Both the position numbers and the translations under genes were made by a program. This document shows positions 1-64,000 of a stretch of 64,000 nt of DNA, one piece after another (positions within the stretch are counted from its first letter, which is position 1; each line of letters opens with the position of its first letter). The DNA is from Candidatus Pacebacteria bacterium GW2011_GWA1_46_10 (GTDB taxonomy: Bacteria > Patescibacteriota > Microgenomatia > UBA1400 > PJMF01), in the NCBI GenBank assembly GCA_001002135.1, contig LCLP01000001.1:8417-72416 (forward strand), given 5' to 3'. The notes below the pieces were generated by a model. It was not told the origin of the DNA. It worked only from the letters and a program-made list of their open reading frames with translations, and did no database searches.

Positions 1-82
1 AAAAAGGATTGATGATAAGGTAAAAATTGTTAAGAAAATTGCCAAAAAGTCACGAAAAAATAAAGCACTTTTCTACGCCGGT

Positions 83-1849
83 TTGGCGACGATGGCCCTG
101 GGTGGAATAGTACTTTTCCTCTGGGGAATATTTGCTGTCACTACTGTTTTTGCTCGCAAAGAAATCAGCGCTTTTTTGGCCGACGGATTGACAGTGGAGC
201 AGGTCTACCACTCTGGTCCTTGGTCTCAACTCCTCCAGTTTCAGGTTGGCTATTATCAGCGTTTGGTTGGGCCAGAGATACTGAGTGAAGGAGGAGAATT
301 GGCCGAGTTTGAACAAACGCTCTTGGGATTACAACAGGAAATGAAACGCCTCGATTTTCTGTCGGAGCAGTATTTTTTGGGAATCTTGGGACAAGGGGAG
401 ACTTCAGCTGAGTTTCCGCCAGAGCTGGCAGCTCAACTGGTGATTACCCAGCGTCGTTTGAGTGAAATGATTTTGGCGGTTGAGTCGTTAGGGCAATTCC
501 AAGTGAAAGAATCAGAGCGCTGGTTAACAGCCCTAAAGGATGAGCAACAACAGCTGGCGATTTTAACGCAGTTTCCAGAGGTATTTACCGGAGTTTTTGG
601 GGGTGGTGGGAAGAAAATATATGCTGTGTTGCTGGAAAATAACCTGGAACTGCGTCCGAGCGGCGGCTTTATTCAGGCGGTGGCTTTTCTGACCTTTGAC
701 CGTGGTTTGCTGACAGACAGTCAAGTGGTGAATGTGTACGACCTTGATAACCGTTTGCCTGGGGCAGTACAGGCTCCGGCTGAAATTCAGCGCTACTTAG
801 GTGAGTCGAATTGGTACTTGAGAGACAGCAACTGGAATCCGGACTTTAAATTGGCAGCCCAGCAAGCTGCTTGGTTTATTCAACAGGCGACTGGCGTGCG
901 GGTAGATGGGGTGTGGGCGCTCAATTACCAGGCTTTGCAAGTGATGCTGGCGGCGCTAGGGCCGATGGAGTTACCAGTCTATGACGAGGTATTAACAAGC
1001 GACAACGTACTGGAGAGGGTAGAGTTCCACTCTGATGACGAACTAGTTGGTGCTGGTCAGCCGAAAAAAGAGTATGCAGTCGCGGTTTTTTCTCAGCTGT
1101 TGCGTCAGCTTCAGGTCATTCCTTTTGAAAAAGCCGGTCAAGTGCTCACCGCTTTGGCTGAGGGTTTAGAAAATAAGCAGATTTTATTGAGTTTTGCCGC
1201 CACAGATCTCCAGGAAGCGATGAGAAAACTGGAGTGGAGTGGAGAGGTTATTAATCCGGTTTGTCCTACCCAGTTTTCACCACTAACTTGTCTGGTTGAC
1301 CAAGTTTTTCAAGTCGAAGCGAATATTAGCCTGAATCGAGTGAATGCCTACGTTCGCCGCGAAGTACGCCACGACATTGATTTGGGTGGTGAAAAAGTGA
1401 CTCACACTCGTACCATCACCCTGAAAAATAACGCACCCTCTCAGGGCTGGCCATTGGGAACATACAAGGCATATTTTCGCTTTGTACTTGACGAGGAGGC
1501 CCAGCCAACCGGCGCGGCCGTTAACGGCAAAAAGCTGGCTGGAGAAAGTCTGGCTGTGTACTCAGAAAGAGGACGTAAAGTGGTCGGAGTGCCGGTGGCA
1601 GTGCCGCCGCAGGGGACAGCTACTTTGGAGTTGTCATATGTGACTGAGACGGTTCCCGTCGGCCCATTCTCTTACTTACTGTTTGATCAGAAGCAGGCGG
1701 GGGTAGCCAATACCCCTATTACTATTACCTTTTACAACCCTGATCACGAACCAACGTTAATTGCGCCAACAGCCAAGGTTTATGATAATTCGCTGGAGTT
1801 TTCACTTACCCAGACAGACCATCTTTTTGTCGGCGCTAGTTTCCAATAA
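83..1849 (+). CDS. N-terminally membrane-anchored hypothetical protein (DUF4012-like). The reading frame is open back to nt 2, so the gene may begin upstream of the window.
   Basis: 588-aa ORF with an N-terminal TM segment (IVLFLWGIFAVTTVF). The motif LLENNLELRPSGGFIQAVAFL resembles, from memory, the DUF4012 'NNAELRPtGG' core. The ORF track used a TTG start; an ATG lies at 92. Confidence 0.5.
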   Translation: MATMALGGIVLFLWGIFAVTTVFARKEISAFLADGLTVEQVYHSGPWSQLLQFQVGYYQRLVGPEILSEGGELAEFEQTLLGLQQEMKRLDFLSEQYFLGILGQGETSAEFPPELAAQLVITQRRLSEMILAVESLGQFQVKESERWLTALKDEQQQLAILTQFPEVFTGVFGGGGKKIYAVLLENNLELRPSGGFIQAVAFLTFDRGLLTDSQVVNVYDLDNRLPGAVQAPAEIQRYLGESNWYLRDSNWNPDFKLAAQQAAWFIQQATGVRVDGVWALNYQALQVMLAALGPMELPVYDEVLTSDNVLERVEFHSDDELVGAGQPKKEYAVAVFSQLLRQLQVIPFEKAGQVLTALAEGLENKQILLSFAATDLQEAMRKLEWSGEVINPVCPTQFSPLTCLVDQVFQVEANISLNRVNAYVRREVRHDIDLGGEKVTHTRTITLKNNAPSQGWPLGTYKAYFRFVLDEEAQPTGAAVNGKKLAGESLAVYSERGRKVVGVPVAVPPQGTATLELSYVTETVPVGPFSYLLFDQKQAGVANTPITITFYNPDHEPTLIAPTAKVYDNSLEFSLTQTDHLFVGASFQ

Positions 1850-2114
1850 AAAATTTTGGCGTTCTCAGTTAACCATAAATTTCATGATTTTTTCATTTTG
1901 GCGTGAGACACTGAAAGGTTTTCACGTGAGCCTAGGAAGATTTTGGGATATTTGGCTTAAAAAGCGTATTCACCAGTCCATTTTTGATATTTTTACTGAC
2001 AGTTGCCAATTCTTAATTTGATACTAAAAGATTCACTTATCAAAATCGTTGATTTGACCAGACTTTTTCGTGTTAGAATAGGCGCTCGAGTTGATGAGTT
2101 GAAGAAAACGAACG

Positions 2115-2840
2115 ATGACACAAACTACTTTTAAAGTCGAAAAACGAGCCGCTGAAAAACCAAAACATCTGCGCCGACAAGGTCTTGTGCCTGGTAATAT
2201 TTTTGGCAAAGATGGCTCGATTGCCGTACAGATGCCGGCTCGTGAGTTTGACGATCTCTATCAAGAGGTTGGCGAAACAGGGCTGATTTATTTGGCAGTA
2301 GCAGGCAGTCAAAAGCAACACCCAGTATTGGTCGATGAAGTGCAGACTGACCCGGTTGATGGTCACTATGTCCACGTGGCCTTCAAACAAGTGGCTTTAA
2401 CCGATAAGATCACGGCCGAGGTGCCGGTGGAGGTGATGGGCAAGTTTGAAGTACCAGAGGCGGTGATGGTAGTGGTCAAAGATGAGATTGAGGTTGAGGC
2501 TTTACCAACCGACTTGCCGGAAAAATTCGAGGTGGACGTCTCAACCCTCACGGCAATTGGTCAAATGATTACCTATAAAGATCTTCACTATGATCGCAGC
2601 AAAGTTGCCCTTATTTTGGGAGAAGAGGGTGAGGAGGAGCCAGTGGTGCTGGTTCAAGAACAGCGCGAGGAAGAACCGGAGGAACTCCCGCCCGCTCCGC
2701 CAGCGGAGGGCGAAGAGGGCGTGGCGCCAGAGGGCGAACAGCCGGCTGAAGGTGAAGGCAAATCTGAAGAAAAACAGTCCGCTGAGGGCAAAGCGCCGGA
2801 GTCGGCGAAAGCAGCTGCTGAAAAGCCAGCCGAAAAATAA
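2115..2840 (+). CDS. rplY: 50S ribosomal protein L25 / general stress protein Ctc form, with an acidic Glu/Pro/Ala-rich C-terminal tail
   Basis: N-terminal 'TFKVEKRAAEKPKHLRRQGLVPGNIFGK...' is typical of L25/Ctc. The two-domain length (241 aa) fits the Ctc form. Low-complexity EGE/PAE tail. Confidence 0.85.
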   Translation: MTQTTFKVEKRAAEKPKHLRRQGLVPGNIFGKDGSIAVQMPAREFDDLYQEVGETGLIYLAVAGSQKQHPVLVDEVQTDPVDGHYVHVAFKQVALTDKITAEVPVEVMGKFEVPEAVMVVVKDEIEVEALPTDLPEKFEVDVSTLTAIGQMITYKDLHYDRSKVALILGEEGEEEPVVLVQEQREEEPEELPPAPPAEGEEGVAPEGEQPAEGEGKSEEKQSAEGKAPESAKAAAEKPAEK

Positions 2841-3278
2841 TTATTTCAGGAAAAAATCTCTGTTTGGATCGATGTAAAGGGCTAAATTTAAGTATTGGCT
2901 TGCCTTTTCATATTCTTGATTAGCTTGTGCCAGGATGGCTAGGTTGAGGTATTCGGCTTGGGAATGAAAATCATGGCTTTGACTGGTTTGGAGATATTCT
3001 TGGACAGTGAGCGGTAACTTAGTTGTTTCGATCGTCACCGGTACCGGAGCAACTTCATCACTGGCGGAGAGGTTGAGCGGTAGCTTTGGAGTGGGTTGAG
3101 GCTGGGGATTTGGCAGCAGCTGCCACCACGCACTCAGAGCAAGAATAATCAAGGTAAGGACAATGTTGATGAAAGTTATTCTCTTTAACCCTAAGGAGAA
3201 AATGGTGGCGTGAGAAAGAGTGTGGAGGTAGGTAGTAATAAGACGCAGTAAAAAGAAGGGGAATCGAAGCCGCCACAT
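2841..3278 (-). CDS. hypothetical small membrane protein with a TPR-like C-terminal repeat (start uncertain; overlaps the valS stop)
   Basis: ORF with a TM segment (INIVLTLIILALSAWW) and a 'YLNLAILAQANQEYEKASQYLNLALYIDPN' TPR-like repeat. No homology anchor. Confidence 0.25.
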   Translation of the reverse strand: MWRLRFPFFLLRLITTYLHTLSHATIFSLGLKRITFINIVLTLIILALSAWWQLLPNPQPQPTPKLPLNLSASDEVAPVPVTIETTKLPLTVQEYLQTSQSHDFHSQAEYLNLAILAQANQEYEKASQYLNLALYIDPNRDFFLK

Positions 3279-3285
3279 AACAGCT

Positions 3286-5640
3286 TTATTGTGCCAAAGA
3301 ATCGGTCGGCCAGGAAGCACCGATTAATGTTGGTTCGACAGTAAGATCGTGTTGACGTAGTACTTGCCAAACGGCTTCAGTGACAAAGGGCACGAACGGG
3401 TGCATTAACTTTAAAAATACTCTGAGACCGGTGAGTAGTTGCTGACCGCCCAGTTTATTGGCCTTACCAAGCTCGATGCACTCATCGCAGTACCAGTGCC
3501 AAAACTGGTTGTAAACGGTGTCTGCTGCTAAACCGATTTGAAATTGATTGAGGTTTTGAGTGATAGTTTGAATGGTTTGGGACAGCTTTTTTGCAAATTG
3601 TTGATTGAGTTTTTTTTCACCGGTTTGGTTTTTATCCAGATGTCCTAGGATAAAGCGGCTGGCGTTCCAGATTTTATTCGTTAAGTTGCGGCCGGCGCGA
3701 AAATCTTGTTCACCGACCGCTTTGTCTAAACCCGCGGTCGAACGAATCACCAGTGCCATTCTCAGCGCGTCAGCACCGTATTTTTCGGCTACAGTCAGGG
3801 GGTTGACCACATTACCCTTACTCTTACTCATTTTCTGTCCCTTGGCGTCTCTGATCAGTCCGTGCAGATAAATGTCGGTAAAGGGTAATTGACCGGTGGC
3901 ATATTGCCCCATAAAAAGCATGCGCATGACCCAGAAAACCAAAATGTCATAGGCGGTTTCCATTACTTGGGTGGGATAGAAGCGTTTAAAGTCTTCCTTT
4001 GACAGACTTTTCAGCGTCGTGAACGGCCATTGGGATGAGCTGAACCAAGTATCAAGCGTGTCGGTTTCTTGAAGATACTCCGCGCCAGGGGAGTCGGTTG
4101 AAAGAACATACTCGGCTTTCAGGGGTGCACGCAGCTCTTGCAAGCCTTGATTAATTGTTTTGATTGAGTGGGTTTTAAGGAGTTCACTGATCTGACCGCT
4201 GGTTTTTTGACCAGCTTGGTTAAGAAAAGTGACCAGGAGATCGGGGTTTGTTTTCGTTGAGTACCACGCCGGCATGCGAATGCCCCAAACGATTTGGCGA
4301 GAGATGTTCCAGTCATTGAGATTTTTCAGCCAGTGTTTAAGGGTTTTATCGTAACCAGCCCCATATACTCGGAATTTTTTGTTTTTCAAATTTTGTAAAA
4401 CCGGTTCAACCAATGGTTTTACCTTGATGAAAAACTGAGGCAAGGGGAGTGGCTCGATGGGATTTTGGCAACGATAACAAACAGCGATGGTATTGGTGTA
4501 GTTGGGGTTGTAGTCGACCAACAGACCATCTTTCATCAAGTCCTCCCTCATTTCCTCGTGCATCTGTTTGACTTTGAGGCCATGATATTTTTGCGCCCGT
4601 TGCCAGTATTTGGTCTTGAGTGCTTTGGCTTGACTACTCAAGTTTTTATTGACGGGGTTTTCTGGATCATTAGCCGGATCGTTCAGAAACCATGAAAAAT
4701 CCATTCTACCCTGGAGTGTGATAATCGGAGTGACTGGTAAGTGATGTTTTTTACCGAGTTCAAAATCATGTGGATCATGAGCTGGCGTGACCTTCATGAT
4801 GCCGGTGCCAAACTCCGGGTCCACGTGTTCATCGGCGATGACTGTCATTTTGGTTGGGCCGAGTAAACCCAGTACCTCGAGGGTCTGACCGATGTGTTTT
4901 TTATATCGCTTGTCCTTGGGATTAACAGCTAACGCTGTATCACGGAACTTAGTTTCTGGGCGGGCAGTGGCAATGACAAATGGGCCATATTTGATTTTGT
5001 AAAAACCAGCCGGCCGTTGTTCGTGTTCCACCTCAAGGTTGGAAAAGGCGGTCCCACAGTGAGTACAATAGTTAACGAGCTGTTCGTCTCGATAGAGCAG
5101 ACCGTCTTGGTGGAGTTTGAGGAGTGTTTTAAGGGCTTCGTCAACCGCTTTTTTATCAAGGGTAAAAACAAATCGTGACCAGTCGGCGCTCGCCCCCAGT
5201 TTTTTCATTTGATCCAGCGCTACGCCGGAGTTTTCCTGCACATAGTCCCCAATCATTTGATAGAGGGTTTCTCGGTCAAAATCAAAGCGGCTCTTCCCCT
5301 CCTTTTTGAGTTTCTTTTCAAACACAAACTGCGTTTCAATACCGGCATGATCAGTGCCGGGCAGCCACAGCGCATCGTCGCCCAGCATCCGGTGAAAGCG
5401 AATCAAGATGTCTTCGATGGTTACAAACATGGCGTGACCCACGTGGAGTGGGTCATTGGCATTGGGTGGGGGCATGATGATCGTGAATGGTTTTTGCCCC
5501 TTTCCTCGAGTTTTAGCGGGGGCGAAGGCGCCGCTTTTTGCCCAAAGTTGGTAGATTTTAGCTTCGGTTTGGCTGTGATCGTAACGTGAATCCATACGCC
5601 AAATTGTATCACGCTCCCTCTGGAAAGATGCAAAAAGCAT
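3286..5640 (-). CDS. valS: valine--tRNA ligase (class I aminoacyl-tRNA synthetase)
   Basis: HIGH-type motif 'PPPNANDPLHVGHA' and KMSKS motif 'KMSKSKGNVV'. Overall ValRS-like layout. 784 aa, which is shortish. Confidence 0.85.
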   Translation of the reverse strand: MLFASFQRERDTIWRMDSRYDHSQTEAKIYQLWAKSGAFAPAKTRGKGQKPFTIIMPPPNANDPLHVGHAMFVTIEDILIRFHRMLGDDALWLPGTDHAGIETQFVFEKKLKKEGKSRFDFDRETLYQMIGDYVQENSGVALDQMKKLGASADWSRFVFTLDKKAVDEALKTLLKLHQDGLLYRDEQLVNYCTHCGTAFSNLEVEHEQRPAGFYKIKYGPFVIATARPETKFRDTALAVNPKDKRYKKHIGQTLEVLGLLGPTKMTVIADEHVDPEFGTGIMKVTPAHDPHDFELGKKHHLPVTPIITLQGRMDFSWFLNDPANDPENPVNKNLSSQAKALKTKYWQRAQKYHGLKVKQMHEEMREDLMKDGLLVDYNPNYTNTIAVCYRCQNPIEPLPLPQFFIKVKPLVEPVLQNLKNKKFRVYGAGYDKTLKHWLKNLNDWNISRQIVWGIRMPAWYSTKTNPDLLVTFLNQAGQKTSGQISELLKTHSIKTINQGLQELRAPLKAEYVLSTDSPGAEYLQETDTLDTWFSSSQWPFTTLKSLSKEDFKRFYPTQVMETAYDILVFWVMRMLFMGQYATGQLPFTDIYLHGLIRDAKGQKMSKSKGNVVNPLTVAEKYGADALRMALVIRSTAGLDKAVGEQDFRAGRNLTNKIWNASRFILGHLDKNQTGEKKLNQQFAKKLSQTIQTITQNLNQFQIGLAADTVYNQFWHWYCDECIELGKANKLGGQQLLTGLRVFLKLMHPFVPFVTEAVWQVLRQHDLTVEPTLIGASWPTDSLAQ

Positions 5641-5678
5641 GATTCTGGTCAGTAATTTCGACTTACTATTCTCAGTAT

Positions 5679-6380
5679 ATGAAAGCTATTCCGACTCACA
5701 TTGCCATCATTATGGACGGGAATCGCCGTTGGGCTCGTCGCCATGGTTTGAAAACGGTCCTTGGCCATCGGTATATGGTGGAGAAAGGGCTCAAGCGGGT
5801 AGTGCGGACAGCCAAAGCATTAGGGGTGAAGTACTTAACACTCTGGGCTTTGAGTACCGAAAATTGGGATCGTGATCCAGCGGAAATTCGTTACTTGATG
5901 AAGCTTTTCCGCGAACTCTTTACTTCTCAGGCGAAAGCGCTCCACCAAGAAAACGTCAAGTTGCGAACCATCGGTGACCTGTCGCGCTTTGACAAGGATA
6001 TTCGAGAGAATGTTAAAAAATGGGTTGATTTATCAAGAAAAAACAATGGAATTACAGTCACGCTGGCTCTCAACTACGGTGGCCGAGATGAAATGCTGCG
6101 CGCTATTCAGGCGTATGGCTCGGACGTGAAAAGCGGTAAGCTCAACGGCCACGCGCTGACGCAAAAACAGTTTGCCGCTTACTTGGATACTGCTGACTTG
6201 CCCGATCCAGATTTGATTATTCGTTCTGGCGGTGAGCAGCGCTTATCGGGCTTTTTGCTTTGGCAGAGTAATTATGCTGAGCTCTATTTTACAAAGACCT
6301 TAATGCCGGATTTTGACGCGGCGGCTTTGCGTAGAGCGGTCAGTGAGTTTGGTCGTCGCCAACGGCGATTTGGGAGGTAA
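5679..6380 (+). CDS. uppS: undecaprenyl (isoprenyl) diphosphate synthase, cis-prenyltransferase
   Basis: Signature 'HIAIIMDGNRRWARRHG', plus 'LTLWALSTENW' and a C-terminal 'RRFG'. Confidence 0.9.
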   Translation: MKAIPTHIAIIMDGNRRWARRHGLKTVLGHRYMVEKGLKRVVRTAKALGVKYLTLWALSTENWDRDPAEIRYLMKLFRELFTSQAKALHQENVKLRTIGDLSRFDKDIRENVKKWVDLSRKNNGITVTLALNYGGRDEMLRAIQAYGSDVKSGKLNGHALTQKQFAAYLDTADLPDPDLIIRSGGEQRLSGFLLWQSNYAELYFTKTLMPDFDAAALRRAVSEFGRRQRRFGR

Positions 6381-6410
6381 CTATTTTTCTAGTTATTGAA
6401 ACCGAAATAG

Positions 6411-6830
6411 TTAGATACCAGTTGATTCAGAGGAAGGAATTTTAAACTCTAAAATCGTCCTCACCCCAGTAAAATCAGCAATGAGATTGAGAATGATGAA
6501 CGCTGAGACCGCTACCACCAAGCCGATGATGGCGTAGGTAACTGAGTTTCTGCCTTTTTCCACCTGCTTGGTGTCGCCGCCGGAAACCAGTAATCGGAAA
6601 CTAGCGACGATCAACATGATAAAAGCAGTCACCCCAACCAAGGTGAGAAAAATCGACAGCACGTTGGCCAGCAAGCACTGTAAACCCTGGATAGTAGCCA
6701 CGGTTTCGTCAGTGGGACTAACACAGACCCCGCTCCATGGACTGGTTTGAGCAAAAACCGGAGAGACACTAGCGAGTTGGAGGCCGAGGAAAAAGAAAAC
6801 GATGGAGATGGTTTTACTCAGCAGTTTCAT
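6411..6830 (-). CDS. TrbC/VirB2-like T4SS pilin family protein, paralog 1 of 7
   Basis: Signal-peptide-like N-terminus, two TM helices flanking a conserved loop 'VSGGDTKQVEKGRNSVTYAIIGLVV'. Topology and size match conjugative pilins. Confidence 0.5.
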   Translation of the reverse strand: MKLLSKTISIVFFFLGLQLASVSPVFAQTSPWSGVCVSPTDETVATIQGLQCLLANVLSIFLTLVGVTAFIMLIVASFRLLVSGGDTKQVEKGRNSVTYAIIGLVVAVSAFIILNLIADFTGVRTILEFKIPSSESTGI

Positions 6831-6880
6831 GGCGTTGATTATACATAATCACTTATCTTTCATAAAAACTTCCTTTAACA

Positions 6881-6911
6881 AAAACCCCCGCCGGAAAAGA
6901 CGGGGGTTTTT
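6881..6911. terminator. bidirectional rho-independent terminator between pilin paralogs 1 and 2
   Basis: CCCCCG-(10 nt loop)-CGGGGG hairpin followed by TTTTT on the plus strand. The complement also forms a hairpin followed by a T-run, downstream of the minus-strand gene 6928..7329. Confidence 0.65.
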
Positions 6912-6927
6912 CGAGTTCCAGTTTTTT

Positions 6928-7329
6928 TTACCCATCGATGGTCCGAGTGTTAAACACTTCGTTCAAACCGCCGGAGAAGCCGAGGAAGTTCAACGCCAAA
7001 GTAAGGATGGCGTACGAAGCAGCGACGACGATCAGACCAATTACGGCCGAAGTAATTTTATTGCGTGCGCTCTCGGTTTTACCCTTATCTCCACCACTAG
7101 TGATCCATTCAATACCACCCCAGATGAGGTAAAGGAAAACTAATAAGGCGGCAATCACCATCACAAAACTTAAAACGCCATTGATGAGCTTCCCAAAGTC
7201 GGTGGCAAAACCTTGGCCGGGATCAACCGGTGTGTCAGTGATGCTTTCTGCGGCGACTGGCAGCGCGGCGGCCGCGAAACTGGCTACTGAAACGCTGGCT
7301 GAGAGGGCCAGTTTTTGCAGTTTATTCAT
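6928..7329 (-). CDS. TrbC/VirB2-like T4SS pilin family protein, paralog 2
   Basis: Signal peptide, then 'WITSGGDKGKTESARNKITSAVIGLIVVAASYAI' between two TM helices. Confidence 0.5.
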   Translation of the reverse strand: MNKLQKLALSASVSVASFAAAALPVAAESITDTPVDPGQGFATDFGKLINGVLSFVMVIAALLVFLYLIWGGIEWITSGGDKGKTESARNKITSAVIGLIVVAASYAILTLALNFLGFSGGLNEVFNTRTIDG

Positions 7330-7427
7330 AGTTCTCCTTTGTTACTTTTTGTTTCTTACTAACCTTAAGCTCGTATTATATCCATGTTTTGTTTTAAACG
7401 TCAAAAGCTTTCTGAGAGCAGTCTGTT

Positions 7428-7751
7428 TTAACAGCCACCGCCGAAGCTGAGAACACAAATATCCAATAGCTGTTGAATAATCATAAAGATAGCGGTTGAG
7501 GCAGCTAAAACAATCAGACCAGTGACGGCATTCATGATTTTGTTGCGCGCCCCCTCCACCTTGCTTTTATCACCCCCACTGGTGATCCACTCCACTGCTC
7601 CCCAGATAAGGTACAGCAAGACGAGTAGGGCGGCGATGGCCATCACGGCGCTCATCAGACCGCCCAGAAAAGAGCCAAAGTCACCGCCTGATCCTGGCAG
7701 ATCGGCTTGTTGCCCCGCTTCTTTTAGATCGATAGTAGTTGGTTCTGGCAT
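7428..7751 (-). CDS. TrbC/VirB2-like T4SS pilin family protein, paralog 3 (internal start chosen; the ORF is open to 7832)
   Basis: 'WITSGGDKSKVEGARNKIMNAVTGLIVLAAS' core. The longer ORF would overlap paralog 4 by 68 nt, so the Met at 7751 is preferred. Confidence 0.45.
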   Translation of the reverse strand: MPEPTTIDLKEAGQQADLPGSGGDFGSFLGGLMSAVMAIAALLVLLYLIWGAVEWITSGGDKSKVEGARNKIMNAVTGLIVLAASTAIFMIIQQLLDICVLSFGGGC

Positions 7752-7764
7752 ATGAGTGTAATTT

Positions 7765-8187
7765 TTATTCTGGCAATACGTCTGGTCTGGGTATGTCCAG
7801 GATACTAAAACTTTCTCCAAACAGTAAATCACTCAGGAAGTTAAGAATGACGAAAGTACCAACTAAGACAATTAAACCGATGACAGCTTGAGTGATCCGG
7901 TTGCGGGCATTTTCTAATTTTCCCTTGTCCCCGCCACTGACGATCCACTCGATTGCTCCCCAAATGAAAAGCACGATGGTAGCGATCGCGCCGATGGCCA
8001 GCATAGCCTTCCAGAGACCGACAAAGTAGTTGGCAAAGGCAGTACCTTCGTTAGCCAGTTCTGGGTCGGTGAGCTCTCCTTGCAATACTGGGTTTTTGAG
8101 CTGCGCCAGCGCTGTGCTGGTAGAGAAAAGCAAGAGCGAGAGGGTGGTTGAGGCGATGGTGGTAAGTTGGCGCAGCGATTTTTTCAT
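7765..8187 (-). CDS. TrbC/VirB2-like T4SS pilin family protein, paralog 4
   Basis: Signal peptide (ASTTLSLLLFSTSTALAQ) and 'WIVSGGDKGKLENARNRITQAVIGLIVLVGT' core. Confidence 0.5.
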   Translation of the reverse strand: MKKSLRQLTTIASTTLSLLLFSTSTALAQLKNPVLQGELTDPELANEGTAFANYFVGLWKAMLAIGAIATIVLFIWGAIEWIVSGGDKGKLENARNRITQAVIGLIVLVGTFVILNFLSDLLFGESFSILDIPRPDVLPE

Positions 8188-8194
8188 TCGATGA

Positions 8195-8605
8195 TTAAGT
8201 ACCCGGACTGAGGGGAGTGACTAGGTTTCTAATCTGGCCTGCTGGGTTGAGAAAGTCTAAGCCGATGATACCGCTCAGCAAACCAAGCAAACTGTATGAG
8301 GCGACGATGATAACCATGCCTAAAACGCCGTAGAGCATCCGGTTGCGGGCTTTCTCCAACTTACCTTTATCCCCACCACTAGTGATCCACTCGAAAGCGC
8401 CAAGAACGAAATAGACCACGAAAAAGAGTGAGGCCAACACGGTCATAAAGCCGATGAGATTGGAGATGAAGCTCTCTAAGTTTTCCAGCGCCGCCTCGCC
8501 AGTTTCGTCAGTACCCGATCTTTCACTAAAAGCGCTGGTGGGTGGGTCGAAGGTGCCAATATTGGTTGGTTGTTGAGCGATAAGAGAAAAAATATTGAGC
8601 ATCAC
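8195..8605 (-). CDS. TrbC/VirB2-like T4SS pilin family protein, paralog 5
   Basis: 'WITSGGDKGKLEKARNRMLYGVLGMVIIVAS' core between two TM helices. Confidence 0.5.
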   Translation of the reverse strand: MMLNIFSLIAQQPTNIGTFDPPTSAFSERSGTDETGEAALENLESFISNLIGFMTVLASLFFVVYFVLGAFEWITSGGDKGKLEKARNRMLYGVLGMVIIVASYSLLGLLSGIIGLDFLNPAGQIRNLVTPLSPGT

Positions 8606-9072
8606 CCACCCCCTATTACGGTAAAGCTGGGACTTAAAATGTACGTGGCGTCACCAAAAACCACTAGGCCGACGATCGCGGCCAGCGTATATGCTCCGAC
8701 GATCAAGGCAATGCCGACTAAACTGTAGGTCATTTTTTGAGAAGCTTCAGCGTGAGACTTGGCGTCACCAGTGGCGGTGATATATGTCCAACCAGCCAGA
8801 ATAAAATTGACCATCACCCACACCCCGGCGACAATCGTGCCAATCTTGATGATGTTGGAGAGAAACAAAATGAGGCCAATTTGTTCGCCGCTAGCGGCGT
8901 CGTATTTCTCTACTCCGGCGGGAGGACTGATGGTGCCAAAGATCTCATCAGTCTCACTACTTCCTTGGAGCCCCCCGCTGGCTCCACCCGGTTGGGCGAT
9001 CACGGCTTGAGCTTGGGCGGGGAAGATCGTGAAAAAGCAAACAGTCAGTGCCAGCGCAAAAAGTTTTTTCAT
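8602..9072 (-). CDS. divergent pilin-like two-TM protein, paralog 6
   Basis: Signal peptide (FFTIFPAQAQA), TM, 'ITATGDAKSHAEASQKMTYSLVGIALIVGAY', second TM. Same architecture with a weaker motif. 4-nt overlap with paralog 5. Confidence 0.4.
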   Translation of the reverse strand: MKKLFALALTVCFFTIFPAQAQAVIAQPGGASGGLQGSSETDEIFGTISPPAGVEKYDAASGEQIGLILFLSNIIKIGTIVAGVWVMVNFILAGWTYITATGDAKSHAEASQKMTYSLVGIALIVGAYTLAAIVGLVVFGDATYILSPSFTVIGGG

Positions 9073-9100
9073 GTATTTTAAGATTGTAGTATAGGTTTTC

Positions 9101-9442
9101 TTACAAGGGAATATCTGCCCCTGTGACTTGTTTAATAATCTGAACGACCCAGTACGCTATAAACATCACCACGATGCCTACTCCAGTCGTGAGCACGATT
9201 TTCATCGCTTCTTGAATACCCTTTTGTCCTTTGATCAAAAATTTATAGCCAGCCAGGATAACCATGATCATCACGGCAATGCCCGCGACTACAAATAGAT
9301 TTGGCACAATTAAGTTGACGAGAGTTGAGGGAGAAGTGTACACGTCTTTGACCGGCGTCCCGTCACTCAGGGTATAAGCACAGCCAAGTTCGAAGCCTGC
9401 TTCACTGCTGCCCGGGCTGGTGGCGCAACTACTTTCACTCAT
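9101..9442 (-). CDS. divergent pilin-like two-TM protein, paralog 7 (no obvious signal peptide)
   Basis: TM, 'KGQKGIQEAMKIVLTTGVGIVVMFIAYWV', TM. Same size class. First gene of the minus-strand array, divergent from the sigma factor gene. Confidence 0.35.
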   Translation of the reverse strand: MSESSCATSPGSSEAGFELGCAYTLSDGTPVKDVYTSPSTLVNLIVPNLFVVAGIAVMIMVILAGYKFLIKGQKGIQEAMKIVLTTGVGIVVMFIAYWVVQIIKQVTGADIPL

Positions 9443-9481
9443 TGGGTGGTATTATATCAACACATTACAGAGGAAAACCAC

Positions 9482-10021
9482 ATGATCTTACCAAAAAAAG
9501 AACGACAGCTGTTAGCTCGACTGCGCGCTGGCAGTAAGCAGGCTGTGCGGGAGTGGTTCGCCTTATTTTTCCCTTACTTGTTGCGGTTGGCCATCGGTAA
9601 AGTTCCCCACAGAGAAGATGCTGAGGAAATCGTGCAGGAGACGTTTATTAACTGTCTGAAACAACTGCCTCTTTTTCAAGAAAGAGCTCGGTTGCGAACG
9701 TGGATGGTCAGTATTTTGAACCACGAAATTGCAGATTATTATCGTCGCCGCTATGCCAAACGAGCACTGCAGGTTATTCCACTGGCCAATGTTTTAGTGG
9801 CTCAACCAGTGAAAAATGCGAGTGAAACCTCACTCAAGGTTCAACAAGTGTTGGCGCGGATGAGTACAAAGCGCCAAGAGTTGTTGTTATTGAAATATGT
9901 TGACAAACGGAAGGTAGTGGAGATTGCCCGTCGTTGGAACACGACGATTAAAGCGATTGAATCAGAGCTCTTTCGGGCTCGGCGCGAGTTTAGGCTTTTA
10001 TACTTACAGCTAGCTGATTAA
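9482..10021 (+). CDS. RNA polymerase sigma-70 family, ECF-type sigma factor (ORF open from 9446; the GAGGA-preceded ATG at 9482 is preferred)
   Basis: Region 2-like 'EIVQETFINCLKQLPLFQERARLRTWMVSILNHEIADYYRRR' and region 4-like 'QELLLLKYVDKRKVVEIARRWNTTIKAIESELFRARREFR'. Confidence 0.75.
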   Translation: MILPKKERQLLARLRAGSKQAVREWFALFFPYLLRLAIGKVPHREDAEEIVQETFINCLKQLPLFQERARLRTWMVSILNHEIADYYRRRYAKRALQVIPLANVLVAQPVKNASETSLKVQQVLARMSTKRQELLLLKYVDKRKVVEIARRWNTTIKAIESELFRARREFRLLYLQLAD

Positions 10022-10176
10022 AGCGGTGGGGCGGCCGCCTGTTTGCCAATATTTATGAAACGTAATCAGTTTTTAACCAAACTTACCCAAGAAGCGCAGT
10101 TGCAGGCCAAGATTTATTCTCACACGGTTGTTCCCAAACAACTTGAACCAGTCGCCAGTTTCATCGGCAACCATAC

Positions 10177-10593
10177 ATGGAAAGCATTATTGATCATTTC
10201 TGGTCTAATGGCTTTATTACAGGAGGTACGGCCGTTATGATGCTGCGTCAATTAATGCACATTGTGAGCTCTGTTGCCTATTCAGTTGCTCAGATTTCGC
10301 AAGGGTTATTTTTTCACCCGTACCAAACGATGCAGTCGCTGTTGCGGGAGAAAGTTTTTTTCTGGTTGACCCTGTTGCCGATGGGGATTTGGGTGGTAGC
10401 TCGGTTAGTATGGGGGTTAATGATTGTGCCGCTGGTGCGGCTGGTGTTTTCGTGTTCAGCGACCAACTTTTGGGGTTGTCAACTGATTCCGTTTTTTACT
10501 CATTGGTTGTGGTATTTTTGTGTACTGTGGCAGCTGGTGTTACTGTATCTGTTCGTGCGCTTCATATATGCTTTTGCCCAGGGTCGTGAATGA
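10177..10593 (+). CDS. hypothetical polytopic membrane protein
   Basis: Hydrophobic 138-aa ORF, 4-nt overlap with recF. An upstream out-of-frame ORF at 10043..10240 suggests a possible frameshift or alternative start. Confidence 0.45.
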   Translation: MESIIDHFWSNGFITGGTAVMMLRQLMHIVSSVAYSVAQISQGLFFHPYQTMQSLLREKVFFWLTLLPMGIWVVARLVWGLMIVPLVRLVFSCSATNFWGCQLIPFFTHWLWYFCVLWQLVLLYLFVRFIYAFAQGRE

Positions 10594-11660
10594 AAATTGC
10601 ACATATTTTTTTGCAGCACTTCCGTAACTTTGCGGAGTATGAAACCAAACTCAATAACGTGACGCTGTTGGTCGGCGGGAATGGGGCTGGTAAAACCTCG
10701 CTTGTCGAAGCGGCGTACTTGTTGTCTCATGGTGAAAGTTTCCGCGCGGAAAAAATCGATGAAATGATCGCTTTTGGTGAACCGTTAGCGAGAGTGACGG
10801 TGCGTTTGGGAGATGGTGAGAGCACCGATATTTTGGAGATGACGCTCACACGGGGCGTGGTGCAGGGGAAACGGTCACCAAAAAGACTCTATGCTATTAA
10901 TGGTGCTCGCAAGCGTCGGCAAAACTTTGTTGGCCGATTTTTGGCGGTAGTGTTTCAACCAGAGGATATGCGCTTGATCGAGGGTTCGCCATCTCGCCGC
11001 CGAAGCTTTGTGGATGATGTTTTGAAGCTCACCGAACCAAGCTATTTTCAGTCGCTCAGGACATACGAACAGGCGCTCAAGCGCATCAATAAGTTTTTGG
11101 AGTTGGTCAGAGAGAAGAAACAACCTCGTTCGGTTTTGACGTATTGGGAGTTGTTGATGGTTAAACACGGCCAATTTTTACAGGAGAAGCGCCAAGAGTT
11201 TTTCCACTTCCTCCATACCACCGGCGGGCCATTTGCTTTTGATGTGCGCTATCAATTGTCGGAAATTTCACCGGCGGTACTTGACTCTCACCGAGAACGG
11301 GCCATCGCCGCTGGTCATATGTTGATCGGTCCGCATAAGGACGATTTTGTCGTTTTTTTCACCGAAAAAAACCTTGAAGATCGCGACTTGTCAGCCTATG
11401 GTTCTCGCGGCCAACAGCGGCTGGGGGTGTTGTGGTTGAAAATGGGGGAGTTGCAGTTTTTGGAACACAAAAGAGATCAACAACCACTGCTTTTACTGGA
11501 CGACATTTTTTCGGAACTGGATGAGCGCTCGGAAAGCATGGTATTGGAGTTGATCGGGAAGTATCAAACAGTATTAACCACCGCCTCAAGCGCCACTAAA
11601 CAGTTTTTGGCAAAAAAGCTCAAGAATCTCTCGATCGTGAGAATGGAACGAGGTGGTTAA
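10590..11660 (+). CDS. recF: DNA replication and repair protein RecF
   Basis: N-terminus 'MKIAHIFLQHFRNFAEYE', Walker A 'GGNGAGKTSLVEAAYLL', and an SMC-like signature near the C-terminus 'SRGQQRLGVLWLKMGE...LLLDDIFSELDE'. Confidence 0.9.
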   Translation: MKIAHIFLQHFRNFAEYETKLNNVTLLVGGNGAGKTSLVEAAYLLSHGESFRAEKIDEMIAFGEPLARVTVRLGDGESTDILEMTLTRGVVQGKRSPKRLYAINGARKRRQNFVGRFLAVVFQPEDMRLIEGSPSRRRSFVDDVLKLTEPSYFQSLRTYEQALKRINKFLELVREKKQPRSVLTYWELLMVKHGQFLQEKRQEFFHFLHTTGGPFAFDVRYQLSEISPAVLDSHRERAIAAGHMLIGPHKDDFVVFFTEKNLEDRDLSAYGSRGQQRLGVLWLKMGELQFLEHKRDQQPLLLLDDIFSELDERSESMVLELIGKYQTVLTTASSATKQFLAKKLKNLSIVRMERGG

Positions 11661-12451
11661 GCTTTTTTGGCCTCTTTGAGGGTTTGCCAGAATAAAACGG
11701 GGATTACTTCTACCAGATCGCTGGCATTGAAGTAGTAACCGGTTTTTTCAAATAACTGTTCACCAGCCTTTTTGTTGATGTAACTGCCAACGACACAGGC
11801 TGTCAGGGCATCATTGGTGCAATAAAGGGCAGCCACCAGGCCAGCCAAGACGTCACCAGTCCCCCCCTTAGTCATCCCGGCGTTACCACCCTCGATCTTG
11901 ATTTTTTGCTGGCCGGTTTTGACAGTGTCGACTCGGCCCTTAAGCAGGATCACCGCTGGAATCACGTGTTCGCTGGCGAGTTTTTTTGCCACCATCATCA
12001 ACTCTCGTGAGTGGGGAGTGATGATGTGATGTGGCTTTAAGAGTTGTGGGTCAACCATTTGCAGGGCTCCAGCATCCAGCACCCACTTCTTGTCGGGGTA
12101 TTTTTTTAAAAGCCCATTGGTGATTTGTTCAGTTTCCGCCGCCCGCTCCATGCCGGGGCCGATCAGGACACAGTCAGCTTCACTAAGGTAGTGGTCAATT
12201 TCTTGGCGTGGCACCACGATGCCGTTCCAAAAATGACTCTTCGCTACCTGAATCAATTGATTGTTGCTAGGTACGGAAGAGTAAAAAACCATGTCCACGA
12301 ATTTGGCAGCGATGTCGAGACTCCACTTACTGGCGGCGTGAAAAAGCTCCGAGCCGCCAATAATCAGCAGCTTGCCGTTTTGTCCTTTGTGGGAGTCGGG
12401 GAGTGGCATTGAAATATTTTTAAAAAAAGGGAGGAGTGTTTTGGGAATCAT
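11657..12451 (-). CDS. nnrD: ADP-dependent NAD(P)H-hydrate dehydratase (YjeF C-terminal domain family)
   Basis: 'HKGQNGKLLIIGGS', 'GPGMERAAETEQI' and 'GGNAGMTKGGTGDVLAGLVAAL' are typical of YjeF_C carbohydrate-kinase-like proteins. Confidence 0.75.
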   Translation of the reverse strand: MIPKTLLPFFKNISMPLPDSHKGQNGKLLIIGGSELFHAASKWSLDIAAKFVDMVFYSSVPSNNQLIQVAKSHFWNGIVVPRQEIDHYLSEADCVLIGPGMERAAETEQITNGLLKKYPDKKWVLDAGALQMVDPQLLKPHHIITPHSRELMMVAKKLASEHVIPAVILLKGRVDTVKTGQQKIKIEGGNAGMTKGGTGDVLAGLVAALYCTNDALTACVVGSYINKKAGEQLFEKTGYYFNASDLVEVIPVLFWQTLKEAKKA

Positions 12452-12462
12452 TGCAGCTTTTT

Positions 12463-12774
12463 TTACTGTGGCTTCTTTTTTGTCATCAGTTGTTTTTGGG
12501 TGATGTCTTCTAGAGTTTTTTGCACCCGAGCTAACTGCATCGTGACGGTAACGGCCAGCAGGGTCATGATCACTGCATAAATAAACAGTGAAATGACACC
12601 GCTTTTTTCTCCTAAAAAGGGATTGATATAAGTTTCCACCGCGCTTTTGATCGCTTCATTCCAGGCGAGTGCCACCACCAGACCAAACCCGCTGGTAGCC
12701 AGCGTGACCATGTTTTTGACGATGGCCAGAGGGACTTCTTTGATTGAGTGAGGAGTCTTGAGATTACTAGCCAT
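12463..12774 (-). CDS. small hypothetical membrane protein
   Basis: 103-aa ORF with two hydrophobic helices. No recognizable motif. Confidence 0.4.
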   Translation of the reverse strand: MASNLKTPHSIKEVPLAIVKNMVTLATSGFGLVVALAWNEAIKSAVETYINPFLGEKSGVISLFIYAVIMTLLAVTVTMQLARVQKTLEDITQKQLMTKKKPQ

Positions 12775-12880
12775 AGCCGCATTATACCCGACTTTAACTG
12801 GGGTTTACCCAAGGTATTCTGGCAGAATCGGCGTGAAAAGCTAAAATTCCTTGCAAGTTTTGCCAGAATACCTTTAGAAT

Positions 12881-13978
12881 ATGATCAAAATGTATCAGCC
12901 AGTTTTCAGCATTACTCATAACCTTTTAACCTACATCGCCAATATTGAGGCCAGTAAAGCAGTGATTGATAACTCTCCATTGGTGCCGGCTTGGGAGGCC
13001 AGGTTCCGCGATGATGCGCTGGCCCGCACGGTGCACTTTGGCACCAAGATTGAGGGAAACGACCTCAGTCAGGAACAGGCTCAGCGCGTAATTCAACTTA
13101 AGGGGGTGTCTGATACTAAAGAAGTCTCGGAAAAAACCGGCGTCACGGCGCGTGAACGGGATATCCAAGAAGTCATTAACTACCGGAACGTCTTGCTCTG
13201 GATTGATCAACAAAAAGTGCTGGAGCGCAAACCTCAGTTGTCGGTCGACACGCTTCATACACTGCATTCACTGACGATGAAAGGTTTGGTTGATGAAGAG
13301 AGTGTGGGTGCTTTCCGCCAAAAACAAGTAGTAATTGAGGGAGTGGAAGGCAGCGGCGTGGTGTTTCGCCCGCCGGTTTCAGTTGAAGTGCCGTATTTAA
13401 TCGACGAGCTTTTTGCTTGGATTAACAGTCCGGAGGCCGCGCAGGTGCACCCGGTATTCCGTGCCGCGATCGTGCACTACCAGTTGGTGTACATTCACCC
13501 GTACGTGGAGGGCAATGGCCGCACCGCGCGGGCGATGGCGACTCTACTGATGTATTTGCTCGGGTACGATTTCAAACGCTTTTTCTCGCTGGAGCAATAT
13601 TACGACGGTGATGTCGATCGTTACTACAAAGCACTCTTGTCGGTCCAACAGCAACCGAGTGCGGATCTCACCTATTGGCTAGAATATTTTTGCTATGGGT
13701 TAGCCATTGAGATTGACAAAGTGAAGTCGCAGGTCCAGAAGTTGTCGAAAGATTTGAAAATGAAGAAAGAATTGGGGCGACAAGTGGCCTTATCGGAACG
13801 CCAAATTATTTTACTGGAAGTGTTGCAAAACCAGGGAGAAATTACTTCCGAAGACGCTCAGGAAGCTCTACCGAACGTCTCGGTTGACACCATTCTCAGA
13901 GACGTTCGCGATCTCATTCAAAAAGGAGTGGTCGAAAAGCGCGGTGTCACTAAGGGCGTGACCTATCGGTTGGCGTAA
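12881..13978 (+). CDS. Fic/DOC family protein (probable AMPylator or antitoxin-like), with a C-terminal winged-helix region
   Basis: Canonical Fic motif 'HPYVEGNGRTARAM' (HPFx[DE]GNGRxxR). 365 aa. Confidence 0.85.
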   Translation: MIKMYQPVFSITHNLLTYIANIEASKAVIDNSPLVPAWEARFRDDALARTVHFGTKIEGNDLSQEQAQRVIQLKGVSDTKEVSEKTGVTARERDIQEVINYRNVLLWIDQQKVLERKPQLSVDTLHTLHSLTMKGLVDEESVGAFRQKQVVIEGVEGSGVVFRPPVSVEVPYLIDELFAWINSPEAAQVHPVFRAAIVHYQLVYIHPYVEGNGRTARAMATLLMYLLGYDFKRFFSLEQYYDGDVDRYYKALLSVQQQPSADLTYWLEYFCYGLAIEIDKVKSQVQKLSKDLKMKKELGRQVALSERQIILLEVLQNQGEITSEDAQEALPNVSVDTILRDVRDLIQKGVVEKRGVTKGVTYRLA

Positions 13979-14015
13979 CCAACCTTTTGTTAATCTGTTA
14001 CAGTGAAAGTAGTGT

Positions 14016-15788
14016 ATGACTTTTGCTGACTTCGCCCAGCATTTGAAAAAAATTGAACCGACGAGCGCTCGGTTGGAAATTACCCGATTACTGGCTGATT
14101 TATTCAAAGACTTAAAAACTGAAGAGATTCCGCCGGCAGTTTACTTATCACTGGGTCGGTTAGTGCCGGAGTATCAGTCACTGGAATTTCAGTTGTCGAC
14201 CAAGATGATTTTGCGCGCACTGACCAAGCACATGGCCGAACGCCCCAAAGTCTACGGTGGCACTTCGAACAACTTATTTCACGAGGCTGATGACAGCAAC
14301 TATGGGCAACAGGTCAACAAACTTTACAAACAGACTGGTGACATTGGTGAAACTACCGAGCAATTGGTGACGAAGTCGTATCAAATAGGCAAACAACCAA
14401 GCTTGCTGGCGGTTTATGAACGCTTAACAGCCATCGCCAAAGAGAGTGGGACTGGTTCTCAAGAGCGCAAAGTGGCCGGTTTGTTGGCACTTTTTGACCA
14501 ACTCGACCCAACCTCTTTGCGCTTTGTGGCACGCATTGTAGTGGGGAAACTGCGCTTGGGTTTTTCGACCATGACGGTTTTAGATGCCTTGTCTTGGGTC
14601 AAACATGGTGACAAGTCAGACAGCAGCAAGTTGGAGGAATTGTTTCAGAAAAAAGCTGACTTGGGTTTGTTAGCTCAAACCTATTTAAAACACCCAGGCT
14701 TTCAAGTGGTAGAGCGGACCTATCAAATCGAACTGGGCGTGCCGATTGTGCCGGCACTTTGTCAGCGTCTCAACACCGCCAAAGAAATCACCGACAAAAT
14801 GGGCGAGGTCATTGTCGAGCCGAAATACGATGGTTTGCGAATTCAGATTCACCTGGGTGAAGAAAAAGCCAAGCGGTGGGTGCGCTCATTTACGCGCAAC
14901 CTGGAGGAGACTTCGCATATGTTTCCGGAACTGGCGGCCAACTTAAAAGATCTCAAGTGTCAAAGCGCTATTCTCGATGGGGAAGTGGTTGGCATTGATA
15001 AAAAGTCTGGCCGGATTTTACCATTTCAGGAAACTGCCACTCGCCGCCGCAAACATGGGGTGGAACGCAAGGCTGCTGAGTTGCCGGTGAAGTTTTTTTT
15101 GTTTGATATTTTGCAAAAAGATGGCAAAAGTTTAATTGACTCTCCCCTGTCGGAACGGAAAGCAATCTTGGCTGCCCTAGTAGATAACTCTACAGTTTTT
15201 GTGCTGACGCCATTTATGGTTACGAAAGATCCACAAGCACTGCATGCCTATCACGATCAGCAACTTCAGGAGGGTTTGGAAGGAGCCGTAATTAAACAGT
15301 ATGACTCAGTTTATAAGAGCGGCAGGAAGGGTTGGCGTTGGGTCAAAATCAAAGAAGAAGAAGGGACTGCCGGCAAGTTGAGTGACACCCTGGATTGTAT
15401 TGTGATGGGGTATTACAAAGGCCGTGGGAAACGAACGCAGTTTGGCGTGGGCGCTTTTTTGGTGGGTTTACTGGGTAAAGACGATAAGATTGTGACGGTA
15501 GCCAAGATTGGCACCGGTCTCACCGATGAGCAGTTTCGCGAACTCAAGCAGCGGATTGACCGATACGAAACCAAAAAAGCGCCCCCCCACTACGTGGTTC
15601 ACAGAAACCTTTTGCCAGATGGTTGGGTAGAGCCAGCACTGGTGGTGGAAGTGGCCGCCGACGAAATCACGCGCTCCCCTCTTCACTCAGCAGGAAAAGC
15701 GCTGCGCTTTCCTCGCTTGGTAAAGTTCAGGGATGACAAGCGTTGGCAGGACGCGACCACAGTCAGGGAGTTACTGACCATTCGTTAA
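14016..15788 (+). CDS. lig: ATP-dependent DNA ligase (archaeal/eukaryal LigI-like family)
   Basis: Adenylation motif I 'VIVEPKYDGLRIQIH' (KxDG), motif 'LDGEVVG', OB-domain region, and an N-terminal DNA-binding-domain-sized extension. 590 aa. Confidence 0.85.
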   Translation: MTFADFAQHLKKIEPTSARLEITRLLADLFKDLKTEEIPPAVYLSLGRLVPEYQSLEFQLSTKMILRALTKHMAERPKVYGGTSNNLFHEADDSNYGQQVNKLYKQTGDIGETTEQLVTKSYQIGKQPSLLAVYERLTAIAKESGTGSQERKVAGLLALFDQLDPTSLRFVARIVVGKLRLGFSTMTVLDALSWVKHGDKSDSSKLEELFQKKADLGLLAQTYLKHPGFQVVERTYQIELGVPIVPALCQRLNTAKEITDKMGEVIVEPKYDGLRIQIHLGEEKAKRWVRSFTRNLEETSHMFPELAANLKDLKCQSAILDGEVVGIDKKSGRILPFQETATRRRKHGVERKAAELPVKFFLFDILQKDGKSLIDSPLSERKAILAALVDNSTVFVLTPFMVTKDPQALHAYHDQQLQEGLEGAVIKQYDSVYKSGRKGWRWVKIKEEEGTAGKLSDTLDCIVMGYYKGRGKRTQFGVGAFLVGLLGKDDKIVTVAKIGTGLTDEQFRELKQRIDRYETKKAPPHYVVHRNLLPDGWVEPALVVEVAADEITRSPLHSAGKALRFPRLVKFRDDKRWQDATTVRELLTIR

Positions 15789-16651
15789 GTTTCTTCTGGC
15801 AGTAACTCACCTAAACTTTTCAACAGCTGTTTGGCCCGAGTGAGTTGTTTTTTTGAGGCTTTTTGGATAAACCTTTGCAAGTTAATAAACGGTGAGCGAG
15901 ATGGTCGGTCGTAGTATTTACCACCTTCCATGACGTAGCCATAGTTGTGGTGTTCAAAACTTTTACCCAGGATGTAGTTAAGTTGCGAGGCGGCCGCAAT
16001 GCGGGCCATTTTTAGTGAACCTTCTTTTTCAAATCGCCGTAGCGAGAAAAGATACCTGGGTTCGTGAAAAATTTTGAAATGGTAGCCGGCGGCGACACAG
16101 TCTTTGACGAACAGTGAGTCTTCGAAGATTTTTTGTTTTTCGTTAAACTTTACTTTTCTGGTTGCTGTTTTTTTGGCCCCGATCAGCGCTCCAATTGCCG
16201 CTTCCTTGCCGACAATATGGTAAAGTTCGTAGCCAAAGTTAATGGCCGAGTCGATGGTTTTACTGAGCGAGGTTTGCTGGTTTGTTTTAACCCAGGTGGT
16301 AAAAACGCCTGTTTGTGGATTTTTTTCCAGTTGATACTTAATTCCTTGCAGAAAGTAGTTTGGCAGCCGGTTATCAGCGTCCATGAAAATGACCCATTCT
16401 CCCCTGGCTAACTGAGCACCAGCATTCCTTTGGTTGGCGACGTTTTGTTTTTTGCTAACCTTAATTCTCAGCGGGAAACGCCTTTTAAACTGACTGGCTG
16501 CTTTGACGGTGTGGTCGTTTGAGTTTCCGTCGACATGAATCACTTCGAAGTTAGTCAAAGTTTGCTGGACCAAGTCTCCCAACAAGAGTGGGAGATACTT
16601 TTCTTCGTCCAGGGTAGGAATCACGATCGAGAAAAACGGTTTTTTAAACAT
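15785..16651 (-). CDS. family 2 glycosyltransferase (DPM1/GtrB-like polyprenol-phosphate sugar transferase type)
   Basis: 'FSIVIPTLDEEKYLPLLLGDL...VIHVDGNSNDHT' and 'IFMDADN' (DxD). Confidence 0.8.
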   Translation of the reverse strand: MFKKPFFSIVIPTLDEEKYLPLLLGDLVQQTLTNFEVIHVDGNSNDHTVKAASQFKRRFPLRIKVSKKQNVANQRNAGAQLARGEWVIFMDADNRLPNYFLQGIKYQLEKNPQTGVFTTWVKTNQQTSLSKTIDSAINFGYELYHIVGKEAAIGALIGAKKTATRKVKFNEKQKIFEDSLFVKDCVAAGYHFKIFHEPRYLFSLRRFEKEGSLKMARIAAASQLNYILGKSFEHHNYGYVMEGGKYYDRPSRSPFINLQRFIQKASKKQLTRAKQLLKSLGELLPEET

Positions 16652-16703
16652 AAAGTCAATGACATGTATCTGTCATATTGTAAATCACGCTACAATGATC
16701 GAC

Positions 16704-17216
16704 ATGAAGATACTTATTGGGTTAGGGAATCCGGGTCGGGAGTATCAGCGCTCACGCCATAATGTTGGTTTCCGCGTTCTTGAACTGTTAGCCAAAAAAC
16801 TAGACATCACTTTTACTGATTCGCCGAGGCTCTTTTCTCAAGTTGGCAAACTCAATGACTGGTTGTTGGTGAAACCGAAAACCTTCGTTAATGGTTCTGG
16901 TCAGGCGGTCAGGGCAGTACTCAATTTTTACAAACTTTCTCCGGCGGCGCTGACCGTGGTGCATGACGACTTGGATTTGCCCTTTGGCACTTGGAAAAGC
17001 CAATTTGGCACTGGTCCCAAAATTCATAATGGCTTACTGTCGATTTACCAAGCGCTAGGGACAAGAGACTTTACTCACCTCAGGATTGGGGTTGATAATC
17101 GAGCAGGGAAGCGAACGATGCTGGGAAAAGACTACGTGCTACAGCCTTTTTCCAGTCAAGAAGAACGAGAACTTCGTGTTGTTGTAGAAGAAGTGGTGAA
17201 ATATTTACTAGATTAG
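16704..17216 (+). CDS. pth: peptidyl-tRNA hydrolase
   Basis: 'MKILIGLGNPGREYQRSRHNVGF' and 'LRIGV' motifs. The ORF is open from 16659; the internal Met is preferred. Confidence 0.9.
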   Translation: MKILIGLGNPGREYQRSRHNVGFRVLELLAKKLDITFTDSPRLFSQVGKLNDWLLVKPKTFVNGSGQAVRAVLNFYKLSPAALTVVHDDLDLPFGTWKSQFGTGPKIHNGLLSIYQALGTRDFTHLRIGVDNRAGKRTMLGKDYVLQPFSSQEERELRVVVEEVVKYLLD

Positions 17217-17237
17217 AAATAGCTCTCAGCTGCCCGT

Positions 17238-18470
17238 ATGCAAAACCTTCGTTACTCTCATCAAGTTCTTTTTCCTCGCATTACAGTCGATAACTCGCGC
17301 AACATGAAAGTATTGTTTTCGATTCGTGTTTTGCGCGAACTGGCTAATAAACTGGCACTGTTTTTTTTACCGGTGTTTTTGTTTCAGCTCGGGATCTCAA
17401 CTCGATTTTTAGCTGCTTGGGGGCTGACAAGTTTTCAAAGTGGCGTGGTACTGCTGGCACTTTATTTTGCTGTGGCCAAGCTGATGGTGGTATTGTTGGC
17501 CATTCCGGCTGGCGACTTTATACGTCGCTATGGGTTTGCGGCCAGCCTCATGTTGTCTCACCTGTTGTATGCGGTGACGCTAATCGGTTTTCGGTTGGCG
17601 TTGGAAAACCTGAACTGGCTGTGGCTCGCGATTGCCACCGACGGGGTTAATTCCACTCTCATGTGGGGAAGTTTTAACACCCTTTTTTCCAAGGACGCGC
17701 GCAAAGCCCGGATGGGACGCGAGCTGGGGTTGATCCAAGCTTTATTGAATGTCATTTGGATGATTGCACCAGCTGTCAGTGGTATTGTCATTTTTATGTT
17801 TGGTTACGAGTCACTTTTTTCGGCTGGTTTGGTAATTGTGGGTATCAATATTTTGCTGGCGGCTTTCGTCACCGCCGCCCGTGAGCGAGACGACGTTAGT
17901 CTCAAAGAATTCTCGTGGTGGATTCGAGAGCGCCGGTTTGTGAAATTGAGTGCTTCGATTGGCGGTAAAACTATTCACGATCTGGCTATTTTCGTCTGGC
18001 CGTTGTATGTTTTTTTACTGTTGGGCAACACTGAGCGGGTAGGTATTTTGTATAGTTTGTCGTTTTTACTTTCGGTTATCATTGAGCTTTTTTTGAGTGA
18101 GAGAATCGATCACCACCATCGCCGTCGACCGTTTTATATTTCTGGTGGTATGTTGTCGGTCTTGTGGGCGCTGCGCTCTCAAGTTTTTACGCCGTGGGCA
18201 ATCGCTTTAGTCGACACCTTTGACAAGTTGACCGGCAATTATCACTGGTTGTTTTTTGACCGGTTGCTTTTCAACCGTGGCAAGGGGAGAGCGGCCTTGT
18301 CGTATTTTATTTACCGTGAGTTTATTGTGGGAGTGTCAGCGATGGGGTTTTGGTTGTTGTTTGCGCTCATTTTTCTCATTTGGCCGTTGGAATGGCGCGG
18401 GCTGTTTGCCTTGGCGGCGGTTGGCGTTTTATTGACGTTGTTGGTCAACAAAAAGCATGAGACGGTTTGA
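17238..18470 (+). CDS. MFS-type transporter-like polytopic membrane protein (alternative start 17304)
   Basis: About 12 hydrophobic segments. An MFS motif-A-like 'PAGDFIRRYGF' lies in the first cytoplasmic loop. Confidence 0.55.
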   Translation: MQNLRYSHQVLFPRITVDNSRNMKVLFSIRVLRELANKLALFFLPVFLFQLGISTRFLAAWGLTSFQSGVVLLALYFAVAKLMVVLLAIPAGDFIRRYGFAASLMLSHLLYAVTLIGFRLALENLNWLWLAIATDGVNSTLMWGSFNTLFSKDARKARMGRELGLIQALLNVIWMIAPAVSGIVIFMFGYESLFSAGLVIVGINILLAAFVTAARERDDVSLKEFSWWIRERRFVKLSASIGGKTIHDLAIFVWPLYVFLLLGNTERVGILYSLSFLLSVIIELFLSERIDHHHRRRPFYISGGMLSVLWALRSQVFTPWAIALVDTFDKLTGNYHWLFFDRLLFNRGKGRAALSYFIYREFIVGVSAMGFWLLFALIFLIWPLEWRGLFALAAVGVLLTLLVNKKHETV

Positions 18471-18487
18471 TGATATAAACTAGACTT

Positions 18488-18796
18488 ATGTCATCAGCTA
18501 AAAAATCCGGCGGTTTTCAATCAACCAAATCATTGTTTACGGACTTTAAACTGGCAGACAAGGGCGGCTATATTACCCAAGAATTTCAGGATTATGGGTA
18601 CCGATTGGCTGTGGCTTTGGACGACTTGGAACACAAAAGCTTGTATATCAAAATGGCTAAGGAAGTTGATCGCACGATTTTGGAAAAAGCGCTGGCGTTT
18701 GTCATTGACTCACAAGCAAAAAGTAAGCCGCGCCTATTTATGTGGAAAGTTAAGCAACTCAAAGAAGAACAAAACCGCTACAATGGGAAAAAATGA
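18488..18796 (+). CDS. hypothetical protein
   Basis: 102-aa soluble ORF, 4-nt overlap with the downstream GH3 gene. Confidence 0.4.
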   Translation: MSSAKKSGGFQSTKSLFTDFKLADKGGYITQEFQDYGYRLAVALDDLEHKSLYIKMAKEVDRTILEKALAFVIDSQAKSKPRLFMWKVKQLKEEQNRYNGKK

Positions 18797-19956
18797 AACA
18801 CTTTTCGACCAAATTCTTGATTTTTGTTTTATTGGTGGCGGCGATTTTGTCAGGCTATAACTACTTCAAAAGACCGTTTCTTGCTCGGTTTGGCAACTTA
18901 GAACAACAGTTGGAACTCGTCGAAACCCTGCCTGCGCCAGACCCCATCCAGCTGGCAGTCGATCAGTTAACCACTCGGGAAAAGGTACTTCAACTCATTG
19001 CTTATCCGGTGGTGTTGGAGACGAGCGAAGCGTCTTTGTCGGCCGAATTGGCCTGGATCGAGGCGAATCGCCCGGGGTTTGTGACGTTGTTTGGCAGTAG
19101 CATCGACGCTACTCCTGCCGCCCAATTCGTGCAGTCAACGCGTTTCACGGCTGGCTATTTGCCACTGATTGCGGTGGATCATGAGGGTGGAACGGTACAA
19201 CGGTTGAGTGGCGATGGTTTTACACGCCTGCCCAGTTGGCGGCAGGTTTGTCAGTTAGCCGCGTCAACAAGAAAAGAACTGTTTTCCCGATCAGCTCAAG
19301 AGTTGAGTCAGGTGGGAATCCAGCTTATTTTCTCCCCAGTGGTAGATGTTGCCCGTGACGGTTCGTTCTTGGGGAGCCGCGCTTGCTTAACAGAAGGTGA
19401 GGTAGTGAGCACGGCCACTGATTATATTCAGGAGTTTGCACGGTTTGGCGTTTTGTCAGTCATCAAACACTTTCCCGGTATTGGCTCAGTGACTCGTGAT
19501 CTTCACGACCAATTGGATAGCGTGGAGCTTGAGCCTCGGGATACGATTGTCTTTGACCGACTTTTAGGCACCTTTCCTAATATTGGAGTGATGACTACTC
19601 ACGTGGTTGTACCAGAGAGAACAGCTGGTGTGCCATGTAGTTTAAACGCGGCGTGCTTAGATCGTTTTCCGGCGAATTTTCCGCAAGTGGTGTTATTTAC
19701 GGATGCGCTGGAGATGCGCGCCGCCGGTTTGGTGGAAGGAGAAACCACTCCCAAGACACTGTCAACGGTAGCTACCCAAGCGCTGTTGGCCGGTAATGAT
19801 GTATTAGTGTTTGGTGAAACAATCAGCGCAGAAACTGTGGCAGAGGTGATTGCTGTTTTGGAAGAAAATTATATGGCCAACGAAAACTTCCGGCGACGGG
19901 TGGACGACAGTGTGACAAAGATCCTAAAACTTAAATTACCGCAGGAAGGAGAGTAA
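18793..19956 (+). CDS. glycoside hydrolase family 3 beta-N-acetylhexosaminidase (NagZ-like), N-terminally membrane anchored
   Basis: GH3 motifs 'IAVDHEGGTVQRL' and 'KHFPGIGSVTRDLH' (KHFPGHG-type). N-terminal TM helix. Confidence 0.8.
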   Translation: MKHFSTKFLIFVLLVAAILSGYNYFKRPFLARFGNLEQQLELVETLPAPDPIQLAVDQLTTREKVLQLIAYPVVLETSEASLSAELAWIEANRPGFVTLFGSSIDATPAAQFVQSTRFTAGYLPLIAVDHEGGTVQRLSGDGFTRLPSWRQVCQLAASTRKELFSRSAQELSQVGIQLIFSPVVDVARDGSFLGSRACLTEGEVVSTATDYIQEFARFGVLSVIKHFPGIGSVTRDLHDQLDSVELEPRDTIVFDRLLGTFPNIGVMTTHVVVPERTAGVPCSLNAACLDRFPANFPQVVLFTDALEMRAAGLVEGETTPKTLSTVATQALLAGNDVLVFGETISAETVAEVIAVLEENYMANENFRRRVDDSVTKILKLKLPQEGE

Positions 19957-20448
19957 GTGCGGCAGGCTAGTTTCTGGCAGCGGCTGGGTTTGAAAATCTT
20001 TGTTTTACTCTCTTACGTATCGTTATTTTTTTTCCTCATGCCGCTGAGTTGGCAACTGTTTTGGTTGGTGGTTGGGGTAGTGTGCGGAGTAGTTTTTTTA
20101 TTGGTTGATGAGTTAGTGGGCTTTCGTTGGTACCAAGAAAAGCCAGCAGACTCAACGTTGACCAAGCCGCGTTTTTTAGTTTCTCGTTCACCACTATTTC
20201 TGATTTCTTTGCCGCCGATCGCCCTCATGGTTTTCACCTCTTTTGGCAGTTTCTGGGCGACTGGAGTACTGGGTGGCATGATGTTGTGGTTGTTGTTGGA
20301 GATGGTGGAGTTACGCCGAGACAGTGTGGCATTTGACCGGCGATTTTTACCGACGATCAAAGGACAAGTTTCACCTCAACACATTCAGATGATTCTATTG
20401 AGTGGTTGGGCATTTTTTGTACTCCTACACTTATTGGTTATGATTTAA
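19957..20448 (+). CDS. hypothetical membrane protein (GTG start)
   Basis: Four hydrophobic segments. AGGAGA 6 nt upstream of the GTG. Confidence 0.45.
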   Translation: MRQASFWQRLGLKIFVLLSYVSLFFFLMPLSWQLFWLVVGVVCGVVFLLVDELVGFRWYQEKPADSTLTKPRFLVSRSPLFLISLPPIALMVFTSFGSFWATGVLGGMMLWLLLEMVELRRDSVAFDRRFLPTIKGQVSPQHIQMILLSGWAFFVLLHLLVMI

Positions 20449-20459
20449 GTTCGAAACGT

Positions 20460-21011
20460 ATGGAAGGAAAAGCTAATCAATTGGAAGAGGCAAGGCGCCA
20501 AGAAGTATTGGCGGAAATCGAGGATTGGAGAGCAAAGAACAAAAAAACAGATAGGCCATGGCAGAGCGAGCTAGCTAACTTTCACCTCCTATTACCTGAT
20601 CCTGAAAGTAGTTCAGGTAGTTTTATGACAGATCAATATGAAAGCATGGGTTTTCTAGATAGGCCACATGGCGAGTTCATAACTAATCCTGAGGAGAGAT
20701 CATTGCACAGTGAGCTATTTTTAGGACAAACCCCAAGAGAATTATTTCAAACGATTGACAATGTTATTAAAGACATCTCCTCCGTATCGCTGGTGGAAAT
20801 TCTGAAACTGGTGAGAGAAGAGCGCGCTTATGGAAATACTTTAAACGAGTCTTCTACTTCGTTTGTCGAAATGGATGACAATCACGAGTTAGAGCTTGAA
20901 GCAGCATTTGAAAGAAGTATTATCAAACTTAATGAGTTGAATATGTATGTTATGCCAATTTATATAGTTTTACGGGTGAAGGGTTACACTCATTATGATC
21001 TCACGTCGTAA
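20460..21011 (+). CDS. hypothetical soluble acidic protein
   Basis: ORF open from 20406; the internal Met (MEGKANQLEEARRQEV...) is preferred. No motif recognized. Confidence 0.35.
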   Translation: MEGKANQLEEARRQEVLAEIEDWRAKNKKTDRPWQSELANFHLLLPDPESSSGSFMTDQYESMGFLDRPHGEFITNPEERSLHSELFLGQTPRELFQTIDNVIKDISSVSLVEILKLVREERAYGNTLNESSTSFVEMDDNHELELEAAFERSIIKLNELNMYVMPIYIVLRVKGYTHYDLTS

Positions 21012-21462
21012 TGTTTTCTTTTGGTTAAAAATTATTTTAGGTGTTGGCATTGTTTTTTTATTCTTACTGTTGTTTTTAAGATTGAGAAATAATTTTTCTG
21101 ACCTACGTTCTTTTTCCGACCATTCAATCATTGCTTGGCAACTGGAAAACCAGCCGCTGAAAGTTGAGTTGGTCAACACTCCAGCAAGCATTACTCAGGG
21201 GTTGAGTGGGCGAACTGGACTAGATGGTATTGACGGTATGTTGTTTGTTTTTGACCAACCGGCTATTAGAACTTTTTGGATGAAAGGGATGGCAATGCCA
21301 ATCGATATTATTTGGCTTTACCAGGGAAAAGTTGTCGGTATCGAGCGTAATGTTCAGCCACCGCCTGAAGGGACTACAGACCAAGCATTAGAGCGATATC
21401 TGGCGCCACAGGTGGTGGACATGGTTTTGGAAACAGCACCTGGCAGGTTATCTTTACCTTAA
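20995..21462 (+). CDS. DUF192 (COG1430) family protein, N-terminally anchored
   Basis: 'LTQGLSGRTGLDGIDGMLFVFDQPAIRTFWMKGMAMPIDIIWL' matches the conserved core of DUF192. Confidence 0.7.
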   Translation: MISRRNVFFWLKIILGVGIVFLFLLLFLRLRNNFSDLRSFSDHSIIAWQLENQPLKVELVNTPASITQGLSGRTGLDGIDGMLFVFDQPAIRTFWMKGMAMPIDIIWLYQGKVVGIERNVQPPPEGTTDQALERYLAPQVVDMVLETAPGRLSLP

Positions 21463-21482
21463 CTCCCAGGCTCTTTTTTCTC

Positions 21483-22220
21483 TTGGGCAAACACAGTATT
21501 ATACGTACTGTGTCTGATACGCTTGCCCAACCGGCTACTGGCTTGGCTCATCGTCTAGTTGGTGACCCCAACTCGATGATTGGGGCGCTGATTAAGCGTG
21601 GCCTAACCGGTCAGGCAGTAACCTCTCAAGTTCAGCCTGGTGTTAATTCTTCTCCTCACGCAACTGCTCGCACAACTCCTGCTCTTGACACACTCGAACA
21701 AGTCTTGACTGAAGTAGAACAAACGAGTCAACAGCCGGTTGTCGACACGACAGGTGAAGGAGTGATGTCTCAGGTGATGCCGCAAGTGATGACACAGACT
21801 GCTGACTCACTTGATCCTCACAAACCGATGGTGGCCACCACGCAAAAAGAAAAAGTGGCGCCGGCGACTACCCTTGAACAGGTGGCGGTTGACGCGGTTG
21901 GCGGGGTGCAGCAAGTTGAAGTGGAACCCACGCCGGAGATCCCGCCGGAGGTTGAGAGCTATTTACAAAAAGTTGAGGAGCAACCAGAAACTGCTCCCAA
22001 AGAAATTGTGGTGGCCGATGGAATGCCAACCGCGCCAACCGATCACCAATACCCCGCCCAGCCCGTGGTAGTTTTGCCAATTACTCAAGCGGAAGAGCAG
22101 GCCGGCGCCAAGAAAAGTCCAAAGTTTAGTATTAGGTGGTTGGTGGAATGGAGTCGTAAGCTCATGAAAATGTTTGTGGGCAAAGTGATTTATCGGTCAG
22201 TGGAAGGGAGTGCTGCGTAA
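21483..22220 (+). CDS. low-complexity Pro/Gln/Val/Thr-rich protein with an amphipathic C-terminus, translationally coupled to the T4SS ATPase
   Basis: Disordered composition. The stop codon overlaps the start codon of the downstream ATPase (22220). Confidence 0.45.
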   Translation: MGKHSIIRTVSDTLAQPATGLAHRLVGDPNSMIGALIKRGLTGQAVTSQVQPGVNSSPHATARTTPALDTLEQVLTEVEQTSQQPVVDTTGEGVMSQVMPQVMTQTADSLDPHKPMVATTQKEKVAPATTLEQVAVDAVGGVQQVEVEPTPEIPPEVESYLQKVEEQPETAPKEIVVADGMPTAPTDHQYPAQPVVVLPITQAEEQAGAKKSPKFSIRWLVEWSRKLMKMFVGKVIYRSVEGSAA

Positions 22221-24556
22221 TGTTTTTGGAATCGCAGGGTTTTATCACCAGTGTTTCTTTGTTTTTTGCCAATCTTTTTTTATGGCTAGGGATGATTGGT
22301 GTCGCTCTGGTGCTTGGTTACCTGTTACTCCAATGGCTTAAGTATCGCAACCGCGAAGGGTATTCGCTAGATTTCGTGACACTGTTGGTACGCTTGCCGA
22401 AAGACAACGAAATTAAAGTTGACGCGGCCGAACAAATGTTTGCGGGGTTGTACGCCTTAAAACACCACGGCTTTTTCTCGTTTTTGAAGGCAGAGGAACT
22501 GATTAGTTTCGAAATTGTTGGTCTCAAAGAGGAGATTGCTTTCTATGTCAGTTGTCCAAGGAGAGTACGCGACTTGGTGGAAAAACAAATCCATGGTGCC
22601 TATCCTACCGCCGACATCAAAGAAACCGACGAGGTCAATATTTTCAGTGAAAAAGGCCGAGTGGCGTTTGCCTCACTGCGCCTTAAGCAGGCTAAATACT
22701 TGCCGGTTAAAACATATAAAGACTTGCCGACCGATGGTTTATCGCTGATCACGTCCGCTTTTTCCAAAATGGGCGACGGCGAAGGAGCGATTCTGCAAAT
22801 TCTGATTCACCCAGAGAGTCAAGGGTGGCAGCGCAAGGGCAGAAATTACATGAAGGAAGAGAAGAAACGTGAAGCCGACCCGCAAAAGGCTACCTATGGT
22901 CATGATCCCAAAGAAATGGAGGCTGTGACGACTAAGGTAGAAAAACCAGGCTTTCGAACCTCGATCAGAGTCGTGGTTTCCTCACCGCAAGTGGCAATGG
23001 CACAGTCGCACCTCAATAATATTGTGGGCGCTTTTTCGCAGTTTACTTCCGCGTATAACGAGTTTTGGCGCACGCGTTTCTATATCAAACATCTGTTTAT
23101 GGTTGATTTTATTTACCGCTACATGCCGCTTTTCGGCTGGCGGACATCGATTTTGAATACGGAAGAGTTGGCCACCATTTTTCACTTTCCCAACAAAACT
23201 GTTGAGACACACCATATCAAGTGGTTGATTGCCAAAAACGCACCGGCGCCCCACCAAGTTCCACAAGAAGGATTGTTCCTTGGTAAATCACTCTACCGAG
23301 GAGAGGTGCGCGAGGTGCACATGACTCTTAAAGACCGCCAACGCCATATGTACATTGTTGGGAAAACCGGCACTGGTAAATCAGAATTCTTGAAAGAAAT
23401 GGTCTTGCAGGATATTGCCAATGGTGAGGGGGTGTGTGCGGTGGATCCGCATGGCGAGTTTGTGGAAGAAGTGTTGCAGTTGATCCCACCGGAGCGCGCG
23501 GAGGATGTCATTTACTTTAACCCCTCTGACCTCACGCGGCCAATGGGGCTCAATATGATGGAGGCGGATACGGAAGAGCAAAAGCATTTTGTGGTCAGTT
23601 CAATTATTGGTTTGATGTACAAGCTGTATGATCCCCACCGCACCGGCATTATTGGGCCACGATTCGAGCACGCCATCCGGAATGCGATGTTGACCATTAT
23701 GTCCAAAGAAGGCTCGACATTTATCGAGCTGGTGCGGACCTTGACTGACCCCAAGTTTGTCGAGGAGATGCTGCCCTATGTCAAAGACCCGGTGGTGAAA
23801 CGATATTGGACCGATCAGATCGCCCAGACAAGCGATTTCCACAAGTCTGAAGTCTTGGACTACATTGTCTCCAAGTTTGGCCGCTTTGTAACCAACAAAA
23901 CCATGCGTAATATCATTGGTCAACCAAAGAGCGCCTTTAATTTCCGCAAAGCGATGGACGAGAAGAAGATTATTCTCTGTAACCTCTCCAAGGGTATCTT
24001 GGGTGAGGAAGACGCCAAGTTTCTTGGTTTGATCCTAGTACCAAAAGTCCTGACCGCGGCCATGAGTCGCCAGGATGTGCCGATGGATCAACGCACTGAC
24101 TTTTTCCTCTATGTCGACGAGTTTCAGAACTTTGCCACCGAGGATTTTGCCACTATCTTGTCAGAGGCCAGGAAATACAAGCTTAACCTAATTGTGGCTA
24201 ACCAGTTTATCGGCCAGATTGACGAAGAGGTCAAAAACGCGGTGTTTGGCAATGTTGGGACCATTATTTCTTTCCGAGTTGGTGTGACGGATGCCAATTT
24301 CCTTCAGCACGAGTTTACCCCAGTCTTCAACGAAACTGATCTAACCAACGTAGAGAAGTACCACGTTTACGTCAAGACGATCGTGAATAATGAGCCAATG
24401 CCTGCCTTCAGCATGTCGCTGGAGAAAGATATTGATGCCATCAAGGCCAAGATGAACCCCAAGTTGGCCGAGATGGTCAAGCAATTGTCCCGCTTAAAGT
24501 ACGGCAAGGACCGCGAGGTAGTGGAGGCAGAAATTCAGGTTCGGGCGCGGTTGTAA
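22220..24556 (+). CDS. type IV secretion system ATPase of the VirB4/VirD4 (TraC/TraG) P-loop superfamily, N-terminally membrane anchored
   Basis: Long N-terminal hydrophobic hairpin. Walker A 'VGKTGTGKSEFL', 'AVDPHGEF', Walker B 'FFLYVDEFQNFATEDFA', and a C-terminal 'GNVGTIISFRVG' region. 778 aa. Confidence 0.7.
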   Translation: MFLESQGFITSVSLFFANLFLWLGMIGVALVLGYLLLQWLKYRNREGYSLDFVTLLVRLPKDNEIKVDAAEQMFAGLYALKHHGFFSFLKAEELISFEIVGLKEEIAFYVSCPRRVRDLVEKQIHGAYPTADIKETDEVNIFSEKGRVAFASLRLKQAKYLPVKTYKDLPTDGLSLITSAFSKMGDGEGAILQILIHPESQGWQRKGRNYMKEEKKREADPQKATYGHDPKEMEAVTTKVEKPGFRTSIRVVVSSPQVAMAQSHLNNIVGAFSQFTSAYNEFWRTRFYIKHLFMVDFIYRYMPLFGWRTSILNTEELATIFHFPNKTVETHHIKWLIAKNAPAPHQVPQEGLFLGKSLYRGEVREVHMTLKDRQRHMYIVGKTGTGKSEFLKEMVLQDIANGEGVCAVDPHGEFVEEVLQLIPPERAEDVIYFNPSDLTRPMGLNMMEADTEEQKHFVVSSIIGLMYKLYDPHRTGIIGPRFEHAIRNAMLTIMSKEGSTFIELVRTLTDPKFVEEMLPYVKDPVVKRYWTDQIAQTSDFHKSEVLDYIVSKFGRFVTNKTMRNIIGQPKSAFNFRKAMDEKKIILCNLSKGILGEEDAKFLGLILVPKVLTAAMSRQDVPMDQRTDFFLYVDEFQNFATEDFATILSEARKYKLNLIVANQFIGQIDEEVKNAVFGNVGTIISFRVGVTDANFLQHEFTPVFNETDLTNVEKYHVYVKTIVNNEPMPAFSMSLEKDIDAIKAKMNPKLAEMVKQLSRLKYGKDREVVEAEIQVRARL

Positions 24557-24638
24557 ATCTCTCGATTTTTATTCGGTGTTTTTAATGACTAAGGTAGTTC
24601 ATTTTGCGTGATTCTTCGATTTTTTCTCGACTGATGGT

Positions 24639-24986
24639 GTGTTTCAAATGCCATCATCTGCTGAATACACTCGCTATAGTCACTCTCATGAGTTGGAACG
24701 TTACTGGGGAAAAAAAGGAGTGGTTTATTCGATCAGTACGGTTCACCATCCCAGTGCGGGATCAGAGTACCCGGTGAAAGCGCCGGCGGGCTTTGAGGCT
24801 TTGGCTCCATATGACATAGCTTTAATAGAGTTTCCGGATGGGAGTCGCCGCACTTTTATGGCGATGTCTAGTGAAAACTTGCAGACTGGTGACGAAGTGG
24901 AGTGTGTGGTTGGTGCCAATCCGCCGACGAGTGATGGAGCAATTATTCCGTATAAAATCAAAGTCCGCCGTCCGATTTCGTGTTGA
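24639..24986 (+). CDS. hypothetical protein
   Basis: 115-aa ORF with no recognizable motif. Confidence 0.4.
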   Translation: MFQMPSSAEYTRYSHSHELERYWGKKGVVYSISTVHHPSAGSEYPVKAPAGFEALAPYDIALIEFPDGSRRTFMAMSSENLQTGDEVECVVGANPPTSDGAIIPYKIKVRRPISC

Positions 24987-25149
24987 AATACTCCCTTGCT
25001 GAAAATGACACCCGATATCTGCACTGCAAATGCAAGGCAGATTTGAGGGATTGTTCTCACATCAACAACTCTATAAAAAGTAGCTTTTTGCATGATTTTT
25101 GAGATAATACGCGACAAATATCTACCCACTGTAGTGGGTATTTGTTTTT

Positions 25150-25746
25150 ATGCCAAAAGAATATCGGTCGGGCGTTATTGCTGTGCCAAGAACTCAAGCC
25201 GGTGAGATACTACTACTGCCGGTTCAACCTGAAGACGTCAACGGTAAAGATAAGCATGAGTGTGTTGCAGTTGGCAGAAACGAGGAGCCAGCTGGAGCGT
25301 ACGAAAAAATTCGTCCTGAGCAAAGGGGTTTTATTAGTGGCGCTATTAAGAAACCAGCAGATTGGCAAAATGGTATTCAGCAAGTTTTCTCGTCGGCACT
25401 GATTCGTGAGGCTAAGTCTGAATTAGGATTGACGATTTCTCCTGAAGCGATTAGTCCAGAGCCATTAGTCTTGGGACATATCGAGCAACGACGCAGTGGT
25501 GGTGAAGTAAGTTTCCTCGTGTTTCTGTTGGAAGTGACGATTTTCAGTGAGCAGCTTGAGTTTTTAGCAGAGAGAGCAAGAGAGATTAGACAGCAACTTG
25601 GCCTGCCAGCTGAAAAGGCAGAGAGTTTGGTGCGTTTGCTACCGAGTGAGGCGGCCGCATACCTGCAAGAAAATGGCAAGTTACTGCGGCCGGCGGCTCG
25701 TGAAGCGCTAACCAGGTACGCGGCCGCCCAGAATCTTTCTCTATGA
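25150..25746 (+). CDS. hypothetical protein, possibly a degenerate NUDIX-fold
   Basis: 'GVIAVPRTQAGEILLL' and 'ALIREAKSELGL' loosely resemble the NUDIX beta-strand and Nudix box (REx2EExG). The box is incomplete. Confidence 0.35.
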   Translation: MPKEYRSGVIAVPRTQAGEILLLPVQPEDVNGKDKHECVAVGRNEEPAGAYEKIRPEQRGFISGAIKKPADWQNGIQQVFSSALIREAKSELGLTISPEAISPEPLVLGHIEQRRSGGEVSFLVFLLEVTIFSEQLEFLAERAREIRQQLGLPAEKAESLVRLLPSEAAAYLQENGKLLRPAAREALTRYAAAQNLSL

Positions 25747-26546
25747 GAAAAAAGCCAATTACTCTCATTAAACTGGGTGGTTCAATCATCACTGATAAAG
25801 ACAGACCAATGTCAGTGAAGAGTAGCCGTTTGACTGCGTTAGTCAAGCAAATCAGGCGGGCGATGAAGGAGAAACCTGGTAAACAGTTCATTATTGGCCA
25901 CGGCTCTGGCAGTTTCGGTCATGTCCCAGCTAAACAGTACAAAACACTTGATGGTTTTGTGAATGGTCAAAGCCGACTAGGGATGGCGGTCGTACAGGAT
26001 GCGGCCGCTCAGCTTAACCGTCTGGTGGTGGCTGAATGCATCAAACATGGTATACCAGCAGTGACGTTTGCCCCTAGTAACACCCTGATTGTTGACAGTC
26101 GTCACGAAAAAGAAAATTTTTTTCAACTGCTTGAGTCATATTTGGCAAAAGGAATGCTTCCCATCACGTATGGTGATGTGGTGGTTGACCTTAAACAAGG
26201 TTGCACCGTGTGGTCTACCGAAGAGGTGTTTGCGCAGTTGGCTGGATGGTTGAGTAGGAAAGGGTATGCGGTTGACTCGGTTGTTCACGTGACACAAGTG
26301 GCTGGTTTTTTGGCTGAAAAGGGGAAAGTTATTCCGGAAATTACGGCCAAAACTTGGCCGGCGCTCAAGAAACATCTCTATAAAACCAAGGGTTTTGACG
26401 TCACCGGTGGGATGACGCTCAAGATTGAGGCCTCACTCAAACTGGCGGAAAAAGGGGTTAAATCAGTGATTTTATCAGGGGTCGCTGCTGATCATCTCTA
26501 CAGGTACTTGGTTGACAAAGCTTGGGTTGGGACAATGGTGGTTTGA
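25743..26546 (+). CDS. isopentenyl phosphate kinase-like amino-acid-kinase family protein
   Basis: N-terminus 'ITLIKLGGSIITDKD' and 'IIGHGSGSFGH' match the IPK / aspartokinase-fold signature. 267 aa. Confidence 0.65.
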   Translation: MRKKPITLIKLGGSIITDKDRPMSVKSSRLTALVKQIRRAMKEKPGKQFIIGHGSGSFGHVPAKQYKTLDGFVNGQSRLGMAVVQDAAAQLNRLVVAECIKHGIPAVTFAPSNTLIVDSRHEKENFFQLLESYLAKGMLPITYGDVVVDLKQGCTVWSTEEVFAQLAGWLSRKGYAVDSVVHVTQVAGFLAEKGKVIPEITAKTWPALKKHLYKTKGFDVTGGMTLKIEASLKLAEKGVKSVILSGVAADHLYRYLVDKAWVGTMVV

Positions 26547-26552
26547 AAAAAC

Positions 26553-26945
26553 TTACCTCTTTTTATACTCTCTGATTTTTGTCCAAATACTCCCCTTCAA
26601 CTCATCAACTGAGGAGAGGCGTTCTTCGTTTTTATGTCTGATGTAAACGATAGGCAAATGAGGGAACTCTTTGGCTTTTCTGATTTGATTTCTCCTGGTA
26701 GAAGTGATAGCGATCGGCATTTCTTGGTCTGGGAGTTTAATTAAAAAGTGGGCTTCTTGTTGGCCTGATGCTGAGTCAGCACTCACTCTTTCCCAACCGG
26801 TGATCGCTCCTTCCGCGACAAGACTTTGTAAGGCTTCTTCAAAACGCATGCCATAAATCAGGCTCAACCCTCTCACATCACCTTCTTTTAAGGCTTCTAT
26901 AAATTGCTCGTCCAGGCTTAGTTTCGAGGGGTTTTGTTCTGTCAC
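26553..26945 (-). CDS. hypothetical protein
   Basis: 130-aa soluble ORF. Confidence 0.4.
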   Translation of the reverse strand: MTEQNPSKLSLDEQFIEALKEGDVRGLSLIYGMRFEEALQSLVAEGAITGWERVSADSASGQQEAHFLIKLPDQEMPIAITSTRRNQIRKAKEFPHLPIVYIRHKNEERLSSVDELKGSIWTKIREYKKR

Positions 26946-26985
26946 TCGTTTAGTATATCTTACTTGGTCAATCCTGTTAACAAAC

Positions 26986-27669
26986 CTATACTACCACAAA
27001 CAGGTAGTAGTAATACCCAATCAAACCAGCGAGGCCAAACCAGACTTGGGTATAGGCCCAGCTGCGGATTTTTTCTTTTAAAAGTACAAAAGGAACGAGT
27101 GAGGTTAAAAGAGTTACTGCCAAAACGGCAAAAGTAATGGTTGGAGTAGCAAAAATGATCATCAACAGTGTCAAAGCCAGCAAGCCGGTGGACCACATTA
27201 ACTTGGTGTATTTAGTTTCCCGGTGACCAATTTTGTGGAAACTATCCGCAAAAAGAATAAATAAAACGGCCGCTACATATAACTGCCAGTGGTGTAAGCC
27301 GATCGGTAGAGAGAAAGGCAGGATGTAAATTGGGATGTTGCCTAATCCCTCTAACCGCTCCAACCAGAAGTTTTGTTTTTTCAGGATTGCTTGGAGATTA
27401 ACAACGACGTCTCCTAAGAGCGCCAGCGTGGTGACCAGCGGATAAAAATAAAAAGCCACTCCAGTCAGTAAAGCGGCGTGGGTAGGAAAGGGGCGTTTAT
27501 GTTCCAACCAGTCGTCAAAAGGCATCACCACGTATTGAATAATCAAGACGGAAGTCAGGTGAGCCCAGCCATAAAAACCAAACTTGAAATAAAATAAAAA
27601 CCCGGCCGCTGTTTCGCCGAGATTAACCAAGAAGTGTTTGAGGTCAGTTTTTAGATATTTGCCGTTCAC
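26986..27669 (-). CDS. hypothetical polytopic membrane protein
   Basis: Six or seven hydrophobic segments. No UbiA (NDxxDxxxD) or CDP-OH transferase motif found. Confidence 0.45.
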   Translation of the reverse strand: MNGKYLKTDLKHFLVNLGETAAGFLFYFKFGFYGWAHLTSVLIIQYVVMPFDDWLEHKRPFPTHAALLTGVAFYFYPLVTTLALLGDVVVNLQAILKKQNFWLERLEGLGNIPIYILPFSLPIGLHHWQLYVAAVLFILFADSFHKIGHRETKYTKLMWSTGLLALTLLMIIFATPTITFAVLAVTLLTSLVPFVLLKEKIRSWAYTQVWFGLAGLIGYYYYLFVVV

Positions 27670-27676
27670 CTTGAGT

Positions 27677-27994
27677 TTACTTTCGCTCGTAACTCTCCAC
27701 TACTTGTTTGCAATACAGATATTGACCGTACTCAACCGCTTTTTGTTGGAATGACGGTTCGCTTTCATCAACTTGTACGCTCTCACCGAGCACTTTTTTG
27801 GTCTCTGTCCCGAGTTCTTTCGCTTTTTCGGCCAGGCCACCTAAACTCTCCCGCGCGGTTTGCTGAAGGTCTTGGACCGCTTCTTTTGGCAAGGAGGCAA
27901 CTTCTTCAGCCAGAGAAATGTTGTTGCCTTGAGCGTAGACGTAAACAGCAGTCGCAGCCCCAATGATAGCAATGAGCGCGATGATTTTTTTCAC
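27677..27994 (-). CDS. small secreted or anchored hypothetical protein
   Basis: Signal peptide 'MKKIIALIAIIGAATAVYVYAQG'. Confidence 0.4.
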   Translation of the reverse strand: MKKIIALIAIIGAATAVYVYAQGNNISLAEEVASLPKEAVQDLQQTARESLGGLAEKAKELGTETKKVLGESVQVDESEPSFQQKAVEYGQYLYCKQVVESYERK

Positions 27995-28053
27995 GTTTTG
28001 AGTATAACGGTTTTGACGGGCAGTGGGCAGTTACTCTAAATTTGGAAGTGGAG

Positions 28054-29271
28054 TTATTCGTAACGCAGCGCCTCAATCGGGGAAAGCCGTGAGGCTCGTC
28101 GCGCCGGCGCTACCCCAAAGATAATCCCGACCACGGCTGAAACACCAAAAGCCAGCAACACTGCGCCTACCGTCACTTGTGCCGGGAAAAAGGCTTGCAA
28201 ACCCAGGGAGCCAAGGTAGGCGAGCGCCAGGCCAATTAAGCCGCCCGTGACGGACAACAAAGCTGACTCGATCAGGAACTGAAACAGAATCTGATTTGGT
28301 GTGGTACCCAAAGCTTTGCGCAGACCAATCTCACGCGTTCGCTCGGTGACTGACACCAACATGATATTCATAATGCCAATGCCGCCAACCAGTAGTGAAA
28401 TAGCGGCAATGCCGCCCAAGCCGGCAGTTAAAACCCCCAGAATACTGGTAATGGTGTTGAGAATTTCGGTCTGGTCAAAGACGCTAAACTCATCATCGTC
28501 TAGTCTCTCTGACAAAACATCTTCGATGGCACCGATGGCTGTTTGAATCTGGTTTTGGTCTTTGATTTTGACCACAATTTCCAAAATAGTTTGACTGTCG
28601 TAGAGATCAAAACCGGTTTCCAGCGGGATGTAAATATAGGTATCAAAAGATAGTCCACCGAAGGTGCCGCCTTGCTTTTCAGCTACACCCACCACTTTAA
28701 AAGTCTGGGTGCCCAGTTTGATGTTTTTACCGATCGGATCGATCTTGCCAAATAATGTATCCGCAATATCCCAACCGAGGACGGCTACCCGTTCCTTCCC
28801 CTGATCTTCAGTTTTGCTGAAAAACCGCCCTTTAGCCGTCCGGATATTGAGCATTTCTTCGTACTGATACGTCGTGTTGATGACACTAATGTTTTCCGTT
28901 TCGCCGCGGTAGCTGGCGGTATCAGCCTGCGAATTAAAGGGTATAGCAAAAGCGACGTGCTCACGGATACGCTCGATATCAGCGACGTCGCCCAAGCGTA
29001 ACTTATTGTTGCCGATGGCATTGATTTGCGAATCTCGGTCAAAGCCACCGCCCTCGCCGAAAACGTCTCCCGGGAAAACAATCACGTTATTGGAGCCCAG
29101 TGACTCAAACTCCTCGGTAATATACGCCTGTAAACCAGTCCCAATCGAGTTTAGTAAAACAACTGATGAAACGCCGATAATGACCCCTAACATGGTCAAA
29201 AAAGCCCGGCCCTTATTGACGATGATAGCTTTAAGAGCGACCAAAAACGTATTTTTTAAATTCATGTTCAT
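28054..29271 (-). CDS. ABC transporter permease, MacB/FtsX family
   Basis: N-terminal TM, large extracytoplasmic domain, C-terminal FtsX-like four-helix bundle. Typical 405-aa MacB permease layout. 4-nt overlap with the ATPase gene. Confidence 0.8.
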   Translation of the reverse strand: MNMNLKNTFLVALKAIIVNKGRAFLTMLGVIIGVSSVVLLNSIGTGLQAYITEEFESLGSNNVIVFPGDVFGEGGGFDRDSQINAIGNNKLRLGDVADIERIREHVAFAIPFNSQADTASYRGETENISVINTTYQYEEMLNIRTAKGRFFSKTEDQGKERVAVLGWDIADTLFGKIDPIGKNIKLGTQTFKVVGVAEKQGGTFGGLSFDTYIYIPLETGFDLYDSQTILEIVVKIKDQNQIQTAIGAIEDVLSERLDDDEFSVFDQTEILNTITSILGVLTAGLGGIAAISLLVGGIGIMNIMLVSVTERTREIGLRKALGTTPNQILFQFLIESALLSVTGGLIGLALAYLGSLGLQAFFPAQVTVGAVLLAFGVSAVVGIIFGVAPARRASRLSPIEALRYE

Positions 29272-29993
29272 ATTTTCATTTTTCCGTCGACGATTTTGCC
29301 ATCAATCAGACTAATATGTTGCTTAGCAATGTCTGCGACATCGTGTTCATGGGTGACCATGATGATGGTGCGGCCCTCTTTACTCAGTTGTTGCAGGATT
29401 TTCCTTACTTCTTCGCCGCTTTTGGAATCCAAGTTGCCGGTTGGTTCATCGGCAAAGATGATGGAGGGGTTATTGACCAGCGCTCGGGCAATGGCCACTC
29501 GTTGTTGTTGACCGCCCGATAACTGTGATGGCGTGTTATGTAATCGATCACCCAAACCGATCTTTTCCAGCATCACTTTAGCGCGCTCCAGCCTGGTTTT
29601 CTCATCGATGCCGGCGTAAACCAAGGGGAGCGCCACGTTTTCTAAGGCCGAAGTTTTGGCCAGCAAATTGTAGTTTTGGAAGACAAAACCAACTTCGCTG
29701 TTACGCAAATGCGCTCGCTCGACTTCGTTGTATTTAGTGGTATTTTTGCCATTAATCAAAATATGGCCGCTGGACGGAGTGGCCAGAATGCTGGCAACTT
29801 GCAAAAACGTTGACTTACCCGATCCGGAGGGACCCATCACCGAGAGGAAGTCACCTTCACGGACCCTGAGCGACACGCCGTCTAAGGCTTTGATCGTTTG
29901 AGTGCCGACCTCATACACCTTGGAGACGTTTTGTAACTCTAAGATGATTTTCTTGGTTGAACTTGATTTTTTTGACCGTTTGCTTTGAGGCAT
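29268..29993 (-). CDS. ABC transporter ATP-binding protein (MacB/LolD type)
   Basis: Walker A 'GPSGSGKST', signature 'LSGGQQQRVAIARAL', Walker B 'IIFADEPTGNLD', H-loop 'VTHEH'. Confidence 0.9.
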   Translation of the reverse strand: MPQSKRSKKSSSTKKIILELQNVSKVYEVGTQTIKALDGVSLRVREGDFLSVMGPSGSGKSTFLQVASILATPSSGHILINGKNTTKYNEVERAHLRNSEVGFVFQNYNLLAKTSALENVALPLVYAGIDEKTRLERAKVMLEKIGLGDRLHNTPSQLSGGQQQRVAIARALVNNPSIIFADEPTGNLDSKSGEEVRKILQQLSKEGRTIIMVTHEHDVADIAKQHISLIDGKIVDGKMKI

Positions 29994-30002
29994 TACATTC
30001 GA

Positions 30003-31046
30003 TTATTCGGGCAACAGTATTTCGTCTGACTCTGATAAGCCGCTCAAGACTTCTACTTTTTCGTCCGTTTCCAGGCCAAGCGTGATTTCTCGCTCCTCGT
30101 ACTCTTGCGGGCCGGTTCGCACGTCAACATACGTTTTACTATCACGCTCACGAGTGGCAATCAGCGGAATGGTCAGTGCGTCGGCTTTTTCAGTCAGCTT
30201 GATATCGACATCGCCGTTCATGCCGAGTCGATATTTTTCCAAGCCACTGAGCGTCTCAATCGGCAGTTCGACGATAAACACAGTCCCGCTGGTATCAGCG
30301 GTACTCAGGTAAGAGATATAGTTAACCGAAGAGTTGATACTTTCGCCTGGATAAGCGTCCAGTTCAATGACGGCGGTTTGACTAAGTTGAACATCGGCAA
30401 TGTCTGCCTCGTCGACCAGCGCCCGGAAAACAAGCGTATCGGGATTAACGATCAGAAATTTATCGGTGGCGGCAAGAGTTACCCCACTGACGTTAGTGGG
30501 TGACTGAACTAAAGTACCATTGATCGGTGAAGACATGACGGTATTGGCTACCGCGATGGCCGCAATCTCTACGTCGAGCACGGTGTTACTGAGATCGAGT
30601 TGGTTTTTATCTACCGTCCGCTCCTCGGCTTTATCAATAGTGCGGTCCTCAATGTCGTCCAGTTGTTGATCCCAATCGAGTCGTTCCTTGGAGTAAAGGT
30701 TGAGGTTTTTTTCTTGAGTTTTGGCCAGGCTCGCGGCATCGATTTGGGCGATGGTTTGCCATTTTTTGACTTGGTCGCCTTCTTTGGCGCCTAAGTACAC
30801 GACTTTACCGCCGGCCAGAAAGTGCATCGAGGCTTTTTCTTTGGCGTCTACCGTGCCAGAAACTGCTAGGGTTTTAATCAGTGTTTCGCGAGTGGGTGAA
30901 ATGAAAGTGAGTTGTGCTTGTCGTTGAGAGCGTGCGTAGACGAATCGGCCGACGAGTAACAAGACTATCAGCACGCCAATCACCCACCACCGCCTAAGTT
31001 TCCAGATTTTTTTGAGCTTTTTGACCAAAAGTTTGACGAATTTCAT
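30003..31046 (-). CDS. efflux periplasmic adaptor (HlyD/MacA-like membrane fusion protein)
   Basis: N-terminal TM anchor, coiled-coil-rich middle, beta-barrel-like C-terminus. Operon position upstream of the MacB-like pair. Confidence 0.7.
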   Translation of the reverse strand: MKFVKLLVKKLKKIWKLRRWWVIGVLIVLLLVGRFVYARSQRQAQLTFISPTRETLIKTLAVSGTVDAKEKASMHFLAGGKVVYLGAKEGDQVKKWQTIAQIDAASLAKTQEKNLNLYSKERLDWDQQLDDIEDRTIDKAEERTVDKNQLDLSNTVLDVEIAAIAVANTVMSSPINGTLVQSPTNVSGVTLAATDKFLIVNPDTLVFRALVDEADIADVQLSQTAVIELDAYPGESINSSVNYISYLSTADTSGTVFIVELPIETLSGLEKYRLGMNGDVDIKLTEKADALTIPLIATRERDSKTYVDVRTGPQEYEEREITLGLETDEKVEVLSGLSESDEILLPE

Positions 31047-31055
31047 GAAAGCCTA

Positions 31056-31088
31056 TTTTAATCCAGGCAGAGTTTTTAATCCAGGCAG
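31056..31088. repeat. direct repeat 'TTTTAATCCAGGCAG' x2 (18-nt period) immediately 3' of tRNA-Ile
   Basis: Seen directly: ttttaatccaggcag ag ttttaatccaggcag. Confidence 0.6.
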
Positions 31089-31106
31089 TTTTTATCAGAA
31101 ACAGGG

Positions 31107-31180
31107 TGCGTGCGCTAGGACTCGAACCTAGAACCACCAAGGTATAAGCTTGGTGCTCTAACCAATTGAGCTACACACGC
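31107..31180 (-). tRNA. tRNA-Ile with anticodon UAU (reads AUA); CCA not encoded
   Basis: 74-nt cloverleaf with acceptor GCGUGUG/CGCACGC, D-arm GCUC-AAUUGGUUA-GAGC, anticodon stem CCAAG/CUUGG with loop CUUAUAC, T-arm CUAGG-UUCGAGU-CCUAG, discriminator A. Confidence 0.8.
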
Positions 31181-31265
31181 AGGTCAATTAAAAGTGAATA
31201 GTTAAAAGTTTATAGAGTCTATTAACTATTAACTATGGACTTATTGCTTGCCTTGGAATTATAGC

Positions 31266-32021
31266 CTACAGGAGCAAGAGGAGGAGGGCGCCGACGCCAA
31301 GCGTGGCGATGCCAACCTGTAAATACCGCAACCAATCTGCTGGACCGGCAACTGGGAGTTCCTCTGGGATTTCCGGTTGAGTAGTGGGTTGAACAAGAGT
31401 TGGTCGGGCGCCACTAGTAGCTGCTGTTTCTTCGCCGGTTTGTTGGTTGATGGTGACATTAACACTGGCAGTGCTGGTGGAGTTAGCGCTGACGTTGACG
31501 TTCACGTCATTATCTTCTGGAGTGGGAGTAGGAGTTGGTTCTTCTGTTGGTGTTGGTGTAGGAGTGGGCTCTTGACAACAACTAGCGATGGACGGATTGG
31601 CGACACAAGCGGCCTCAAACTCTGGTTGAGCGCAATAAGTGTTGCCGTTATCAGCGGTGATACAAGTTAAACCATCCAGACAGTCGGCGTCAGTGTCGCA
31701 GGGACCGTAGCCACAAGCGGCCTGGGTTGTCACCTCGGAAACAGTAAAAGTCAGAGTGCAATTGGACGTTTGTTGAATGGCGGCCTCCGGGCGCGATTCA
31801 GGCACGTTCGGCGCCACTGGTCCTTGGGTGAGAAATTGTTTTTGCGAGATCAGCACACCAATAAAACCAAGGAAGAAAAACCCAGCTAAAGCCAGCACGC
31901 CGCTGATCAATTTCCAAGGAGAGATTGAGTTATTGGCGGGAGTCTGAGCCTTAACCGTTTTTACTATGGTTGGCTCTTTTTTCCTTGGAGCGGCTGGTGG
32001 GTTTTGATAAGTGTTCTCCAT
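31266..32021 (-). CDS. cell-surface protein: TM, Cys-rich domain, Pro-Thr linker, LPXTG-like (LPVAG) C-terminal sorting signal; paralog A
   Basis: N-terminal TM anchor, about 10 Cys, '(E)PTPTPTPTEEPTPTPTPE' linker, C-terminal 'ELPVAGPADWLRYLQVGIATLGVGALLLLLL'. Confidence 0.6.
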   Translation of the reverse strand: MENTYQNPPAAPRKKEPTIVKTVKAQTPANNSISPWKLISGVLALAGFFFLGFIGVLISQKQFLTQGPVAPNVPESRPEAAIQQTSNCTLTFTVSEVTTQAACGYGPCDTDADCLDGLTCITADNGNTYCAQPEFEAACVANPSIASCCQEPTPTPTPTEEPTPTPTPEDNDVNVNVSANSTSTASVNVTINQQTGEETAATSGARPTLVQPTTQPEIPEELPVAGPADWLRYLQVGIATLGVGALLLLLL

Positions 32022-32030
32022 TAGTTTTGA

Positions 32031-32897
32031 TTAGTTTTGGGTACAAACAGTTGGTGTATAACTTTCCCAGTTACACTCAGCGGTGGTGCCGCCATCTGGA
32101 CAGACGGCGCACTGGACAGCAAAGTCACCAGTTGAAGGAATGGTGTAACTGATATTGCTACTGCTAGTGGTGTATTGGAGTGGTTCGTTGTGGTACTCGC
32201 TACCGCACGGCCCCCAAATTCTGAATTGATAGTGATAACCGTCAGGCAGCGCGATGTTAGCCGAACAAGTGAAGCCGACTGTGTCACCTGGAGCTAGGCC
32301 GGCATCGTCGTTACCAGAGAGAACGATGGGATTGCCATCATTGGGGTCATACATCCCGATGTCGTAACACATCGGTCCACCTGGCAGCGTGGGGGTAGGG
32401 GTGTGGGTAGGAGTGGGGGTCGGAGTATGAGAAGGAGTTGGCGTTGGTATACGGGTGGGAGTGGGTGTTCGAGTCGGTCTTGGAGTGGGGGTAGGAGTGG
32501 GTGTTGGGAGAGTGTCCCCTGGGAAACAACCATCGCTACTACCGCAAACGTAGCCCGGCACGCAACAGGTCATCCCGAAGCCTTGCCAGTTAGTGCAGTA
32601 ACTTCTTCCTTGAGCCTCGCAAGAGGCTTTAATAGTGTCGTCACACTCAGTGCCGGTACAGGCGTCTCCACCAAGACAGTGACAGTTTTCTGGCTGACCT
32701 CCACAAGCGTTTGGGTCACCGATCGTACATTCGTAGTTTTCATCATAAGCTGGACCAGCGGCTTGTTGGCGCAAGTCTTGACTGATTCGGGAAAGGTAAA
32801 GCCCTACTGCTGCGCCAATCAGGAGCATCAGTAATAAAGCTCCCCCGAGGAGGAGTGAGCGGGTTCGTTGGGCAGTTGAGGGAGTAGGGTTGGCCAC
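32031..32897 (-). CDS. cell-surface protein: TM, Cys-rich domain, long Pro-Thr linker, Cys-containing beta-rich C-terminal domain; paralog B (no LPXTG)
   Basis: Shares the TM plus 'SQDLRQQAAGP' juxtamembrane segment and Cys-rich module with paralogs A and C. 'TPTPTPTPRPTRTPTPTRIPTPTPSHTPTPTPTHTPTPT' linker. Confidence 0.6.
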   Translation of the reverse strand: MANPTPSTAQRTRSLLLGGALLLMLLIGAAVGLYLSRISQDLRQQAAGPAYDENYECTIGDPNACGGQPENCHCLGGDACTGTECDDTIKASCEAQGRSYCTNWQGFGMTCCVPGYVCGSSDGCFPGDTLPTPTPTPTPRPTRTPTPTRIPTPTPSHTPTPTPTHTPTPTLPGGPMCYDIGMYDPNDGNPIVLSGNDDAGLAPGDTVGFTCSANIALPDGYHYQFRIWGPCGSEYHNEPLQYTTSSSNISYTIPSTGDFAVQCAVCPDGGTTAECNWESYTPTVCTQN

Positions 32898-33044
32898 TCG
32901 GTTGCTTTCAGCTATTGGTGCTGAGGAATAGCATACAGAGGTTTTCTGGCTAGGGTCAAGCAGACTGATCTCAGTAGCAGTTTTGGTTTGGAAAAGAAAT
33001 GAGCGCGGTTTTGTCGCCCAGCTTGTCGGTTAGTGACTGTCAAA

Positions 33045-33863
33045 CTAAAGGAAGAGCAGCAGTAGCGCGCCGGCGCCAAGGACACCCAGGCCGATCTGCA
33101 GGTATTTCAGCCAATCTTCCGGACCGGTTTGGGGCAGTTCACTAGGGAGAGTGGGTTGACCGCCGGTAGTGGTACTAGTGCCGCCGGTACTAGTTCCTTC
33201 ATTGAGGGTGACGTTGGCCTCAGCATTGCTGGACGAGTCAGCAGTAGCAATTATGTTAGTGTCGTCGCCACCACCACCGACACCATCACCTGGTGTGGGG
33301 GTTGGTTCCACTGTAGGTGTTGGTTCTTCTGTGGGTGTCGGAGTAGGAACATTACTCGGCGTTGGGGTTGGAGTGAGGGTTGGTGTATGAGTGGGGGTAG
33401 GAGTTGGTGCGGCGTCCTCAGTTGTTCGGCAAACACAGTCGCCATCCGACTGTGCCCGGCAAGTGCCGTAGGGCGCGTTGTTACCACAGCGATCGCCGGG
33501 ATCTTTGCCCTGACATTGAGCGGCAGAGCCTGGGCCGCAACCGCCGCTGGGTATGGGAGTGGGAGTGGTGATCGGGTGTTCATACACTGATGCCTGTTGA
33601 CGTAAATCCTGGTTGAGTTTAATGAGATATAAACCGACGCCGCTGCCAATGACCAGCAGCAGTAAAAGCGCCCCGGCTAAGATATATTTACCAGACAGTT
33701 TGCCTTTCTTTTGCGGTGGCGGGGTGGAATCAGCTGTTTGACCTGCTGGAGTCGGTTGATCATTGACCGCCGGAGTTTGTCCGGGATCAGTTGGCAGATC
33801 ATCCGGCAGATTTGGTGGCAACGGTGAAACTGGTGAAGGTGAAGAGCCAACGACGTTGATCAT
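33045..33863 (-). CDS. cell-surface protein: TM, Cys-rich domain, Pro-Thr linker, LPQTG sorting signal; paralog C
   Basis: Long Pro-rich N-terminal tail, TM, 'NQDLRQQAS', Cys-rich module, 'PTPTPTHTPTLTPTPTPSNVPTPTPTEEPTPTVEPTPTPG' linker, C-terminal 'LPQTGPEDWLKYLQIGLGVLGAGALLLLFL'. Confidence 0.65.
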   Translation of the reverse strand: MINVVGSSPSPVSPLPPNLPDDLPTDPGQTPAVNDQPTPAGQTADSTPPPQKKGKLSGKYILAGALLLLLVIGSGVGLYLIKLNQDLRQQASVYEHPITTPTPIPSGGCGPGSAAQCQGKDPGDRCGNNAPYGTCRAQSDGDCVCRTTEDAAPTPTPTHTPTLTPTPTPSNVPTPTPTEEPTPTVEPTPTPGDGVGGGGDDTNIIATADSSSNAEANVTLNEGTSTGGTSTTTGGQPTLPSELPQTGPEDWLKYLQIGLGVLGAGALLLLFL

Positions 33864-34099
33864 AGAAAGTATAATTTTCTTCTAAGCTAAAATAGTACGC
33901 TATTTGCTAGAGTTTAGTAAAGAGTTAATTAATAGCGCTCACCAGCCCAAATTTGTTTTAATCAGTGTAAGCTGCAACTAACCTCTTATTGACTGGACAG
34001 CTGGTGCTGTTGGCCAAGGCCGACGGGGTTAATCATAAAGTGTGAATGCTTGCGTTGTTTACTACAGCTGTGCGATAGTTTCAAAGTTATGATGGGGTT

Positions 34100-34774
34100 A
34101 TGCAACTAAACTTATTAAAATTTAAAGTTTTGTCAAATTTTGCTTTTCTGCCTTGGGTAAAACGGAGCTTTATTTTTTTACGTCTCGCCAGTTGTCCGTT
34201 TATGGAGTTGATAACTTACCTACCAAAGAAAGGCAAGTTACTTGATGTTGGCACTGGGTTCGGATTATTGCCTTTATTACTTAAACAGCACAACTCCCAA
34301 TTGCAAATTATTGGTATTGATCCAGATGCCGAGCGCATTAAGCTGGCTCGGCAAGCCAATCAAAATCTTAGTAATTTTCAGTTTCAAGTAGGCACAGTAC
34401 TAGATCTAGACTTGCGACAAACTTTTACAGTCGCAACCTTGGTGGATGTTTTGTACTTACTTCCCCAAAGCGAAAAAATAAAAACCATTCAAGCAGTGTA
34501 TCGATTACTTGAACCAAATAGTTTGTTAGTCATCAAAATCAATGACAAATCTTTTAGTCTCAGCTATTTTTTCACTTGGTTGCAAGAAAAAATGACGGTA
34601 CAGATTTTTAAGGAAACCACTACCAATTTCCCTGGTTTATATTTTGAAAATGCGGCGGAAGTGAGCGAACTGTTGGAAAACAATGGTTTCCAAGTACAAA
34701 AAAGGGTGAAACTTAAAACTCCGTTCCCCTTTTTCCACCCGCATTGGTTAGTGGTTGCACAAAAGAAAAACTAA
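34100..34774 (+). CDS. class I SAM-dependent methyltransferase
   Basis: Motif I 'LLDVGTGFGLLPLLL', motif post-I 'IIGIDPD', motif II-like 'FTVATLVDVLYLL'. Confidence 0.75.
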   Translation: MQLNLLKFKVLSNFAFLPWVKRSFIFLRLASCPFMELITYLPKKGKLLDVGTGFGLLPLLLKQHNSQLQIIGIDPDAERIKLARQANQNLSNFQFQVGTVLDLDLRQTFTVATLVDVLYLLPQSEKIKTIQAVYRLLEPNSLLVIKINDKSFSLSYFFTWLQEKMTVQIFKETTTNFPGLYFENAAEVSELLENNGFQVQKRVKLKTPFPFFHPHWLVVAQKKN

Positions 34775-34785
34775 TAACATGAGTT

Positions 34786-36339
34786 TTACCGAACATTCAT
34801 TACCAAAATCGGCGTTTGGAAAGAACCGATGGTTTTTTCCAAAATGAAGGTCTCGCCGTAATAGTTTCGATTAATTTTTTCCTCAAAACTAGTAAAGCAG
34901 TCATTGATGGAAAAATTGCTGTTTACCTGATGACAAATTACGTACAGAGTAACCAAGTTAGTTTTCGATCGGCGGGTAGCTTTGCTGGTTTCAGGATCAA
35001 TATCCACCAGATATTCTCCAGTCAATTTTTCCAAATTGTACCAGTAATAAGAGGTTTCCCAACCATAAGGGTCGTAGTGACTGATGGCTAACAGGTCAAT
35101 ATCAGTAAGAGGCAATTGTTTTTGATGGGCGTCATTTAAGATTCCTGTGGCTGCTTGACGAGCAGCGGTGATAGTGGATGCGCCCGTCAGTCTCATACTA
35201 GTCAAATTAGTTTTAAGTAAAAATGCTGATAAAAAAATAATTGCTATGACAAAAACTGTGTTTTTTAATTGACCCAATAATGCACTCAACCAGAGTAATA
35301 AAAAGGGAGTGACAACCAATAAATAAGCGCGCGAAAATATGGGAAGTGTTTCCTGAATTAAAATAGCTATCAAAACGGCAGGCAGGAAGCTGAAAAGAAA
35401 TAGTAAAATTATTCCCTTGCTATGAGCTTTTAGGGTTTTGTTGAAATTTGCCAATACTGCGGCACTGATAAAAAAAGCGAAGAAAATGATGTCGTTTTTA
35501 GTTTCTGAAGATGGGAAATAAAGAAACACTTGCTTGAGGCTCAGAGTTAATCGTTCACCTAATTTCGAAGTAGCTATGGCTGTCTGTGACTGCTGATAAT
35601 ACTGGCCGATTATTTGAAATCTGGCCCAGTCATATTTCACTTCGACTAATAAAATGGGCAAATAAATTGCCACTGCCCCTAAAGTGAAGATAATTATTGC
35701 TCTGATTGGTTTAGCGAGATTTTTTAATTCACGAACAAAAAGAATAGCCTTGAGGGGTATGAGTAGGTACATGGGTGGATAAAACTGGGTAGCTAGTAAA
35801 CTGATGAGAACGGCACTGATAAAAAAATTTTCTCTTTTACCTTGCTTGAAAAGGGCGAATAAATAGAGAGCAATTGTGTCAAAAAAAATGGCAATAACAG
35901 GTTGTGAGGCCCAAGTGGAAGTGTAGAGCATGGTGGGCAAAAAAAGGGCTAAGACGAGGACAGCCATGCCAGTTTTTTGATTGAAGAAGATGCAAGCTAT
36001 CCGATAAAGAAAATAAGCTTGTAATAAATTAATGACAGTAAAAATCAAAATATATCCTTCTGGAGTTTGTAGTCCAATGAGATAAATTAAAGTTAGAAAA
36101 TAGTATCCCAATGGCGAGTTATGTAAGAGGTATTTATCGTCAGTATCTAAAGCACTAATTTCTCCCAACTCTGGAAATTTACCATATTTAATCAGGCGTT
36201 CCGCCGTCAGTAGTTGCACTCCCTCATCTCCGGCAATTGTTTCGAAATGGCTCCAATTGATTAATCTAAAAACAGCGCCGATTAAAAAAAACAGCCCGAT
36301 AATTATTAAAGTTTTGTTTTTTAAAATAATTTTTACCAT
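34786..36339 (-). CDS. GT-C fold glycosyltransferase, PMT/ArnT-like (GT39/GT83 family, PMT_2-type)
   Basis: About 12 TM segments. A conserved acidic 'AGDEG' motif in the first extracytoplasmic loop (the DE motif of the PMT/ArnT family). 517 aa. Confidence 0.6.
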   Translation of the reverse strand: MVKIILKNKTLIIIGLFFLIGAVFRLINWSHFETIAGDEGVQLLTAERLIKYGKFPELGEISALDTDDKYLLHNSPLGYYFLTLIYLIGLQTPEGYILIFTVINLLQAYFLYRIACIFFNQKTGMAVLVLALFLPTMLYTSTWASQPVIAIFFDTIALYLFALFKQGKRENFFISAVLISLLATQFYPPMYLLIPLKAILFVRELKNLAKPIRAIIIFTLGAVAIYLPILLVEVKYDWARFQIIGQYYQQSQTAIATSKLGERLTLSLKQVFLYFPSSETKNDIIFFAFFISAAVLANFNKTLKAHSKGIILLFLFSFLPAVLIAILIQETLPIFSRAYLLVVTPFLLLWLSALLGQLKNTVFVIAIIFLSAFLLKTNLTSMRLTGASTITAARQAATGILNDAHQKQLPLTDIDLLAISHYDPYGWETSYYWYNLEKLTGEYLVDIDPETSKATRRSKTNLVTLYVICHQVNSNFSINDCFTSFEEKINRNYYGETFILEKTIGSFQTPILVMNVR

Positions 36340-36363
36340 TTAGAGGATTCTCGCTCACTAATT

Positions 36364-37473
36364 TTATTGCTGTTTGATTAAATTAAGCACACTCAAACAG
36401 TCTTCTAAATTACCAGCATAGCAGTCATAACGATATTGATATTGAACAATGCTAAGTAAAATAATGATGGCCCAAAAAACCATTGGTTTTTTTATAAATA
36501 CTTGCAGTAGGGCCAAAAAAAGCAAGTAAAAAACTGGCAAAATCGGCAGGATATGTCTGGGCAAGAGGTAACCAAGTTTAGTTATCATCAGTAGAGTTGG
36601 TAACGATACAGCACCCAAAACCAATGCTAGGGTGATCACTTCTTTAATGGTTTTGATAAGTTTCTTACTAAACATTAACATTACAACACTAGAACCAGAA
36701 ATGAGATACCGTCCCTGACGGACAGTGATATAAGTAATGGCGTCCCACAGACTTTGCCATGGTTGCTCGTCATAAAATCTTTCTGGTGAGTAAACCCACC
36801 AACCGGCAATCGATGCGTGTATGTATAACCAGACTACAGTCATAACAGGTAGCGGTGAAATATAACGTATTAACCAAGAGAGTTTGTTTGTGATGCCTTT
36901 TTCCAAAAATAAATAAACTCCGGCTGCTAGGGTAATAAAAAGTGCGTTGTCAACTCTGAATAAAATAGCCAAGATAGCAATTAAAGTGAAGCTAAAATAT
37001 TTTTTCTTGATTAAAAAAATGACACTTAAAAAACGCAGAGCAGCCCCAACGATCTCAAAATAAACGAGATGAGTTTGAGCTATAAAAAGCGGATTGGTGA
37101 GAAATAAAACTACCAAAGCCTGGCCAATTTTTTTACTGGCTATACTTTTGCCCAAAAAATACATCACCACCAGGAAAAACAGCGATAAAAATAAACTTAA
37201 TAAATGAATAAAAAAGAGATGATTAGTGGTTAGTTTGATAATAAAAGCGATTATCAACGGCAATAAAAAAGTATGAGGATAATCGCTGCCACCAAAGTAT
37301 GAAAAAAGATTGCCAGTTTGAGCAATAGCATAACCTGCAGGGACCAGAAACCAGGCAGTGTCCCAGTAGAAAGGGAGAGAAAAGCTTTTTTTAGTTGACA
37401 AGAGTAAAACAATTGTTACCCCCAACCAAAAAAGCATATCCTGCCAACTAACTTTTTTAGTTGTTTTAGTCAT
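36364..37473 (-). CDS. polytopic membrane protein, probable second GT-C-like glycosyltransferase (start uncertain; ORF open to 37506)
   Basis: 10 or more TM segments, 'WDTAWF' in the first loop. Operon partner of the PMT/ArnT-like gene and the GT2-YdjC fusion. Confidence 0.4.
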   Translation of the reverse strand: MTKTTKKVSWQDMLFWLGVTIVLLLSTKKSFSLPFYWDTAWFLVPAGYAIAQTGNLFSYFGGSDYPHTFLLPLIIAFIIKLTTNHLFFIHLLSLFLSLFFLVVMYFLGKSIASKKIGQALVVLFLTNPLFIAQTHLVYFEIVGAALRFLSVIFLIKKKYFSFTLIAILAILFRVDNALFITLAAGVYLFLEKGITNKLSWLIRYISPLPVMTVVWLYIHASIAGWWVYSPERFYDEQPWQSLWDAITYITVRQGRYLISGSSVVMLMFSKKLIKTIKEVITLALVLGAVSLPTLLMITKLGYLLPRHILPILPVFYLLFLALLQVFIKKPMVFWAIIILLSIVQYQYRYDCYAGNLEDCLSVLNLIKQQ

Positions 37474-38845
37474 ATAAACTTCCCGGATGAGTAATTTGAA
37501 CATCAAAGAATAATTTAGATTTTTGTTTGGGATGTATAAGCAACAGTTGTTTCAAGTTCAGTAGTGTTTGTAGCAACAAAAAAGGTAAATACTTTTGTGG
37601 CCGCAAACGAAGGTAGTTGGTAGTAGAACTTGTACCCCTAATTTGGACTTGATGCTGAGCCGCCATTTCTTCCACTATTTGCTTGATTGGAAAAAAGGTG
37701 TGAAGGTGTTGCTCTGAATCTAGGTAATTGACAGCAAAGCCCAATTTTTTTAAATATTTGAACTGGTTAGTAAATTCTAGCTTTACTTCGGTCAGCTTTA
37801 CTTGTCCAAAAAAAAGCTTAGTTAATAAAACTGGCAAAGAAAAAAAGTTCCCTTGCTGGTCTATTAGGGAACTGACCAATTTTTGTATAGTGATAGGCTT
37901 TCCTCTGGTTAAATTGAGATGAAGACCGATCTTGACTGATCGTTGGTAAGCAAGCAATTTTCGACTATCTATTGTGGAAACAAGATTTACTAAAACGGAC
38001 ACACCAGTCAGATTTTTAGCGGCCGCTTGATCAATTACAGCCTCATTAACAACTGACGATAAACCATAATCATCAGCAATAACTGGTAGACGGCTTAATT
38101 GATTGTTTGAATTATTAGATAAATAACCGCCGAGTTTAAAGGTGATTATTCTCCATAAATCAATGAGTGTGAGTCGAACTCTTCGCCAAGAAGTATAACG
38201 AGTTGGTCGCAATTCCCTCACAACAACAGGAACCTCCTGGAGACTTTGTTTTTGTTGGCAAAGCTTTAACAGTAATTCTGTATCCAGCAGCTCATGTTTG
38301 ACGGAGCACGCTCTTAAAGTTTTTATCAGAGCTGGAGTACTACGAAATGCTTTTAAACCATGAGTGTCTGTACCGGGGTATGAAAATAACATCTTGAGCG
38401 ATTGATGAAAAATTTTGGTTTGAATTTGGCGAAGTAATCCACGGTGGTCTTGGCTTTCACGTAATGTTTTTGAGCCTACCACGATTTCGTATTTATCGAG
38501 CAATTTTTTTGCCTGGGAAATGAAATTCGAATTGAAAAAATCAATATTTAAGACATAGATTTTTTGGCCTAAAGCGCTCAAAATCCCGTGTTTAAGAGCT
38601 TGGCCATAAGAAGCCTGACTAATGCGCAAATTACGTAAACCAGGATATTTTTTAGCGAGCCTTTGCATAGTTGCCCAGGTTTGATCAGTGCTGCCGTTTT
38701 CGATTAGTAACACTTCAAATTGAGTAAAATAGTTTTTTTCTAATAACTGGTAAAAAAGCTTTAATTGAGGGGAGAGATAAGAAGCTTCATTATAAACAGG
38801 AAATATAAAGCTATGTCGAACTGAGGAATGGACATTGTTACTCAT
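37466..38845 (-). CDS. bifunctional fusion: N-terminal family 2 glycosyltransferase, C-terminal YdjC/ChbG-like carbohydrate deacetylase
   Basis: GT2 'SFIFPVYNEASYL...LLIENGSTDQT'. YdjC-type 'SRLPVIADDYGLSSVVNEAVIDQAAAKNLTGVSVLVNLVST' starting around residue 235. Confidence 0.7.
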   Translation of the reverse strand: MSNNVHSSVRHSFIFPVYNEASYLSPQLKLFYQLLEKNYFTQFEVLLIENGSTDQTWATMQRLAKKYPGLRNLRISQASYGQALKHGILSALGQKIYVLNIDFFNSNFISQAKKLLDKYEIVVGSKTLRESQDHRGLLRQIQTKIFHQSLKMLFSYPGTDTHGLKAFRSTPALIKTLRACSVKHELLDTELLLKLCQQKQSLQEVPVVVRELRPTRYTSWRRVRLTLIDLWRIITFKLGGYLSNNSNNQLSRLPVIADDYGLSSVVNEAVIDQAAAKNLTGVSVLVNLVSTIDSRKLLAYQRSVKIGLHLNLTRGKPITIQKLVSSLIDQQGNFFSLPVLLTKLFFGQVKLTEVKLEFTNQFKYLKKLGFAVNYLDSEQHLHTFFPIKQIVEEMAAQHQVQIRGTSSTTNYLRLRPQKYLPFLLLQTLLNLKQLLLIHPKQKSKLFFDVQITHPGSLYD

Positions 38846-38906
38846 GAATGAGTGTTATCATAGTTTTTGAAACTATCAAGGTCAATTAAATAGAATCTGG
38901 GAGGAA

Positions 38907-41444
38907 ATGAGTTTTTTTTTACCAACTAAGCATTTAATTAATCAGACGAGGCGTCAAAAGCAAACTCAACTACATCAGTTGGAAAACAAGCTTAAAAAAA
39001 GCCGCTCATTAAATGAGTATCTGCGCGCTCTTGATAGGTGGGGCCAATTAAATACATTAGTTTTTGCCAAAATTTATAAAGAAATTTTTTCTAAAAAAGA
39101 GAAACTCCATAGCTCACTTTGTGTTTCAGGAAGTTATGCGAGCGGCAGCTTAACATGCAGGTCAGATCTTGACGTTGTGTTATTTTACGATTCGCGTTTT
39201 TTGCCAAAGCGTGATGTAGAGAGAAAAATACAAAGTTTTTTATCAGTAGTTCAGCCGCTGGTGGGCAAAGCTGATTATATTATTTTTGACACAAATCAAG
39301 CTTCTAGTTCAGATTTTTTTGACACTGTAAACCCATTTTTACTAAACTTTTTCTTGATACACTCTTTTATTTCGGGCAATCAACAGCTTTATAGAGAAAC
39401 AGCTAACAACCTAGCTAAAAATGAAAAAATTACCCAGCAACTGGTGGAGTTTATTTATGTTCACAAACAGCTTCCCAAGTTCGGTTTTACTGAAAATACC
39501 CAGTTTCACGTTAAAATTTCTCCGGGAGGGCTTTTAACGCTTACTTTAGCTTTTCATTTTTTGCGGTCATCAAAGTTTTTTTCTCAAGATTTAAGCTTGA
39601 TTGAAGTTCTCAGAAATCTCAATCAACTTAAGGAATTTTCTAGAAAAGAGTGCTTAGCAGTGATTGATTCTTTTAAATTATTGCGTTTTGTAAAAAGTGA
39701 GTTAGAAATTATCAGCAATTCTGATCAGGTCCCGGTTAAAGAAGAGCTCCTATTTAAAATAAGCCAAAGAAATAATTGGATTCCCGACGGAAAGATTTTA
39801 TACACCGCAATCAACAGAGCCAGAAGAACTATTCTTAATTTTGATGAAAAAATTCAATCAATGATTTTGGATAAGCTCGGAATTGATAAAAAAAAGCTTC
39901 TCCAATTTTATAAAAATCAAAAAAACTGGGAAAAGCTCATAAGCGATACTGAAAAACCTTTTTACAACACCATCTTTGCTTGGACAACCAATAATCCTGT
40001 AGTGAGCGAGGGGCTTTTTTACCAAACAGAAAAAAAATCGACCCCTTTTTTGCTGGGGTTGATGCAAAACCCGATCACCCCTGGCAAGATACTTAATAAG
40101 GTGGAAATTCTTAGTAGAGATACTCAATACCTTAAAGTAAGAAATCGCTTTTTGCTTTATCACCCGTTTCTGATGAAAAAAACACTATTGCGAATGGTGA
40201 CAAAAGATTGGAGTGCATTTCTGTCATTTGTCCACACATTGCGGAATAAGATTTTTCAACAAGTTTTGTGGCTTCTTTCAAAATTAAAATTCTTCGGTTT
40301 AAGAAAGGTTTTTTATGCGGCAAAGGACTTCACTCTTTTTCTTAAAAAGATACATTTATCAAATGACATAGTGTTTTTGTCAAAAAGCAAGAAGGAGGAA
40401 ATACTATCGAGTTTTGTAAAAGAGCTATCTCGTCTAGAGATGGTTGAAGCGGTTTACAACATAGGAAGGAAGAAATATGTTTCGGGAATATCGGATTTAG
40501 ATTTAGTGGTGATAGTCAAAAAGAGTGGTAGTTATTCTTCGCTCAAAAAGGTTTTTTACCAATATCGAGCTAGTTTTAAGTCACAGTCCTATTTGTTTGA
40601 GCATTTTCCTTTTGTTGTCACTCGCAGCCTCTTTGTCGCACTCACTCGTTTTGGCATAATTCCACATCTCAACCACGATCTAACCGAACGTTTGCAGTGT
40701 TTATACGCCAAAAAAGATTTTAGTCAGCCTGAAATAACTGTGAGCGGACAACAGTACAGGCTCTCTTTGTTGGAGCATTATTTTCTTTCTATTTGGTCAA
40801 ACAATCTTACCTTGAGGTATCAGTCAGCAGTTTCTCTCAGGCTCATGATTAAAAGGGTAGAAAAGCTCTTTTTGAATTTTTGTCAATTTTGGCAGTTTCA
40901 AAATCCACCCCCGATCCTTTCGGAAAATGGTTTTTATCAGGAAATGGAGTTAAAAATTTCCAAGACCATTAAAAGTATTCTTAAAACAATATCTAACAAA
41001 GAGATACTTTCGTTTTCCCAGCATGCTGCTCTCTTTCAAATATGGCAGGAGATTGACCAGGCATTTGAAAAGGAAATCAATAACTACTTGCAAGAAACTT
41101 TTCCTGGTAATAGTTTATTATTACCACTTGTGTCTGGTCGCAATCAGTTTGCGGACACCCTTTTTCTGCATATACCAAATCGACAGTTATTTTTTTGGAG
41201 ACTTTTGAAATACTGGTTAGGGAAACAAAAGATTTTGTTAATGAATCATCGATATTTGCTTTATTTCAATACTGTTTTTCAAGATAACCAACCTTTAGGC
41301 AGCAAAAGGTTGAGTTCACTCATTAAAGAAAGGAGAAAGACTAGAATGGCTTGGTACTCTTTTTTAGAAGAAGGGGATTTAATTACATGGAGTAATAGAC
41401 CTTATTTTTATGAGATTTATCAAAAGTATAGGGAAGTTTCTTAA
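38907..41444 (+). CDS. large protein with two GlnE/GlnD-type nucleotidyltransferase motifs (double-NTase, GlnE-like architecture); function unknown
   Basis: Motif 1 'LCVSGSYASGSLTCRSDLDVVLFYD' (around residue 70) and motif 2 'VYNIGRKKYVSGISDLDLVVIV' (around residue 520) both fit the G-x-G...S-D-[IL]-D-[LV] Pol-beta NTase signature as seen in GlnE/GlnD. The two lie about 450 aa apart, as in GlnE halves. Confidence 0.45.
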   Translation: MSFFLPTKHLINQTRRQKQTQLHQLENKLKKSRSLNEYLRALDRWGQLNTLVFAKIYKEIFSKKEKLHSSLCVSGSYASGSLTCRSDLDVVLFYDSRFLPKRDVERKIQSFLSVVQPLVGKADYIIFDTNQASSSDFFDTVNPFLLNFFLIHSFISGNQQLYRETANNLAKNEKITQQLVEFIYVHKQLPKFGFTENTQFHVKISPGGLLTLTLAFHFLRSSKFFSQDLSLIEVLRNLNQLKEFSRKECLAVIDSFKLLRFVKSELEIISNSDQVPVKEELLFKISQRNNWIPDGKILYTAINRARRTILNFDEKIQSMILDKLGIDKKKLLQFYKNQKNWEKLISDTEKPFYNTIFAWTTNNPVVSEGLFYQTEKKSTPFLLGLMQNPITPGKILNKVEILSRDTQYLKVRNRFLLYHPFLMKKTLLRMVTKDWSAFLSFVHTLRNKIFQQVLWLLSKLKFFGLRKVFYAAKDFTLFLKKIHLSNDIVFLSKSKKEEILSSFVKELSRLEMVEAVYNIGRKKYVSGISDLDLVVIVKKSGSYSSLKKVFYQYRASFKSQSYLFEHFPFVVTRSLFVALTRFGIIPHLNHDLTERLQCLYAKKDFSQPEITVSGQQYRLSLLEHYFLSIWSNNLTLRYQSAVSLRLMIKRVEKLFLNFCQFWQFQNPPPILSENGFYQEMELKISKTIKSILKTISNKEILSFSQHAALFQIWQEIDQAFEKEINNYLQETFPGNSLLLPLVSGRNQFADTLFLHIPNRQLFFWRLLKYWLGKQKILLMNHRYLLYFNTVFQDNQPLGSKRLSSLIKERRKTRMAWYSFLEEGDLITWSNRPYFYEIYQKYREVS

Positions 41445-41452
41445 TTTTAAAT

Positions 41453-42220
41453 TCAAGCTTTTTCCGAATCTTTTTTGTAGAGCTCTATTACTTCTATTCC
41501 ACCGTCTTCAACGACCTTTCCTTGCTCTAGCCAAATAATTCTTGTGCAGTTATTTTTAAGATAATCTAGCCAATGGCTGACACTAACAATAGTTTTTCCT
41601 TGTTTAAAAAAACTGTTAATTTTTTTTAAAGATTTTTCTCTAAACTCTTGATCGCCAACAGCGATCGCTTCATCTAGCAGTAAAATATCTGGATTAGAGT
41701 GTACGGCGATAGAAAATCCTAACCGAAGAGACATACCAGAAGAGTAGGTATAGAGCGGCGAATCGATAAATTTTTTTAGACCACTAAACTGAACAATTTG
41801 TGTGAAATTTTGTTCTATTTCTTCTTTTGCCATACCAATTATCAAGCCGTTCAAAAAAATATTCTCTTCACCGGTGAGTTCTGGGTGAAAACCAGCTTCT
41901 AGTTCAATCAAAGAAACTACTTTGCCTTTAACCACTACTTTGCCTGAATCAGGAGTAGCAATTCCAGCGGCGATTTTCAACAAAGTAGTTTTACCGGAGC
42001 CGTTGGGACCAATAATGCCAACTTTCTCCCCCTGGGAAATGGTGAGAGAGATACCACGTAACGCCTGAAATCTTTCTCTAGATTCCAAGCCAAATAGTGT
42101 CCCTACTAGGGTAGGTTTTTGGTGTTTTAAGGTATAACTTTTGGCTACGTTTTGGAACTGGATAGCTGCTTGGCGGTTGGTAGATTGGGAGACACTCTTT
42201 TTTTTCATCACTACATCCAA
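41453..42220 (-). CDS. ABC transporter ATP-binding protein, TagH/Wzt-like (teichoic acid / polysaccharide exporter)
   Basis: Walker A 'GIIGPNGSGKTTLLKI', signature 'YSSGMSLRLGFSIAVH', Walker B 'LLLDEAIAVGDQEF'. Pattern typical of ABC-2 polysaccharide exporters. Confidence 0.85.
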   Translation of the reverse strand: MDVVMKKKSVSQSTNRQAAIQFQNVAKSYTLKHQKPTLVGTLFGLESRERFQALRGISLTISQGEKVGIIGPNGSGKTTLLKIAAGIATPDSGKVVVKGKVVSLIELEAGFHPELTGEENIFLNGLIIGMAKEEIEQNFTQIVQFSGLKKFIDSPLYTYSSGMSLRLGFSIAVHSNPDILLLDEAIAVGDQEFREKSLKKINSFFKQGKTIVSVSHWLDYLKNNCTRIIWLEQGKVVEDGGIEVIELYKKDSEKA

Positions 42221-42966
42221 TCATCAAAGTACTGTTCTTCCTTTTTAAAAACCAACAATCCCAACACCACTACCACTAAGGTTAAAGAAAGGGGAATAAG
42301 TAATGATTGACCAAAGGAAAAAGTTTCTGGTACGCCAAAGGCAGCTCTAAACAACTGAATAATAAGTGTCATGGGGTTTAGTACCAATAATTGTTGTAGT
42401 TGATGTGGCAAGATTTCTGGTGAGTAGATGATTGGGGTAGTGTAAAACCACAATGGGAGTAGGGCTTTGGTAAAAAAGTCAACGTCTCTAAACTTGACAT
42501 TTAAACTAGAGAAGAGCAGAGAAATGCCGGCAGTAAAAAAGAATAGCCAACTCACTGCCGCGGCCAGTAAGACAGCATTAACTGAGAAACCTGTAAATGG
42601 TAGCACCAGCAACAAACCAATAGAGAGATGGAGAAGGTTGGACAAAATGAGTGAGATCACTAGTGACTCTCTAGGGAATGCGGCTTTTTTGATTAAATAT
42701 CTTTCATACACGAATAATGGTGTAGCCTTGGAGAAGCTGGTAGTGAAAAAACTCCAAGGAAGTAGTCCTAAAAAGAGGTATAGGAAGTAGTTCTCAGTTC
42801 GAAAACCAGGGATAAACTGAAAAACCAAACCAATGACTAACATCTGTAAAAGAGGGTTGGCTACAATCCATAAAAATCCTAATGCGGCGTGTTTATATCT
42901 TCCCTTAATTTCCCGGCTAGTAAGAGCTAGAGTGAAGTCCAACCAATTTTGCCATTGCTTTACCAT
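42211..42966 (-). CDS. ABC-2 type transporter permease, TagG/Wzm-like
   Basis: Six-TM 251-aa permease immediately upstream of the TagH-like ATPase, with a 10-nt overlap. Confidence 0.8.
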   Translation of the reverse strand: MVKQWQNWLDFTLALTSREIKGRYKHAALGFLWIVANPLLQMLVIGLVFQFIPGFRTENYFLYLFLGLLPWSFFTTSFSKATPLFVYERYLIKKAAFPRESLVISLILSNLLHLSIGLLLVLPFTGFSVNAVLLAAAVSWLFFFTAGISLLFSSLNVKFRDVDFFTKALLPLWFYTTPIIYSPEILPHQLQQLLVLNPMTLIIQLFRAAFGVPETFSFGQSLLIPLSLTLVVVVLGLLVFKKEEQYFDDWM

Positions 42967-44129
42967 TTACGCGCTCCTTTTTGTTCGGAGTTTTGAATAA
43001 CCTTGGAGATATTTATTATCTTGTTTTTCCAACCGTTTGCTAGAGAAAGTTTACGCTGCCATTGCCCTACTTGAGAAGATTGCCGGCGAGTGAGTAGTGA
43101 TGTAATGGTTGTTTGCCAACTTTTGAGAGAAGGTTCTATTTTTACCAAGTTTGAAAACCTTTTGAGTTCAAGAATAGGGGCAGTAATAACTGGTTTTTTG
43201 CAATAGAAATACTCGAATAACTTCATTGGGTAGGAGTATTTAACGAGTAATTGCTTAGTATCGTAGGGAATAAGGCAAACATCAAACTGCTTAATGATGT
43301 TGGGAATTTCCCGTCGATCAGTACTTTGGCCGACTATCACGTTGGGCAGTTTTTTTAATGTATGAAGCTGTCGAGTGGTTTCAAGTTTATTTTCAAGAGA
43401 CATTTCTTGTACTGGTCCCCAGAGTACAAATTGCCACTGAGGGTTTCGTTTGATAAGTCGGTAGAGTAAAGCAAAGTCCAGCCGGTGGTCGATGGCGCCA
43501 ACATAACCAATGAGCGGTTTGTCTTTAGGAAATTTGGCTTTAGTTGTTTTGGGTTTAGCAAAGTCAGTTAACCGAAACCCTTGTGGTACTACTGCCGTTG
43601 GTCGGCGGGTGGTGGAGTGATGTTTGGCAAGCACTGCTGAATTAACAAAGAAAAAATCCACTTGTTTGATGAGTTTTTTTTCTTGAGTTTGCAACAGTTT
43701 TCGTAATTTTGGCTGGCGATGCCAGACGTAATCAACGCAGTCGTACAAAGCAATGAGTTTCGGGAAAGCCCACTTAACTTTGGGGTAAAACCAAAATCCT
43801 GGATCAAACAGCCATAAAATGGCCTGTTTTTTAGTAAGACCATCACGCAGTAGTAGGTACCAAATATTTAACAATTGGTTGAGTTTCTCAATCCCAGCTA
43901 ACCGCCGGACAGGAATCAGGTAGCGCGGTTGGTAAAACAAAATGTTCCGTCGGTGAGGAAATTGTTGTTTAGGTTTGGGTTTAAGCCAAAATCGTGCATC
44001 GGGTTGAATATAAGCGATAACCAAATTGTTTTTAGCCAGTTCCAGGCAGGTTTGCCACTGATAGTCAGCTGACCAATTCCAAGGCAATTGAAAAGGGATG
44101 ATTATTAAACTGTTTTTAAGCACGATCAA
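42960..44129 (-). CDS. glycosyltransferase, GT-B fold (group 1 / GT4-like)
   Basis: C-terminal 'PMKLFEYFYCKKPVIT' matches the GT4 'E-x7-E'-region nucleotide-sugar binding motif. 'LIGYVGAIDHRLDFALL'. Confidence 0.6.
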   Translation of the reverse strand: MIVLKNSLIIIPFQLPWNWSADYQWQTCLELAKNNLVIAYIQPDARFWLKPKPKQQFPHRRNILFYQPRYLIPVRRLAGIEKLNQLLNIWYLLLRDGLTKKQAILWLFDPGFWFYPKVKWAFPKLIALYDCVDYVWHRQPKLRKLLQTQEKKLIKQVDFFFVNSAVLAKHHSTTRRPTAVVPQGFRLTDFAKPKTTKAKFPKDKPLIGYVGAIDHRLDFALLYRLIKRNPQWQFVLWGPVQEMSLENKLETTRQLHTLKKLPNVIVGQSTDRREIPNIIKQFDVCLIPYDTKQLLVKYSYPMKLFEYFYCKKPVITAPILELKRFSNLVKIEPSLKSWQTTITSLLTRRQSSQVGQWQRKLSLANGWKNKIINISKVIQNSEQKGARKW

Positions 44130-45654
44130 CCCTCGCCTGTTTTCGACTTAACGTACTCAACCCAGCATACAAGAAAAAGTAAGAAGAAAGTTCCGGGTGA
44201 TTGAGGAAAATGGGGTAAAACATGGCGCAGAGCACGTAGATGCCCACTGCCAGGCTATATTCTTTGATTACACTCTGTTTTAGATACAAGAAAAACGGTC
44301 TCACTGTGGTGTAAACCAACATGAAAAAGAAAAAGGCGCCTACCATGCCGGTTTCAGCTAAGAGCTGAAAAAGTAAGTTGTGGGGATACGTTGGGTCAAA
44401 CACGAGTTGTTCTCCGGTAAATTCGGTAGCAAAGTAGTAAGGAGAAAGGTTAATACCAACCCCAAACCATGGGTTGCCCAACGCTAATCTAGCGGCGTAT
44501 TGAATCATGGCTAAACGGTAGGTGCCACTCCCATATTGGGTGAAAACATCAGTTAGAGTTTCAAGCCTTCTAGTAAGATAAGGAGCTAAAGCAGTGGCAA
44601 CAATTAAGGCCACCACTACTGTGCCGGCAAACAGTTTAGGATGATTCTTGAAGTTTAAATTTGGTTTGTTTTTTCGCCAAAACCACCAAGTCAGTCCCGC
44701 CAGCCACAGCCACACGCCATATAAAATCCGGCTACCGGTAAAAATAAGCGCTACACTTCCCACCCCTAATCCAAACCAGCCAAGTGTGTTAAGGATATGG
44801 CGCTGATCAGTGTGTCGTTTTCGGAGAACTAAGGGTAGTATGATCGCCATTTGCATCAACAAAAAAGTGCCCAGAATACTGGGCTCAAAAAAGGTGCCAG
44901 TAACACGCAGTAAACCAAGGTCCTCTGAAGCTAGGATACCGAATTGAGCTCCTGGTAAATAAACTTCAAGGTCTTTTCCGAGTGGTCCGCCGGATATTCG
45001 TTGGGCAATCACCCAGCTTGACTCAAACAGCAACGCTGCCAGTGCAACGCTCAGCACGAGTTTTTTGAGTTGCGTCTTTTGATGAGCAAATAGCAAAAGC
45101 GGCAATACCATCAATGCCATCATTCTTACCAGTTGTAGTGCAGACAGCCAACTTACCTCAGGGGCTACGCTCAGCGTGCCGCTGAAAACCACCCAAATAA
45201 TAAAAAGTGCCAGCCACCAGAATGGTTGCAGCTTTTTGAGCGTGGCGCCGATGGAGGTAACTATGGTTTTGTTTCGAAGGTATAAATATCCCAGTACACC
45301 CAGAAAAATATCAGCAAGGTAGACCGGAAAAAAGTAACTAATGTCAAACAGCACCCAGCGCTCGATACTTTCTTTGGGTAGCAGTAGGAGTTGGTAAGCT
45401 CGCCCCTTGGGAAACAACAGTGTTGCCAATAAACCAGCAAAAAGCGACAGTTTAAAGTTTTTAGTCAAGCGAAAGATGACGAGCCAATATAAAAAAGTCA
45501 GTAAAAAAAGTGTGCGGTTGTTAATACTGAAATACAGGCTAAAATAATAAAATAGCGTGGCGGAAAAAAGTTGAAGTGGGGGAGAAAAAGCTACTGCGAC
45601 TGTTCGGCCAATAAAGCTTTTTGATATAGTACGCAATAGTTTCATGAAATTCAT
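44116..45654 (-). CDS. polytopic membrane protein, possible O-antigen polymerase/ligase-like (Wzy_C-type)
   Basis: 12 or more TM segments, 512 aa, located inside the glycan cluster. No definitive motif read. Confidence 0.35.
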   Translation of the reverse strand: MNFMKLLRTISKSFIGRTVAVAFSPPLQLFSATLFYYFSLYFSINNRTLFLLTFLYWLVIFRLTKNFKLSLFAGLLATLLFPKGRAYQLLLLPKESIERWVLFDISYFFPVYLADIFLGVLGYLYLRNKTIVTSIGATLKKLQPFWWLALFIIWVVFSGTLSVAPEVSWLSALQLVRMMALMVLPLLLFAHQKTQLKKLVLSVALAALLFESSWVIAQRISGGPLGKDLEVYLPGAQFGILASEDLGLLRVTGTFFEPSILGTFLLMQMAIILPLVLRKRHTDQRHILNTLGWFGLGVGSVALIFTGSRILYGVWLWLAGLTWWFWRKNKPNLNFKNHPKLFAGTVVVALIVATALAPYLTRRLETLTDVFTQYGSGTYRLAMIQYAARLALGNPWFGVGINLSPYYFATEFTGEQLVFDPTYPHNLLFQLLAETGMVGAFFFFMLVYTTVRPFFLYLKQSVIKEYSLAVGIYVLCAMFYPIFLNHPELSSYFFLYAGLSTLSRKQARVDRA

Positions 45655-46462
45655 TATACAGAACCGTTTTTTGAGAAGATTGAATGTCTTTGATCTGGTA
45701 GTGGTGGCGGTTTTACTCCTAGTTTTAGGATCGTTTTTTTGGCTTCGTGTTTCACGGAAGACCGAGTGGATTGCACTGCGTCTAGTGGTGACTAATGATG
45801 CGTGGTGGTACGAAGGCTCTGCCCCTCAATGGTGGTATGCAGAAGGGTTGACTACTGGGCAGACCGCTAAAAATACGTTTGGTGAGACAATCGCCGAGAT
45901 TACCAACGTTCAAAGTTTTGATGTAGGAGCGTATTATCGTCGTGCTTTTATTGATTTAAAAGTTAAGGGCTACTACGACGCCAAACGTGGGATCTACATG
46001 TATAATTACCAGCCGCTCCAGATTGGCAAACCACTTGATCTTACTTTTGGCAAGAACAATGTCCGTGGGATTGTCACTTATATTGAAAACGCACCACAGG
46101 TTTTTACAGAGAAAACGATTGAAGTTTTTATTCCCGCTGTCCGTTTATGGGTAGCTCAGTCTTACAAGGAAGGAGTGGAGATGCGGGATTCTGAAGGGAG
46201 GACTCTCGCTAAAGTTCTCTCAGTGTCGATTACGCCAACCACGGCGCAAGAAGTGGTGAATGTTTTTCCAGATGTTGCTGAAGTAAAGTTTGCCCCTGAC
46301 CAGTTTTATGATCTAAGACTAACACTCTCTCTTCAAACCTTTGAAAGTGGGGGGGTGAGCTACTTTGTCGACCGAGCCGCTATTAAAGTGGGCGAACGGA
46401 TTTGGTTTCAGTTTCCGCAGACCGTTGTGCGCCAAGCTGAAATTACCCGCATTATCGAGTAA
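45644..46462 (+). CDS. hypothetical N-terminally anchored protein
   Basis: Single N-terminal TM followed by a soluble about 240-aa domain. Confidence 0.45.
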   Translation: MKFIIQNRFLRRLNVFDLVVVAVLLLVLGSFFWLRVSRKTEWIALRLVVTNDAWWYEGSAPQWWYAEGLTTGQTAKNTFGETIAEITNVQSFDVGAYYRRAFIDLKVKGYYDAKRGIYMYNYQPLQIGKPLDLTFGKNNVRGIVTYIENAPQVFTEKTIEVFIPAVRLWVAQSYKEGVEMRDSEGRTLAKVLSVSITPTTAQEVVNVFPDVAEVKFAPDQFYDLRLTLSLQTFESGGVSYFVDRAAIKVGERIWFQFPQTVVRQAEITRIIE

Positions 46463-47645
46463 TTTGTTGATACTTGGTTAAAAATTGTTGATTCCCTTTT
46501 TCACGATGATGGTGAGCAACATAGGTTAATCCCGACCGGCGAAGCTTTTTTTGTAAAGCGGTTGATTGGAGTACGCGAATGACCGCTCGAGCAAATTTAT
46601 CCGGCTGATCAACAATTAAACACTCTTGGTTATGGCGAACTGCGAGGCCTTCCACGCCCAAGTTGGTGGTAACTATAGGTAGGCTTGCAGACAAAGCAGT
46701 TAAACTTTTTAACCGCAGTCCGCCGCCCATGCGAAAAGGAAGGACAAAAACATCTGCTCGAGCAAGGAATGGTTCGAGATCAGCTTGATAACCATGTAGA
46801 AAAACATTTTTCTTCTTGGATAAAGTTTTTTCAAAAGGCGGGTGTGAGCGACCGACAACGTGAAACTCAACACCAGGGATCTTCTTTTCTATCGTGGGTA
46901 GCATTTTATTGATAAACCATCCCACCGCGTCTTCGTTGGGCGGCCAGCCGAGAGTGCCGACAAAGAGAATGGTAGGATTTTTAGAGCGCTTTTTCTTAAT
47001 TGGCCGCGCTGGATAAACCAGCGGCTGAGCCGCCACATGTTTCACTCCAAAGATTTTTTCCAACCGTTTTTTTTCTGGCTCAGAAATAGCAAAGACAAAA
47101 TCAAACTTAGGCAGGGTTTTTCTTTCATAAAGGTAAGTCAGCACCATTTCGATCAGTAAATACAACTTGCGCGTTGGTTTGGTCGTACTCACAAATCTGG
47201 TCCAGTAAAGATAAGTTTCCACGTTGTGATGCTCTAAAATCCATTTTTCTTTTTTAATCTCCGGCAAGTATTGGGCCGTGTTCAGGTGGTCAACGTGAAT
47301 GATAGCTGGTTGAAACTCTTTTATTTTTCTTTGAATAAAAGCGCTGGCGGGAGGATGGGTGTATTGGAAAACGTAATGTGGAATGCCGCGCAGAAAGTGG
47401 CTGAATAAATTCAAAAGATCATCTTTCACGGAAGCAAGAATGGTAGAACTATAGAAAACTTTCAGTTTGATACCGGCGTCGGTTAGAACTTTTATATCTT
47501 TGTCAGCCGGTTTTTCCTCGGAGATGAAAACAGCAAAAACTTGGTATTTTTTCGCCAACGTCAAAACAGTGTTGAGGGTTTTTATTTTTCCGCCCGAATC
47601 AGGTGGAGAAGGGAATAGCTGGCTCAGATACAGCATTTTTTTCAT
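46452..47645 (-). CDS. family 4 glycosyltransferase (GT-B)
   Basis: 'KNVFLHGYQADLEPFLARADVFVLPFRMGGGLRLKSLTALSASLPIVTTNLGVEGL' is the classic GT4 C-terminal motif. Confidence 0.85.
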   Translation of the reverse strand: MKKMLYLSQLFPSPPDSGGKIKTLNTVLTLAKKYQVFAVFISEEKPADKDIKVLTDAGIKLKVFYSSTILASVKDDLLNLFSHFLRGIPHYVFQYTHPPASAFIQRKIKEFQPAIIHVDHLNTAQYLPEIKKEKWILEHHNVETYLYWTRFVSTTKPTRKLYLLIEMVLTYLYERKTLPKFDFVFAISEPEKKRLEKIFGVKHVAAQPLVYPARPIKKKRSKNPTILFVGTLGWPPNEDAVGWFINKMLPTIEKKIPGVEFHVVGRSHPPFEKTLSKKKNVFLHGYQADLEPFLARADVFVLPFRMGGGLRLKSLTALSASLPIVTTNLGVEGLAVRHNQECLIVDQPDKFARAVIRVLQSTALQKKLRRSGLTYVAHHHREKGNQQFLTKYQQITR

Positions 47646-48403
47646 TGTTTTTTGAGTAGATCACCAATAAGTTGTTTGATAATAAGCAAGCTAAAAAGGG
47701 TGTTAAATAAAAAATACCGTTTTGCCAATCGTTTTGGTTCTTGGGCAAATCTAAATAACCATTCCAAGCCGATCGATTGCAACCAGGATGGAGCCTGTCT
47801 GACCTTGCCGGTCATAAAGTCGAAGGCGGCACCAACACCGATCGCCACGGCCTGTTTGAGCTTCGGTGCGGCTTTCATCATCCACTGTTCTTGGAAAGGA
47901 CAACCCAGGCCGACAAAGACTATTTTTGCTTGTGAAGTGTTGATTTGTTTGATGATGTGTCGATTTTTTTCGTCAGGAATTGGCCTGATTGGTGTGTCTA
48001 ACTGGCCGACGATTTTTAGACTGGGAAATGTGTTTTGTAAGACTTGTTTGAGTTGCTGGCTTTGACCTTTAGCCCCACCGAGTAGAAATATTGGCCAGCG
48101 CTTTTGCACTGCTTTTTGACAAACCAGCTTCATTAGGTCAGGCCCGTAAACGCGTTCAACTGGTCGCTGACCATACAGTTTCAAAAGCCACGCAAGCGGC
48201 ATGCCATCGGGAGTGACTAACCCTGCTTGGTTAACTCCCTTAAGTAGTTGGAGGTCAGCCTGACACTCCATGATTAAGTGAACAGCTGCCACACACACGT
48301 AGTGTGGTTGACGGTTTTTAACCCATGAGGAGATGGTTTTGATGGTCAGTGAATACGTAAGGACAGAGACGTTTACCCCGAGAATATTAGTGGCTTTGTT
48401 CAT
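47642..48403 (-). CDS. tagA: WecB/TagA/CpsF family glycosyltransferase (GT26; N-acetylmannosaminyltransferase-like)
   Basis: 'ILGVNVSVLTYSLTI...PHYVCVAAVHLIMECQ...LVTPDGMPLAWLLKLYG...IFLLGGAKG...IVFVGLGCPFQEQWM' follows the TagA/WecG pattern. Confidence 0.8.
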   Translation of the reverse strand: MNKATNILGVNVSVLTYSLTIKTISSWVKNRQPHYVCVAAVHLIMECQADLQLLKGVNQAGLVTPDGMPLAWLLKLYGQRPVERVYGPDLMKLVCQKAVQKRWPIFLLGGAKGQSQQLKQVLQNTFPSLKIVGQLDTPIRPIPDEKNRHIIKQINTSQAKIVFVGLGCPFQEQWMMKAAPKLKQAVAIGVGAAFDFMTGKVRQAPSWLQSIGLEWLFRFAQEPKRLAKRYFLFNTLFSLLIIKQLIGDLLKKQ

Positions 48404-49424
48404 ATTCGATGATCTCGTCGATAATTTGATTAAGCGACTTAGTAATACGCCATTTTGGATAGGCTTTTTTAAATTTCGCTAAATTAGTGGTATAGCAGAT
48501 GTGGTCGCCAGTACGATGTTTAGGTGTGTAAGTGATTTTTGGCTTGATAGCCAGTTTTTTGGAAACGGTTTCGATCAACTCCAAAATTGAGGCATTGTTT
48601 TTGGTGCCCCCACCCAAGTTAAAAACGGTTCCTTGTGGTGGTTTTTTAATGATCTCATGTATAGCAGTAGCCACGTCGTAGGCGTCAATTTGATCACGTA
48701 CTTGTTTCCCTTTATAACCAATGATTTGATAACTGTTGGTGTGAACTAAAGATTTAATCAGGTAAGACAGAAAACCGTGTAACTTAACTGAGTGGTGGGC
48801 TACACCAGTGACACAACCGAGGCGCAGACAGGTGGTTTTTAGGCCAAAGTACCGGCCGTATTCTTGGACGTAAAGATCGGCTGCAGCTTTGCTGGCGCCC
48901 ATCAGTGAGTGGAGGTTTTGGTCGATGGACATGGTTTCATCTATGCCTTGAAAATGTTGATCGGCAAACCTGTAGCGTTTGGCTAGTTCCTTGAGTGGGA
49001 GGCGATTAGGATTGTCACCATAAACTTTATTGGTACTGGTAAAAATGAAAGTAGCCCCAGGACTGAAGTTTCGAACCGCCTCAAGTAAAGTGAGGGTGCC
49101 CTCAGTATTTATTTCAAAATCTAAGCGAGGAATTTCAGCGGCTTTGTCATGACTTGGTTGACCAGCACAGTGAATAACAGCGTCAAATTTTTCCTTTTTA
49201 AACAACGCGTTTATTTTTTTAACCTCTCTGATGTCTACATCAAAGTGAGTGTAATGAGGAAACTTTTGCAATGATTTTTTGGTTGAAGAGGTCGTGGCTT
49301 TTTTACCAAAAAAACTTGAGCGCATATTGTTATCAATGCCGAAGACTCGGTGCTTTTTCTCGAGGAAATACCGAGTTGCTGTGGAGCCGATCAGGCCAGT
49401 GGAGCCGGTAATACAAATTTTCAT
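48387..49424 (-). CDS. NAD-dependent nucleotide-sugar epimerase/dehydratase (SDR family)
   Basis: Rossmann 'MKICITGSTGLIGSTATRYF' (GxxGxxG). A YxxxK region near 'YGRYFGLKTT' is plausible. 345 aa. Confidence 0.8.
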   Translation of the reverse strand: MKICITGSTGLIGSTATRYFLEKKHRVFGIDNNMRSSFFGKKATTSSTKKSLQKFPHYTHFDVDIREVKKINALFKKEKFDAVIHCAGQPSHDKAAEIPRLDFEINTEGTLTLLEAVRNFSPGATFIFTSTNKVYGDNPNRLPLKELAKRYRFADQHFQGIDETMSIDQNLHSLMGASKAAADLYVQEYGRYFGLKTTCLRLGCVTGVAHHSVKLHGFLSYLIKSLVHTNSYQIIGYKGKQVRDQIDAYDVATAIHEIIKKPPQGTVFNLGGGTKNNASILELIETVSKKLAIKPKITYTPKHRTGDHICYTTNLAKFKKAYPKWRITKSLNQIIDEIIEYEQSH

Positions 49425-49431
49425 ACTTTCT

Positions 49432-50583
49432 TTATGGCTGTTTTCGTTGTTTGAGCAATTGCCTATTAATCGTTGTCAAAAATTGTTGTCGAAAAATGTT
49501 TTCGGAGAACCGCTGAGCCTGTTTGGTGCAGGCGATAGTTGACCATGATTTCTGCTCAAACGTTTTAACTGCTCTGGTCAGAGATTTTAGCGAATATTTA
49601 TTAAACAACAAGCCTGTTTTACCATGACTGACTGTCTCCCTGACACCGCCAGAAGCATAAGCAATCACTGGCACACCATAACTCATTGCTTCAACTGGCA
49701 CTAGACCAAAGTCTTCTTCGACCGCGCCGTAAACCAGGGCTTTAGTATCTTTGTATATTTTGCTGATGTTTTTGTCGGTGAGAAAACCCTTGAAGATGAT
49801 GTGGGACTGAGCGAGTTTTTGAAGTCGTTTTTTTTCTGAGCCTTCACCAACAACTACGAGCGGTTTTTTCAACTGGTTAAAGGCCCTGATAACTAATTCC
49901 GCTCCTTTTTGCTTGACCAACCTGGAATGAAAAAGATAGTATTTTGGACTAACAGTACGCTTGACGGTTTTGTTTTTAGGCAATATTACTGGAGGATAGA
50001 TGACTTGACTTGCCCGCTGGTAGTATTTGGCGATTCTTTGTTGGGTGGTTTTGGAGTTAGTGATTAGGATGTCTGGGCGTTGGGCGGCTTGATAGTCAAT
50101 TTTTCTCAACGCTGTCAAAAAACCAGCAAATAGCCATTTAAAAAGTGGCTTTTTTAGCCAACTCATTTCGTTGAATTCTTGGTAAAGGTAGCGCGGTGGA
50201 GTATGAATATAGGCTATGTGTAGGGTTGGTTGCTGAGTTTTCACTGATTTGGCTGAGAATGAGTGAGATGAAGAAATAACTAAATTGTACTGACTTAAGT
50301 TAAGTTGACGCCAATACCATAAAATAAACGGCTTAATAAAACTGACGTATTTTTCCGGCCATACAACTAGGTTGAAAATCGAGGTGAAAACGCGATGTTT
50401 TTGGCGCAGTTTCTTTAAATATGGCTTCCTGATTAAGGGAATGTAAACATCAGCTTGCGGAAAGAGGGTGAGCAAACTGAGCAAAACTCGTTCTGCCCCA
50501 CCTTGGTAAAGATAACTGTCGTGAACAATGGCCACCGACATTTTTTTTAACTGGTGTTGTTTTGAGAGTTTAGCTTGCCTCAT
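49432..50583 (-). CDS. family 4 glycosyltransferase (GT-B)
   Basis: 'GGAERVLLSLLTLFP' at the N-terminus and 'EDFGLVPVEAMSYGVPVIAYASGGVRETV' at the C-terminus. Confidence 0.85.
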   Translation of the reverse strand: MRQAKLSKQHQLKKMSVAIVHDSYLYQGGAERVLLSLLTLFPQADVYIPLIRKPYLKKLRQKHRVFTSIFNLVVWPEKYVSFIKPFILWYWRQLNLSQYNLVISSSHSFSAKSVKTQQPTLHIAYIHTPPRYLYQEFNEMSWLKKPLFKWLFAGFLTALRKIDYQAAQRPDILITNSKTTQQRIAKYYQRASQVIYPPVILPKNKTVKRTVSPKYYLFHSRLVKQKGAELVIRAFNQLKKPLVVVGEGSEKKRLQKLAQSHIIFKGFLTDKNISKIYKDTKALVYGAVEEDFGLVPVEAMSYGVPVIAYASGGVRETVSHGKTGLLFNKYSLKSLTRAVKTFEQKSWSTIACTKQAQRFSENIFRQQFLTTINRQLLKQRKQP

Positions 50584-53247
50584 AATCCAAACTTGGTTGT
50601 CTACGACAGCGTACGTAATATGATACCTTCTTTTATAATCACTCCGTCGATCTTTTCGGTTTTTTTGATTCTTATTTTGTTGCTGGGCGATTCCTTTTTA
50701 CGTTGGTACTTGATTGGTTTTTTGGCCCTTTTTTTTCTGTTAGCCAGGAAAAATCTTGACTTTAGCTGGGTCAAATATCAGCAGCGACCACTTTTTTTGT
50801 GGGGAATTTTTTTGGGGCTAGCTATAGTTTCTGCGTTTTTTACCCACAACGTGCCGCTCAGTTTAGAGTCGCTGGCGTATTATGGGTTTGCATTTCTGGT
50901 GTTTGTGACAGCTTTGTCGGTGCCGTTGACCAAATCTGTTAAAGAACAACTGTCTTTTTTTGTGGTGTTTATCGGATTCACGCTGTCGTTATTAAGTTTA
51001 TTACTGCTGTTTAACCGTAGTTTGGCCGCTTCTTTGCCGGGGATGAATTTACTGTACCCCACGTACGGCCACAATCATTTAGCGGCTTTTTTGTTACTGG
51101 TTTTACCATTGGGGTGGCGACTGGTGTTGTTTTCGCGACCGCAAGGACAGCGATCTTTGTTTGCAGTGGCTGTTATTACTACTGTTGTTGTGACACTAGC
51201 GTTGCTTTTGAGCTTCGGCCGCACGGCGCTTTTTTTAGGTATTTTGGAGTTAACGATTATCTGGTTTTTTGCTTGGCGCTTCCGTTCCAAGGAGAATGTT
51301 CGAGGTCTTTTGTTTAGGGTAGGGTTACCACTAGTGGTGTTGGCCTTTTTATTTGTTTTTGGCGCCAAGATGTATTTTTCGTATCGGTCGGTTGTCGATA
51401 GTAATTTTATTTGTCCGGTGCCCAGTTGGGCAACTCACAAACTGTGTAAACCGTTTGATACTGAGCTTCGGCTGCTTTATTTTGGTCAGGCGATCAGCGC
51501 GATGAAGGAGTACCCCTTTAATGGGTATGGTCCAGGTACTTTTCAACTTATTAACGAAAAATATCAACAACTGCCTTTTGTTGACACGGCGTATGCCCAT
51601 AATCACTTTCTTCAAACAGGAGCGGAAATGGGAATCGTGGCTGGGGCGATTTTCTTACTGTTGATACTGACTTTATACTGGCGAGCTTTTCAAGTTGTTT
51701 TTCTTAACCGATCGGCAAAGGAAAAAACTTTTAGTTTTAATAAGGCGCTGTATATCAGTGCCGCCGGCTCTTTTTTGAATGCTTGGTTGGATTTTGACTG
51801 GAATTACATTGGTATTTTTACCTTGACGCTTTTTTACCTGGGATTGATTTTGCGTCAGACAAGTACATTCAAAAGAACCAATTGGCGGTTTTATTTTCCG
51901 GTGTCGTTCGTTTCAAAAATGATTGCTTTGGGGTTGTTTACACTAGCAGGGCTTTATATATTCGTTGAATTTTTGACGAGAACTGGTCGGGTGAGGGCAG
52001 CTTTCGACGTTTTCCCGTATTTCAAGGAGCATTTGAAGGTTTTTGAAGCAGAAAGGAAGTCTTTTTCTCCGTCCCAACAGCAGCAATTTTTGTCGTTGTA
52101 TAGGTATCGTCCTACTGCTTACTTTTTTGTTGAGAAACTGCCTGTGGAAGCAGTTTTTGCCGAGGCGAGAGAAGAAATATTTCGCCTTAATCCTTGGCAA
52201 AATCTCTCCTCAAAAGACATTGACTGGTATTTGGAGCATGGTGACTATCAAGCTGCCGATCAAAATTTGACGGCATTAATTGACCGAGTGGAACACGCTG
52301 AGCAGTACTATGATTACCGGCTTGGATTTACCAGAAAAATGGTATTAGTAAATCAGCGGCTTACTCTAGCTGATTATTACCTCCAAATTGGCAACCCACA
52401 AAAAGGCGCGCAGTACTATTTATGGGCGCGCAGTACAGAGCCCTGGATTTTTGACCACCGTTTACCGCCGGTAAATGATCAGTCCAAGGCTGATTTAATA
52501 GAGTTTTTATTGGTGGTTGATCCGTTGGAACCGCAGTGGTGGGGAAGACATTATCAAAACTTAGTCGGTTGGTATTTTCAGGTTTTTTCGTCTGCTGTAA
52601 AGAGTGGCGATGAAGAACAAATGCAATTTTGGTTTGAACTAATCGATGAAAAGTTCACTAATCTAACACTCAGACTGTGGGAGATGGGGAGTGAGTGGTT
52701 GGCTGATTCAGTGCAAACTGCTGTAGGAACCCAAGATCAAGCGTTGGCCAAGCAAAAAGTTGACCAATGGTTTAAGCTCTGGGAACTTTATAGAGGAAGA
52801 GTTAAGGATAATACTCAACTTAATCAAGCCGAAACTCAGTTGGCGGAAGAGTTAGTGAGAGTAAGTGGGTCAGCTCTCTCTCCATCTTTAGAGCAGAGTC
52901 TGCAAGCGGCTGCTGATGAATACTTGGCTGTAAAAGACGTGGACTTCGCGGAGAAGTCACTGACTCTTTTGGCTCAGCGGCCTGGCGAGAACTACTGGTG
53001 GAAAGCACAGCTTGGTCATTTTTACGTTTTTCTGGCTGATCAAGCTCACACGGCTGATGAAAAAACTCAATGGCGAGTTAAAGCGGTTAAAGCCTTTGAT
53101 GATTGTTTAGCGGCTTTCCGTGGCGATCATGATGACTGTGCTGGTGGTAAAGCTGACCTACAAGCGGGTACACCATTTGTGGGACGCTATACTCAAGTCA
53201 GTCAAATCATTCAGGGAAAAAAGCGCTGGCAGGATTTTAGCGATTGA
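50575..53247 (+). CDS. O-antigen ligase (Wzy_C) domain membrane protein fused to a large C-terminal helical, TPR-like extracytoplasmic domain
   Basis: About 12 TM N-terminal half containing 'YAHNHFLQTGAEMGIVAGAIFLL' (O-antigen ligase family H-N...E-G motif). The C-terminal 450 aa is helical-repeat rich. 890 aa. Confidence 0.6.
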   Translation: MPHNPNLVVYDSVRNMIPSFIITPSIFSVFLILILLLGDSFLRWYLIGFLALFFLLARKNLDFSWVKYQQRPLFLWGIFLGLAIVSAFFTHNVPLSLESLAYYGFAFLVFVTALSVPLTKSVKEQLSFFVVFIGFTLSLLSLLLLFNRSLAASLPGMNLLYPTYGHNHLAAFLLLVLPLGWRLVLFSRPQGQRSLFAVAVITTVVVTLALLLSFGRTALFLGILELTIIWFFAWRFRSKENVRGLLFRVGLPLVVLAFLFVFGAKMYFSYRSVVDSNFICPVPSWATHKLCKPFDTELRLLYFGQAISAMKEYPFNGYGPGTFQLINEKYQQLPFVDTAYAHNHFLQTGAEMGIVAGAIFLLLILTLYWRAFQVVFLNRSAKEKTFSFNKALYISAAGSFLNAWLDFDWNYIGIFTLTLFYLGLILRQTSTFKRTNWRFYFPVSFVSKMIALGLFTLAGLYIFVEFLTRTGRVRAAFDVFPYFKEHLKVFEAERKSFSPSQQQQFLSLYRYRPTAYFFVEKLPVEAVFAEAREEIFRLNPWQNLSSKDIDWYLEHGDYQAADQNLTALIDRVEHAEQYYDYRLGFTRKMVLVNQRLTLADYYLQIGNPQKGAQYYLWARSTEPWIFDHRLPPVNDQSKADLIEFLLVVDPLEPQWWGRHYQNLVGWYFQVFSSAVKSGDEEQMQFWFELIDEKFTNLTLRLWEMGSEWLADSVQTAVGTQDQALAKQKVDQWFKLWELYRGRVKDNTQLNQAETQLAEELVRVSGSALSPSLEQSLQAAADEYLAVKDVDFAEKSLTLLAQRPGENYWWKAQLGHFYVFLADQAHTADEKTQWRVKAVKAFDDCLAAFRGDHDDCAGGKADLQAGTPFVGRYTQVSQIIQGKKRWQDFSD

Positions 53248-53875
53248 AGAAAGAAAGTAAAATTGCTTTTATTGAAAGCAGGATTTGTTTTAGATCTTCT
53301 CCGACACCGCCTTTGACCACTGTGGCTTCTTCTAATTCTTGCCAGCGTTTTAACGTATGATGTTTTTCTTTGGAAAATGCCCACTGTGAAAACACTCCTG
53401 GTTTCACTTGTTCCCGCCACGCCCGCCACGCTGGCGGTAAACCTTCGGCCTCAGGGACCGGCAGCGGCCGGGGTCCCACGAAACTCATCTCTCCTTTGAG
53501 AATATTCCATAACTGCGGTAACTCATCCAGGCCGGTGCGAGCCAACCACTTGCCGATCCCGACAAATCGAGGATCGTTGTGGATCTTAAACATCGGTGCC
53601 GGCGCTTCGTTGAGGTGCTGATATTTACGTTTGAGCATGGCGGCATTTTTAGTCATGGTGCGTAGCTTAAGTAGGGTAAAAACTTTACCGTTTTGACCAG
53701 TGCGGCGTTGTTTAAAAAGAATTGGTCGACCAGTAGTAATAAAAATAATCAGGTTGAGAATGAATAAAACGGGACTTAGTAAAACCAGCAGCAAGAGTGC
53801 AGTTGCAAAATCGAAAGTTCTTTTTTGGGGAGAAAAGTAATAGGGGTGTATCTGCATAAAGAATGAGTATAACAA
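53237..53875 (-). CDS. polyprenyl-phosphate sugar phosphotransferase (small PglC/WbaP-C-terminal-type bacterial sugar transferase)
   Basis: 'KRTFDFATALLLLVLLSPVLFIL...GRPILFKQRRTGQNGKVFTLLKLRTM...FKIHNDPRF...LDELPQLWNILKGEMSFVGPRP'. Confidence 0.85.
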   Translation of the reverse strand: MLYSFFMQIHPYYFSPQKRTFDFATALLLLVLLSPVLFILNLIIFITTGRPILFKQRRTGQNGKVFTLLKLRTMTKNAAMLKRKYQHLNEAPAPMFKIHNDPRFVGIGKWLARTGLDELPQLWNILKGEMSFVGPRPLPVPEAEGLPPAWRAWREQVKPGVFSQWAFSKEKHHTLKRWQELEEATVVKGGVGEDLKQILLSIKAILLSFFNR

Positions 53876-53930
53876 AAGACTCGGGTATGATATACTTCAC
53901 GGATTCTGAAAGAAAGGGGACGCATGCCAT

Positions 53931-55313
53931 ATGGCTACTCAAAAGAAAGGGGCTACTAAAAAATCAACTGCTCAAGTGAAGAAAACAGCATCGTCTGTTG
54001 CGAAGCCAAAAACTCCCGCCAAAACGAAGTCTCCTACCAAAACAAAATCCCCCGCGAAAGTAAAATCCACTCCGAAAAAGACTGACTTGAAAGCGACTGT
54101 TGTTGAGCCAGTCGAGGTTGTAGAGCCAGCCAAACCGGTTAAAGCTGCTGAAACGGCTGGTCAGCCAACCAAAGCGACTCCTAAAGCCGCCGGCAAGTCA
54201 GGTAAAAAACCCCAAACCATGGACGAACTACTGGCTCAATCCAATTACAGTTTGGTCGTGCCGCAAAAAGGTGAGGTTTTAAAGGGCAAAATCACCGCGA
54301 AAAATAAAAAAGTGTTACTGGTTGACCTTGGCGCCAAAACTGAGGGAGTGGTGAGCGATAAAGAGTACGACTTTGCCTCTGAGTTTATCAAAGACCTCAA
54401 AGTTGGTGATGAAATCAGCGCTTTGATTGTTAATCCTGAGAACGACCGCGGCCAAGTAGTGTTATCACTCAGAAGCGCTGCGTCTGATGCCAAGTGGGAA
54501 TACTTTGAGCAGGCCATGGAAAGTGATGAAACACTGGAAGCCAAAGGAGTGGAAGTGAATCGCGGCGGTTTGATCGTCGTGGTCAATGGAGTCAGGGGCT
54601 TTGTGCCTTCTAGCCAATTCGGCCGTGAGTTTGTTGGCAAAATTAATCAACTGCAGGGTGAAACCATTCAAGTGAAAGTGATCGAGGTGGATCGCGAGAA
54701 AAACCGCTTGATTTTCTCGGAGCGTCACGTCAGCGAGGCCAAAGAGTTGGCTCAAAAAGATGAGGCTTTGAAAAAAGTAGTCGATGGCCAAGTTTATGAG
54801 GGAGTAGTGTCTGGGGTGATGCACTTTGGTCTGTTTGTCACGGTCGAGGTGCCGGTGGATGATCAAAAAGATAAAGATGACAAACCAAAGAACATTGGCT
54901 ACGTTGAGGGTCTGGTTCACATCTCGGAAATCAGTTGGGAAAAAGTCAATCACCCCAAAGATTACCACAACGTTGGTGACCGAATTAAGGTTAAAGTCTT
55001 GGGTATTGATGAACGCACTAACAAATTGAACTTGTCGATCAAACAACTAGTGGATGACCCCTGGATCACGATCGGCGAGAAATATCCGGCTGGCACTACC
55101 TTTACCGGCAAAGTAACTCGAGTTGAGTCGTTTGGAGTGTTTGTCAATGTTGAGCCTGGAGTCGATGGTTTGATTCACTCCAGCAAACTGGATCAGAGTA
55201 AAGAGCTTACAGTGGGTGACGAAGTGACGGTCAACGTGGAGAATGTTGTCCCACAACAGCGCCGGATGAGTTTGAGCGTGGTTTTAACTGAAGTCCCGAT
55301 GGGTTACAAATAA
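53931..55313 (+). CDS. rpsA: 30S ribosomal protein S1 (four S1 domains) with a Lys/Ala/Pro-rich N-terminal extension
   Basis: Repeated S1 OB-fold motifs ('GEVLKGKITAKNKKVLLVDLG', 'IQVKVIEVDREKNRLIFSER', 'GQVYEGVVSGVMHFGLFVTVE', 'GTTFTGKVTRVESFGVFVNV'). Confidence 0.8.
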   Translation: MATQKKGATKKSTAQVKKTASSVAKPKTPAKTKSPTKTKSPAKVKSTPKKTDLKATVVEPVEVVEPAKPVKAAETAGQPTKATPKAAGKSGKKPQTMDELLAQSNYSLVVPQKGEVLKGKITAKNKKVLLVDLGAKTEGVVSDKEYDFASEFIKDLKVGDEISALIVNPENDRGQVVLSLRSAASDAKWEYFEQAMESDETLEAKGVEVNRGGLIVVVNGVRGFVPSSQFGREFVGKINQLQGETIQVKVIEVDREKNRLIFSERHVSEAKELAQKDEALKKVVDGQVYEGVVSGVMHFGLFVTVEVPVDDQKDKDDKPKNIGYVEGLVHISEISWEKVNHPKDYHNVGDRIKVKVLGIDERTNKLNLSIKQLVDDPWITIGEKYPAGTTFTGKVTRVESFGVFVNVEPGVDGLIHSSKLDQSKELTVGDEVTVNVENVVPQQRRMSLSVVLTEVPMGYK

Positions 55314-55382
55314 AGGCCATAAGTAAAATAAAGCTTGATTCCTCAATCCCATTTAGTGTCTTTTCCATGATATAATAGGCTC

Positions 55383-55562
55383 ATGGCGAAGCAACGGATG
55401 ATCGTGACTGACGATCAATTACTGATCGACATGAACCTTTTGTTTAATGCAATTCGTGAGGCAGGCGGTGATTGGGAAAAAGTGGAGGCAGATATGAATG
55501 AATATCTGGCTTCTATCCAAGCAATGTCTGGCACGCACGAACAGAGCAAACCGAAGAAATAA
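55383..55562 (+). CDS. possible small ORF (59 aa), not in the supplied ORF track
   Basis: ATG...TAA open frame 'MAKQRMIVTDDQLLIDMNLLFNAIREAGGDWEKVEADMNEYLASIQAMSGTHEQSKPKK'. No RBS check done. Confidence 0.2.
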   Translation: MAKQRMIVTDDQLLIDMNLLFNAIREAGGDWEKVEADMNEYLASIQAMSGTHEQSKPKK

Positions 55563-55602
55563 ACGTAACAACGTTTTCTTTCAGCCTGCGTTAAGGAAAA
55601 TT

Positions 55603-56232
55603 ATGGCAAAGACTCAAATTCCCTACGTTATTACCTGTGGTGATGAGGGTGTGCAGGTTAATGTTGGAGTCCGATTGGCTTTTGTCGGTGCTGGTTACGA
55701 GTTGCCAGGTTTTCACGAGGTGGTTAAAATTCTCAAGAAATTATTTGGTAGCAAGCTATACATCGTTTCCAATCAAGAAAATGACTGGGTAAAACAGAAA
55801 ATGAACCTCTCAGATTGGGAGCAGACGAATGCTTCTGCCCAACAGCAAATTGAGGCGTTGGCTGACAAAGAACGATTGCTATATGTCGGCTATTTACCTT
55901 TTGCCGATCCCAAAAAACTCAAGTACGGCATTAAAGGTCACATGGTGCGCCCTAAGAAAGTGCACGTGGCCAATAAAATTTGTTTTACTCTTGGCGGTGG
56001 TGAGCAGATCTACAACCTTGGTTGCTATCGAATCAGCGCTGATTGGGTAGGGAGTGCACCCAAAAATTTGGTTGAGCAAGTTATCAAGCCACAAGTCGAG
56101 TTTTACAAGAAACTTTCGTCTGGTAAGTTGCAACTGGTATACGAATTGGGTGGTGAACTGGGTGAAAAAATAGCCAAAAAAAACCTCAAAAGTTTACAGA
56201 AAATTGGTTTAAAGCCAGTGCCTTTATCTTAA
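55603..56232 (+). CDS. hypothetical protein (ORF open from 55498; the AAGGA-preceded ATG at 55603 is preferred)
   Basis: 'aaggaaaattATG' RBS spacing. 209 aa, no motif recognized. Confidence 0.45.
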   Translation: MAKTQIPYVITCGDEGVQVNVGVRLAFVGAGYELPGFHEVVKILKKLFGSKLYIVSNQENDWVKQKMNLSDWEQTNASAQQQIEALADKERLLYVGYLPFADPKKLKYGIKGHMVRPKKVHVANKICFTLGGGEQIYNLGCYRISADWVGSAPKNLVEQVIKPQVEFYKKLSSGKLQLVYELGGELGEKIAKKNLKSLQKIGLKPVPLS

Positions 56233-56276
56233 GTTTTCAAATTTTTTAAAAAAGTGTCGCTTTCATCTTGATGGAG

Positions 56277-56305
56277 TTGCAAGTTTTTCGTTTGCTCGCT
56301 ATAAT
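56277..56305 (+). promoter_or_regulatory. consensus sigma-70-type promoter of the tRNA-Ala-23S-5S operon
   Basis: TTGCAA - 17 nt - TATAAT read directly, about 110 nt upstream of tRNA-Ala. Confidence 0.6.
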
Positions 56306-56415
56306 AAGCCTCTCTGTTCGGGAAAACAGAAAATTGATATTCTCGCTTCGACCGCCGCCTTGGCGGGGTCGAGAGCAGAATCCCTCACCCGATAGTTGAA
56401 AAAAAACAGTGGCAC

Positions 56416-56489
56416 GGGCCCTTAGCTCAGTTGGCTAGAGCGCTACATTTGCAATGTAGAGGTCAAGGGTTCGAGCCCCTTAGGGTCCA
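56416..56489 (+). tRNA. tRNA-Ala (anticodon UGC)
   Basis: 74-nt cloverleaf. Acceptor GGGCCCU/AGGGUCC with the G3:U70 Ala identity pair. Anticodon loop UUUGCAA, T-loop UUCGAGC, discriminator A. Confidence 0.9.
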
Positions 56490-56647
56490 CAGGATTCTAG
56501 GGCTGTTTGTTATTCGTTCTCTGGCAACCTCACCGGGTTGTGCTGAGAGCGAACAACAAGCAGCTCACACTGTTTGACGCTCCTTAAAAAGTGAAGAGAA
56601 TTGTCATTTGAAATAGATACATTCGTCGAGAATGAAAATTATTTCGC

Positions 56648-59513
<2,866 letters not shown>

Positions 59514-59614
59514 GAAATTTTGTTCTTTGACGCATGTAATTACAAGATGACAAACACTCTTCACTTTTTAGGGAGCGAAAGCTCTTTTAAATATCTTTTA
59601 AAAAAAGCGTTTTA

Positions 59615-59732
59615 TTCTGGTCTCTAGAGCGAGGTGGTACCAACTCTTCCCATCCCGAACAGAGTCTTGAAACGCCTCAGCGCTGACAATAGTTTTCCCT
59701 TGTTGGAAAGCGAAGATAGGTCGAGGCCAGAA
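59615..59732 (+). rRNA. rrf: 5S ribosomal RNA
   Basis: 'CCCATCCCGAACAGAG...GAAAC' loop motifs. Helix I pairing between the 5' TTCTGGTC and 3' GGCCAGAA ends. About 118 nt. Confidence 0.8.
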
Positions 59733-59752
59733 TCAAGCGCTTTTTTTATTTT
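59733..59752. terminator. short palindrome plus T-run after 5S (weak bidirectional terminator)
   Basis: AAGCGCTT palindrome followed by TTTTTTT. Confidence 0.35.
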
Positions 59753-60015
59753 CCGTAGACTTGTTTGTGAGTGCCCATGCTAAAGAAATAATATTGATTA
59801 TCACTGATAAATACCAACCTAAAATTTTTATCAACTGAAATGCTCCAAACATTTTTTAAACTGCCGTGCAATTTGTGCAAGCGCAGTGATGGATGTCGAG
59901 GGTTGATTTGGAAAACTTTTAATTGTTTTTTGACTTTTGAAAAAAGTTGACGATCGTTATGTTTGAGGTGTCGGAGTTGTCTCTGGAAAGTGGAGCTAAA
60001 AGTAATTGGTTTCAT
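59746..60015 (-). CDS. type II toxin-antitoxin system toxin, RelE/ParE (YoeB/YafQ-like) superfamily
   Basis: 89 aa. 'HPSLRLHKLHGSLKNVWSISVDKNFRLVFISDN...GTHKQVY' matches the RelE-fold conserved pattern. 4-nt ATGA overlap with the upstream gene. Confidence 0.7.
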   Translation of the reverse strand: MKPITFSSTFQRQLRHLKHNDRQLFSKVKKQLKVFQINPRHPSLRLHKLHGSLKNVWSISVDKNFRLVFISDNQYYFFSMGTHKQVYGK

Positions 60016-60344
60016 AAGTTGTTGAAGTATTCATCCAGGTCGCCAACTTCAACAGCCTGATTCCTTTCTTTTAGTGCTTGTTTATACCACTTTTTCATTA
60101 AATCGGAGGTGGGAAAACTGGGATAGGCGATATCGCGTACGTCATTAATGATCAAATTTTTGACATAAGAAGACAAACTCAAGCCAAGCTTGTTGGCTTT
60201 AACTTGCAGATAAGACTGCAATTGTACTGGTAAAGTAACCCGTAATTGGGCGTTTTGAACTTGCATATGACTATAATACGACACTATTTTGTCTTTTTCA
60301 AGTCTTTTTATAGGCAATATTAATAGTGCTTGATTTTTAGCCAA
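60012..60344 (-). CDS. cognate antitoxin, ribbon-helix-helix (RelB/ParD-like); alternative start at 60266
   Basis: 'QLRVTLPVQLQSYLQVKANKLGLSLSSYVKNLI' fits an RHH beta-strand plus two helices. Position and overlap with the toxin gene. Confidence 0.5.
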   Translation of the reverse strand: MAKNQALLILPIKRLEKDKIVSYYSHMQVQNAQLRVTLPVQLQSYLQVKANKLGLSLSSYVKNLIINDVRDIAYPSFPTSDLMKKWYKQALKERNQAVEVGDLDEYFNNL

Positions 60345-61399
60345 GCCAGTTCTTCCGCCAAAGCCCTGTTACCGATTTCCAATCTTTCAAGTAAATCTGG
60401 AGCTTTATCAACTTGATAACGTTTTATTCGTAAGGCCATCTTGGAAATGGTGTAGCGTAAGCGATAAAAGTGAAATCTTTCTTCGTAGTCATCTGGTAAT
60501 TTGGCGATTTCTGTGTAGCCTCTCATGAAGTTTTCTATCCGTGCTAAATCAAAAAAAGTGGACCAGCAGGCAAGGTCGGCTACTGGATCGCCAGCATGAC
60601 ACTCATCCCAGTCCAGTACGCCCGTTAAAGTTTTGCCATCGGTCAATAAATTCCAATCCGCGAAGTCGTTTTGGATGAGGCGGGAATCATTAGGTGGTTC
60701 AAAGTTTTTTTCTGCGAAGATTTTTTTGAAGTTATTTGCTTGCTCGATATTAATAATTTTATAGCGTCTGAGCCGTTGGATGTTTTCGTCGAGACCAGCG
60801 TGAATAAAATCATGATACGAACGGTGTAAACCAATCAGCTTACCATTTTTTGCTTGCTGATTGTTAAAAGGTCCAAAACCTTCAACTTTTATTTCATGAA
60901 TCTTAGCCATTGTTTTCCCGCATTCATAAAGCAGTTGTTTTTCTAAAGACTTGTCTTTGGCAAGCAGGACGTCCATTGTGATACCACTAGCTTGAGTCAT
61001 CAGCACAAAATCCATATCTTCAGTTGTTTTTGATTCATGCACTTCAAGGATAAGTGGCACGGGGATAGCATGTTTTTTTGCCAATTTTAGAACCAGTTTT
61101 TCCACGAAAAAGTAGCCATTTTTCACGCCAGCAGGGTGCATCCTGACAACGTAAGGTTTGCCGTTGATCAGGATTTTTCGGACGATATTAACATTCCCTT
61201 TTACCACGTTTTCATCTGGAGATTCGATTTTAATGGAGTTTATCCCGCCAAGTGAAGTAAGGCCGTTTTTGAGTATAGTTTCAAGCACGGTGGCGGGTGT
61301 GTCATGTCGTTGTAAGAAAATTCGTTGGTAGTCTTCGGGGGATAAATTTCGGTCAGTTTGCCAGTAAAAGCAGTCTGAGCGGTCGGTGAGATCAAGCAT
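60320..61399 (-). CDS. aminoglycoside phosphotransferase / choline-kinase-like (APH family) kinase
   Basis: Brenner-like 'LIQNDFADWNLL' catalytic loop and 'VLDWDECHAGDPVADLA' (DFG-like) typical of the APH/ChoK fold. Confidence 0.7.
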   Translation of the reverse strand: MLDLTDRSDCFYWQTDRNLSPEDYQRIFLQRHDTPATVLETILKNGLTSLGGINSIKIESPDENVVKGNVNIVRKILINGKPYVVRMHPAGVKNGYFFVEKLVLKLAKKHAIPVPLILEVHESKTTEDMDFVLMTQASGITMDVLLAKDKSLEKQLLYECGKTMAKIHEIKVEGFGPFNNQQAKNGKLIGLHRSYHDFIHAGLDENIQRLRRYKIINIEQANNFKKIFAEKNFEPPNDSRLIQNDFADWNLLTDGKTLTGVLDWDECHAGDPVADLACWSTFFDLARIENFMRGYTEIAKLPDDYEERFHFYRLRYTISKMALRIKRYQVDKAPDLLERLEIGNRALAEELAWLKIKHY

Positions 61400-61405
61400 T
61401 ATTTT

Positions 61406-61645
61406 TTACAGCCCAAATACAAAGTACAAAAACAGTCCTGTAGTCAGCGACAGGTGTAACCAGCCGAGGAAAGAAATTTCCAGTTCCAGTGGGGTAATCA
61501 GGGTTCTTTTCATCACGGAAATCTGGCGGATAACAACGAAAGCGAAGGCAAAGTAAAGTGCGCCGCCAATAATGAAGAGCAACTTGACTAACATTAAGAT
61601 GGCGGTTTGAGCGCCGGTGCCGGCAAGGTCAAAGCCAAAGTTCAT
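61406..61645 (-). CDS. small two-TM membrane protein
   Basis: 79-aa hydrophobic ORF, 4-nt overlap with the upstream gene. Confidence 0.4.
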   Translation of the reverse strand: MNFGFDLAGTGAQTAILMLVKLLFIIGGALYFAFAFVVIRQISVMKRTLITPLELEISFLGWLHLSLTTGLFLYFVFGL

Positions 61646-62352
61646 TGTACCCTCCCTTCTGCTTTTTCCCGCTCTTCCTCCAGTAACAACTCATTAAGGA
61701 GTGCTGCTACTCTGGCTGGGTGAGGGATATTTTCAAATTGGATCTCTCGTTGTTCGCCAGCAGTTTGAATGTAGACCGTGCCGTAGTCCAGCACTGACGC
61801 CAGGAAACCACCGGTTTTGGAGCTGATATCCTGAATGACATCGATCTTAGCGGAGGAAACGTCTTTGAAAAGCAGTGAAACAAAATCAACATCGATCACT
61901 CGCTCGTCGGTGATGATAAAAACACTGTAAAACCAAATAAGAAAAGTAGCCAAGGCGTAACTAAAAGTTAACAGATACCACCCCAAATTGAGACCGAGAA
62001 TGTATGAACCAGGCAAGAAGCTGGTAAAAAAACTACTCCCGGAGAGAAGTGGGAGTACCACTGCCACAGTGATAATCACGACTTGTTTTAAAAGTGTAAT
62101 CGGGTGAGGTCGTAACAGGAGAATAATTTGTTCATCGCTAGTTTGGGTGTCGAATGAAGTTCTCTCAGGCTTGGGCATGTATGAGCGCCAGTGGCTTCTG
62201 GTTGGCCTTTCTTTGCGCATTACCGCTGAATATTCGTCGACACTACGAGACTTTTTTACCTTACCAATATGAGTAAGTTTAGTGGTTGGTGTTTTGTGGG
62301 GAGAAGCTGGAGTTTTGGCCGGAGAGGTAAAAATATCAGGCATGAGTATCAA
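61642..62352 (-). CDS. membrane protein with a bacterial PH (YdbS/YdbT, DUF304-like) domain
   Basis: Two TM helices followed by 'ITDERVIDVDFVSLLFKDVSSAKIDVIQDIS...GTVYIQTAGEQREIQFENIPHP', typical of bPH_2. Confidence 0.5.
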   Translation of the reverse strand: MILMPDIFTSPAKTPASPHKTPTTKLTHIGKVKKSRSVDEYSAVMRKERPTRSHWRSYMPKPERTSFDTQTSDEQIILLLRPHPITLLKQVVIITVAVVLPLLSGSSFFTSFLPGSYILGLNLGWYLLTFSYALATFLIWFYSVFIITDERVIDVDFVSLLFKDVSSAKIDVIQDISSKTGGFLASVLDYGTVYIQTAGEQREIQFENIPHPARVAALLNELLLEEEREKAEGRVQ

Positions 62353-62409
62353 TTATACACGTTCGAATCGGTGCTAGTCATTTGAGAGGAGATTTGATAT
62401 CTTCAAAGG

Positions 62410-63162
62410 ATGCCAAGAAAAACCCGCTCCCCAAAAAAATCTGCCCGGTCAACTACAGCTACGAGTGTGCTGGCCGCCAGGCTTGCTACTGCGGCGAAAA
62501 AGCCAAATACTTCAGTGATTGAGCGTTTACTTGGTTTCTTTCGTTTTTCCAGGGTACGGGGATTTTTTGGTCAGCGAAGGAATGTGATTTTCACTGTCGT
62601 CATTTTGGTAATACTTATTTTGCTGTATTTACTCAAAAGTGTGCTGATTGTGGCTGTGGTCAATGGTCAACCAATTTATCGCTGGACAGTCGTTACTCAA
62701 CTGGAAAAACAGGGTGGGCAGCAAATGTTGGACTCGTTGGTGGTCGAAGCGCTGGTTAAACAAGCAATTAAGAGTGCCGGCGTTGAAGCTGATCAAGCAG
62801 AAATCGACGCGCGTATCACGGAGATTGAAAATCAACTCACTCAACAGGGTATGACGCTCGAAACAGCGCTGGAGCAGGAAGGTTTGACCAGGAGAGAGCT
62901 GGAAGATAACCTCAAGTTGCAATGGGCGGCTGAGCAGTTGGTGGCCAGTTCTGTGACGGTTTCTGAGGAAGAAATAGATACCTATCTTGAGAATAATCAA
63001 GAGTTTTTGCCGACCGACATGACTGAGGAAGAACTGCGAACCACGGTGCGCGAACAACTGTATAGCAGCAAACTCAGTGAGGCAATTGGCCAATGGGTGG
63101 AAGACCTGCGATCTAAAGCACAGATTCTCTATCTTAAGGAGTATCAACCGGTTGGTTTTTAA
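62410..63162 (+). CDS. N-terminally anchored SurA/PrsA N-terminal-domain-like chaperone (no PPIase domain)
   Basis: TM anchor followed by a helical domain with 'EIDARITEIENQL...LETALEQEGLTRRELEDNLKLQWAAEQL...VREQLYSSKLSEAIGQWVEDLRSKAQI'. Confidence 0.55.
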   Translation: MPRKTRSPKKSARSTTATSVLAARLATAAKKPNTSVIERLLGFFRFSRVRGFFGQRRNVIFTVVILVILILLYLLKSVLIVAVVNGQPIYRWTVVTQLEKQGGQQMLDSLVVEALVKQAIKSAGVEADQAEIDARITEIENQLTQQGMTLETALEQEGLTRRELEDNLKLQWAAEQLVASSVTVSEEEIDTYLENNQEFLPTDMTEEELRTTVREQLYSSKLSEAIGQWVEDLRSKAQILYLKEYQPVGF

Positions 63163-63168
63163 GAACAG

Positions 63169-64000
63169 TTAATTTTTCAGCACCGCGAGAAACGCCTCTT
63201 GGTTGAGTTCGACTTTACCAATTGATTTCATTTTCTTTTTGCCCTTACTCTGTTTCCTGAGTAACTTCATGCGGCGCGTCACATCGCCGCCGTAGAGTTT
63301 GGCCGTCACGTCCTTGCGATAGGCTTTTAGGGTTTCGCGAGCAATGATTTTGCCGCCAATGGCTGCTTGGATCGGTACTTCAAACATCTGGCGGGGGATG
63401 ATTTCTTTGAGTTTTTTTACCAATGAGCGGCCTTTTTCCTCTGCTTTGTCTGTTACGGCGATAAAACTCAAAGCCTCTACCACTTCATGGTTAATGAGAA
63501 TATTGACCTTCACGGCATCGACGTTTTTGTACCCAGTGATCTCGTATTCCAATGAGGCAAAACCAGAGCTGGCGGATTTGAGTAAATCATGGAAATCGGT
63601 GATTAACTCAGCGAGAGGGAGGGCGTATTCCAGTCGGACGCGGGTGCCAGTGTGGGTGGTGTTCAAGAGTGTACCGCGTTTTTCTCTGGTCAGCTTATAA
63701 ATGGTTGGAATATAGTTTGCCGGGGTGAAGATCATGGCTTTGGTCATTGGTTCTTTGATCAGTTCAATCGAACTGGGATCCGGAAATTCAGCGGGACTAT
63801 TAACAGTAAAAGTTTTACTTTGTTTGTTGACGATTTGGTAACTGACCGAAGGGGCCGTGGCAATCAGATCGAGGTCAAACTCTCTTGTCAGTCGTTCGCG
63901 GACAATCTCGGCGTGAAAAATGCCCAAAAAACCCACGCGCAGTCCATTTCCCAGTGCCGCGGAGTGAGTAGGTTTGCTTTGTAAGGCTGAGTCGTGCAAT
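63169..64000 (-). CDS. lepA: elongation factor 4 (LepA), C-terminal portion; the gene continues beyond the window end
   Basis: The LepA-specific C-terminal domain 'EVPIQAAIGGKIIARETLKAYRKDVTAKLYGGDVTRRMKLLRKQSKGKKKMKSIGKVELNQEAFLAVL' is highly conserved. Confidence 0.9.
   Translation of the reverse strand, partial: LHDSALQSKPTHSAALGNGLRVGFLGIFHAEIVRERLTREFDLDLIATAPSVSYQIVNKQSKTFTVNSPAEFPDPSSIELIKEPMTKAMIFTPANYIPTIYKLTREKRGTLLNTTHTGTRVRLEYALPLAELITDFHDLLKSASSGFASLEYEITGYKNVDAVKVNILINHEVVEALSFIAVTDKAEEKGRSLVKKLKEIIPRQMFEVPIQAAIGGKIIARETLKAYRKDVTAKLYGGDVTRRMKLLRKQSKGKKKMKSIGKVELNQEAFLAVLKN

Follow-up and report, generated by a model that had tools for sequence, protein, structure and literature searches.

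The locus

The window analysed here is a stretch of 64,000 nt from Candidatus Pacebacteria (Patescibacteria/CPR), in which four adjacent genes and a nearby wall-polysaccharide locus are of interest:

38111..38845, minus strand: GT2 (GT-A fold) domain of a 459-aa fusion protein, residues 1-245
37466..38110, minus strand: shortened YdjC-type domain of the same fusion, residues 246-459
36364..37473, minus strand: 369-aa protein, predicted minimal GT-C fold glycosyltransferase, family A1
34786..36339, minus strand: 517-aa protein, predicted GT-C fold glycosyltransferase, family A2
34100..34774, plus strand: class I SAM-dependent methyltransferase, 224 aa
41453..53875, no strand assigned: wall-polysaccharide locus (context), from Pfam and NCBIfam assignments

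The minus-strand open reading frames of an earlier sequence-only reading (37466-38845, 459 aa; 36364-37506; 34786-36339, 517 aa) were checked and are as reported; the most likely start of the middle gene is the ATG at 37473, as in the publicly annotated P0096 (identity and coverage both 100%). This start overlaps the stop codon of the fusion gene by 8 nt (junction ATGACTAA), which links the fusion to the first membrane-protein gene, and a gap of 24 nt precedes the 517-aa gene. The methyltransferase gene converges on the 517-aa gene, the ends of the two lying 11 bp apart, and is a fourth member of what had been described as a module of three genes. Relative to a second Pacebacteria locus (L002), the four genes, which form a low-GC block (GC 0.36-0.37), relocate as one; they thus move as a low-GC cassette inside a conserved ABC-transporter-type wall-polysaccharide locus.

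The GT2-YdjC fusion

Both proposed domains of the 459-aa protein pass their Pfam cut-offs, i.e. Glycos_transf_2 (PF00535) on residues 12-156 (E 8.1e-12; 45.8 bits, cut-off 23.3) and YdjC (PF04794) on residues 253-411 (E 8.1e-32; 111.6 bits, cut-off 29.7), the latter being one of the matches on which the proposal had been said beforehand to stand or fall. The best PDB sequence match of the GT2 domain is the Pyrococcus Dol-P-Man synthase (5mlz; E 1.2e-5); the alignment with ArnC spans residues 12-230, and a profile of the fusion family matches ArnC, GtrB and DPMS across ~150 residues. Invariant in 39 fusions are P16, N19, E20, N50-G51-S52-x-D54, D102, D160, H162, R213 and R216, with the DXD motif taking the form N-x-D. 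GtrB, ArnC and DPMS have C-terminal TM helices, whereas the GT2 domain terminates in a basic amphipathic stretch (WRRVRLTLIDLWRIITFKL), and no transmembrane segment was found in the fusion, all hydrophobic windows being below KD 1.5.

The GT2 domain is predicted to be a cytoplasmic polyprenol-phosphate N-acetylhexosamine synthase, as had been proposed, although sequence models alone cannot prove the polyprenol-phosphate type. Its scores lie far under the curated NCBIfam cut-offs of all the named polyprenol-P-sugar synthase models (ArnC, 20 bits vs 529; PgfS, 33 vs 500) and are similar against processive or glycan-building GT2s (PgaC, EpsD). PgfS is among the better NCBIfam GT2 matches (E 3e-8; 37 of the 39 members), and three family members match PpgS (best E 2.6e-9), with all scores under the cut-off. 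In relatives with 34-45% identity, the GT2 domain is joined to a GtrA flippase domain (P0067, E 8e-35; P0237), to a polytopic domain with 6-11 predicted TMs (nine representatives, including P0208, which matches PMT_2 at E 1.4e-12, and P0238, which does so weakly) or to a class I methyltransferase (P0045, P0153, P0156). This Rosetta-stone evidence argues that the GT2 clade makes a lipid-linked donor.

The C-terminal domain carries the reported ADDYGLS..VN motif (residues 257-268) and matches 2i5i, the chitooligosaccharide deacetylase 7vi8, and 8jqe in the PDB. The assignment to the YdjC/ChbG type stands, but the domain is a shortened variant, with roughly one third of the canonical form missing: the PF04794 match is restricted to profile positions 2-157 of 266, and compared with free-standing YdjC/HpnK a ~30-aa internal stretch and a ~45-50-aa tail past the HPG motif are missing, every fusion terminating in ...HPGxxYD. 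Nonetheless, D258, D259, H309, H380, R403 and H453 are invariant in the 39 fusions, which have 29-56% identity to the window protein, and H382, P454 and G455 are nearly so (90% or more). HpnK is matched at E 1e-16 (all 39 members match; best 4e-29) and ChbG is also matched, with scores of 61 and 84 against curated NCBIfam cut-offs of 232.6 and 227, respectively. GT2 and short YdjC also occur as adjacent separate genes in three loci (L019, L028, L081; stand-alone YdjC proteins P0196, P0207, P0221). The intact catalytic set and the fusion itself lead us to predict that the YdjC domain de-N-acetylates the sugar loaded by the GT2 domain.

The membrane proteins and the methyltransferase

The AF2 models of the 369- and 517-aa proteins (pLDDT 87.6 and 75.3) and their fold matches indicate that both have the GT-C fold rather than a transporter fold, as had been proposed. 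Foldseek gives ArnT (5ezm; E 9e-6) as the best match of the 517-aa protein, and structural searches also place Pmt4 and Pmt1/2 near the top, with the ArnT, ALG and Aft enzymes being equally similar. The 517-aa protein matches PMT_2 (E 2.8e-4) at 21.6 bits, under the Pfam cut-off of 26.1; five of the seven members of its family match this model, at best with E 1.1e-6. The reported PMT/ArnT "DE" loop is present as G-D38-E39-G immediately after TM1, is kept in all six A2 members that cover the N terminus, and is accompanied by a C-terminal, extracytoplasmic alpha/beta domain of ~110 aa. The 369-aa protein has no sequence match in Pfam, NCBIfam or the PDB, but its 484-aa homologue in L001 matches PMT_2, and hhalign relates the A1 and 517-aa families with 94% probability. 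Its family (15 members) has invariant D38, D64-Y-P-H67, E140, R147 and R173, with Asp38 lying in PFYWD-T immediately after TM1; acidic EL1 motifs are thus conserved in both proteins (D38; D38-E39). We regard the two as distantly related GT-C fold proteins that probably catalyze glycosyl transfer.

Pfam assigns the 224-aa protein to Methyltransf_23/31/25/11 (E 1e-14 to 1e-11). Its weak matches to NodS (Pfam E 5.9e-4; NCBIfam E 1.1e-5) go no further than what class I methyltransferases share in general. Of 24 related loci, 12 have a homologue adjoining the GT2-YdjC gene(s), and in L010 and L011 the two GT-C genes flank one. In Nod factor synthesis the amine freed by deacetylation is N-methylated by the SAM methyltransferase NodS; it is a matter of speculation that the cassette enzyme may likewise N-methylate the freed amine.

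Genomic context

The wall-polysaccharide locus encodes an ABC-2 exporter pair, a TuaH-like GT, two Wzy_C proteins, a DUF4330 protein, two GT4s, WecG/TagA, an epimerase and a Bac_transf initiating transferase. Ten of its 12 genes have homologues in L002 (49-73% identity); BLASTP found none there for the epimerase or Bac_transf, although the L002 locus has at its end a Bac_transf gene that is cut off. In L002 the cassette takes a different position, amid the polysaccharide genes. The related loci are consistently polysaccharide clusters, with GT-C-like genes (A1, A2 or a third family, related to A1 with 88% hhalign probability) within 8 kb of the fusion in ~18 of 24. The nearby GtrA- or ArnEF-like flippase for which a search had been suggested was not detectable in the 64-kb window, nor was an SMR or MATE flippase found in the cassette neighbourhood.

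Proposed pathway and related systems

We consider it probable, from sequence and neighbourhood, that the cassette decorates a cell-wall polysaccharide extracytoplasmically with an amino sugar. The fusion, soluble and peripheral to the membrane, would use its GT2 domain to load polyprenol phosphate at the cytoplasmic face with HexNAc (GlcNAc or GalNAc) taken from a UDP-sugar, the reaction of FlmF2, LgmA, PpgS and GacI, and the YdjC domain would then remove the N-acetyl group to give polyprenol-P-HexN, as NaxD does with undecaprenyl-P-GalNAc. The methyltransferase may, speculatively, alter the lipid-linked sugar further, possibly at the freed amine. After flipping of the donor, for which the window has no dedicated flippase, the two putative GT-C enzymes would pass the sugar to acceptor sites at the outer face, perhaps sequentially or as a pair. 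This route, in essence that of the sequence-only reading, is the reading best supported by the domain fusions and gene neighbourhoods, though its steps are inferred.

By analogy, the closest known systems appear to be Francisella FlmF2/NaxD/FlmK and Bordetella LgmA/LgmC/LgmB, plus mycobacterial PpgS/Rv3779, and not the Arn or HpnI/HpnK systems invoked earlier, the logic of which is nevertheless shared. The Francisella system, in which FlmF2 is a GT2 and FlmK an ArnT-like GT-C enzyme (assignments in part after PMC8149597), adds galactosamine to lipid A (as with Acinetobacter NaxD) and has the same enzyme classes in the same order as the cassette, the likeness being one of enzyme class. Its GT2 makes undecaprenyl-P-GalNAc, the YdjC-superfamily deacetylase NaxD converts this to undecaprenyl-P-GalN (PMC11279074), and the ArnT-like GT-C then passes on the cationic sugar beyond the cytoplasm (PMC11279074). 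The Francisella enzymes are, however, separate, with one GT-C and a lipid A acceptor, whereas the cassette has GT2 and shortened YdjC on one polypeptide, two predicted GT-Cs, a methyltransferase, the context of an ABC-exported wall polysaccharide and a Patescibacterial host in which no lipid A pathway was seen. In Bordetella, LgmA is an ArnC-like GT2, LgmC is NaxD/YdjC-like and LgmB is an ArnT-like GT-C, a parts list identical to that of the cassette, which differs in that the Bordetella genes are unfused, place glucosamine on lipid A phosphates and include no methyltransferase; no counterpart of the small membrane protein LgmD was found in the cassette. The lgmABC genes are needed for GlcN on Bordetella lipid A (PMC4993483).

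By acceptor type the closest analogue is the PpgS (Rv3631)/Rv3632/Rv3779 system of Mycobacterium/Corynebacterium, in which a GT2 makes polyprenyl-P-GalNAc, this is deacetylated, and a GT-C moves GalN to a wall polysaccharide, arabinogalactan, with the mycobacterial deacetylase yet to be identified (PMC9671496). Unlike this system, the cassette has its deacetylase fused to the synthase, and no GtrA-like partner of the Rv3789/Rv3632 type turned up with it. The cassette would share the three-component layout of GtrA/GtrB/Gtr*, GacI/J/K/L, CsbB/GtcA/YfhO and Arn (ArnC/D/E/F/T), the general scheme being a cytoplasmic GT2 polyprenol-P-sugar synthase, flipping, and GT-C action after polymer export (PMC11127046). 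ArnC and GtrB are among its best PDB sequence matches and ArnT among its best fold matches, and the Arn pathway likewise deprotects a lipid-linked sugar before transfer, albeit with the CE4-type deformylase ArnD rather than a YdjC-type enzyme. The cassette proteins fall below the curated ArnC and ArnT cut-offs, and, unlike classical three-component systems, its synthase lacks TM helices and its neighbourhood a GtrA, SMR or MATE flippase. In HpnI/HpnK(/HpnJ) and NodC/NodB/NodS a GT2 also adds GlcNAc before a deacetylase frees the amine, but the acceptor is a hopanoid or chitooligosaccharide rather than a carrier lipid, no GT-C is involved, and NodB is a CE4 enzyme.

Alternative explanations

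An HpnI/HpnK- or PIG-A/PIG-L-like arrangement, which we regard as unlikely though the strongest of the alternatives, would have the GT2 domain place HexNAc directly on a non-carrier acceptor at the cytoplasmic face (a membrane glycolipid, or an Und-PP-linked oligosaccharide of the neighbouring pathway) for deacetylation there; the GT-Cs would act later, outside, with another lipid-linked donor, e.g. extending a HexN-lipid as GPI mannosyltransferases do. YdjC enzymes also deacetylate non-carrier substrates, and the matches to HpnK and ChbG fit this, but with scores far under the cut-offs. Similarly, the equal scores against glycan-building GT2s and the lack of TM helices are to be set against the GtrA and PMT_2-type fusions of the GT2 clade, which are difficult to account for without a flipped lipid-phosphate-sugar donor, and against the overlap of the fusion stop codon with the first GT-C gene. 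Wzy_C proteins, which handle Und-PP-linked glycans, often adjoin the fusion (14 of 24 loci), in L005, L016 and L021 being the closest polytopic neighbour in place of a GT-C, and the window has another GT2 (15785-16651). A B12/radical-SAM gene directly downstream of the fusion in L005 is placed as hpnJ is in hopanoid clusters, reminiscent of HpnI/K/J; the part of the window that was scanned, however, showed no hopanoid gene.

The same donor route might instead serve O-glycosylation of Ser/Thr in the Pro/Thr-rich linkers of neighbouring surface proteins, similar to that by PgfS/PgfM1/PgfM2 in S. mutans or by Ppm1/Pmt in actinobacteria. The Pmt structural matches, the DE loop and the PgfS match are in keeping with this, as are three PT-rich, sortase-type proteins within 3 kb (31266-33863, immediately next to the cassette), two ending in LPQTGP or LPVAGP. 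We nevertheless judge a protein acceptor improbable: at GC 0.53-0.56 the PT-rich genes are not part of the low-GC block, such proteins occur in only three of the 24 related loci, never beside the cassette, the L002 cassette sits in the middle of polysaccharide genes, and similarity to ArnT, ALG and Aft is just as high. The earlier proposal of a polymer or protein acceptor can thus be narrowed: because the PT-rich proteins are not conserved partners, a polysaccharide is likelier, most probably the polymer of the adjacent TagA/GT4/ABC-2 locus. Least probable of all, in our estimation, is a dead YdjC domain serving as a scaffold or sugar-binding module in an ordinary GtrB/GacI-type system adding HexNAc, not HexN. 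The missing segments would suit such a role, but the metal-binding/catalytic D258, D259, H309 and H380, with R403 and H453, are invariant across fusions as divergent as 29% identity, and the short form also stands alone beside GT2 genes, which argues for a selected enzymatic function.

Implications

The sequence-only reading knew of no characterised GT2-YdjC fusion feeding GT-C enzymes; the fusion is indeed new, but the pathway logic is already characterised in unfused GT2, YdjC and GT-C systems (Francisella, Bordetella), and the novelty is smaller than implied. As part of the favoured explanation, polysaccharide decoration, we propose that the cassette works as a three-component glycosylation system in which the sugar is tailored while still on its lipid. 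New are the GT2-YdjC fusion itself, confined to Patescibacteria, the shortening of a YdjC domain that keeps its catalytic residues, the association of a SAM methyltransferase with the module, and a low-GC four-gene cassette that is mobile within a conserved wall-polysaccharide locus.

Organization and boundaries of the cassette

The three minus-strand ORFs that a sequence-only reading of this DNA had proposed, coding for a 459-aa GT2-YdjC fusion and for two membrane proteins whose families we term A1 and A2, are present at the positions listed here, together with a methyltransferase gene that we assign to the same cassette. The fusion and the 369-aa protein are 100% identical to proteins annotated from the Candidatus Pacebacteria bacterium GW2011_GWA1_46_10 assembly.

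Genes of the cassette
34100-34774, plus strand: class I methyltransferase gene, 224 aa, convergent with the other three
34786-36339, minus strand: A2 gene, 517-aa ORF
36364-37506, minus strand: A1 gene; the ATG at 37473 is the probable start, giving 369 aa in agreement with the public annotation
37466-38845, minus strand: fusion gene, 459-aa ORF

The fusion stop and the A1 ATG overlap within ATGACTAA, and the A2 gene begins 24 nt downstream of the A1 gene. A promoter and terminator scan gave nothing above shuffled expectation; at that level, one 10/12 promoter-like site lies directly upstream of the fusion (38885-38857, minus strand).

The boundaries of the cassette emerge from comparison with L002, a related Pacebacteria locus. 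There, the cassette lies between a GT4 gene and a DUF4330 gene, whereas in the window these two genes abut and the cassette is found at the end of the polysaccharide locus (41453-53875), past the ABC exporter genes and an 845-aa ORF. The four genes thus behave as one transposable unit. This delimits the module to 34100-38845 and indicates as acceptor the product of the polysaccharide locus. The module as initially proposed, i.e. the fusion plus two GT-C genes, omitted the methyltransferase gene, which moves with those genes relative to L002.

The cassette and the 845-aa ORF form a low-GC stretch: its GC is 0.34-0.39, whereas the remainder of the polysaccharide locus has 0.41-0.45 and the window ~0.47. 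Recent horizontal transfer of the cassette was considered and rejected; its similarity to L002 (49-67%) is no higher than that of the flanking polysaccharide genes (49-73%), so the low GC is no sign of recent transfer from the L002 lineage. The 845-aa ORF stands between the cassette and the ABC exporter genes, where the island's GC is lowest; it has an NTP_transf_2 match at its N terminus and, as read by eye, a second motif, G-x-SDLDL-like, around residue 530. It was rejected as a module member, having no homologue in 85 related loci and giving nothing informative in the PDB or PADLOC.

The GT2-YdjC fusion

The N-terminal part of the fusion scores above the gathering threshold of the Pfam GT2 model, as the sequence-only reading had anticipated (PF00535 Glycos_transf_2, residues 12-156, E 8e-12, 45.8 bits, cut-off 23.3). 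All of the curated NCBIfam polyprenol-phosphate sugar synthase models were missed widely (e.g. ArnC, 20.2 against 529; PgfS, 33.3 against 500), the best E-values over 39 fusions being 3.8e-14 for the ArnC model and 2.6e-9 for the PpgS model, and generic GT2 models score about as well as the synthase models. Sequence models alone thus do not decide whether this domain is a polyprenol-phosphate sugar synthase. Dol-P-Man synthase, ArnC and GtrB match best in the PDB, and they alone align over a longer span than the first 100-120 residues (~150 residues when the family profile is used and, for ArnC, residues 12-230 with the single sequence). N100-I-D102 of the fusion aligns to the D-A-D of DPMS (the DXD metal motif), and in an alignment of 39 fusion proteins with 29-56% identity to the query, residues P16, N19, E20, N50-G-S-x-D54, D102, D160, H162, R213 and R216 are invariant.

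A Kyte-Doolittle scan found no transmembrane segment in the fusion (top 19-residue mean 1.44, with no window of at least 1.5), including the C-terminal anchor typical of polyprenol-phosphate sugar synthases; a basic amphipathic stretch is present between the two domains (residues ~219-238). Human DPM1 is also without TM helices, so their lack in the fusion does not exclude synthase activity.

The C-terminal domain passes the YdjC model with a wide margin, supporting its original assignment (PF04794, residues 253-411, E 8e-32, 111.6 bits, cut-off 29.7), and misses the equivalog cut-offs for ChbG (84.2 against 227) and HpnK (61.1 against 232.6). In the 39 fusions D258, D259, H309, H380, R403 and H453 are invariant and H382 is nearly so; D258, D259, H309, H380 and H382 align with free-standing YdjC/HpnK proteins, and the set formed by D258/D259 in ADD(F/Y)G, H309 in (L)H(L/F)N and H380 in HxH we take to be the metal-binding/catalytic Asp/His/His of ChbG-type enzymes (ChbG, TTHB029). 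The domain is not full length (~250-290 aa), only profile positions 2-157 of 266 being matched; compared with free-standing YdjC/HpnK proteins it is without ~30 internal residues and the 45-50-residue tail after HPG, and all the fusions terminate ...HPGxxYD. The short form also occurs as a separate gene beside a GT2 gene (loci L019, L028 and L081; proteins P0196, P0207 and P0221). The shortening is a family trait and not the mark of a pseudogene. Based on its fusion to a putative synthase and its linkage to GT-C genes, we predict that the domain is a polyprenol-phosphate-HexNAc deacetylase of the NaxD/LgmC type.

The two membrane proteins

For the 369-aa protein, Pfam, NCBIfam and the PDB yielded no match; neither it nor the 517-aa protein matches the NCBIfam ArnT model or, by phmmer, any PDB entry, so the GT-C assignment needed fold prediction. 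PMT_2 (PF13231) scores below threshold on the 517-aa protein (21.6 against 26.1) and matches five of seven A2 relatives (best E 1.1e-6) and one of 15 in A1; a longer A1 member, the 484-aa homologue in locus L001, has a PMT_2 match. Alignments of the two families (15 cluster representatives for A1, seven for A2) were supplied to AlphaFold2, yielding confident models, with pLDDT 87.6 and pTM 0.89 (369 aa) and pLDDT 75.3 and pTM 0.82 (517 aa).

Structural-match scores of the AlphaFold2 models of the two membrane proteins
ALG12: 21.3 / 21.9
Pmt4: 20.6 / 21.2
ArnT: 18.4 / 19.1

Further matches were to AglB, PIG-M, AftA/B, ALG3/9, STT3 and PglB, followed at lower scores by non-specific helical repeats; the top Foldseek match of the 517-aa model is ArnT (E 9e-6). 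Both proteins have the polytopic membrane architecture of GT-C enzymes, and both families carry an acidic motif directly after TM1, i.e. D38 in PFYWDT in A1 (invariant, 15/15) and G-D38-E39-G in A2 (6/6 members covering the region), the latter being the conserved counterpart of the 'DE' loop motif picked out from the sequence. By hhalign (94%, E 1.3e-7), A1 and A2 are distantly related paralogues. The two proteins are GT-C enzymes, as first proposed, and not transporters. Neither outcome that would have told against the sequence-only reading, a C-terminal domain failing YdjC models or membrane proteins matching transporters in place of the GT-C fold, was seen. Modelling thereby places in the GT-C class two small families, of which A1 has no match above the Pfam threshold and A2 only weak PMT_2 matches.

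Relatives of the GT2 domain and conservation of the neighbourhood

Relatives of the GT2 domain were searched for among 1.84 billion representatives; most relatives with 34-45% identity stand alone, at about 235-260 aa, and the fused ones have four kinds of partner. YdjC fusions number about 45 representatives. A GtrA flippase domain is the partner in P0237 and in P0067, which matches the query domain with E 8e-35. Nine representatives, 639-842 aa long, carry a polytopic domain in which 6-11 TM segments are predicted (with a PMT_2 match in P0208, E 1.4e-12, and a weak one in P0238), and P0045, P0153 and P0156 are fused to class I methyltransferases. The GtrA- and PMT_2-type fusions, with the GT-C-like neighbours, functionally couple the GT2 clade to a flippase as well as a consuming GT-C; since fusion of the GT2 to a lipid-sugar flippase or a GT-C recurs, the GT2 is, on this comparative evidence, most simply a maker of a lipid-phosphate-sugar donor. 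The cassette methyltransferase was rejected as a specific homologue of the fused methyltransferase domain (BLASTP E 0.2), the likeness being only at the class level. Its PADLOC match to 'mad2' (mads_2; E 7.5e-13) covers positions 289-426 of 492, the methyltransferase core, and is probably due to generic class I similarity and not to a defence role.

Either the fusion or the corresponding pair of separate genes is found in about 20 GTDB species, which going by the titles of their records belong to the Pacebacteria, Woesebacteria, Chisholmbacteria, Roizmanbacteria, Microgenomates and Parcubacteria; a few 'Pseudomonadales'/'Gammaproteobacteria' labels on co-assembled bins are probably mislabels, and the fusion lineage is CPR-restricted. 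Of the 24 related loci whose neighbourhoods were compared (L002 and L006 are the same contig), which are consistently glycan clusters, about 18 have a GT-C-like gene within 8 kb of the fusion, 12 have an adjacent gene homologous to that of the cassette methyltransferase (between the two GT-C genes in L010 and L011), and 14 encode a large Wzy_C protein nearby. A1 and A2 are paired in the window and in L001, L002, L007, L010 and L011; most other loci have a third GT-C-like family (13 proteins, hhalign 88% to A1, two weak PMT_2 matches).

In one locus, L005, the fusion is directly followed by a gene for a 471-aa radical-SAM protein (7398-8813, plus strand) with a faint B12-binding-domain match, which occupies the place of the GT-C or class I methyltransferase gene. 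It is reminiscent of an hpnI/K/J-like arrangement, or of a swap in which a class B radical-SAM methylase takes over from the SAM methyltransferase.

Genomic surroundings

Assignments in the polysaccharide locus are from Pfam and NCBIfam.

Other features of the window
6411-8605, minus strand: T4SS pilin array of five paralogous genes, 133-140 aa (PF18895, E 1e-10 to 4e-7)
22220-24556, plus strand: TrwB/VirD4-like coupling protein, 778 aa, 14 kb from the pilin array
28054-31046, minus strand: MacB-type ABC efflux set (MacB_PCD/FtsX permease, ABC ATPase, HlyD-like adaptor)
31104-31181, minus strand: tRNA-Ile, anticodon TAT (UAU), by ARAGORN, confirmed as a tRNA by Rfam
31266-33863, minus strand: three PT/Cys-rich genes, GC 0.53-0.56, no Pfam match, just outside the low-GC block
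38907-41444, plus strand: 845-aa ORF, GC 0.348, NTP_transf_2 (E 7e-7)
41453-53875: polysaccharide locus, with an ABC-2 exporter pair, TuaH-like GT, two Wzy_C, DUF4330, two GT4s, WecG/TagA, an epimerase and a Bac_transf initiating enzyme
56416-59732, plus strand: tRNA-Ala(TGC), 23S rRNA (56649-59512) and 5S rRNA (59616-59732), in that order

Ten of the 12 polysaccharide-locus genes have homologues in L002, in the same relative order and at 49-73% identity; by BLASTP the epimerase and Bac_transf have none there, a Bac_transf gene being cut at the L002 end. A flippase gene nearby had been suggested as a thing to look for; four GT2-GtrA fusion proteins used as phmmer queries gave no GtrA homologue among all 305 window ORFs of 60 aa or more. 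Weak matches from the flippase search at 8198-9156 were rejected as belonging to the pilin array, beside which a sixth small ORF (8602-9072) gave no match.

The MacB-type set belongs to a CPR cell that is presumably monoderm. Most bacteria read AUA by means of a lysidine-modified CAU tRNA, a genomic UAU tRNA-Ile being uncommon. No 16S rRNA gene occurs in the 64-kb window, which suggests that the rRNA genes are unlinked or split.

Discussion

From the domain and fold identities, the conservation of catalytic residues, the gene coupling and the co-inheritance of the four genes, we infer a pathway, including its chemical steps, its sugar and its acceptor, in which the GT2 domain would make polyprenol-P-HexNAc in the cytoplasm, the fused YdjC domain would de-N-acetylate it to polyprenol-P-HexN, and the product, possibly after methylation, would be flipped and its sugar transferred by GT-C enzymes to an exported wall polymer. 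This on-carrier pathway is the best-supported reading and, in our judgement, a reasonably probable one.

The rival readings differ in the acceptor or in the activity of the fusion. The YdjC domain aligns with HpnK proteins, and an HpnI/HpnK- or PIG-A/PIG-L-type route acting on a non-carrier acceptor would be compatible with that likeness; we consider it unlikely, the GT2 clade being coupled to flippases and GT-C consumers. Membership of the hopanoid HpnI/K system itself was rejected, the HpnK score being far under the cut-off and no other hopanoid gene being found in the scanned window ORFs. Protein O-glycosylation would find candidate acceptors in the high-GC, PT-rich surface proteins flanking the cassette. 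The 31266-33863 proteins are Cys-rich, two have long Pro/Thr-rich linkers (that of 31266-32021 has a short PT-rich stretch only), and the outer two end in LPQTGP or LPVAGP plus a hydrophobic tail, i.e. sortase-type sorting signals; however, the PT-rich proteins are not conserved partners of the fusion and lie outside the low-GC block, and we now regard this reading as improbable. A dead YdjC domain might be suspected from its shortened form; with its putative catalytic residues invariant across the fusions, we hold this to be very improbable.

The on-carrier pathway has the same parts list and order as Francisella FlmF2/NaxD/FlmK, in which NaxD is a YdjC-superfamily deacetylase of undecaprenyl-P-GalNAc (PMC11279074), and Bordetella LgmA/LgmC/LgmB (PMC4993483), where the underlying chemistry is already established. 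The closest case with a polysaccharide acceptor is mycobacterial PpgS/Rv3779, the arabinogalactan GalN pathway, whose deacetylase is still to be identified (PMC9671496). Three-component extracytoplasmic glycosylation includes all three as special cases (PMC11127046). The sequence-only reading thus had the pathway logic right and missed both these closest analogues and the methyltransferase; its Arn and hopanoid parallels are valid, although more distant than the Francisella and Bordetella systems. The cassette differs from the known systems in that GT2 and YdjC are fused, YdjC is truncated, a methyltransferase and two small GT-C families are linked, the lineage is CPR-restricted and no flippase is visible in the window. 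No account of a GT2-YdjC fusion came up in the literature consulted, in searches not directed at such a protein.

A more specific proposal, which we put forward tentatively and think unlikely to hold in full, is that the fusion makes and de-N-acetylates polyprenol-P-HexNAc, the co-inherited SAM methyltransferase N-methylates the amine, and a dedicated, heteromeric minimal GT-C pair attaches the sugar to the wall polysaccharide of this episymbiotic CPR bacterium, no canonical flippase being involved. The logic would be that of NodC/NodB/NodS moved to a lipid carrier. If so, the donor would carry an N-methyl hexosamine that may be permanently cationic, and the GT2 clade would be a modular hub that recruits a tailoring enzyme, flippase or transferase by fusion.

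The fusion physically links a predicted polyprenol-P-HexNAc synthase to its deacetylase and thus, by genomic association, supports de-N-acetylation at the cytoplasmic face before flipping; the deacetylation side is still an open question for the mycobacterial pathway (PMC9671496). The network of YdjC, methyltransferase, GtrA and GT-C fusions around the GT2 is of use for annotating many 'hypothetical' membrane proteins in metagenomes, the A1 and A2 families among them. The Patescibacteria/CPR are ultrasmall, mostly uncultured and live attached to host cells; to our knowledge, their surface glycans, which probably mediate attachment and phage recognition, are essentially unknown. For these organisms the cassette provides a testable prediction, namely that a free-amine (cationic), possibly methylated hexosamine would be carried as a side chain on an ABC-exported wall polymer.

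What the first reader, a model, noticed from the sequence alone, without database searches (positions are those of the whole stretch)
50575..53247. O-antigen ligase domain fused to a 450-aa TPR-like extracytoplasmic domain
The N-terminal about 430 aa form a Wzy_C/WaaL-type polytopic domain including the conserved H-N...E-G loop (YAHNHFLQTGAEMG). The C-terminal half is a soluble helical-repeat region rich in W/Y/Q. Ligases normally lack large soluble domains; a TPR-like module could recruit a protein acceptor. This fits a WaaL-family O-oligosaccharyltransferase (PglL/PilO-like) that glycosylates a surface protein such as the neighbouring pilins or LPXTG proteins, rather than a lipid. A second Wzy-like protein (44116..45654) could be the polymerase.
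Basis: partly seen in the sequence, partly recalled or inferred. Interest (0 to 1): 0.55.

Follow-up and report, generated by a model that had tools for sequence, protein, structure and literature searches.

The report
PglL/WsfB-like glycan ligase with TPR-like ectodomain
This gene from an uncultivated ultra-small (CPR/Patescibacteria) bacterium encodes a membrane enzyme of the O-antigen-ligase family with an extra membrane helix and a large outward-facing helical-repeat domain. That is the layout of known bacterial enzymes that attach sugar chains to surface proteins, so it is a plausible but unproven and fairly ordinary new member of that kind.

Summary
The gene is 50620..53247 (+), 875 aa, identical to hypothetical protein UX28_C0001G0063 of Candidatus Pacebacteria GW2011_GWA1_46_10.

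- **Topology.** A 13th helix, the positive-inside pattern across 29 homologues and two conserved cysteine pairs place the 421-aa C-terminal domain outside the cell.
- **C-terminal domain.** It has a TPR-like fold. Pfam TPR models miss it, and it occurs almost only in this fusion (70 clusters, CPR metagenomes).
- **Gene context.** A small phosphoglycosyl transferase lies convergently next to the gene in about 20 of 22 related loci. This window also has WecG/TagA, GT4s, an epimerase and a TagH/Wzm-like ABC exporter. That gene set mirrors the S-layer glycosylation loci of Geobacillus and Paenibacillus, whose transferase WsfB is also Wzy_C plus TPR.

The enzyme most likely moves a finished lipid-linked glycan onto a surface acceptor, probably a protein. 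The acceptor is unproven. The second Wzy_C protein is not clearly a polymerase, and the 'pilins' are distant T4SS-type pilins. I rate it a new member of a known kind, of moderate interest.

The parts
50620..53247 (+). Whole gene: 875-aa Wzy_C/WaaL-family membrane enzyme with an extracytoplasmic helical-repeat domain (the stop codon is included).
   Evidence: ORF. The ATG start is supported by the exact public protein and by the homologue N-termini. The AF2 model has pLDDT 89.3 and pTM 0.78.
50620..51864 (+). TM1-TM12, the WaaL-like GT-C(B) catalytic membrane domain (residues 1-415).
51178..51657 (+). Pfam Wzy_C (PF04932) match, residues 187-346.
   Evidence: E=1.8e-16, 60.7 bits against cutoff 31.7.
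51361..51627 (+). Large outer loop between TM9 and TM10 (residues 248-336). It holds invariant R284, G302, G304 and H327, and the conserved pair C265/C276.
   Evidence: Invariant columns. R284 aligns with the Arg of WaaL RLKIW and H327 with WaaL HAHN and PglL-type SHN. The Cys pair is conserved in 25 of 29 sequences.
51592..51633 (+).
   Evidence: Position; conservation; alignment to the WaaL and O-OTase His.
51211..51222 (+). SFGR motif (residues 198-201). R201 lies at the outer end of TM8 and is probably a pyrophosphate-binding Arg.
   Evidence: R201 is invariant or nearly invariant. It aligns with the Arg of WaaL 'TRGA' and 9rmk 'NSRT'.
51790..51801 (+). DFDW motif in the short outer loop between TM11 and TM12 (residues 391-394). 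D391 aligns with E404 of the PglL-type O-OTase.
   Evidence: Conservation. The alignment to 9rmk_A 'MLEYPLWY' places D391 on residue 404. E404 of N. meningitidis PglL is functionally important according to PMC12800693.
51883..51981 (+). TM13 (residues 422-454), the extra helix that takes the chain back across the membrane so that the C-terminal domain lies outside.
   Evidence: AF2 helix 422-454. The preceding loop 413-433 is K/R-rich, averaging 4.1 K+R over 29 homologues. 'In' loops total 16.8 K+R and 'out' loops 4.9.
51982..53244 (+). C-terminal 421-aa helical-repeat (TPR-like) ectodomain. The first 200-280 residues are the best conserved. A C-terminal module of about 115 aa holds the conserved pair C829/C840.
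52366..52446 (+). The one near-canonical TPR unit, LADYYLQIGNPQKGAQYYLWARSTEPW (residues 583-609).
   Evidence: Family profile positions 563-593 match consensus and designed TPR proteins repeatedly. Position.
53237..53857 (-). Convergent, 11-nt-overlapping small phosphoglycosyl transferase (Bac_transf, 206 aa), the conserved partner gene.
   Evidence: Pfam Bac_transf E=3.4e-46. NCBIfam best hits are the EPS/WbaP/EpsZ catalytic domain. Adjacent in about 20 of 22 non-identical related loci.
46452..50583 (-). Divergent operon of cytoplasmic glycan-assembly genes: GT4 (49432..50583), NAD-dependent epimerase/dehydratase (48387..49424), WecG/TagA-family GT (47642..48403) and GT4 (46452..47645).
   Evidence: Pfam; NCBIfam; conserved in close relatives L004 and L009.
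44116..46462 (.). Second Wzy_C protein (44116..45654, minus strand, 512 aa, no ectodomain), with a conserved single-pass partner of 272 aa (45644..46462, plus strand, weak DUF4330 match).
   Evidence: Pfam Wzy_C E=2.2e-17. hhalign to the N-terminal profile gives 88.8% probability, with GSR, YRL and PHN aligned to R201, R284 and H327. The pair is conserved in L004.
41453..44129 (-). GT1-family transferase (42960..44129) and an ABC-2 exporter: permease 42211..42966 and ATPase 41453..42220.
   Evidence: Pfam ABC2_membrane and ABC_tran. NCBIfam best hits are TagH/teichoic-acid export and Wzt for the ATPase, and Wzm/RfbD and KpsM for the permease. All are below the curated cutoffs.

Best explanation
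The gene encodes the final, outside-the-membrane enzyme of a cell-surface glycosylation pathway in a CPR (Pacebacteria) bacterium.

**Proposed pathway (inferred by analogy; the sugars are unknown).**
1. The convergent small phosphoglycosyl transferase starts a glycan on polyprenyl phosphate.
2. The WecG/TagA-family and GT4/GT1 transferases extend it in the cytoplasm, using sugars supplied by the epimerase/dehydratase.
3. The TagH/Wzm-type ABC exporter moves the finished polyprenyl-diphosphate-linked glycan across the membrane.
4. The 875-aa protein transfers it en bloc to an acceptor.

**Proposed catalysis.** It follows the WaaL/PglL scheme. R201 and R284 hold the diphosphate, and H327 (with D391) activates the acceptor hydroxyl on the outer face.

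**Role of the extra parts.** The 13th helix places a 421-aa TPR-like helical-repeat domain outside the cell, where it most likely binds and presents the acceptor. The most probable acceptor is a surface protein, which would make this a PglL/WsfB-type O-oligosaccharyltransferase.

**Shown here.** Fold, conserved residues, the predicted topology and the conserved gene pairing.

**Inferred.** Donor, direction of transfer, the role of the ectodomain and the nature of the acceptor.
For: - **Catalytic residues.** R201, R284 and H327 are invariant or nearly invariant in homologues and align with the corresponding Arg and His of WaaL and of O-OTase 9rmk_A. D391 aligns with residue E404 of 9rmk_A, and PMC12800693 calls E404 important in PglL.
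- **Nearest solved relative.** The best PDB sequence hit of the N-terminal profile is the O-OTase 9rmk_A (E=6.2e-11, 44.9 bits). WaaL follows at E=1.2e-9, 40.7 bits.
- **Topology.** There are 13 TM helices in a confident model. K+R totals are 16.8 in predicted inner loops against 4.9 in outer loops, averaged over 29 homologues. The protein's only four cysteines form two pairs, conserved together, in the large loop and in the C-terminal domain, which fits disulfides outside the cell.
- **Match to known O-OTases.** PglS is modelled with 13 TMs and a periplasmic C-terminal domain. WsfB and PglL are described as Wzy_C plus a C-terminal TPR, and WsaB has a separate TPR neighbour, WsaA.
- **Gene context.** The PGT is adjacent in about 20 of 22 related loci. 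This window combines a WbaP-type PGT, a ManNAc-transferase-family GT (WecG/TagA), other GTs and a Wzm/Wzt-like exporter. PMC2943079 describes that combination for S-layer glycosylation loci. Asn-synthase homologues, like wsfA, occur in the distant loci.
- **Candidate acceptors.** In 10 related loci the gene after the PGT encodes a 520-585-aa surface protein with S/T/A/P-rich linkers and a C-terminal sorting-like signal. In this window, three PT-linker proteins with LPXTG-like ends lie at 31266..33863.
Against: - No experiment or computation here identifies the acceptor.
- The score difference between the O-OTase and WaaL hits is small: 44.9 against 40.7 bits with A3. With the smaller A2 profile only WaaL was found.
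- The O-OTase-specific Pfam domains I know of (PglL_A, Wzy_C_2) were not reported for this protein.
- The candidate acceptor gene that neighbours the PGT in distant loci is absent from this window. The window's PT-rich proteins sit next to a different candidate glycosyltransferase, a PMT_2-like GT-C.
- The transferases weakly resemble teichuronic-acid enzymes (TuaC, TuaH), and the exporter ATPase resembles TagH. That would also fit a cell-wall polymer pathway.
- The topology is predicted, not measured.
- The C-terminal domain length varies from 213 to 646 aa among homologues, so much of it may be dispensable.
Confidence: 0.5

Rival explanations
1. Glycopolymer ligase with a non-protein acceptor. 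The enzyme transfers an ABC-exported, teichoic- or teichuronic-acid-like polymer from its polyprenyl carrier to peptidoglycan or to a membrane glycolipid anchor. LCP enzymes or WaaL do this job in other bacteria. The TPR-like domain would bind the cell wall or the polymer.
For: - WaaL is the top structural match.
- The exporter's best family hits are TagH (teichoic-acid export) and Wzt, and the GTs weakly match TuaC, TuaH and TarA-family enzymes.
- No LCP-family gene was seen among the window ORFs scanned.
- The ectodomain is rich in aromatic residues and Gln, which would suit glycan binding.
- The locus sits in a conserved core-genome region next to MurJ in distant relatives.
Against: - No Wzy_C-family enzyme is known to me to ligate to peptidoglycan.
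- The 13-TM-plus-ectodomain layout is that of the protein O-OTases, not of WaaL, which has 12 TMs (my knowledge of E. coli and C. metallidurans WaaL).
- TPR modules fused to or beside Wzy_C enzymes have so far been tied to protein glycosylation.
- Only 64 kb of the genome was examined, so an LCP gene may lie elsewhere.
Confidence: 0.25
2. Wzy-type polymerase. The protein polymerises Und-PP-linked repeat units on the outer face, and the helical-repeat domain acts as a built-in chain-length regulator or export scaffold. The second Wzy_C protein would then be the ligase.
For: - Pfam Wzy_C also covers Wzy polymerases (PMC4594306 treats Wzy and WaaL together).
- Two Wzy_C paralogues in one cluster would suit a polymerase-plus-ligase division of labour.
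- TPR scaffolds are known in polysaccharide export systems (a reference cited in PMC2943079).
Against: - The cluster has an ABC-2 exporter, and no Wzx/MOP flippase was found among the ORFs of 380 aa or more in the window. In ABC-dependent routes the chain is completed in the cytoplasm.
- The invariant His and the Asp aligned to PglL H349 and E404 are ligase/OTase hallmarks.
- The paralogue that is conserved across the lineage, always with the PGT, is the TPR-bearing one. The second paralogue was found next to it only in the close relative L004, and an unrelated second Wzy_C gene lies in L008. A pathway could lack a polymerase, but it is hard to see how it could lack a final transferase.
Confidence: 0.15
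3. Not a glycan transferase at all, for example an IctB-like transporter or a degenerate, structural membrane protein that happens to keep the Wzy_C fold.
For: Some Wzy_C-family proteins were historically annotated as bicarbonate transporters (IctB, mentioned in PMC4594306). NCBIfam gives no family assignment for this protein.
Against: The catalytic Arg/Arg/His residues are invariant, the pairing with a PGT is strict, and the gene sits among GT genes. The closest solved relatives are active ligases/OTases.
Confidence: 0.03

Closest known systems
WsfB of Paenibacillus alvei and WsaB (+ WsaA) of Geobacillus stearothermophilus: S-layer protein O-oligosaccharyltransferases (PMC2943079)
   Same: - Monoderm-type envelope.
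- A Wzy_C domain with a C-terminal TPR (WsfB), or with a separate TPR protein next door (WsaA/WsaB).
- A locus that combines a WbaP-type PGT, ManNAc-transferase-type and other GTs and a Wzm/Wzt exporter. An Asn-synthase homologue (wsfA) parallels those in distant CPR loci.
   Different: - I had no WsfB or WsaB sequence, so no direct sequence comparison was possible.
- The C-terminal domain here is not detected by Pfam TPR models and is lineage-specific.
- No S-layer gene was identified in the window.
- According to the cited review, the WsfB and WsaB activities were themselves predicted rather than proven at that time.
PglL (Neisseria) / PglS and TfpO (Acinetobacter, Pseudomonas): Gram-negative O-oligosaccharyltransferases
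   Same: - Best solved sequence relative: 9rmk_A, whose numbering matches PglL H349 and E404.
- Conserved His and acidic residue.
- 13 TMs plus an extracytoplasmic C-terminal domain, as in the PglS model.
- Known substrates of PglL include low-complexity Ser/Ala/Pro-rich regions (my knowledge), which resemble the linkers of the candidate acceptors.
   Different: - The similarity is restricted to about 220 residues of the catalytic core.
- The C-terminal domain is much larger: 421 aa against about 110 in PglS.
- No PglL_A or Wzy_C_2 Pfam domains were reported.
- The organism has no periplasm bounded by an outer membrane (my knowledge of CPR envelopes).
WaaL, the lipid A-core:O-antigen ligase (PDB 7tpg/7tpj)
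   Different: - WaaL has 12 TMs with a cytoplasmic C-terminus and no ectodomain (my knowledge).
- Its acceptor is lipid A-core. A CPR bacterium with a Gram-positive-like envelope is not expected to make LPS (my knowledge; not testable from this window).
Wzy O-antigen/capsule polymerases and TuaE-type polymerases of Gram-positive wall polymers
   Same: Same Pfam family and fold class. The GTs in the cluster weakly resemble teichuronic-acid enzymes.
   Different: These polymerases work with a Wzx flippase and usually a Wzz-type co-polymerase. Here an ABC-2 exporter is present and no Wzx was found.
Eukaryotic TMTC1-4 and bacterial PMT_2-TPR proteins (a GT-C enzyme fused to luminal or periplasmic TPRs)
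   Same: Functional analogy only, from my own knowledge: a polytopic lipid-linked-sugar transferase fused to TPRs on the non-cytoplasmic side that select protein acceptors.
   Different: They belong to a different GT-C subclass (GT-C(A), polyprenol-monophosphate-sugar donors). There is no sequence relationship, and this was not tested here.

Membership tests
Wzy_C / O-antigen-ligase superfamily (PF04932; GT-C(B) fold) | Significant match to the Pfam Wzy_C model above its gathering score | tested here: met
   E=1.8e-16, 60.7 bits against cutoff 31.7, residues 187-346.
Wzy_C / O-antigen-ligase superfamily (PF04932; GT-C(B) fold) | WaaL-like polytopic fold | tested here: met
Wzy_C / O-antigen-ligase superfamily (PF04932; GT-C(B) fold) | Conserved outer-face Arg, Arg and His | tested here: met
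   R201, R284 and H327 are invariant or nearly invariant and align to the WaaL and 9rmk residues.
PglL/PglS/WsfB-type protein O-oligosaccharyltransferase | Extra (13th) TM helix and an extracytoplasmic C-terminal domain | tested here: met
   Predicted only. AF2 helices, positive-inside counts over 29 homologues and conserved Cys pairs. Compared with the PglS description in PMC12800693.
PglL/PglS/WsfB-type protein O-oligosaccharyltransferase | Catalytic His (PglL H349) and acidic residue (PglL E404) | tested here: met
   H327 aligns with residue 349 of 9rmk_A and D391 with residue 404 (Glu to Asp).
PglL/PglS/WsfB-type protein O-oligosaccharyltransferase | O-OTase-specific Pfam domains (PglL_A PF15864, Wzy_C_2 PF11846; the names are from my own knowledge) | tested here: not met
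   The Pfam scan at E<=0.01 lists only Wzy_C. These domains mark proteobacterial subfamilies and are not universal, as far as I know.
PglL/PglS/WsfB-type protein O-oligosaccharyltransferase | Transfer of an Und-PP-linked glycan to Ser/Thr/Tyr of a protein | not testable with these tools
   Needs glycoproteomics or an in vitro or heterologous assay.
PglL/PglS/WsfB-type protein O-oligosaccharyltransferase | An identifiable acceptor protein that is genetically linked | tested here: inconclusive
   An S/T/P-rich surface protein is adjacent in 10 distant loci but absent from this window. PT-linker LPXTG-like proteins lie 17 kb away.
WaaL sensu stricto (lipid A-core ligase) | 12 TM helices with a cytoplasmic C-terminus and no ectodomain (my knowledge) | tested here: not met
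   13 TM helices plus a 421-aa outer domain.
WaaL sensu stricto (lipid A-core ligase) | The organism makes lipid A-core | not testable with these tools
   Only a 64-kb window was available. No LPS genes were seen among the ORFs scanned.
Wzy polymerase (Wzx/Wzy-dependent pathway) | Accompanied by a Wzx (MOP-family) flippase and a Wzz-type co-polymerase | tested here: not met
   No Polysacc_synt or MOP hit among the scanned window ORFs. An ABC-2 exporter is present instead. This covers the window only. The 272-aa single-pass partner of the second Wzy_C protein is of unknown role.
TPR repeat proteins (Pfam TPR clan) | Significant match to a Pfam TPR model | tested here: not met
   Best hits are TPR_16 E=0.6 and TPR_14 E=2.3.
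TPR repeat proteins (Pfam TPR clan) | TPR-like helical-hairpin superhelix at the profile or fold level | tested here: met

The most novel reading that the evidence does not exclude
The Wzy_C-ectodomain protein and its small PGT form the conserved core of a general protein O-glycosylation system across Paceibacteria and related CPR lineages. A lineage-specific, rapidly varying helical-repeat ectodomain would select surface proteins that carry S/T/P-rich linkers and C-terminal sorting signals. This would be the first protein glycosylation machinery defined in CPR bacteria, and possibly part of how these episymbionts decorate their host-contact surface.
Probability: 0.4. Interest if true: 0.55.

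Novelty: new member of a known kind. Interest (0 to 1): 0.36.

Why it matters
CPR/Patescibacteria are uncultivated, genome-reduced bacteria, and the chemistry of their cell surface is almost unknown. A ligase-plus-initiating-transferase pair kept in the conserved core genome region of many of them points to a surface glycoconjugate that matters to their lifestyle. If the acceptor is protein, the family gives a concrete handle for studying CPR surface glycoproteins: heterologous expression with the cluster, followed by glycoproteomics. It would also add a divergent O-OTase with an unusually large acceptor-binding module to the bioconjugation toolbox. As it stands, this is a well-supported annotation improvement, from 'hypothetical protein' to a PglL/WsfB-like glycan ligase, not a new principle.

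Tried and rejected
- **Single-sequence searches.** phmmer of the N-terminal domain against PDB sequences found nothing useful. Profiles were needed.
- **NCBIfam.** It gave no family for either Wzy_C protein or for the DUF4330-like protein.
- **Fold libraries.** Foldseek against AFDB50 was not available on the machine, so I could not survey annotated full-length structural analogues.
- **Genome scan.** The search for related loci with the full alignment failed for lack of a conserved stretch. The N-terminal alignment worked, but through one peptide pattern only, so the 17 loci are a lower bound.
- **Distant hits.** The cluster-member look-up of the distant Wzy_C proteins that carry canonical TPRs returned no names or taxa.
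- **Literature.** Searches for 'WsfB', for CPR plus O-antigen ligase, and for WaaL cryo-EM mostly returned irrelevant papers. The Lipocone preprint mentions O-antigen ligase only in its references.
- **Pilins as acceptors: rejected.** They are T4SS_pilin/TrbC-type, 41-44 kb away, and not linked to the gene in other loci.
- **The TTG start at 50575: rejected.** It overlaps the divergent gene's start and disagrees with the homologues.
- **The 3.5-kb gene-free stretch downstream.** I considered that it might be something unusual; it is 23S plus 5S rRNA.

Full report
**1. What is there.** The ORF 50575..53247 (+) exists. Its TTG start overlaps the ATG of the divergently transcribed GT4 gene at 50583. 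The ATG at 50620 gives an 875-aa product. That product is identical over its full length to a public protein, 'hypothetical protein UX28_C0001G0063, Candidatus Pacebacteria bacterium GW2011_GWA1_46_10'. The closest homologue (50% identity) also begins MIPAF. I therefore take 50620..53247 as the gene and number residues from that Met. The window comes from a CPR/Patescibacteria genome.

**2. The N-terminal domain.**
- Pfam Wzy_C matches residues 187-346 with E=1.8e-16.
- An AlphaFold2 model built on 29 homologues is confident, with mean pLDDT 89.3 and pTM 0.78.
- Profiles of the N-terminal domain hit two solved proteins. One is 9rmk_A, an 'Oligosaccharyltransferase' of 610 aa (E=6.2e-11). The other is WaaL 7tpg_B (E=1.2e-9).
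- In those alignments the family's invariant or nearly invariant residues fall on known functional positions. They align with the corresponding Arg, Arg and His of WaaL (RGA, RLKIW, HAHN) and of 9rmk_A.
- The invariant D391 of a DFDW motif falls on residue 404 of 9rmk_A, a Glu.
- PMC12800693 names the proposed catalytic His of WaaL and PglS, and names E404 of N. meningitidis PglL as functionally important. From my own knowledge, H349 is the essential His of PglL. By my count of the alignment, the aligned His of 9rmk_A is residue 349.

**3. Topology.**
- The model has 13 long hydrophobic helices: 3-22, 28-45, 49-73, 78-100, 105-131, 153-171, 178-196, 201-220, 226-259, 339-362, 373-390, 397-415 and 422-454.
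- I anchored the large catalytic loop (248-336) outside, as in WaaL.
- The alternating loops then obey the positive-inside rule across all 29 homologues. Predicted inner loops carry 16.8 K+R in 80 residues on average. Outer loops carry 4.9 in 67 residues, and one of those is the catalytic R201.
- Four helices follow the catalytic loop, so the C-terminus ends outside.
- The protein has only four cysteines. C265/C276 lie in the outer loop and are conserved in 25 of 29 sequences. C829/C840 lie in the C-terminal domain and are present together in every sequence that has either. Both pairs fit extracytoplasmic disulfides.
- WaaL has 12 helices and a cytoplasmic C-terminus (my knowledge). The O-OTase PglS is described as having 13 helices and a periplasmic C-terminal domain that forms a cleft with the loops (PMC12800693).
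- The second refutation condition, a cytoplasmic C-terminal domain, is therefore also not met, although this is a prediction.

**4. The C-terminal domain.**
- Residues 455-875 form about 22 helices. The domain is acidic (net charge -14) and rich in Gln, Tyr and Trp.
- No Pfam TPR model reaches significance on the sequence.
- The family profile matches consensus TPR proteins at residues 583-609, and matches Hop, OGT, CTR9 and DNAJC3 over longer stretches. The model matches P58IPK, SPINDLY, OGT, LGN and a Bacteroides TPR protein. 'TPR-like' is fair.
- A phmmer search of this domain against 1.84 billion representative proteins returned only 70 hits.
- Nearly all of those hits lie from about residue 440-480 onward, or at the extreme C-terminus, of 700-975-aa proteins. 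That is the same fusion.
- No generic TPR protein was hit. The domain is thus a divergent, family-specific module.
- Its length varies from 213 to 646 aa among homologues. One example is a 748-aa protein on a 140-kb contig. The proximal 200-280 residues are the best conserved part. They include FPYF..H just after TM13 and an invariant P466.

**5. Distribution and gene context.**
- A scan of one genome per species found 17 loci. By their titles they are Pacebacteria, Paceibacterota, Woesebacteria or Patescibacteria MAGs. The remainder are labelled 'uncultured Pseudomonadales' or 'Limisphaerales', which I suspect are mislabels or mis-binning.
- Across the metagenomic and genomic loci, a small Bac_transf phosphoglycosyl transferase lies immediately beside the gene in about 20 of 22 non-identical loci, usually convergent.
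- In this window the two genes overlap by 11 nt.
- Upstream, on the other strand, lie a GT4, an NAD-dependent epimerase/dehydratase, a WecG/TagA-family transferase and another GT4.
- Next comes a second Wzy_C protein with a single-pass partner, then a GT1.
- Last is an ABC-2 exporter. Its best family hits are TagH/Wzt for the ATPase and Wzm/KpsM for the permease, all below the curated cutoffs.
- I found no Wzx-type flippase, LCP ligase or sortase among the window ORFs I scanned.
- The surrounding genes (S1, S20, LepA, MurJ, PilN/PilO, DUF5657) are syntenic between distant relatives. This is therefore a core-genome locus and not a variable island.

**6. Comparison with what is known.**
- The review PMC2943079 describes the S-layer glycosylation loci of G. 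stearothermophilus and P. alvei.
- Those loci contain a WbaP-type initiating enzyme, cytoplasmic GTs that include ManNAc transferases, and a Wzm/Wzt exporter.
- They end with a Wzy_C-domain O-oligosaccharyltransferase. WsfB carries a C-terminal TPR motif. WsaB lacks one but has a TPR protein, WsaA, next door.
- The review says PglL also has a C-terminal TPR motif.
- It notes that combining a WbaP homologue with an ABC exporter is unusual. The same combination occurs here.
- The P. alvei locus also holds an asparagine-synthase homologue (wsfA). Asn-synthase homologues sit in the distant CPR loci.
This gene fits that model.

**7. Candidate acceptors.**
- In 10 related loci the gene beyond the PGT encodes a 520-585-aa surface protein.
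- That protein has an N-terminal anchor, an fn3-like domain, Ser/Thr/Ala/Pro-rich linkers and a C-terminal IPVSG-plus-hydrophobic tail.
- It is absent from this window.
- The window itself has three tandem genes (31266..33863, minus strand) for Cys-rich proteins with long PTPTPT linkers. Two of them end in LP(Q/V)(T/A)G plus a hydrophobic tail.
- Those genes lie 17 kb away, next to a PMT_2-like GT-C enzyme and a GT2-YdjC fusion, which could glycosylate them instead.
- The 'pilins' at 6411..9442 are T4SS_pilin/TrbC-type and are unlikely targets.

**8. The second Wzy_C protein.** This 512-aa protein aligns to the same profile, with GSR, YRL and PHN at the Arg/Arg/His positions. By this criterion it is no more polymerase-like than the first. 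With an ABC exporter present, a polymerase is not needed. Its role is open: a second ligase for another acceptor, or a polymerase for a different glycan.

**9. Verdict.** The enzyme class, the outer location of the helical-repeat domain and the resemblance to O-OTases all stand. The protein acceptor, the named acceptors and the polymerase assignment remain unproven.

| Reading | Probability |
|---|---|
| Any WaaL-superfamily glycan transferase acting on the outer face | about 0.85 |
| Protein O-OTase | about 0.5 |
| Ligase to a non-protein envelope acceptor | about 0.25 |
| Polymerase | about 0.15 |

It is a new, lineage-specific member of a known kind. Interest is moderate, mainly because nothing is known about surface glycosylation in CPR bacteria and because the ligase-PGT pair is so widely conserved there.

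Noticed in passing
window 31266..33863 (-): Three tandem genes (251, 288 and 272 aa) encode N-terminally anchored, Cys-rich proteins with long Pro/Thr linkers (PTPTPT...). Two of them end in LP(Q/V)(T/A)G-P(E/A)DWL(K/R)YLQ(I/V)G plus a hydrophobic tail, an LPXTG-like sorting signal without the usual basic end. They are plausible O-glycosylation substrates.
   Followed up: partly
window 34786..38845 (-): A possible second glycosylation module: a PMT_2-like GT-C protein (517 aa, E=2.8e-4), a 380-aa polytopic protein with no Pfam match, and a GT2-YdjC fusion (459 aa). It looks like a polyprenol-phosphate-sugar route that could modify the adjacent PT-rich proteins.
   Followed up: partly
loci L005-L008, L010, L012, L014-L016, L022 (e.g. 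L006 13295..14860, L007 13628..15385): In the more distant relatives, a conserved 520-585-aa surface protein is encoded directly beyond the PGT, followed by PilO/PilN-like genes and MurJ. It has an fn3/Pur_ac_phosph_N-like domain, S/T/A/P-rich linkers and a C-terminal IPVSG plus TM segment. No homologue exists in this window.
   Followed up: partly
window 6411..9442 (-) and 22220..24556 (+): Six tandem paralogues of small T4SS_pilin/TrbC-VirB2-like proteins share a WITSGGDKGK-type motif. A VirD4/TrwB-like coupling ATPase lies 13 kb away. Together they suggest a type IV secretion or conjugation-like apparatus.
   Followed up: no
window 56416..59732 (+): tRNA-Ala(TGC), 23S rRNA (56649..59512) and 5S rRNA (59616..59732) are present without a 16S gene directly upstream, where a 244-aa ORF sits at 55498..56232. 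The rRNA genes therefore appear to be unlinked.
   Followed up: no
window 31104..31181 (-): ARAGORN calls a tRNA-Ile with anticodon TAT (UAU). As far as I know, this is uncommon in bacteria, which usually read AUA with a modified CAU tRNA.
   Followed up: no
window 38907..41444 (+): An 845-aa cytoplasmic protein has only a weak nucleotidyltransferase (NTP_transf_2) match near its N-terminus. It sits between the two glycosylation modules, and its function is unknown.
   Followed up: no
window 45644..46462 (+): A 272-aa single-pass membrane protein (weak DUF4330 match on the TM region only) overlaps the start of the second Wzy_C gene. It is conserved with that gene in L004 and is also present in L017. 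It may be a co-factor of that enzyme, such as a chain-length regulator.
   Followed up: partly
loci L005, L006, L008 (e.g. L006 1400..3205): Asparagine-synthase homologues of about 600-720 aa sit in the glycan clusters of distant relatives. They recall wsfA of the P. alvei S-layer glycosylation locus.
   Followed up: no
window 59746..60344 (-): A small gene pair carries weak YafQ/HigB-like toxin matches, a putative toxin-antitoxin module, directly after the 5S rRNA.
   Followed up: no
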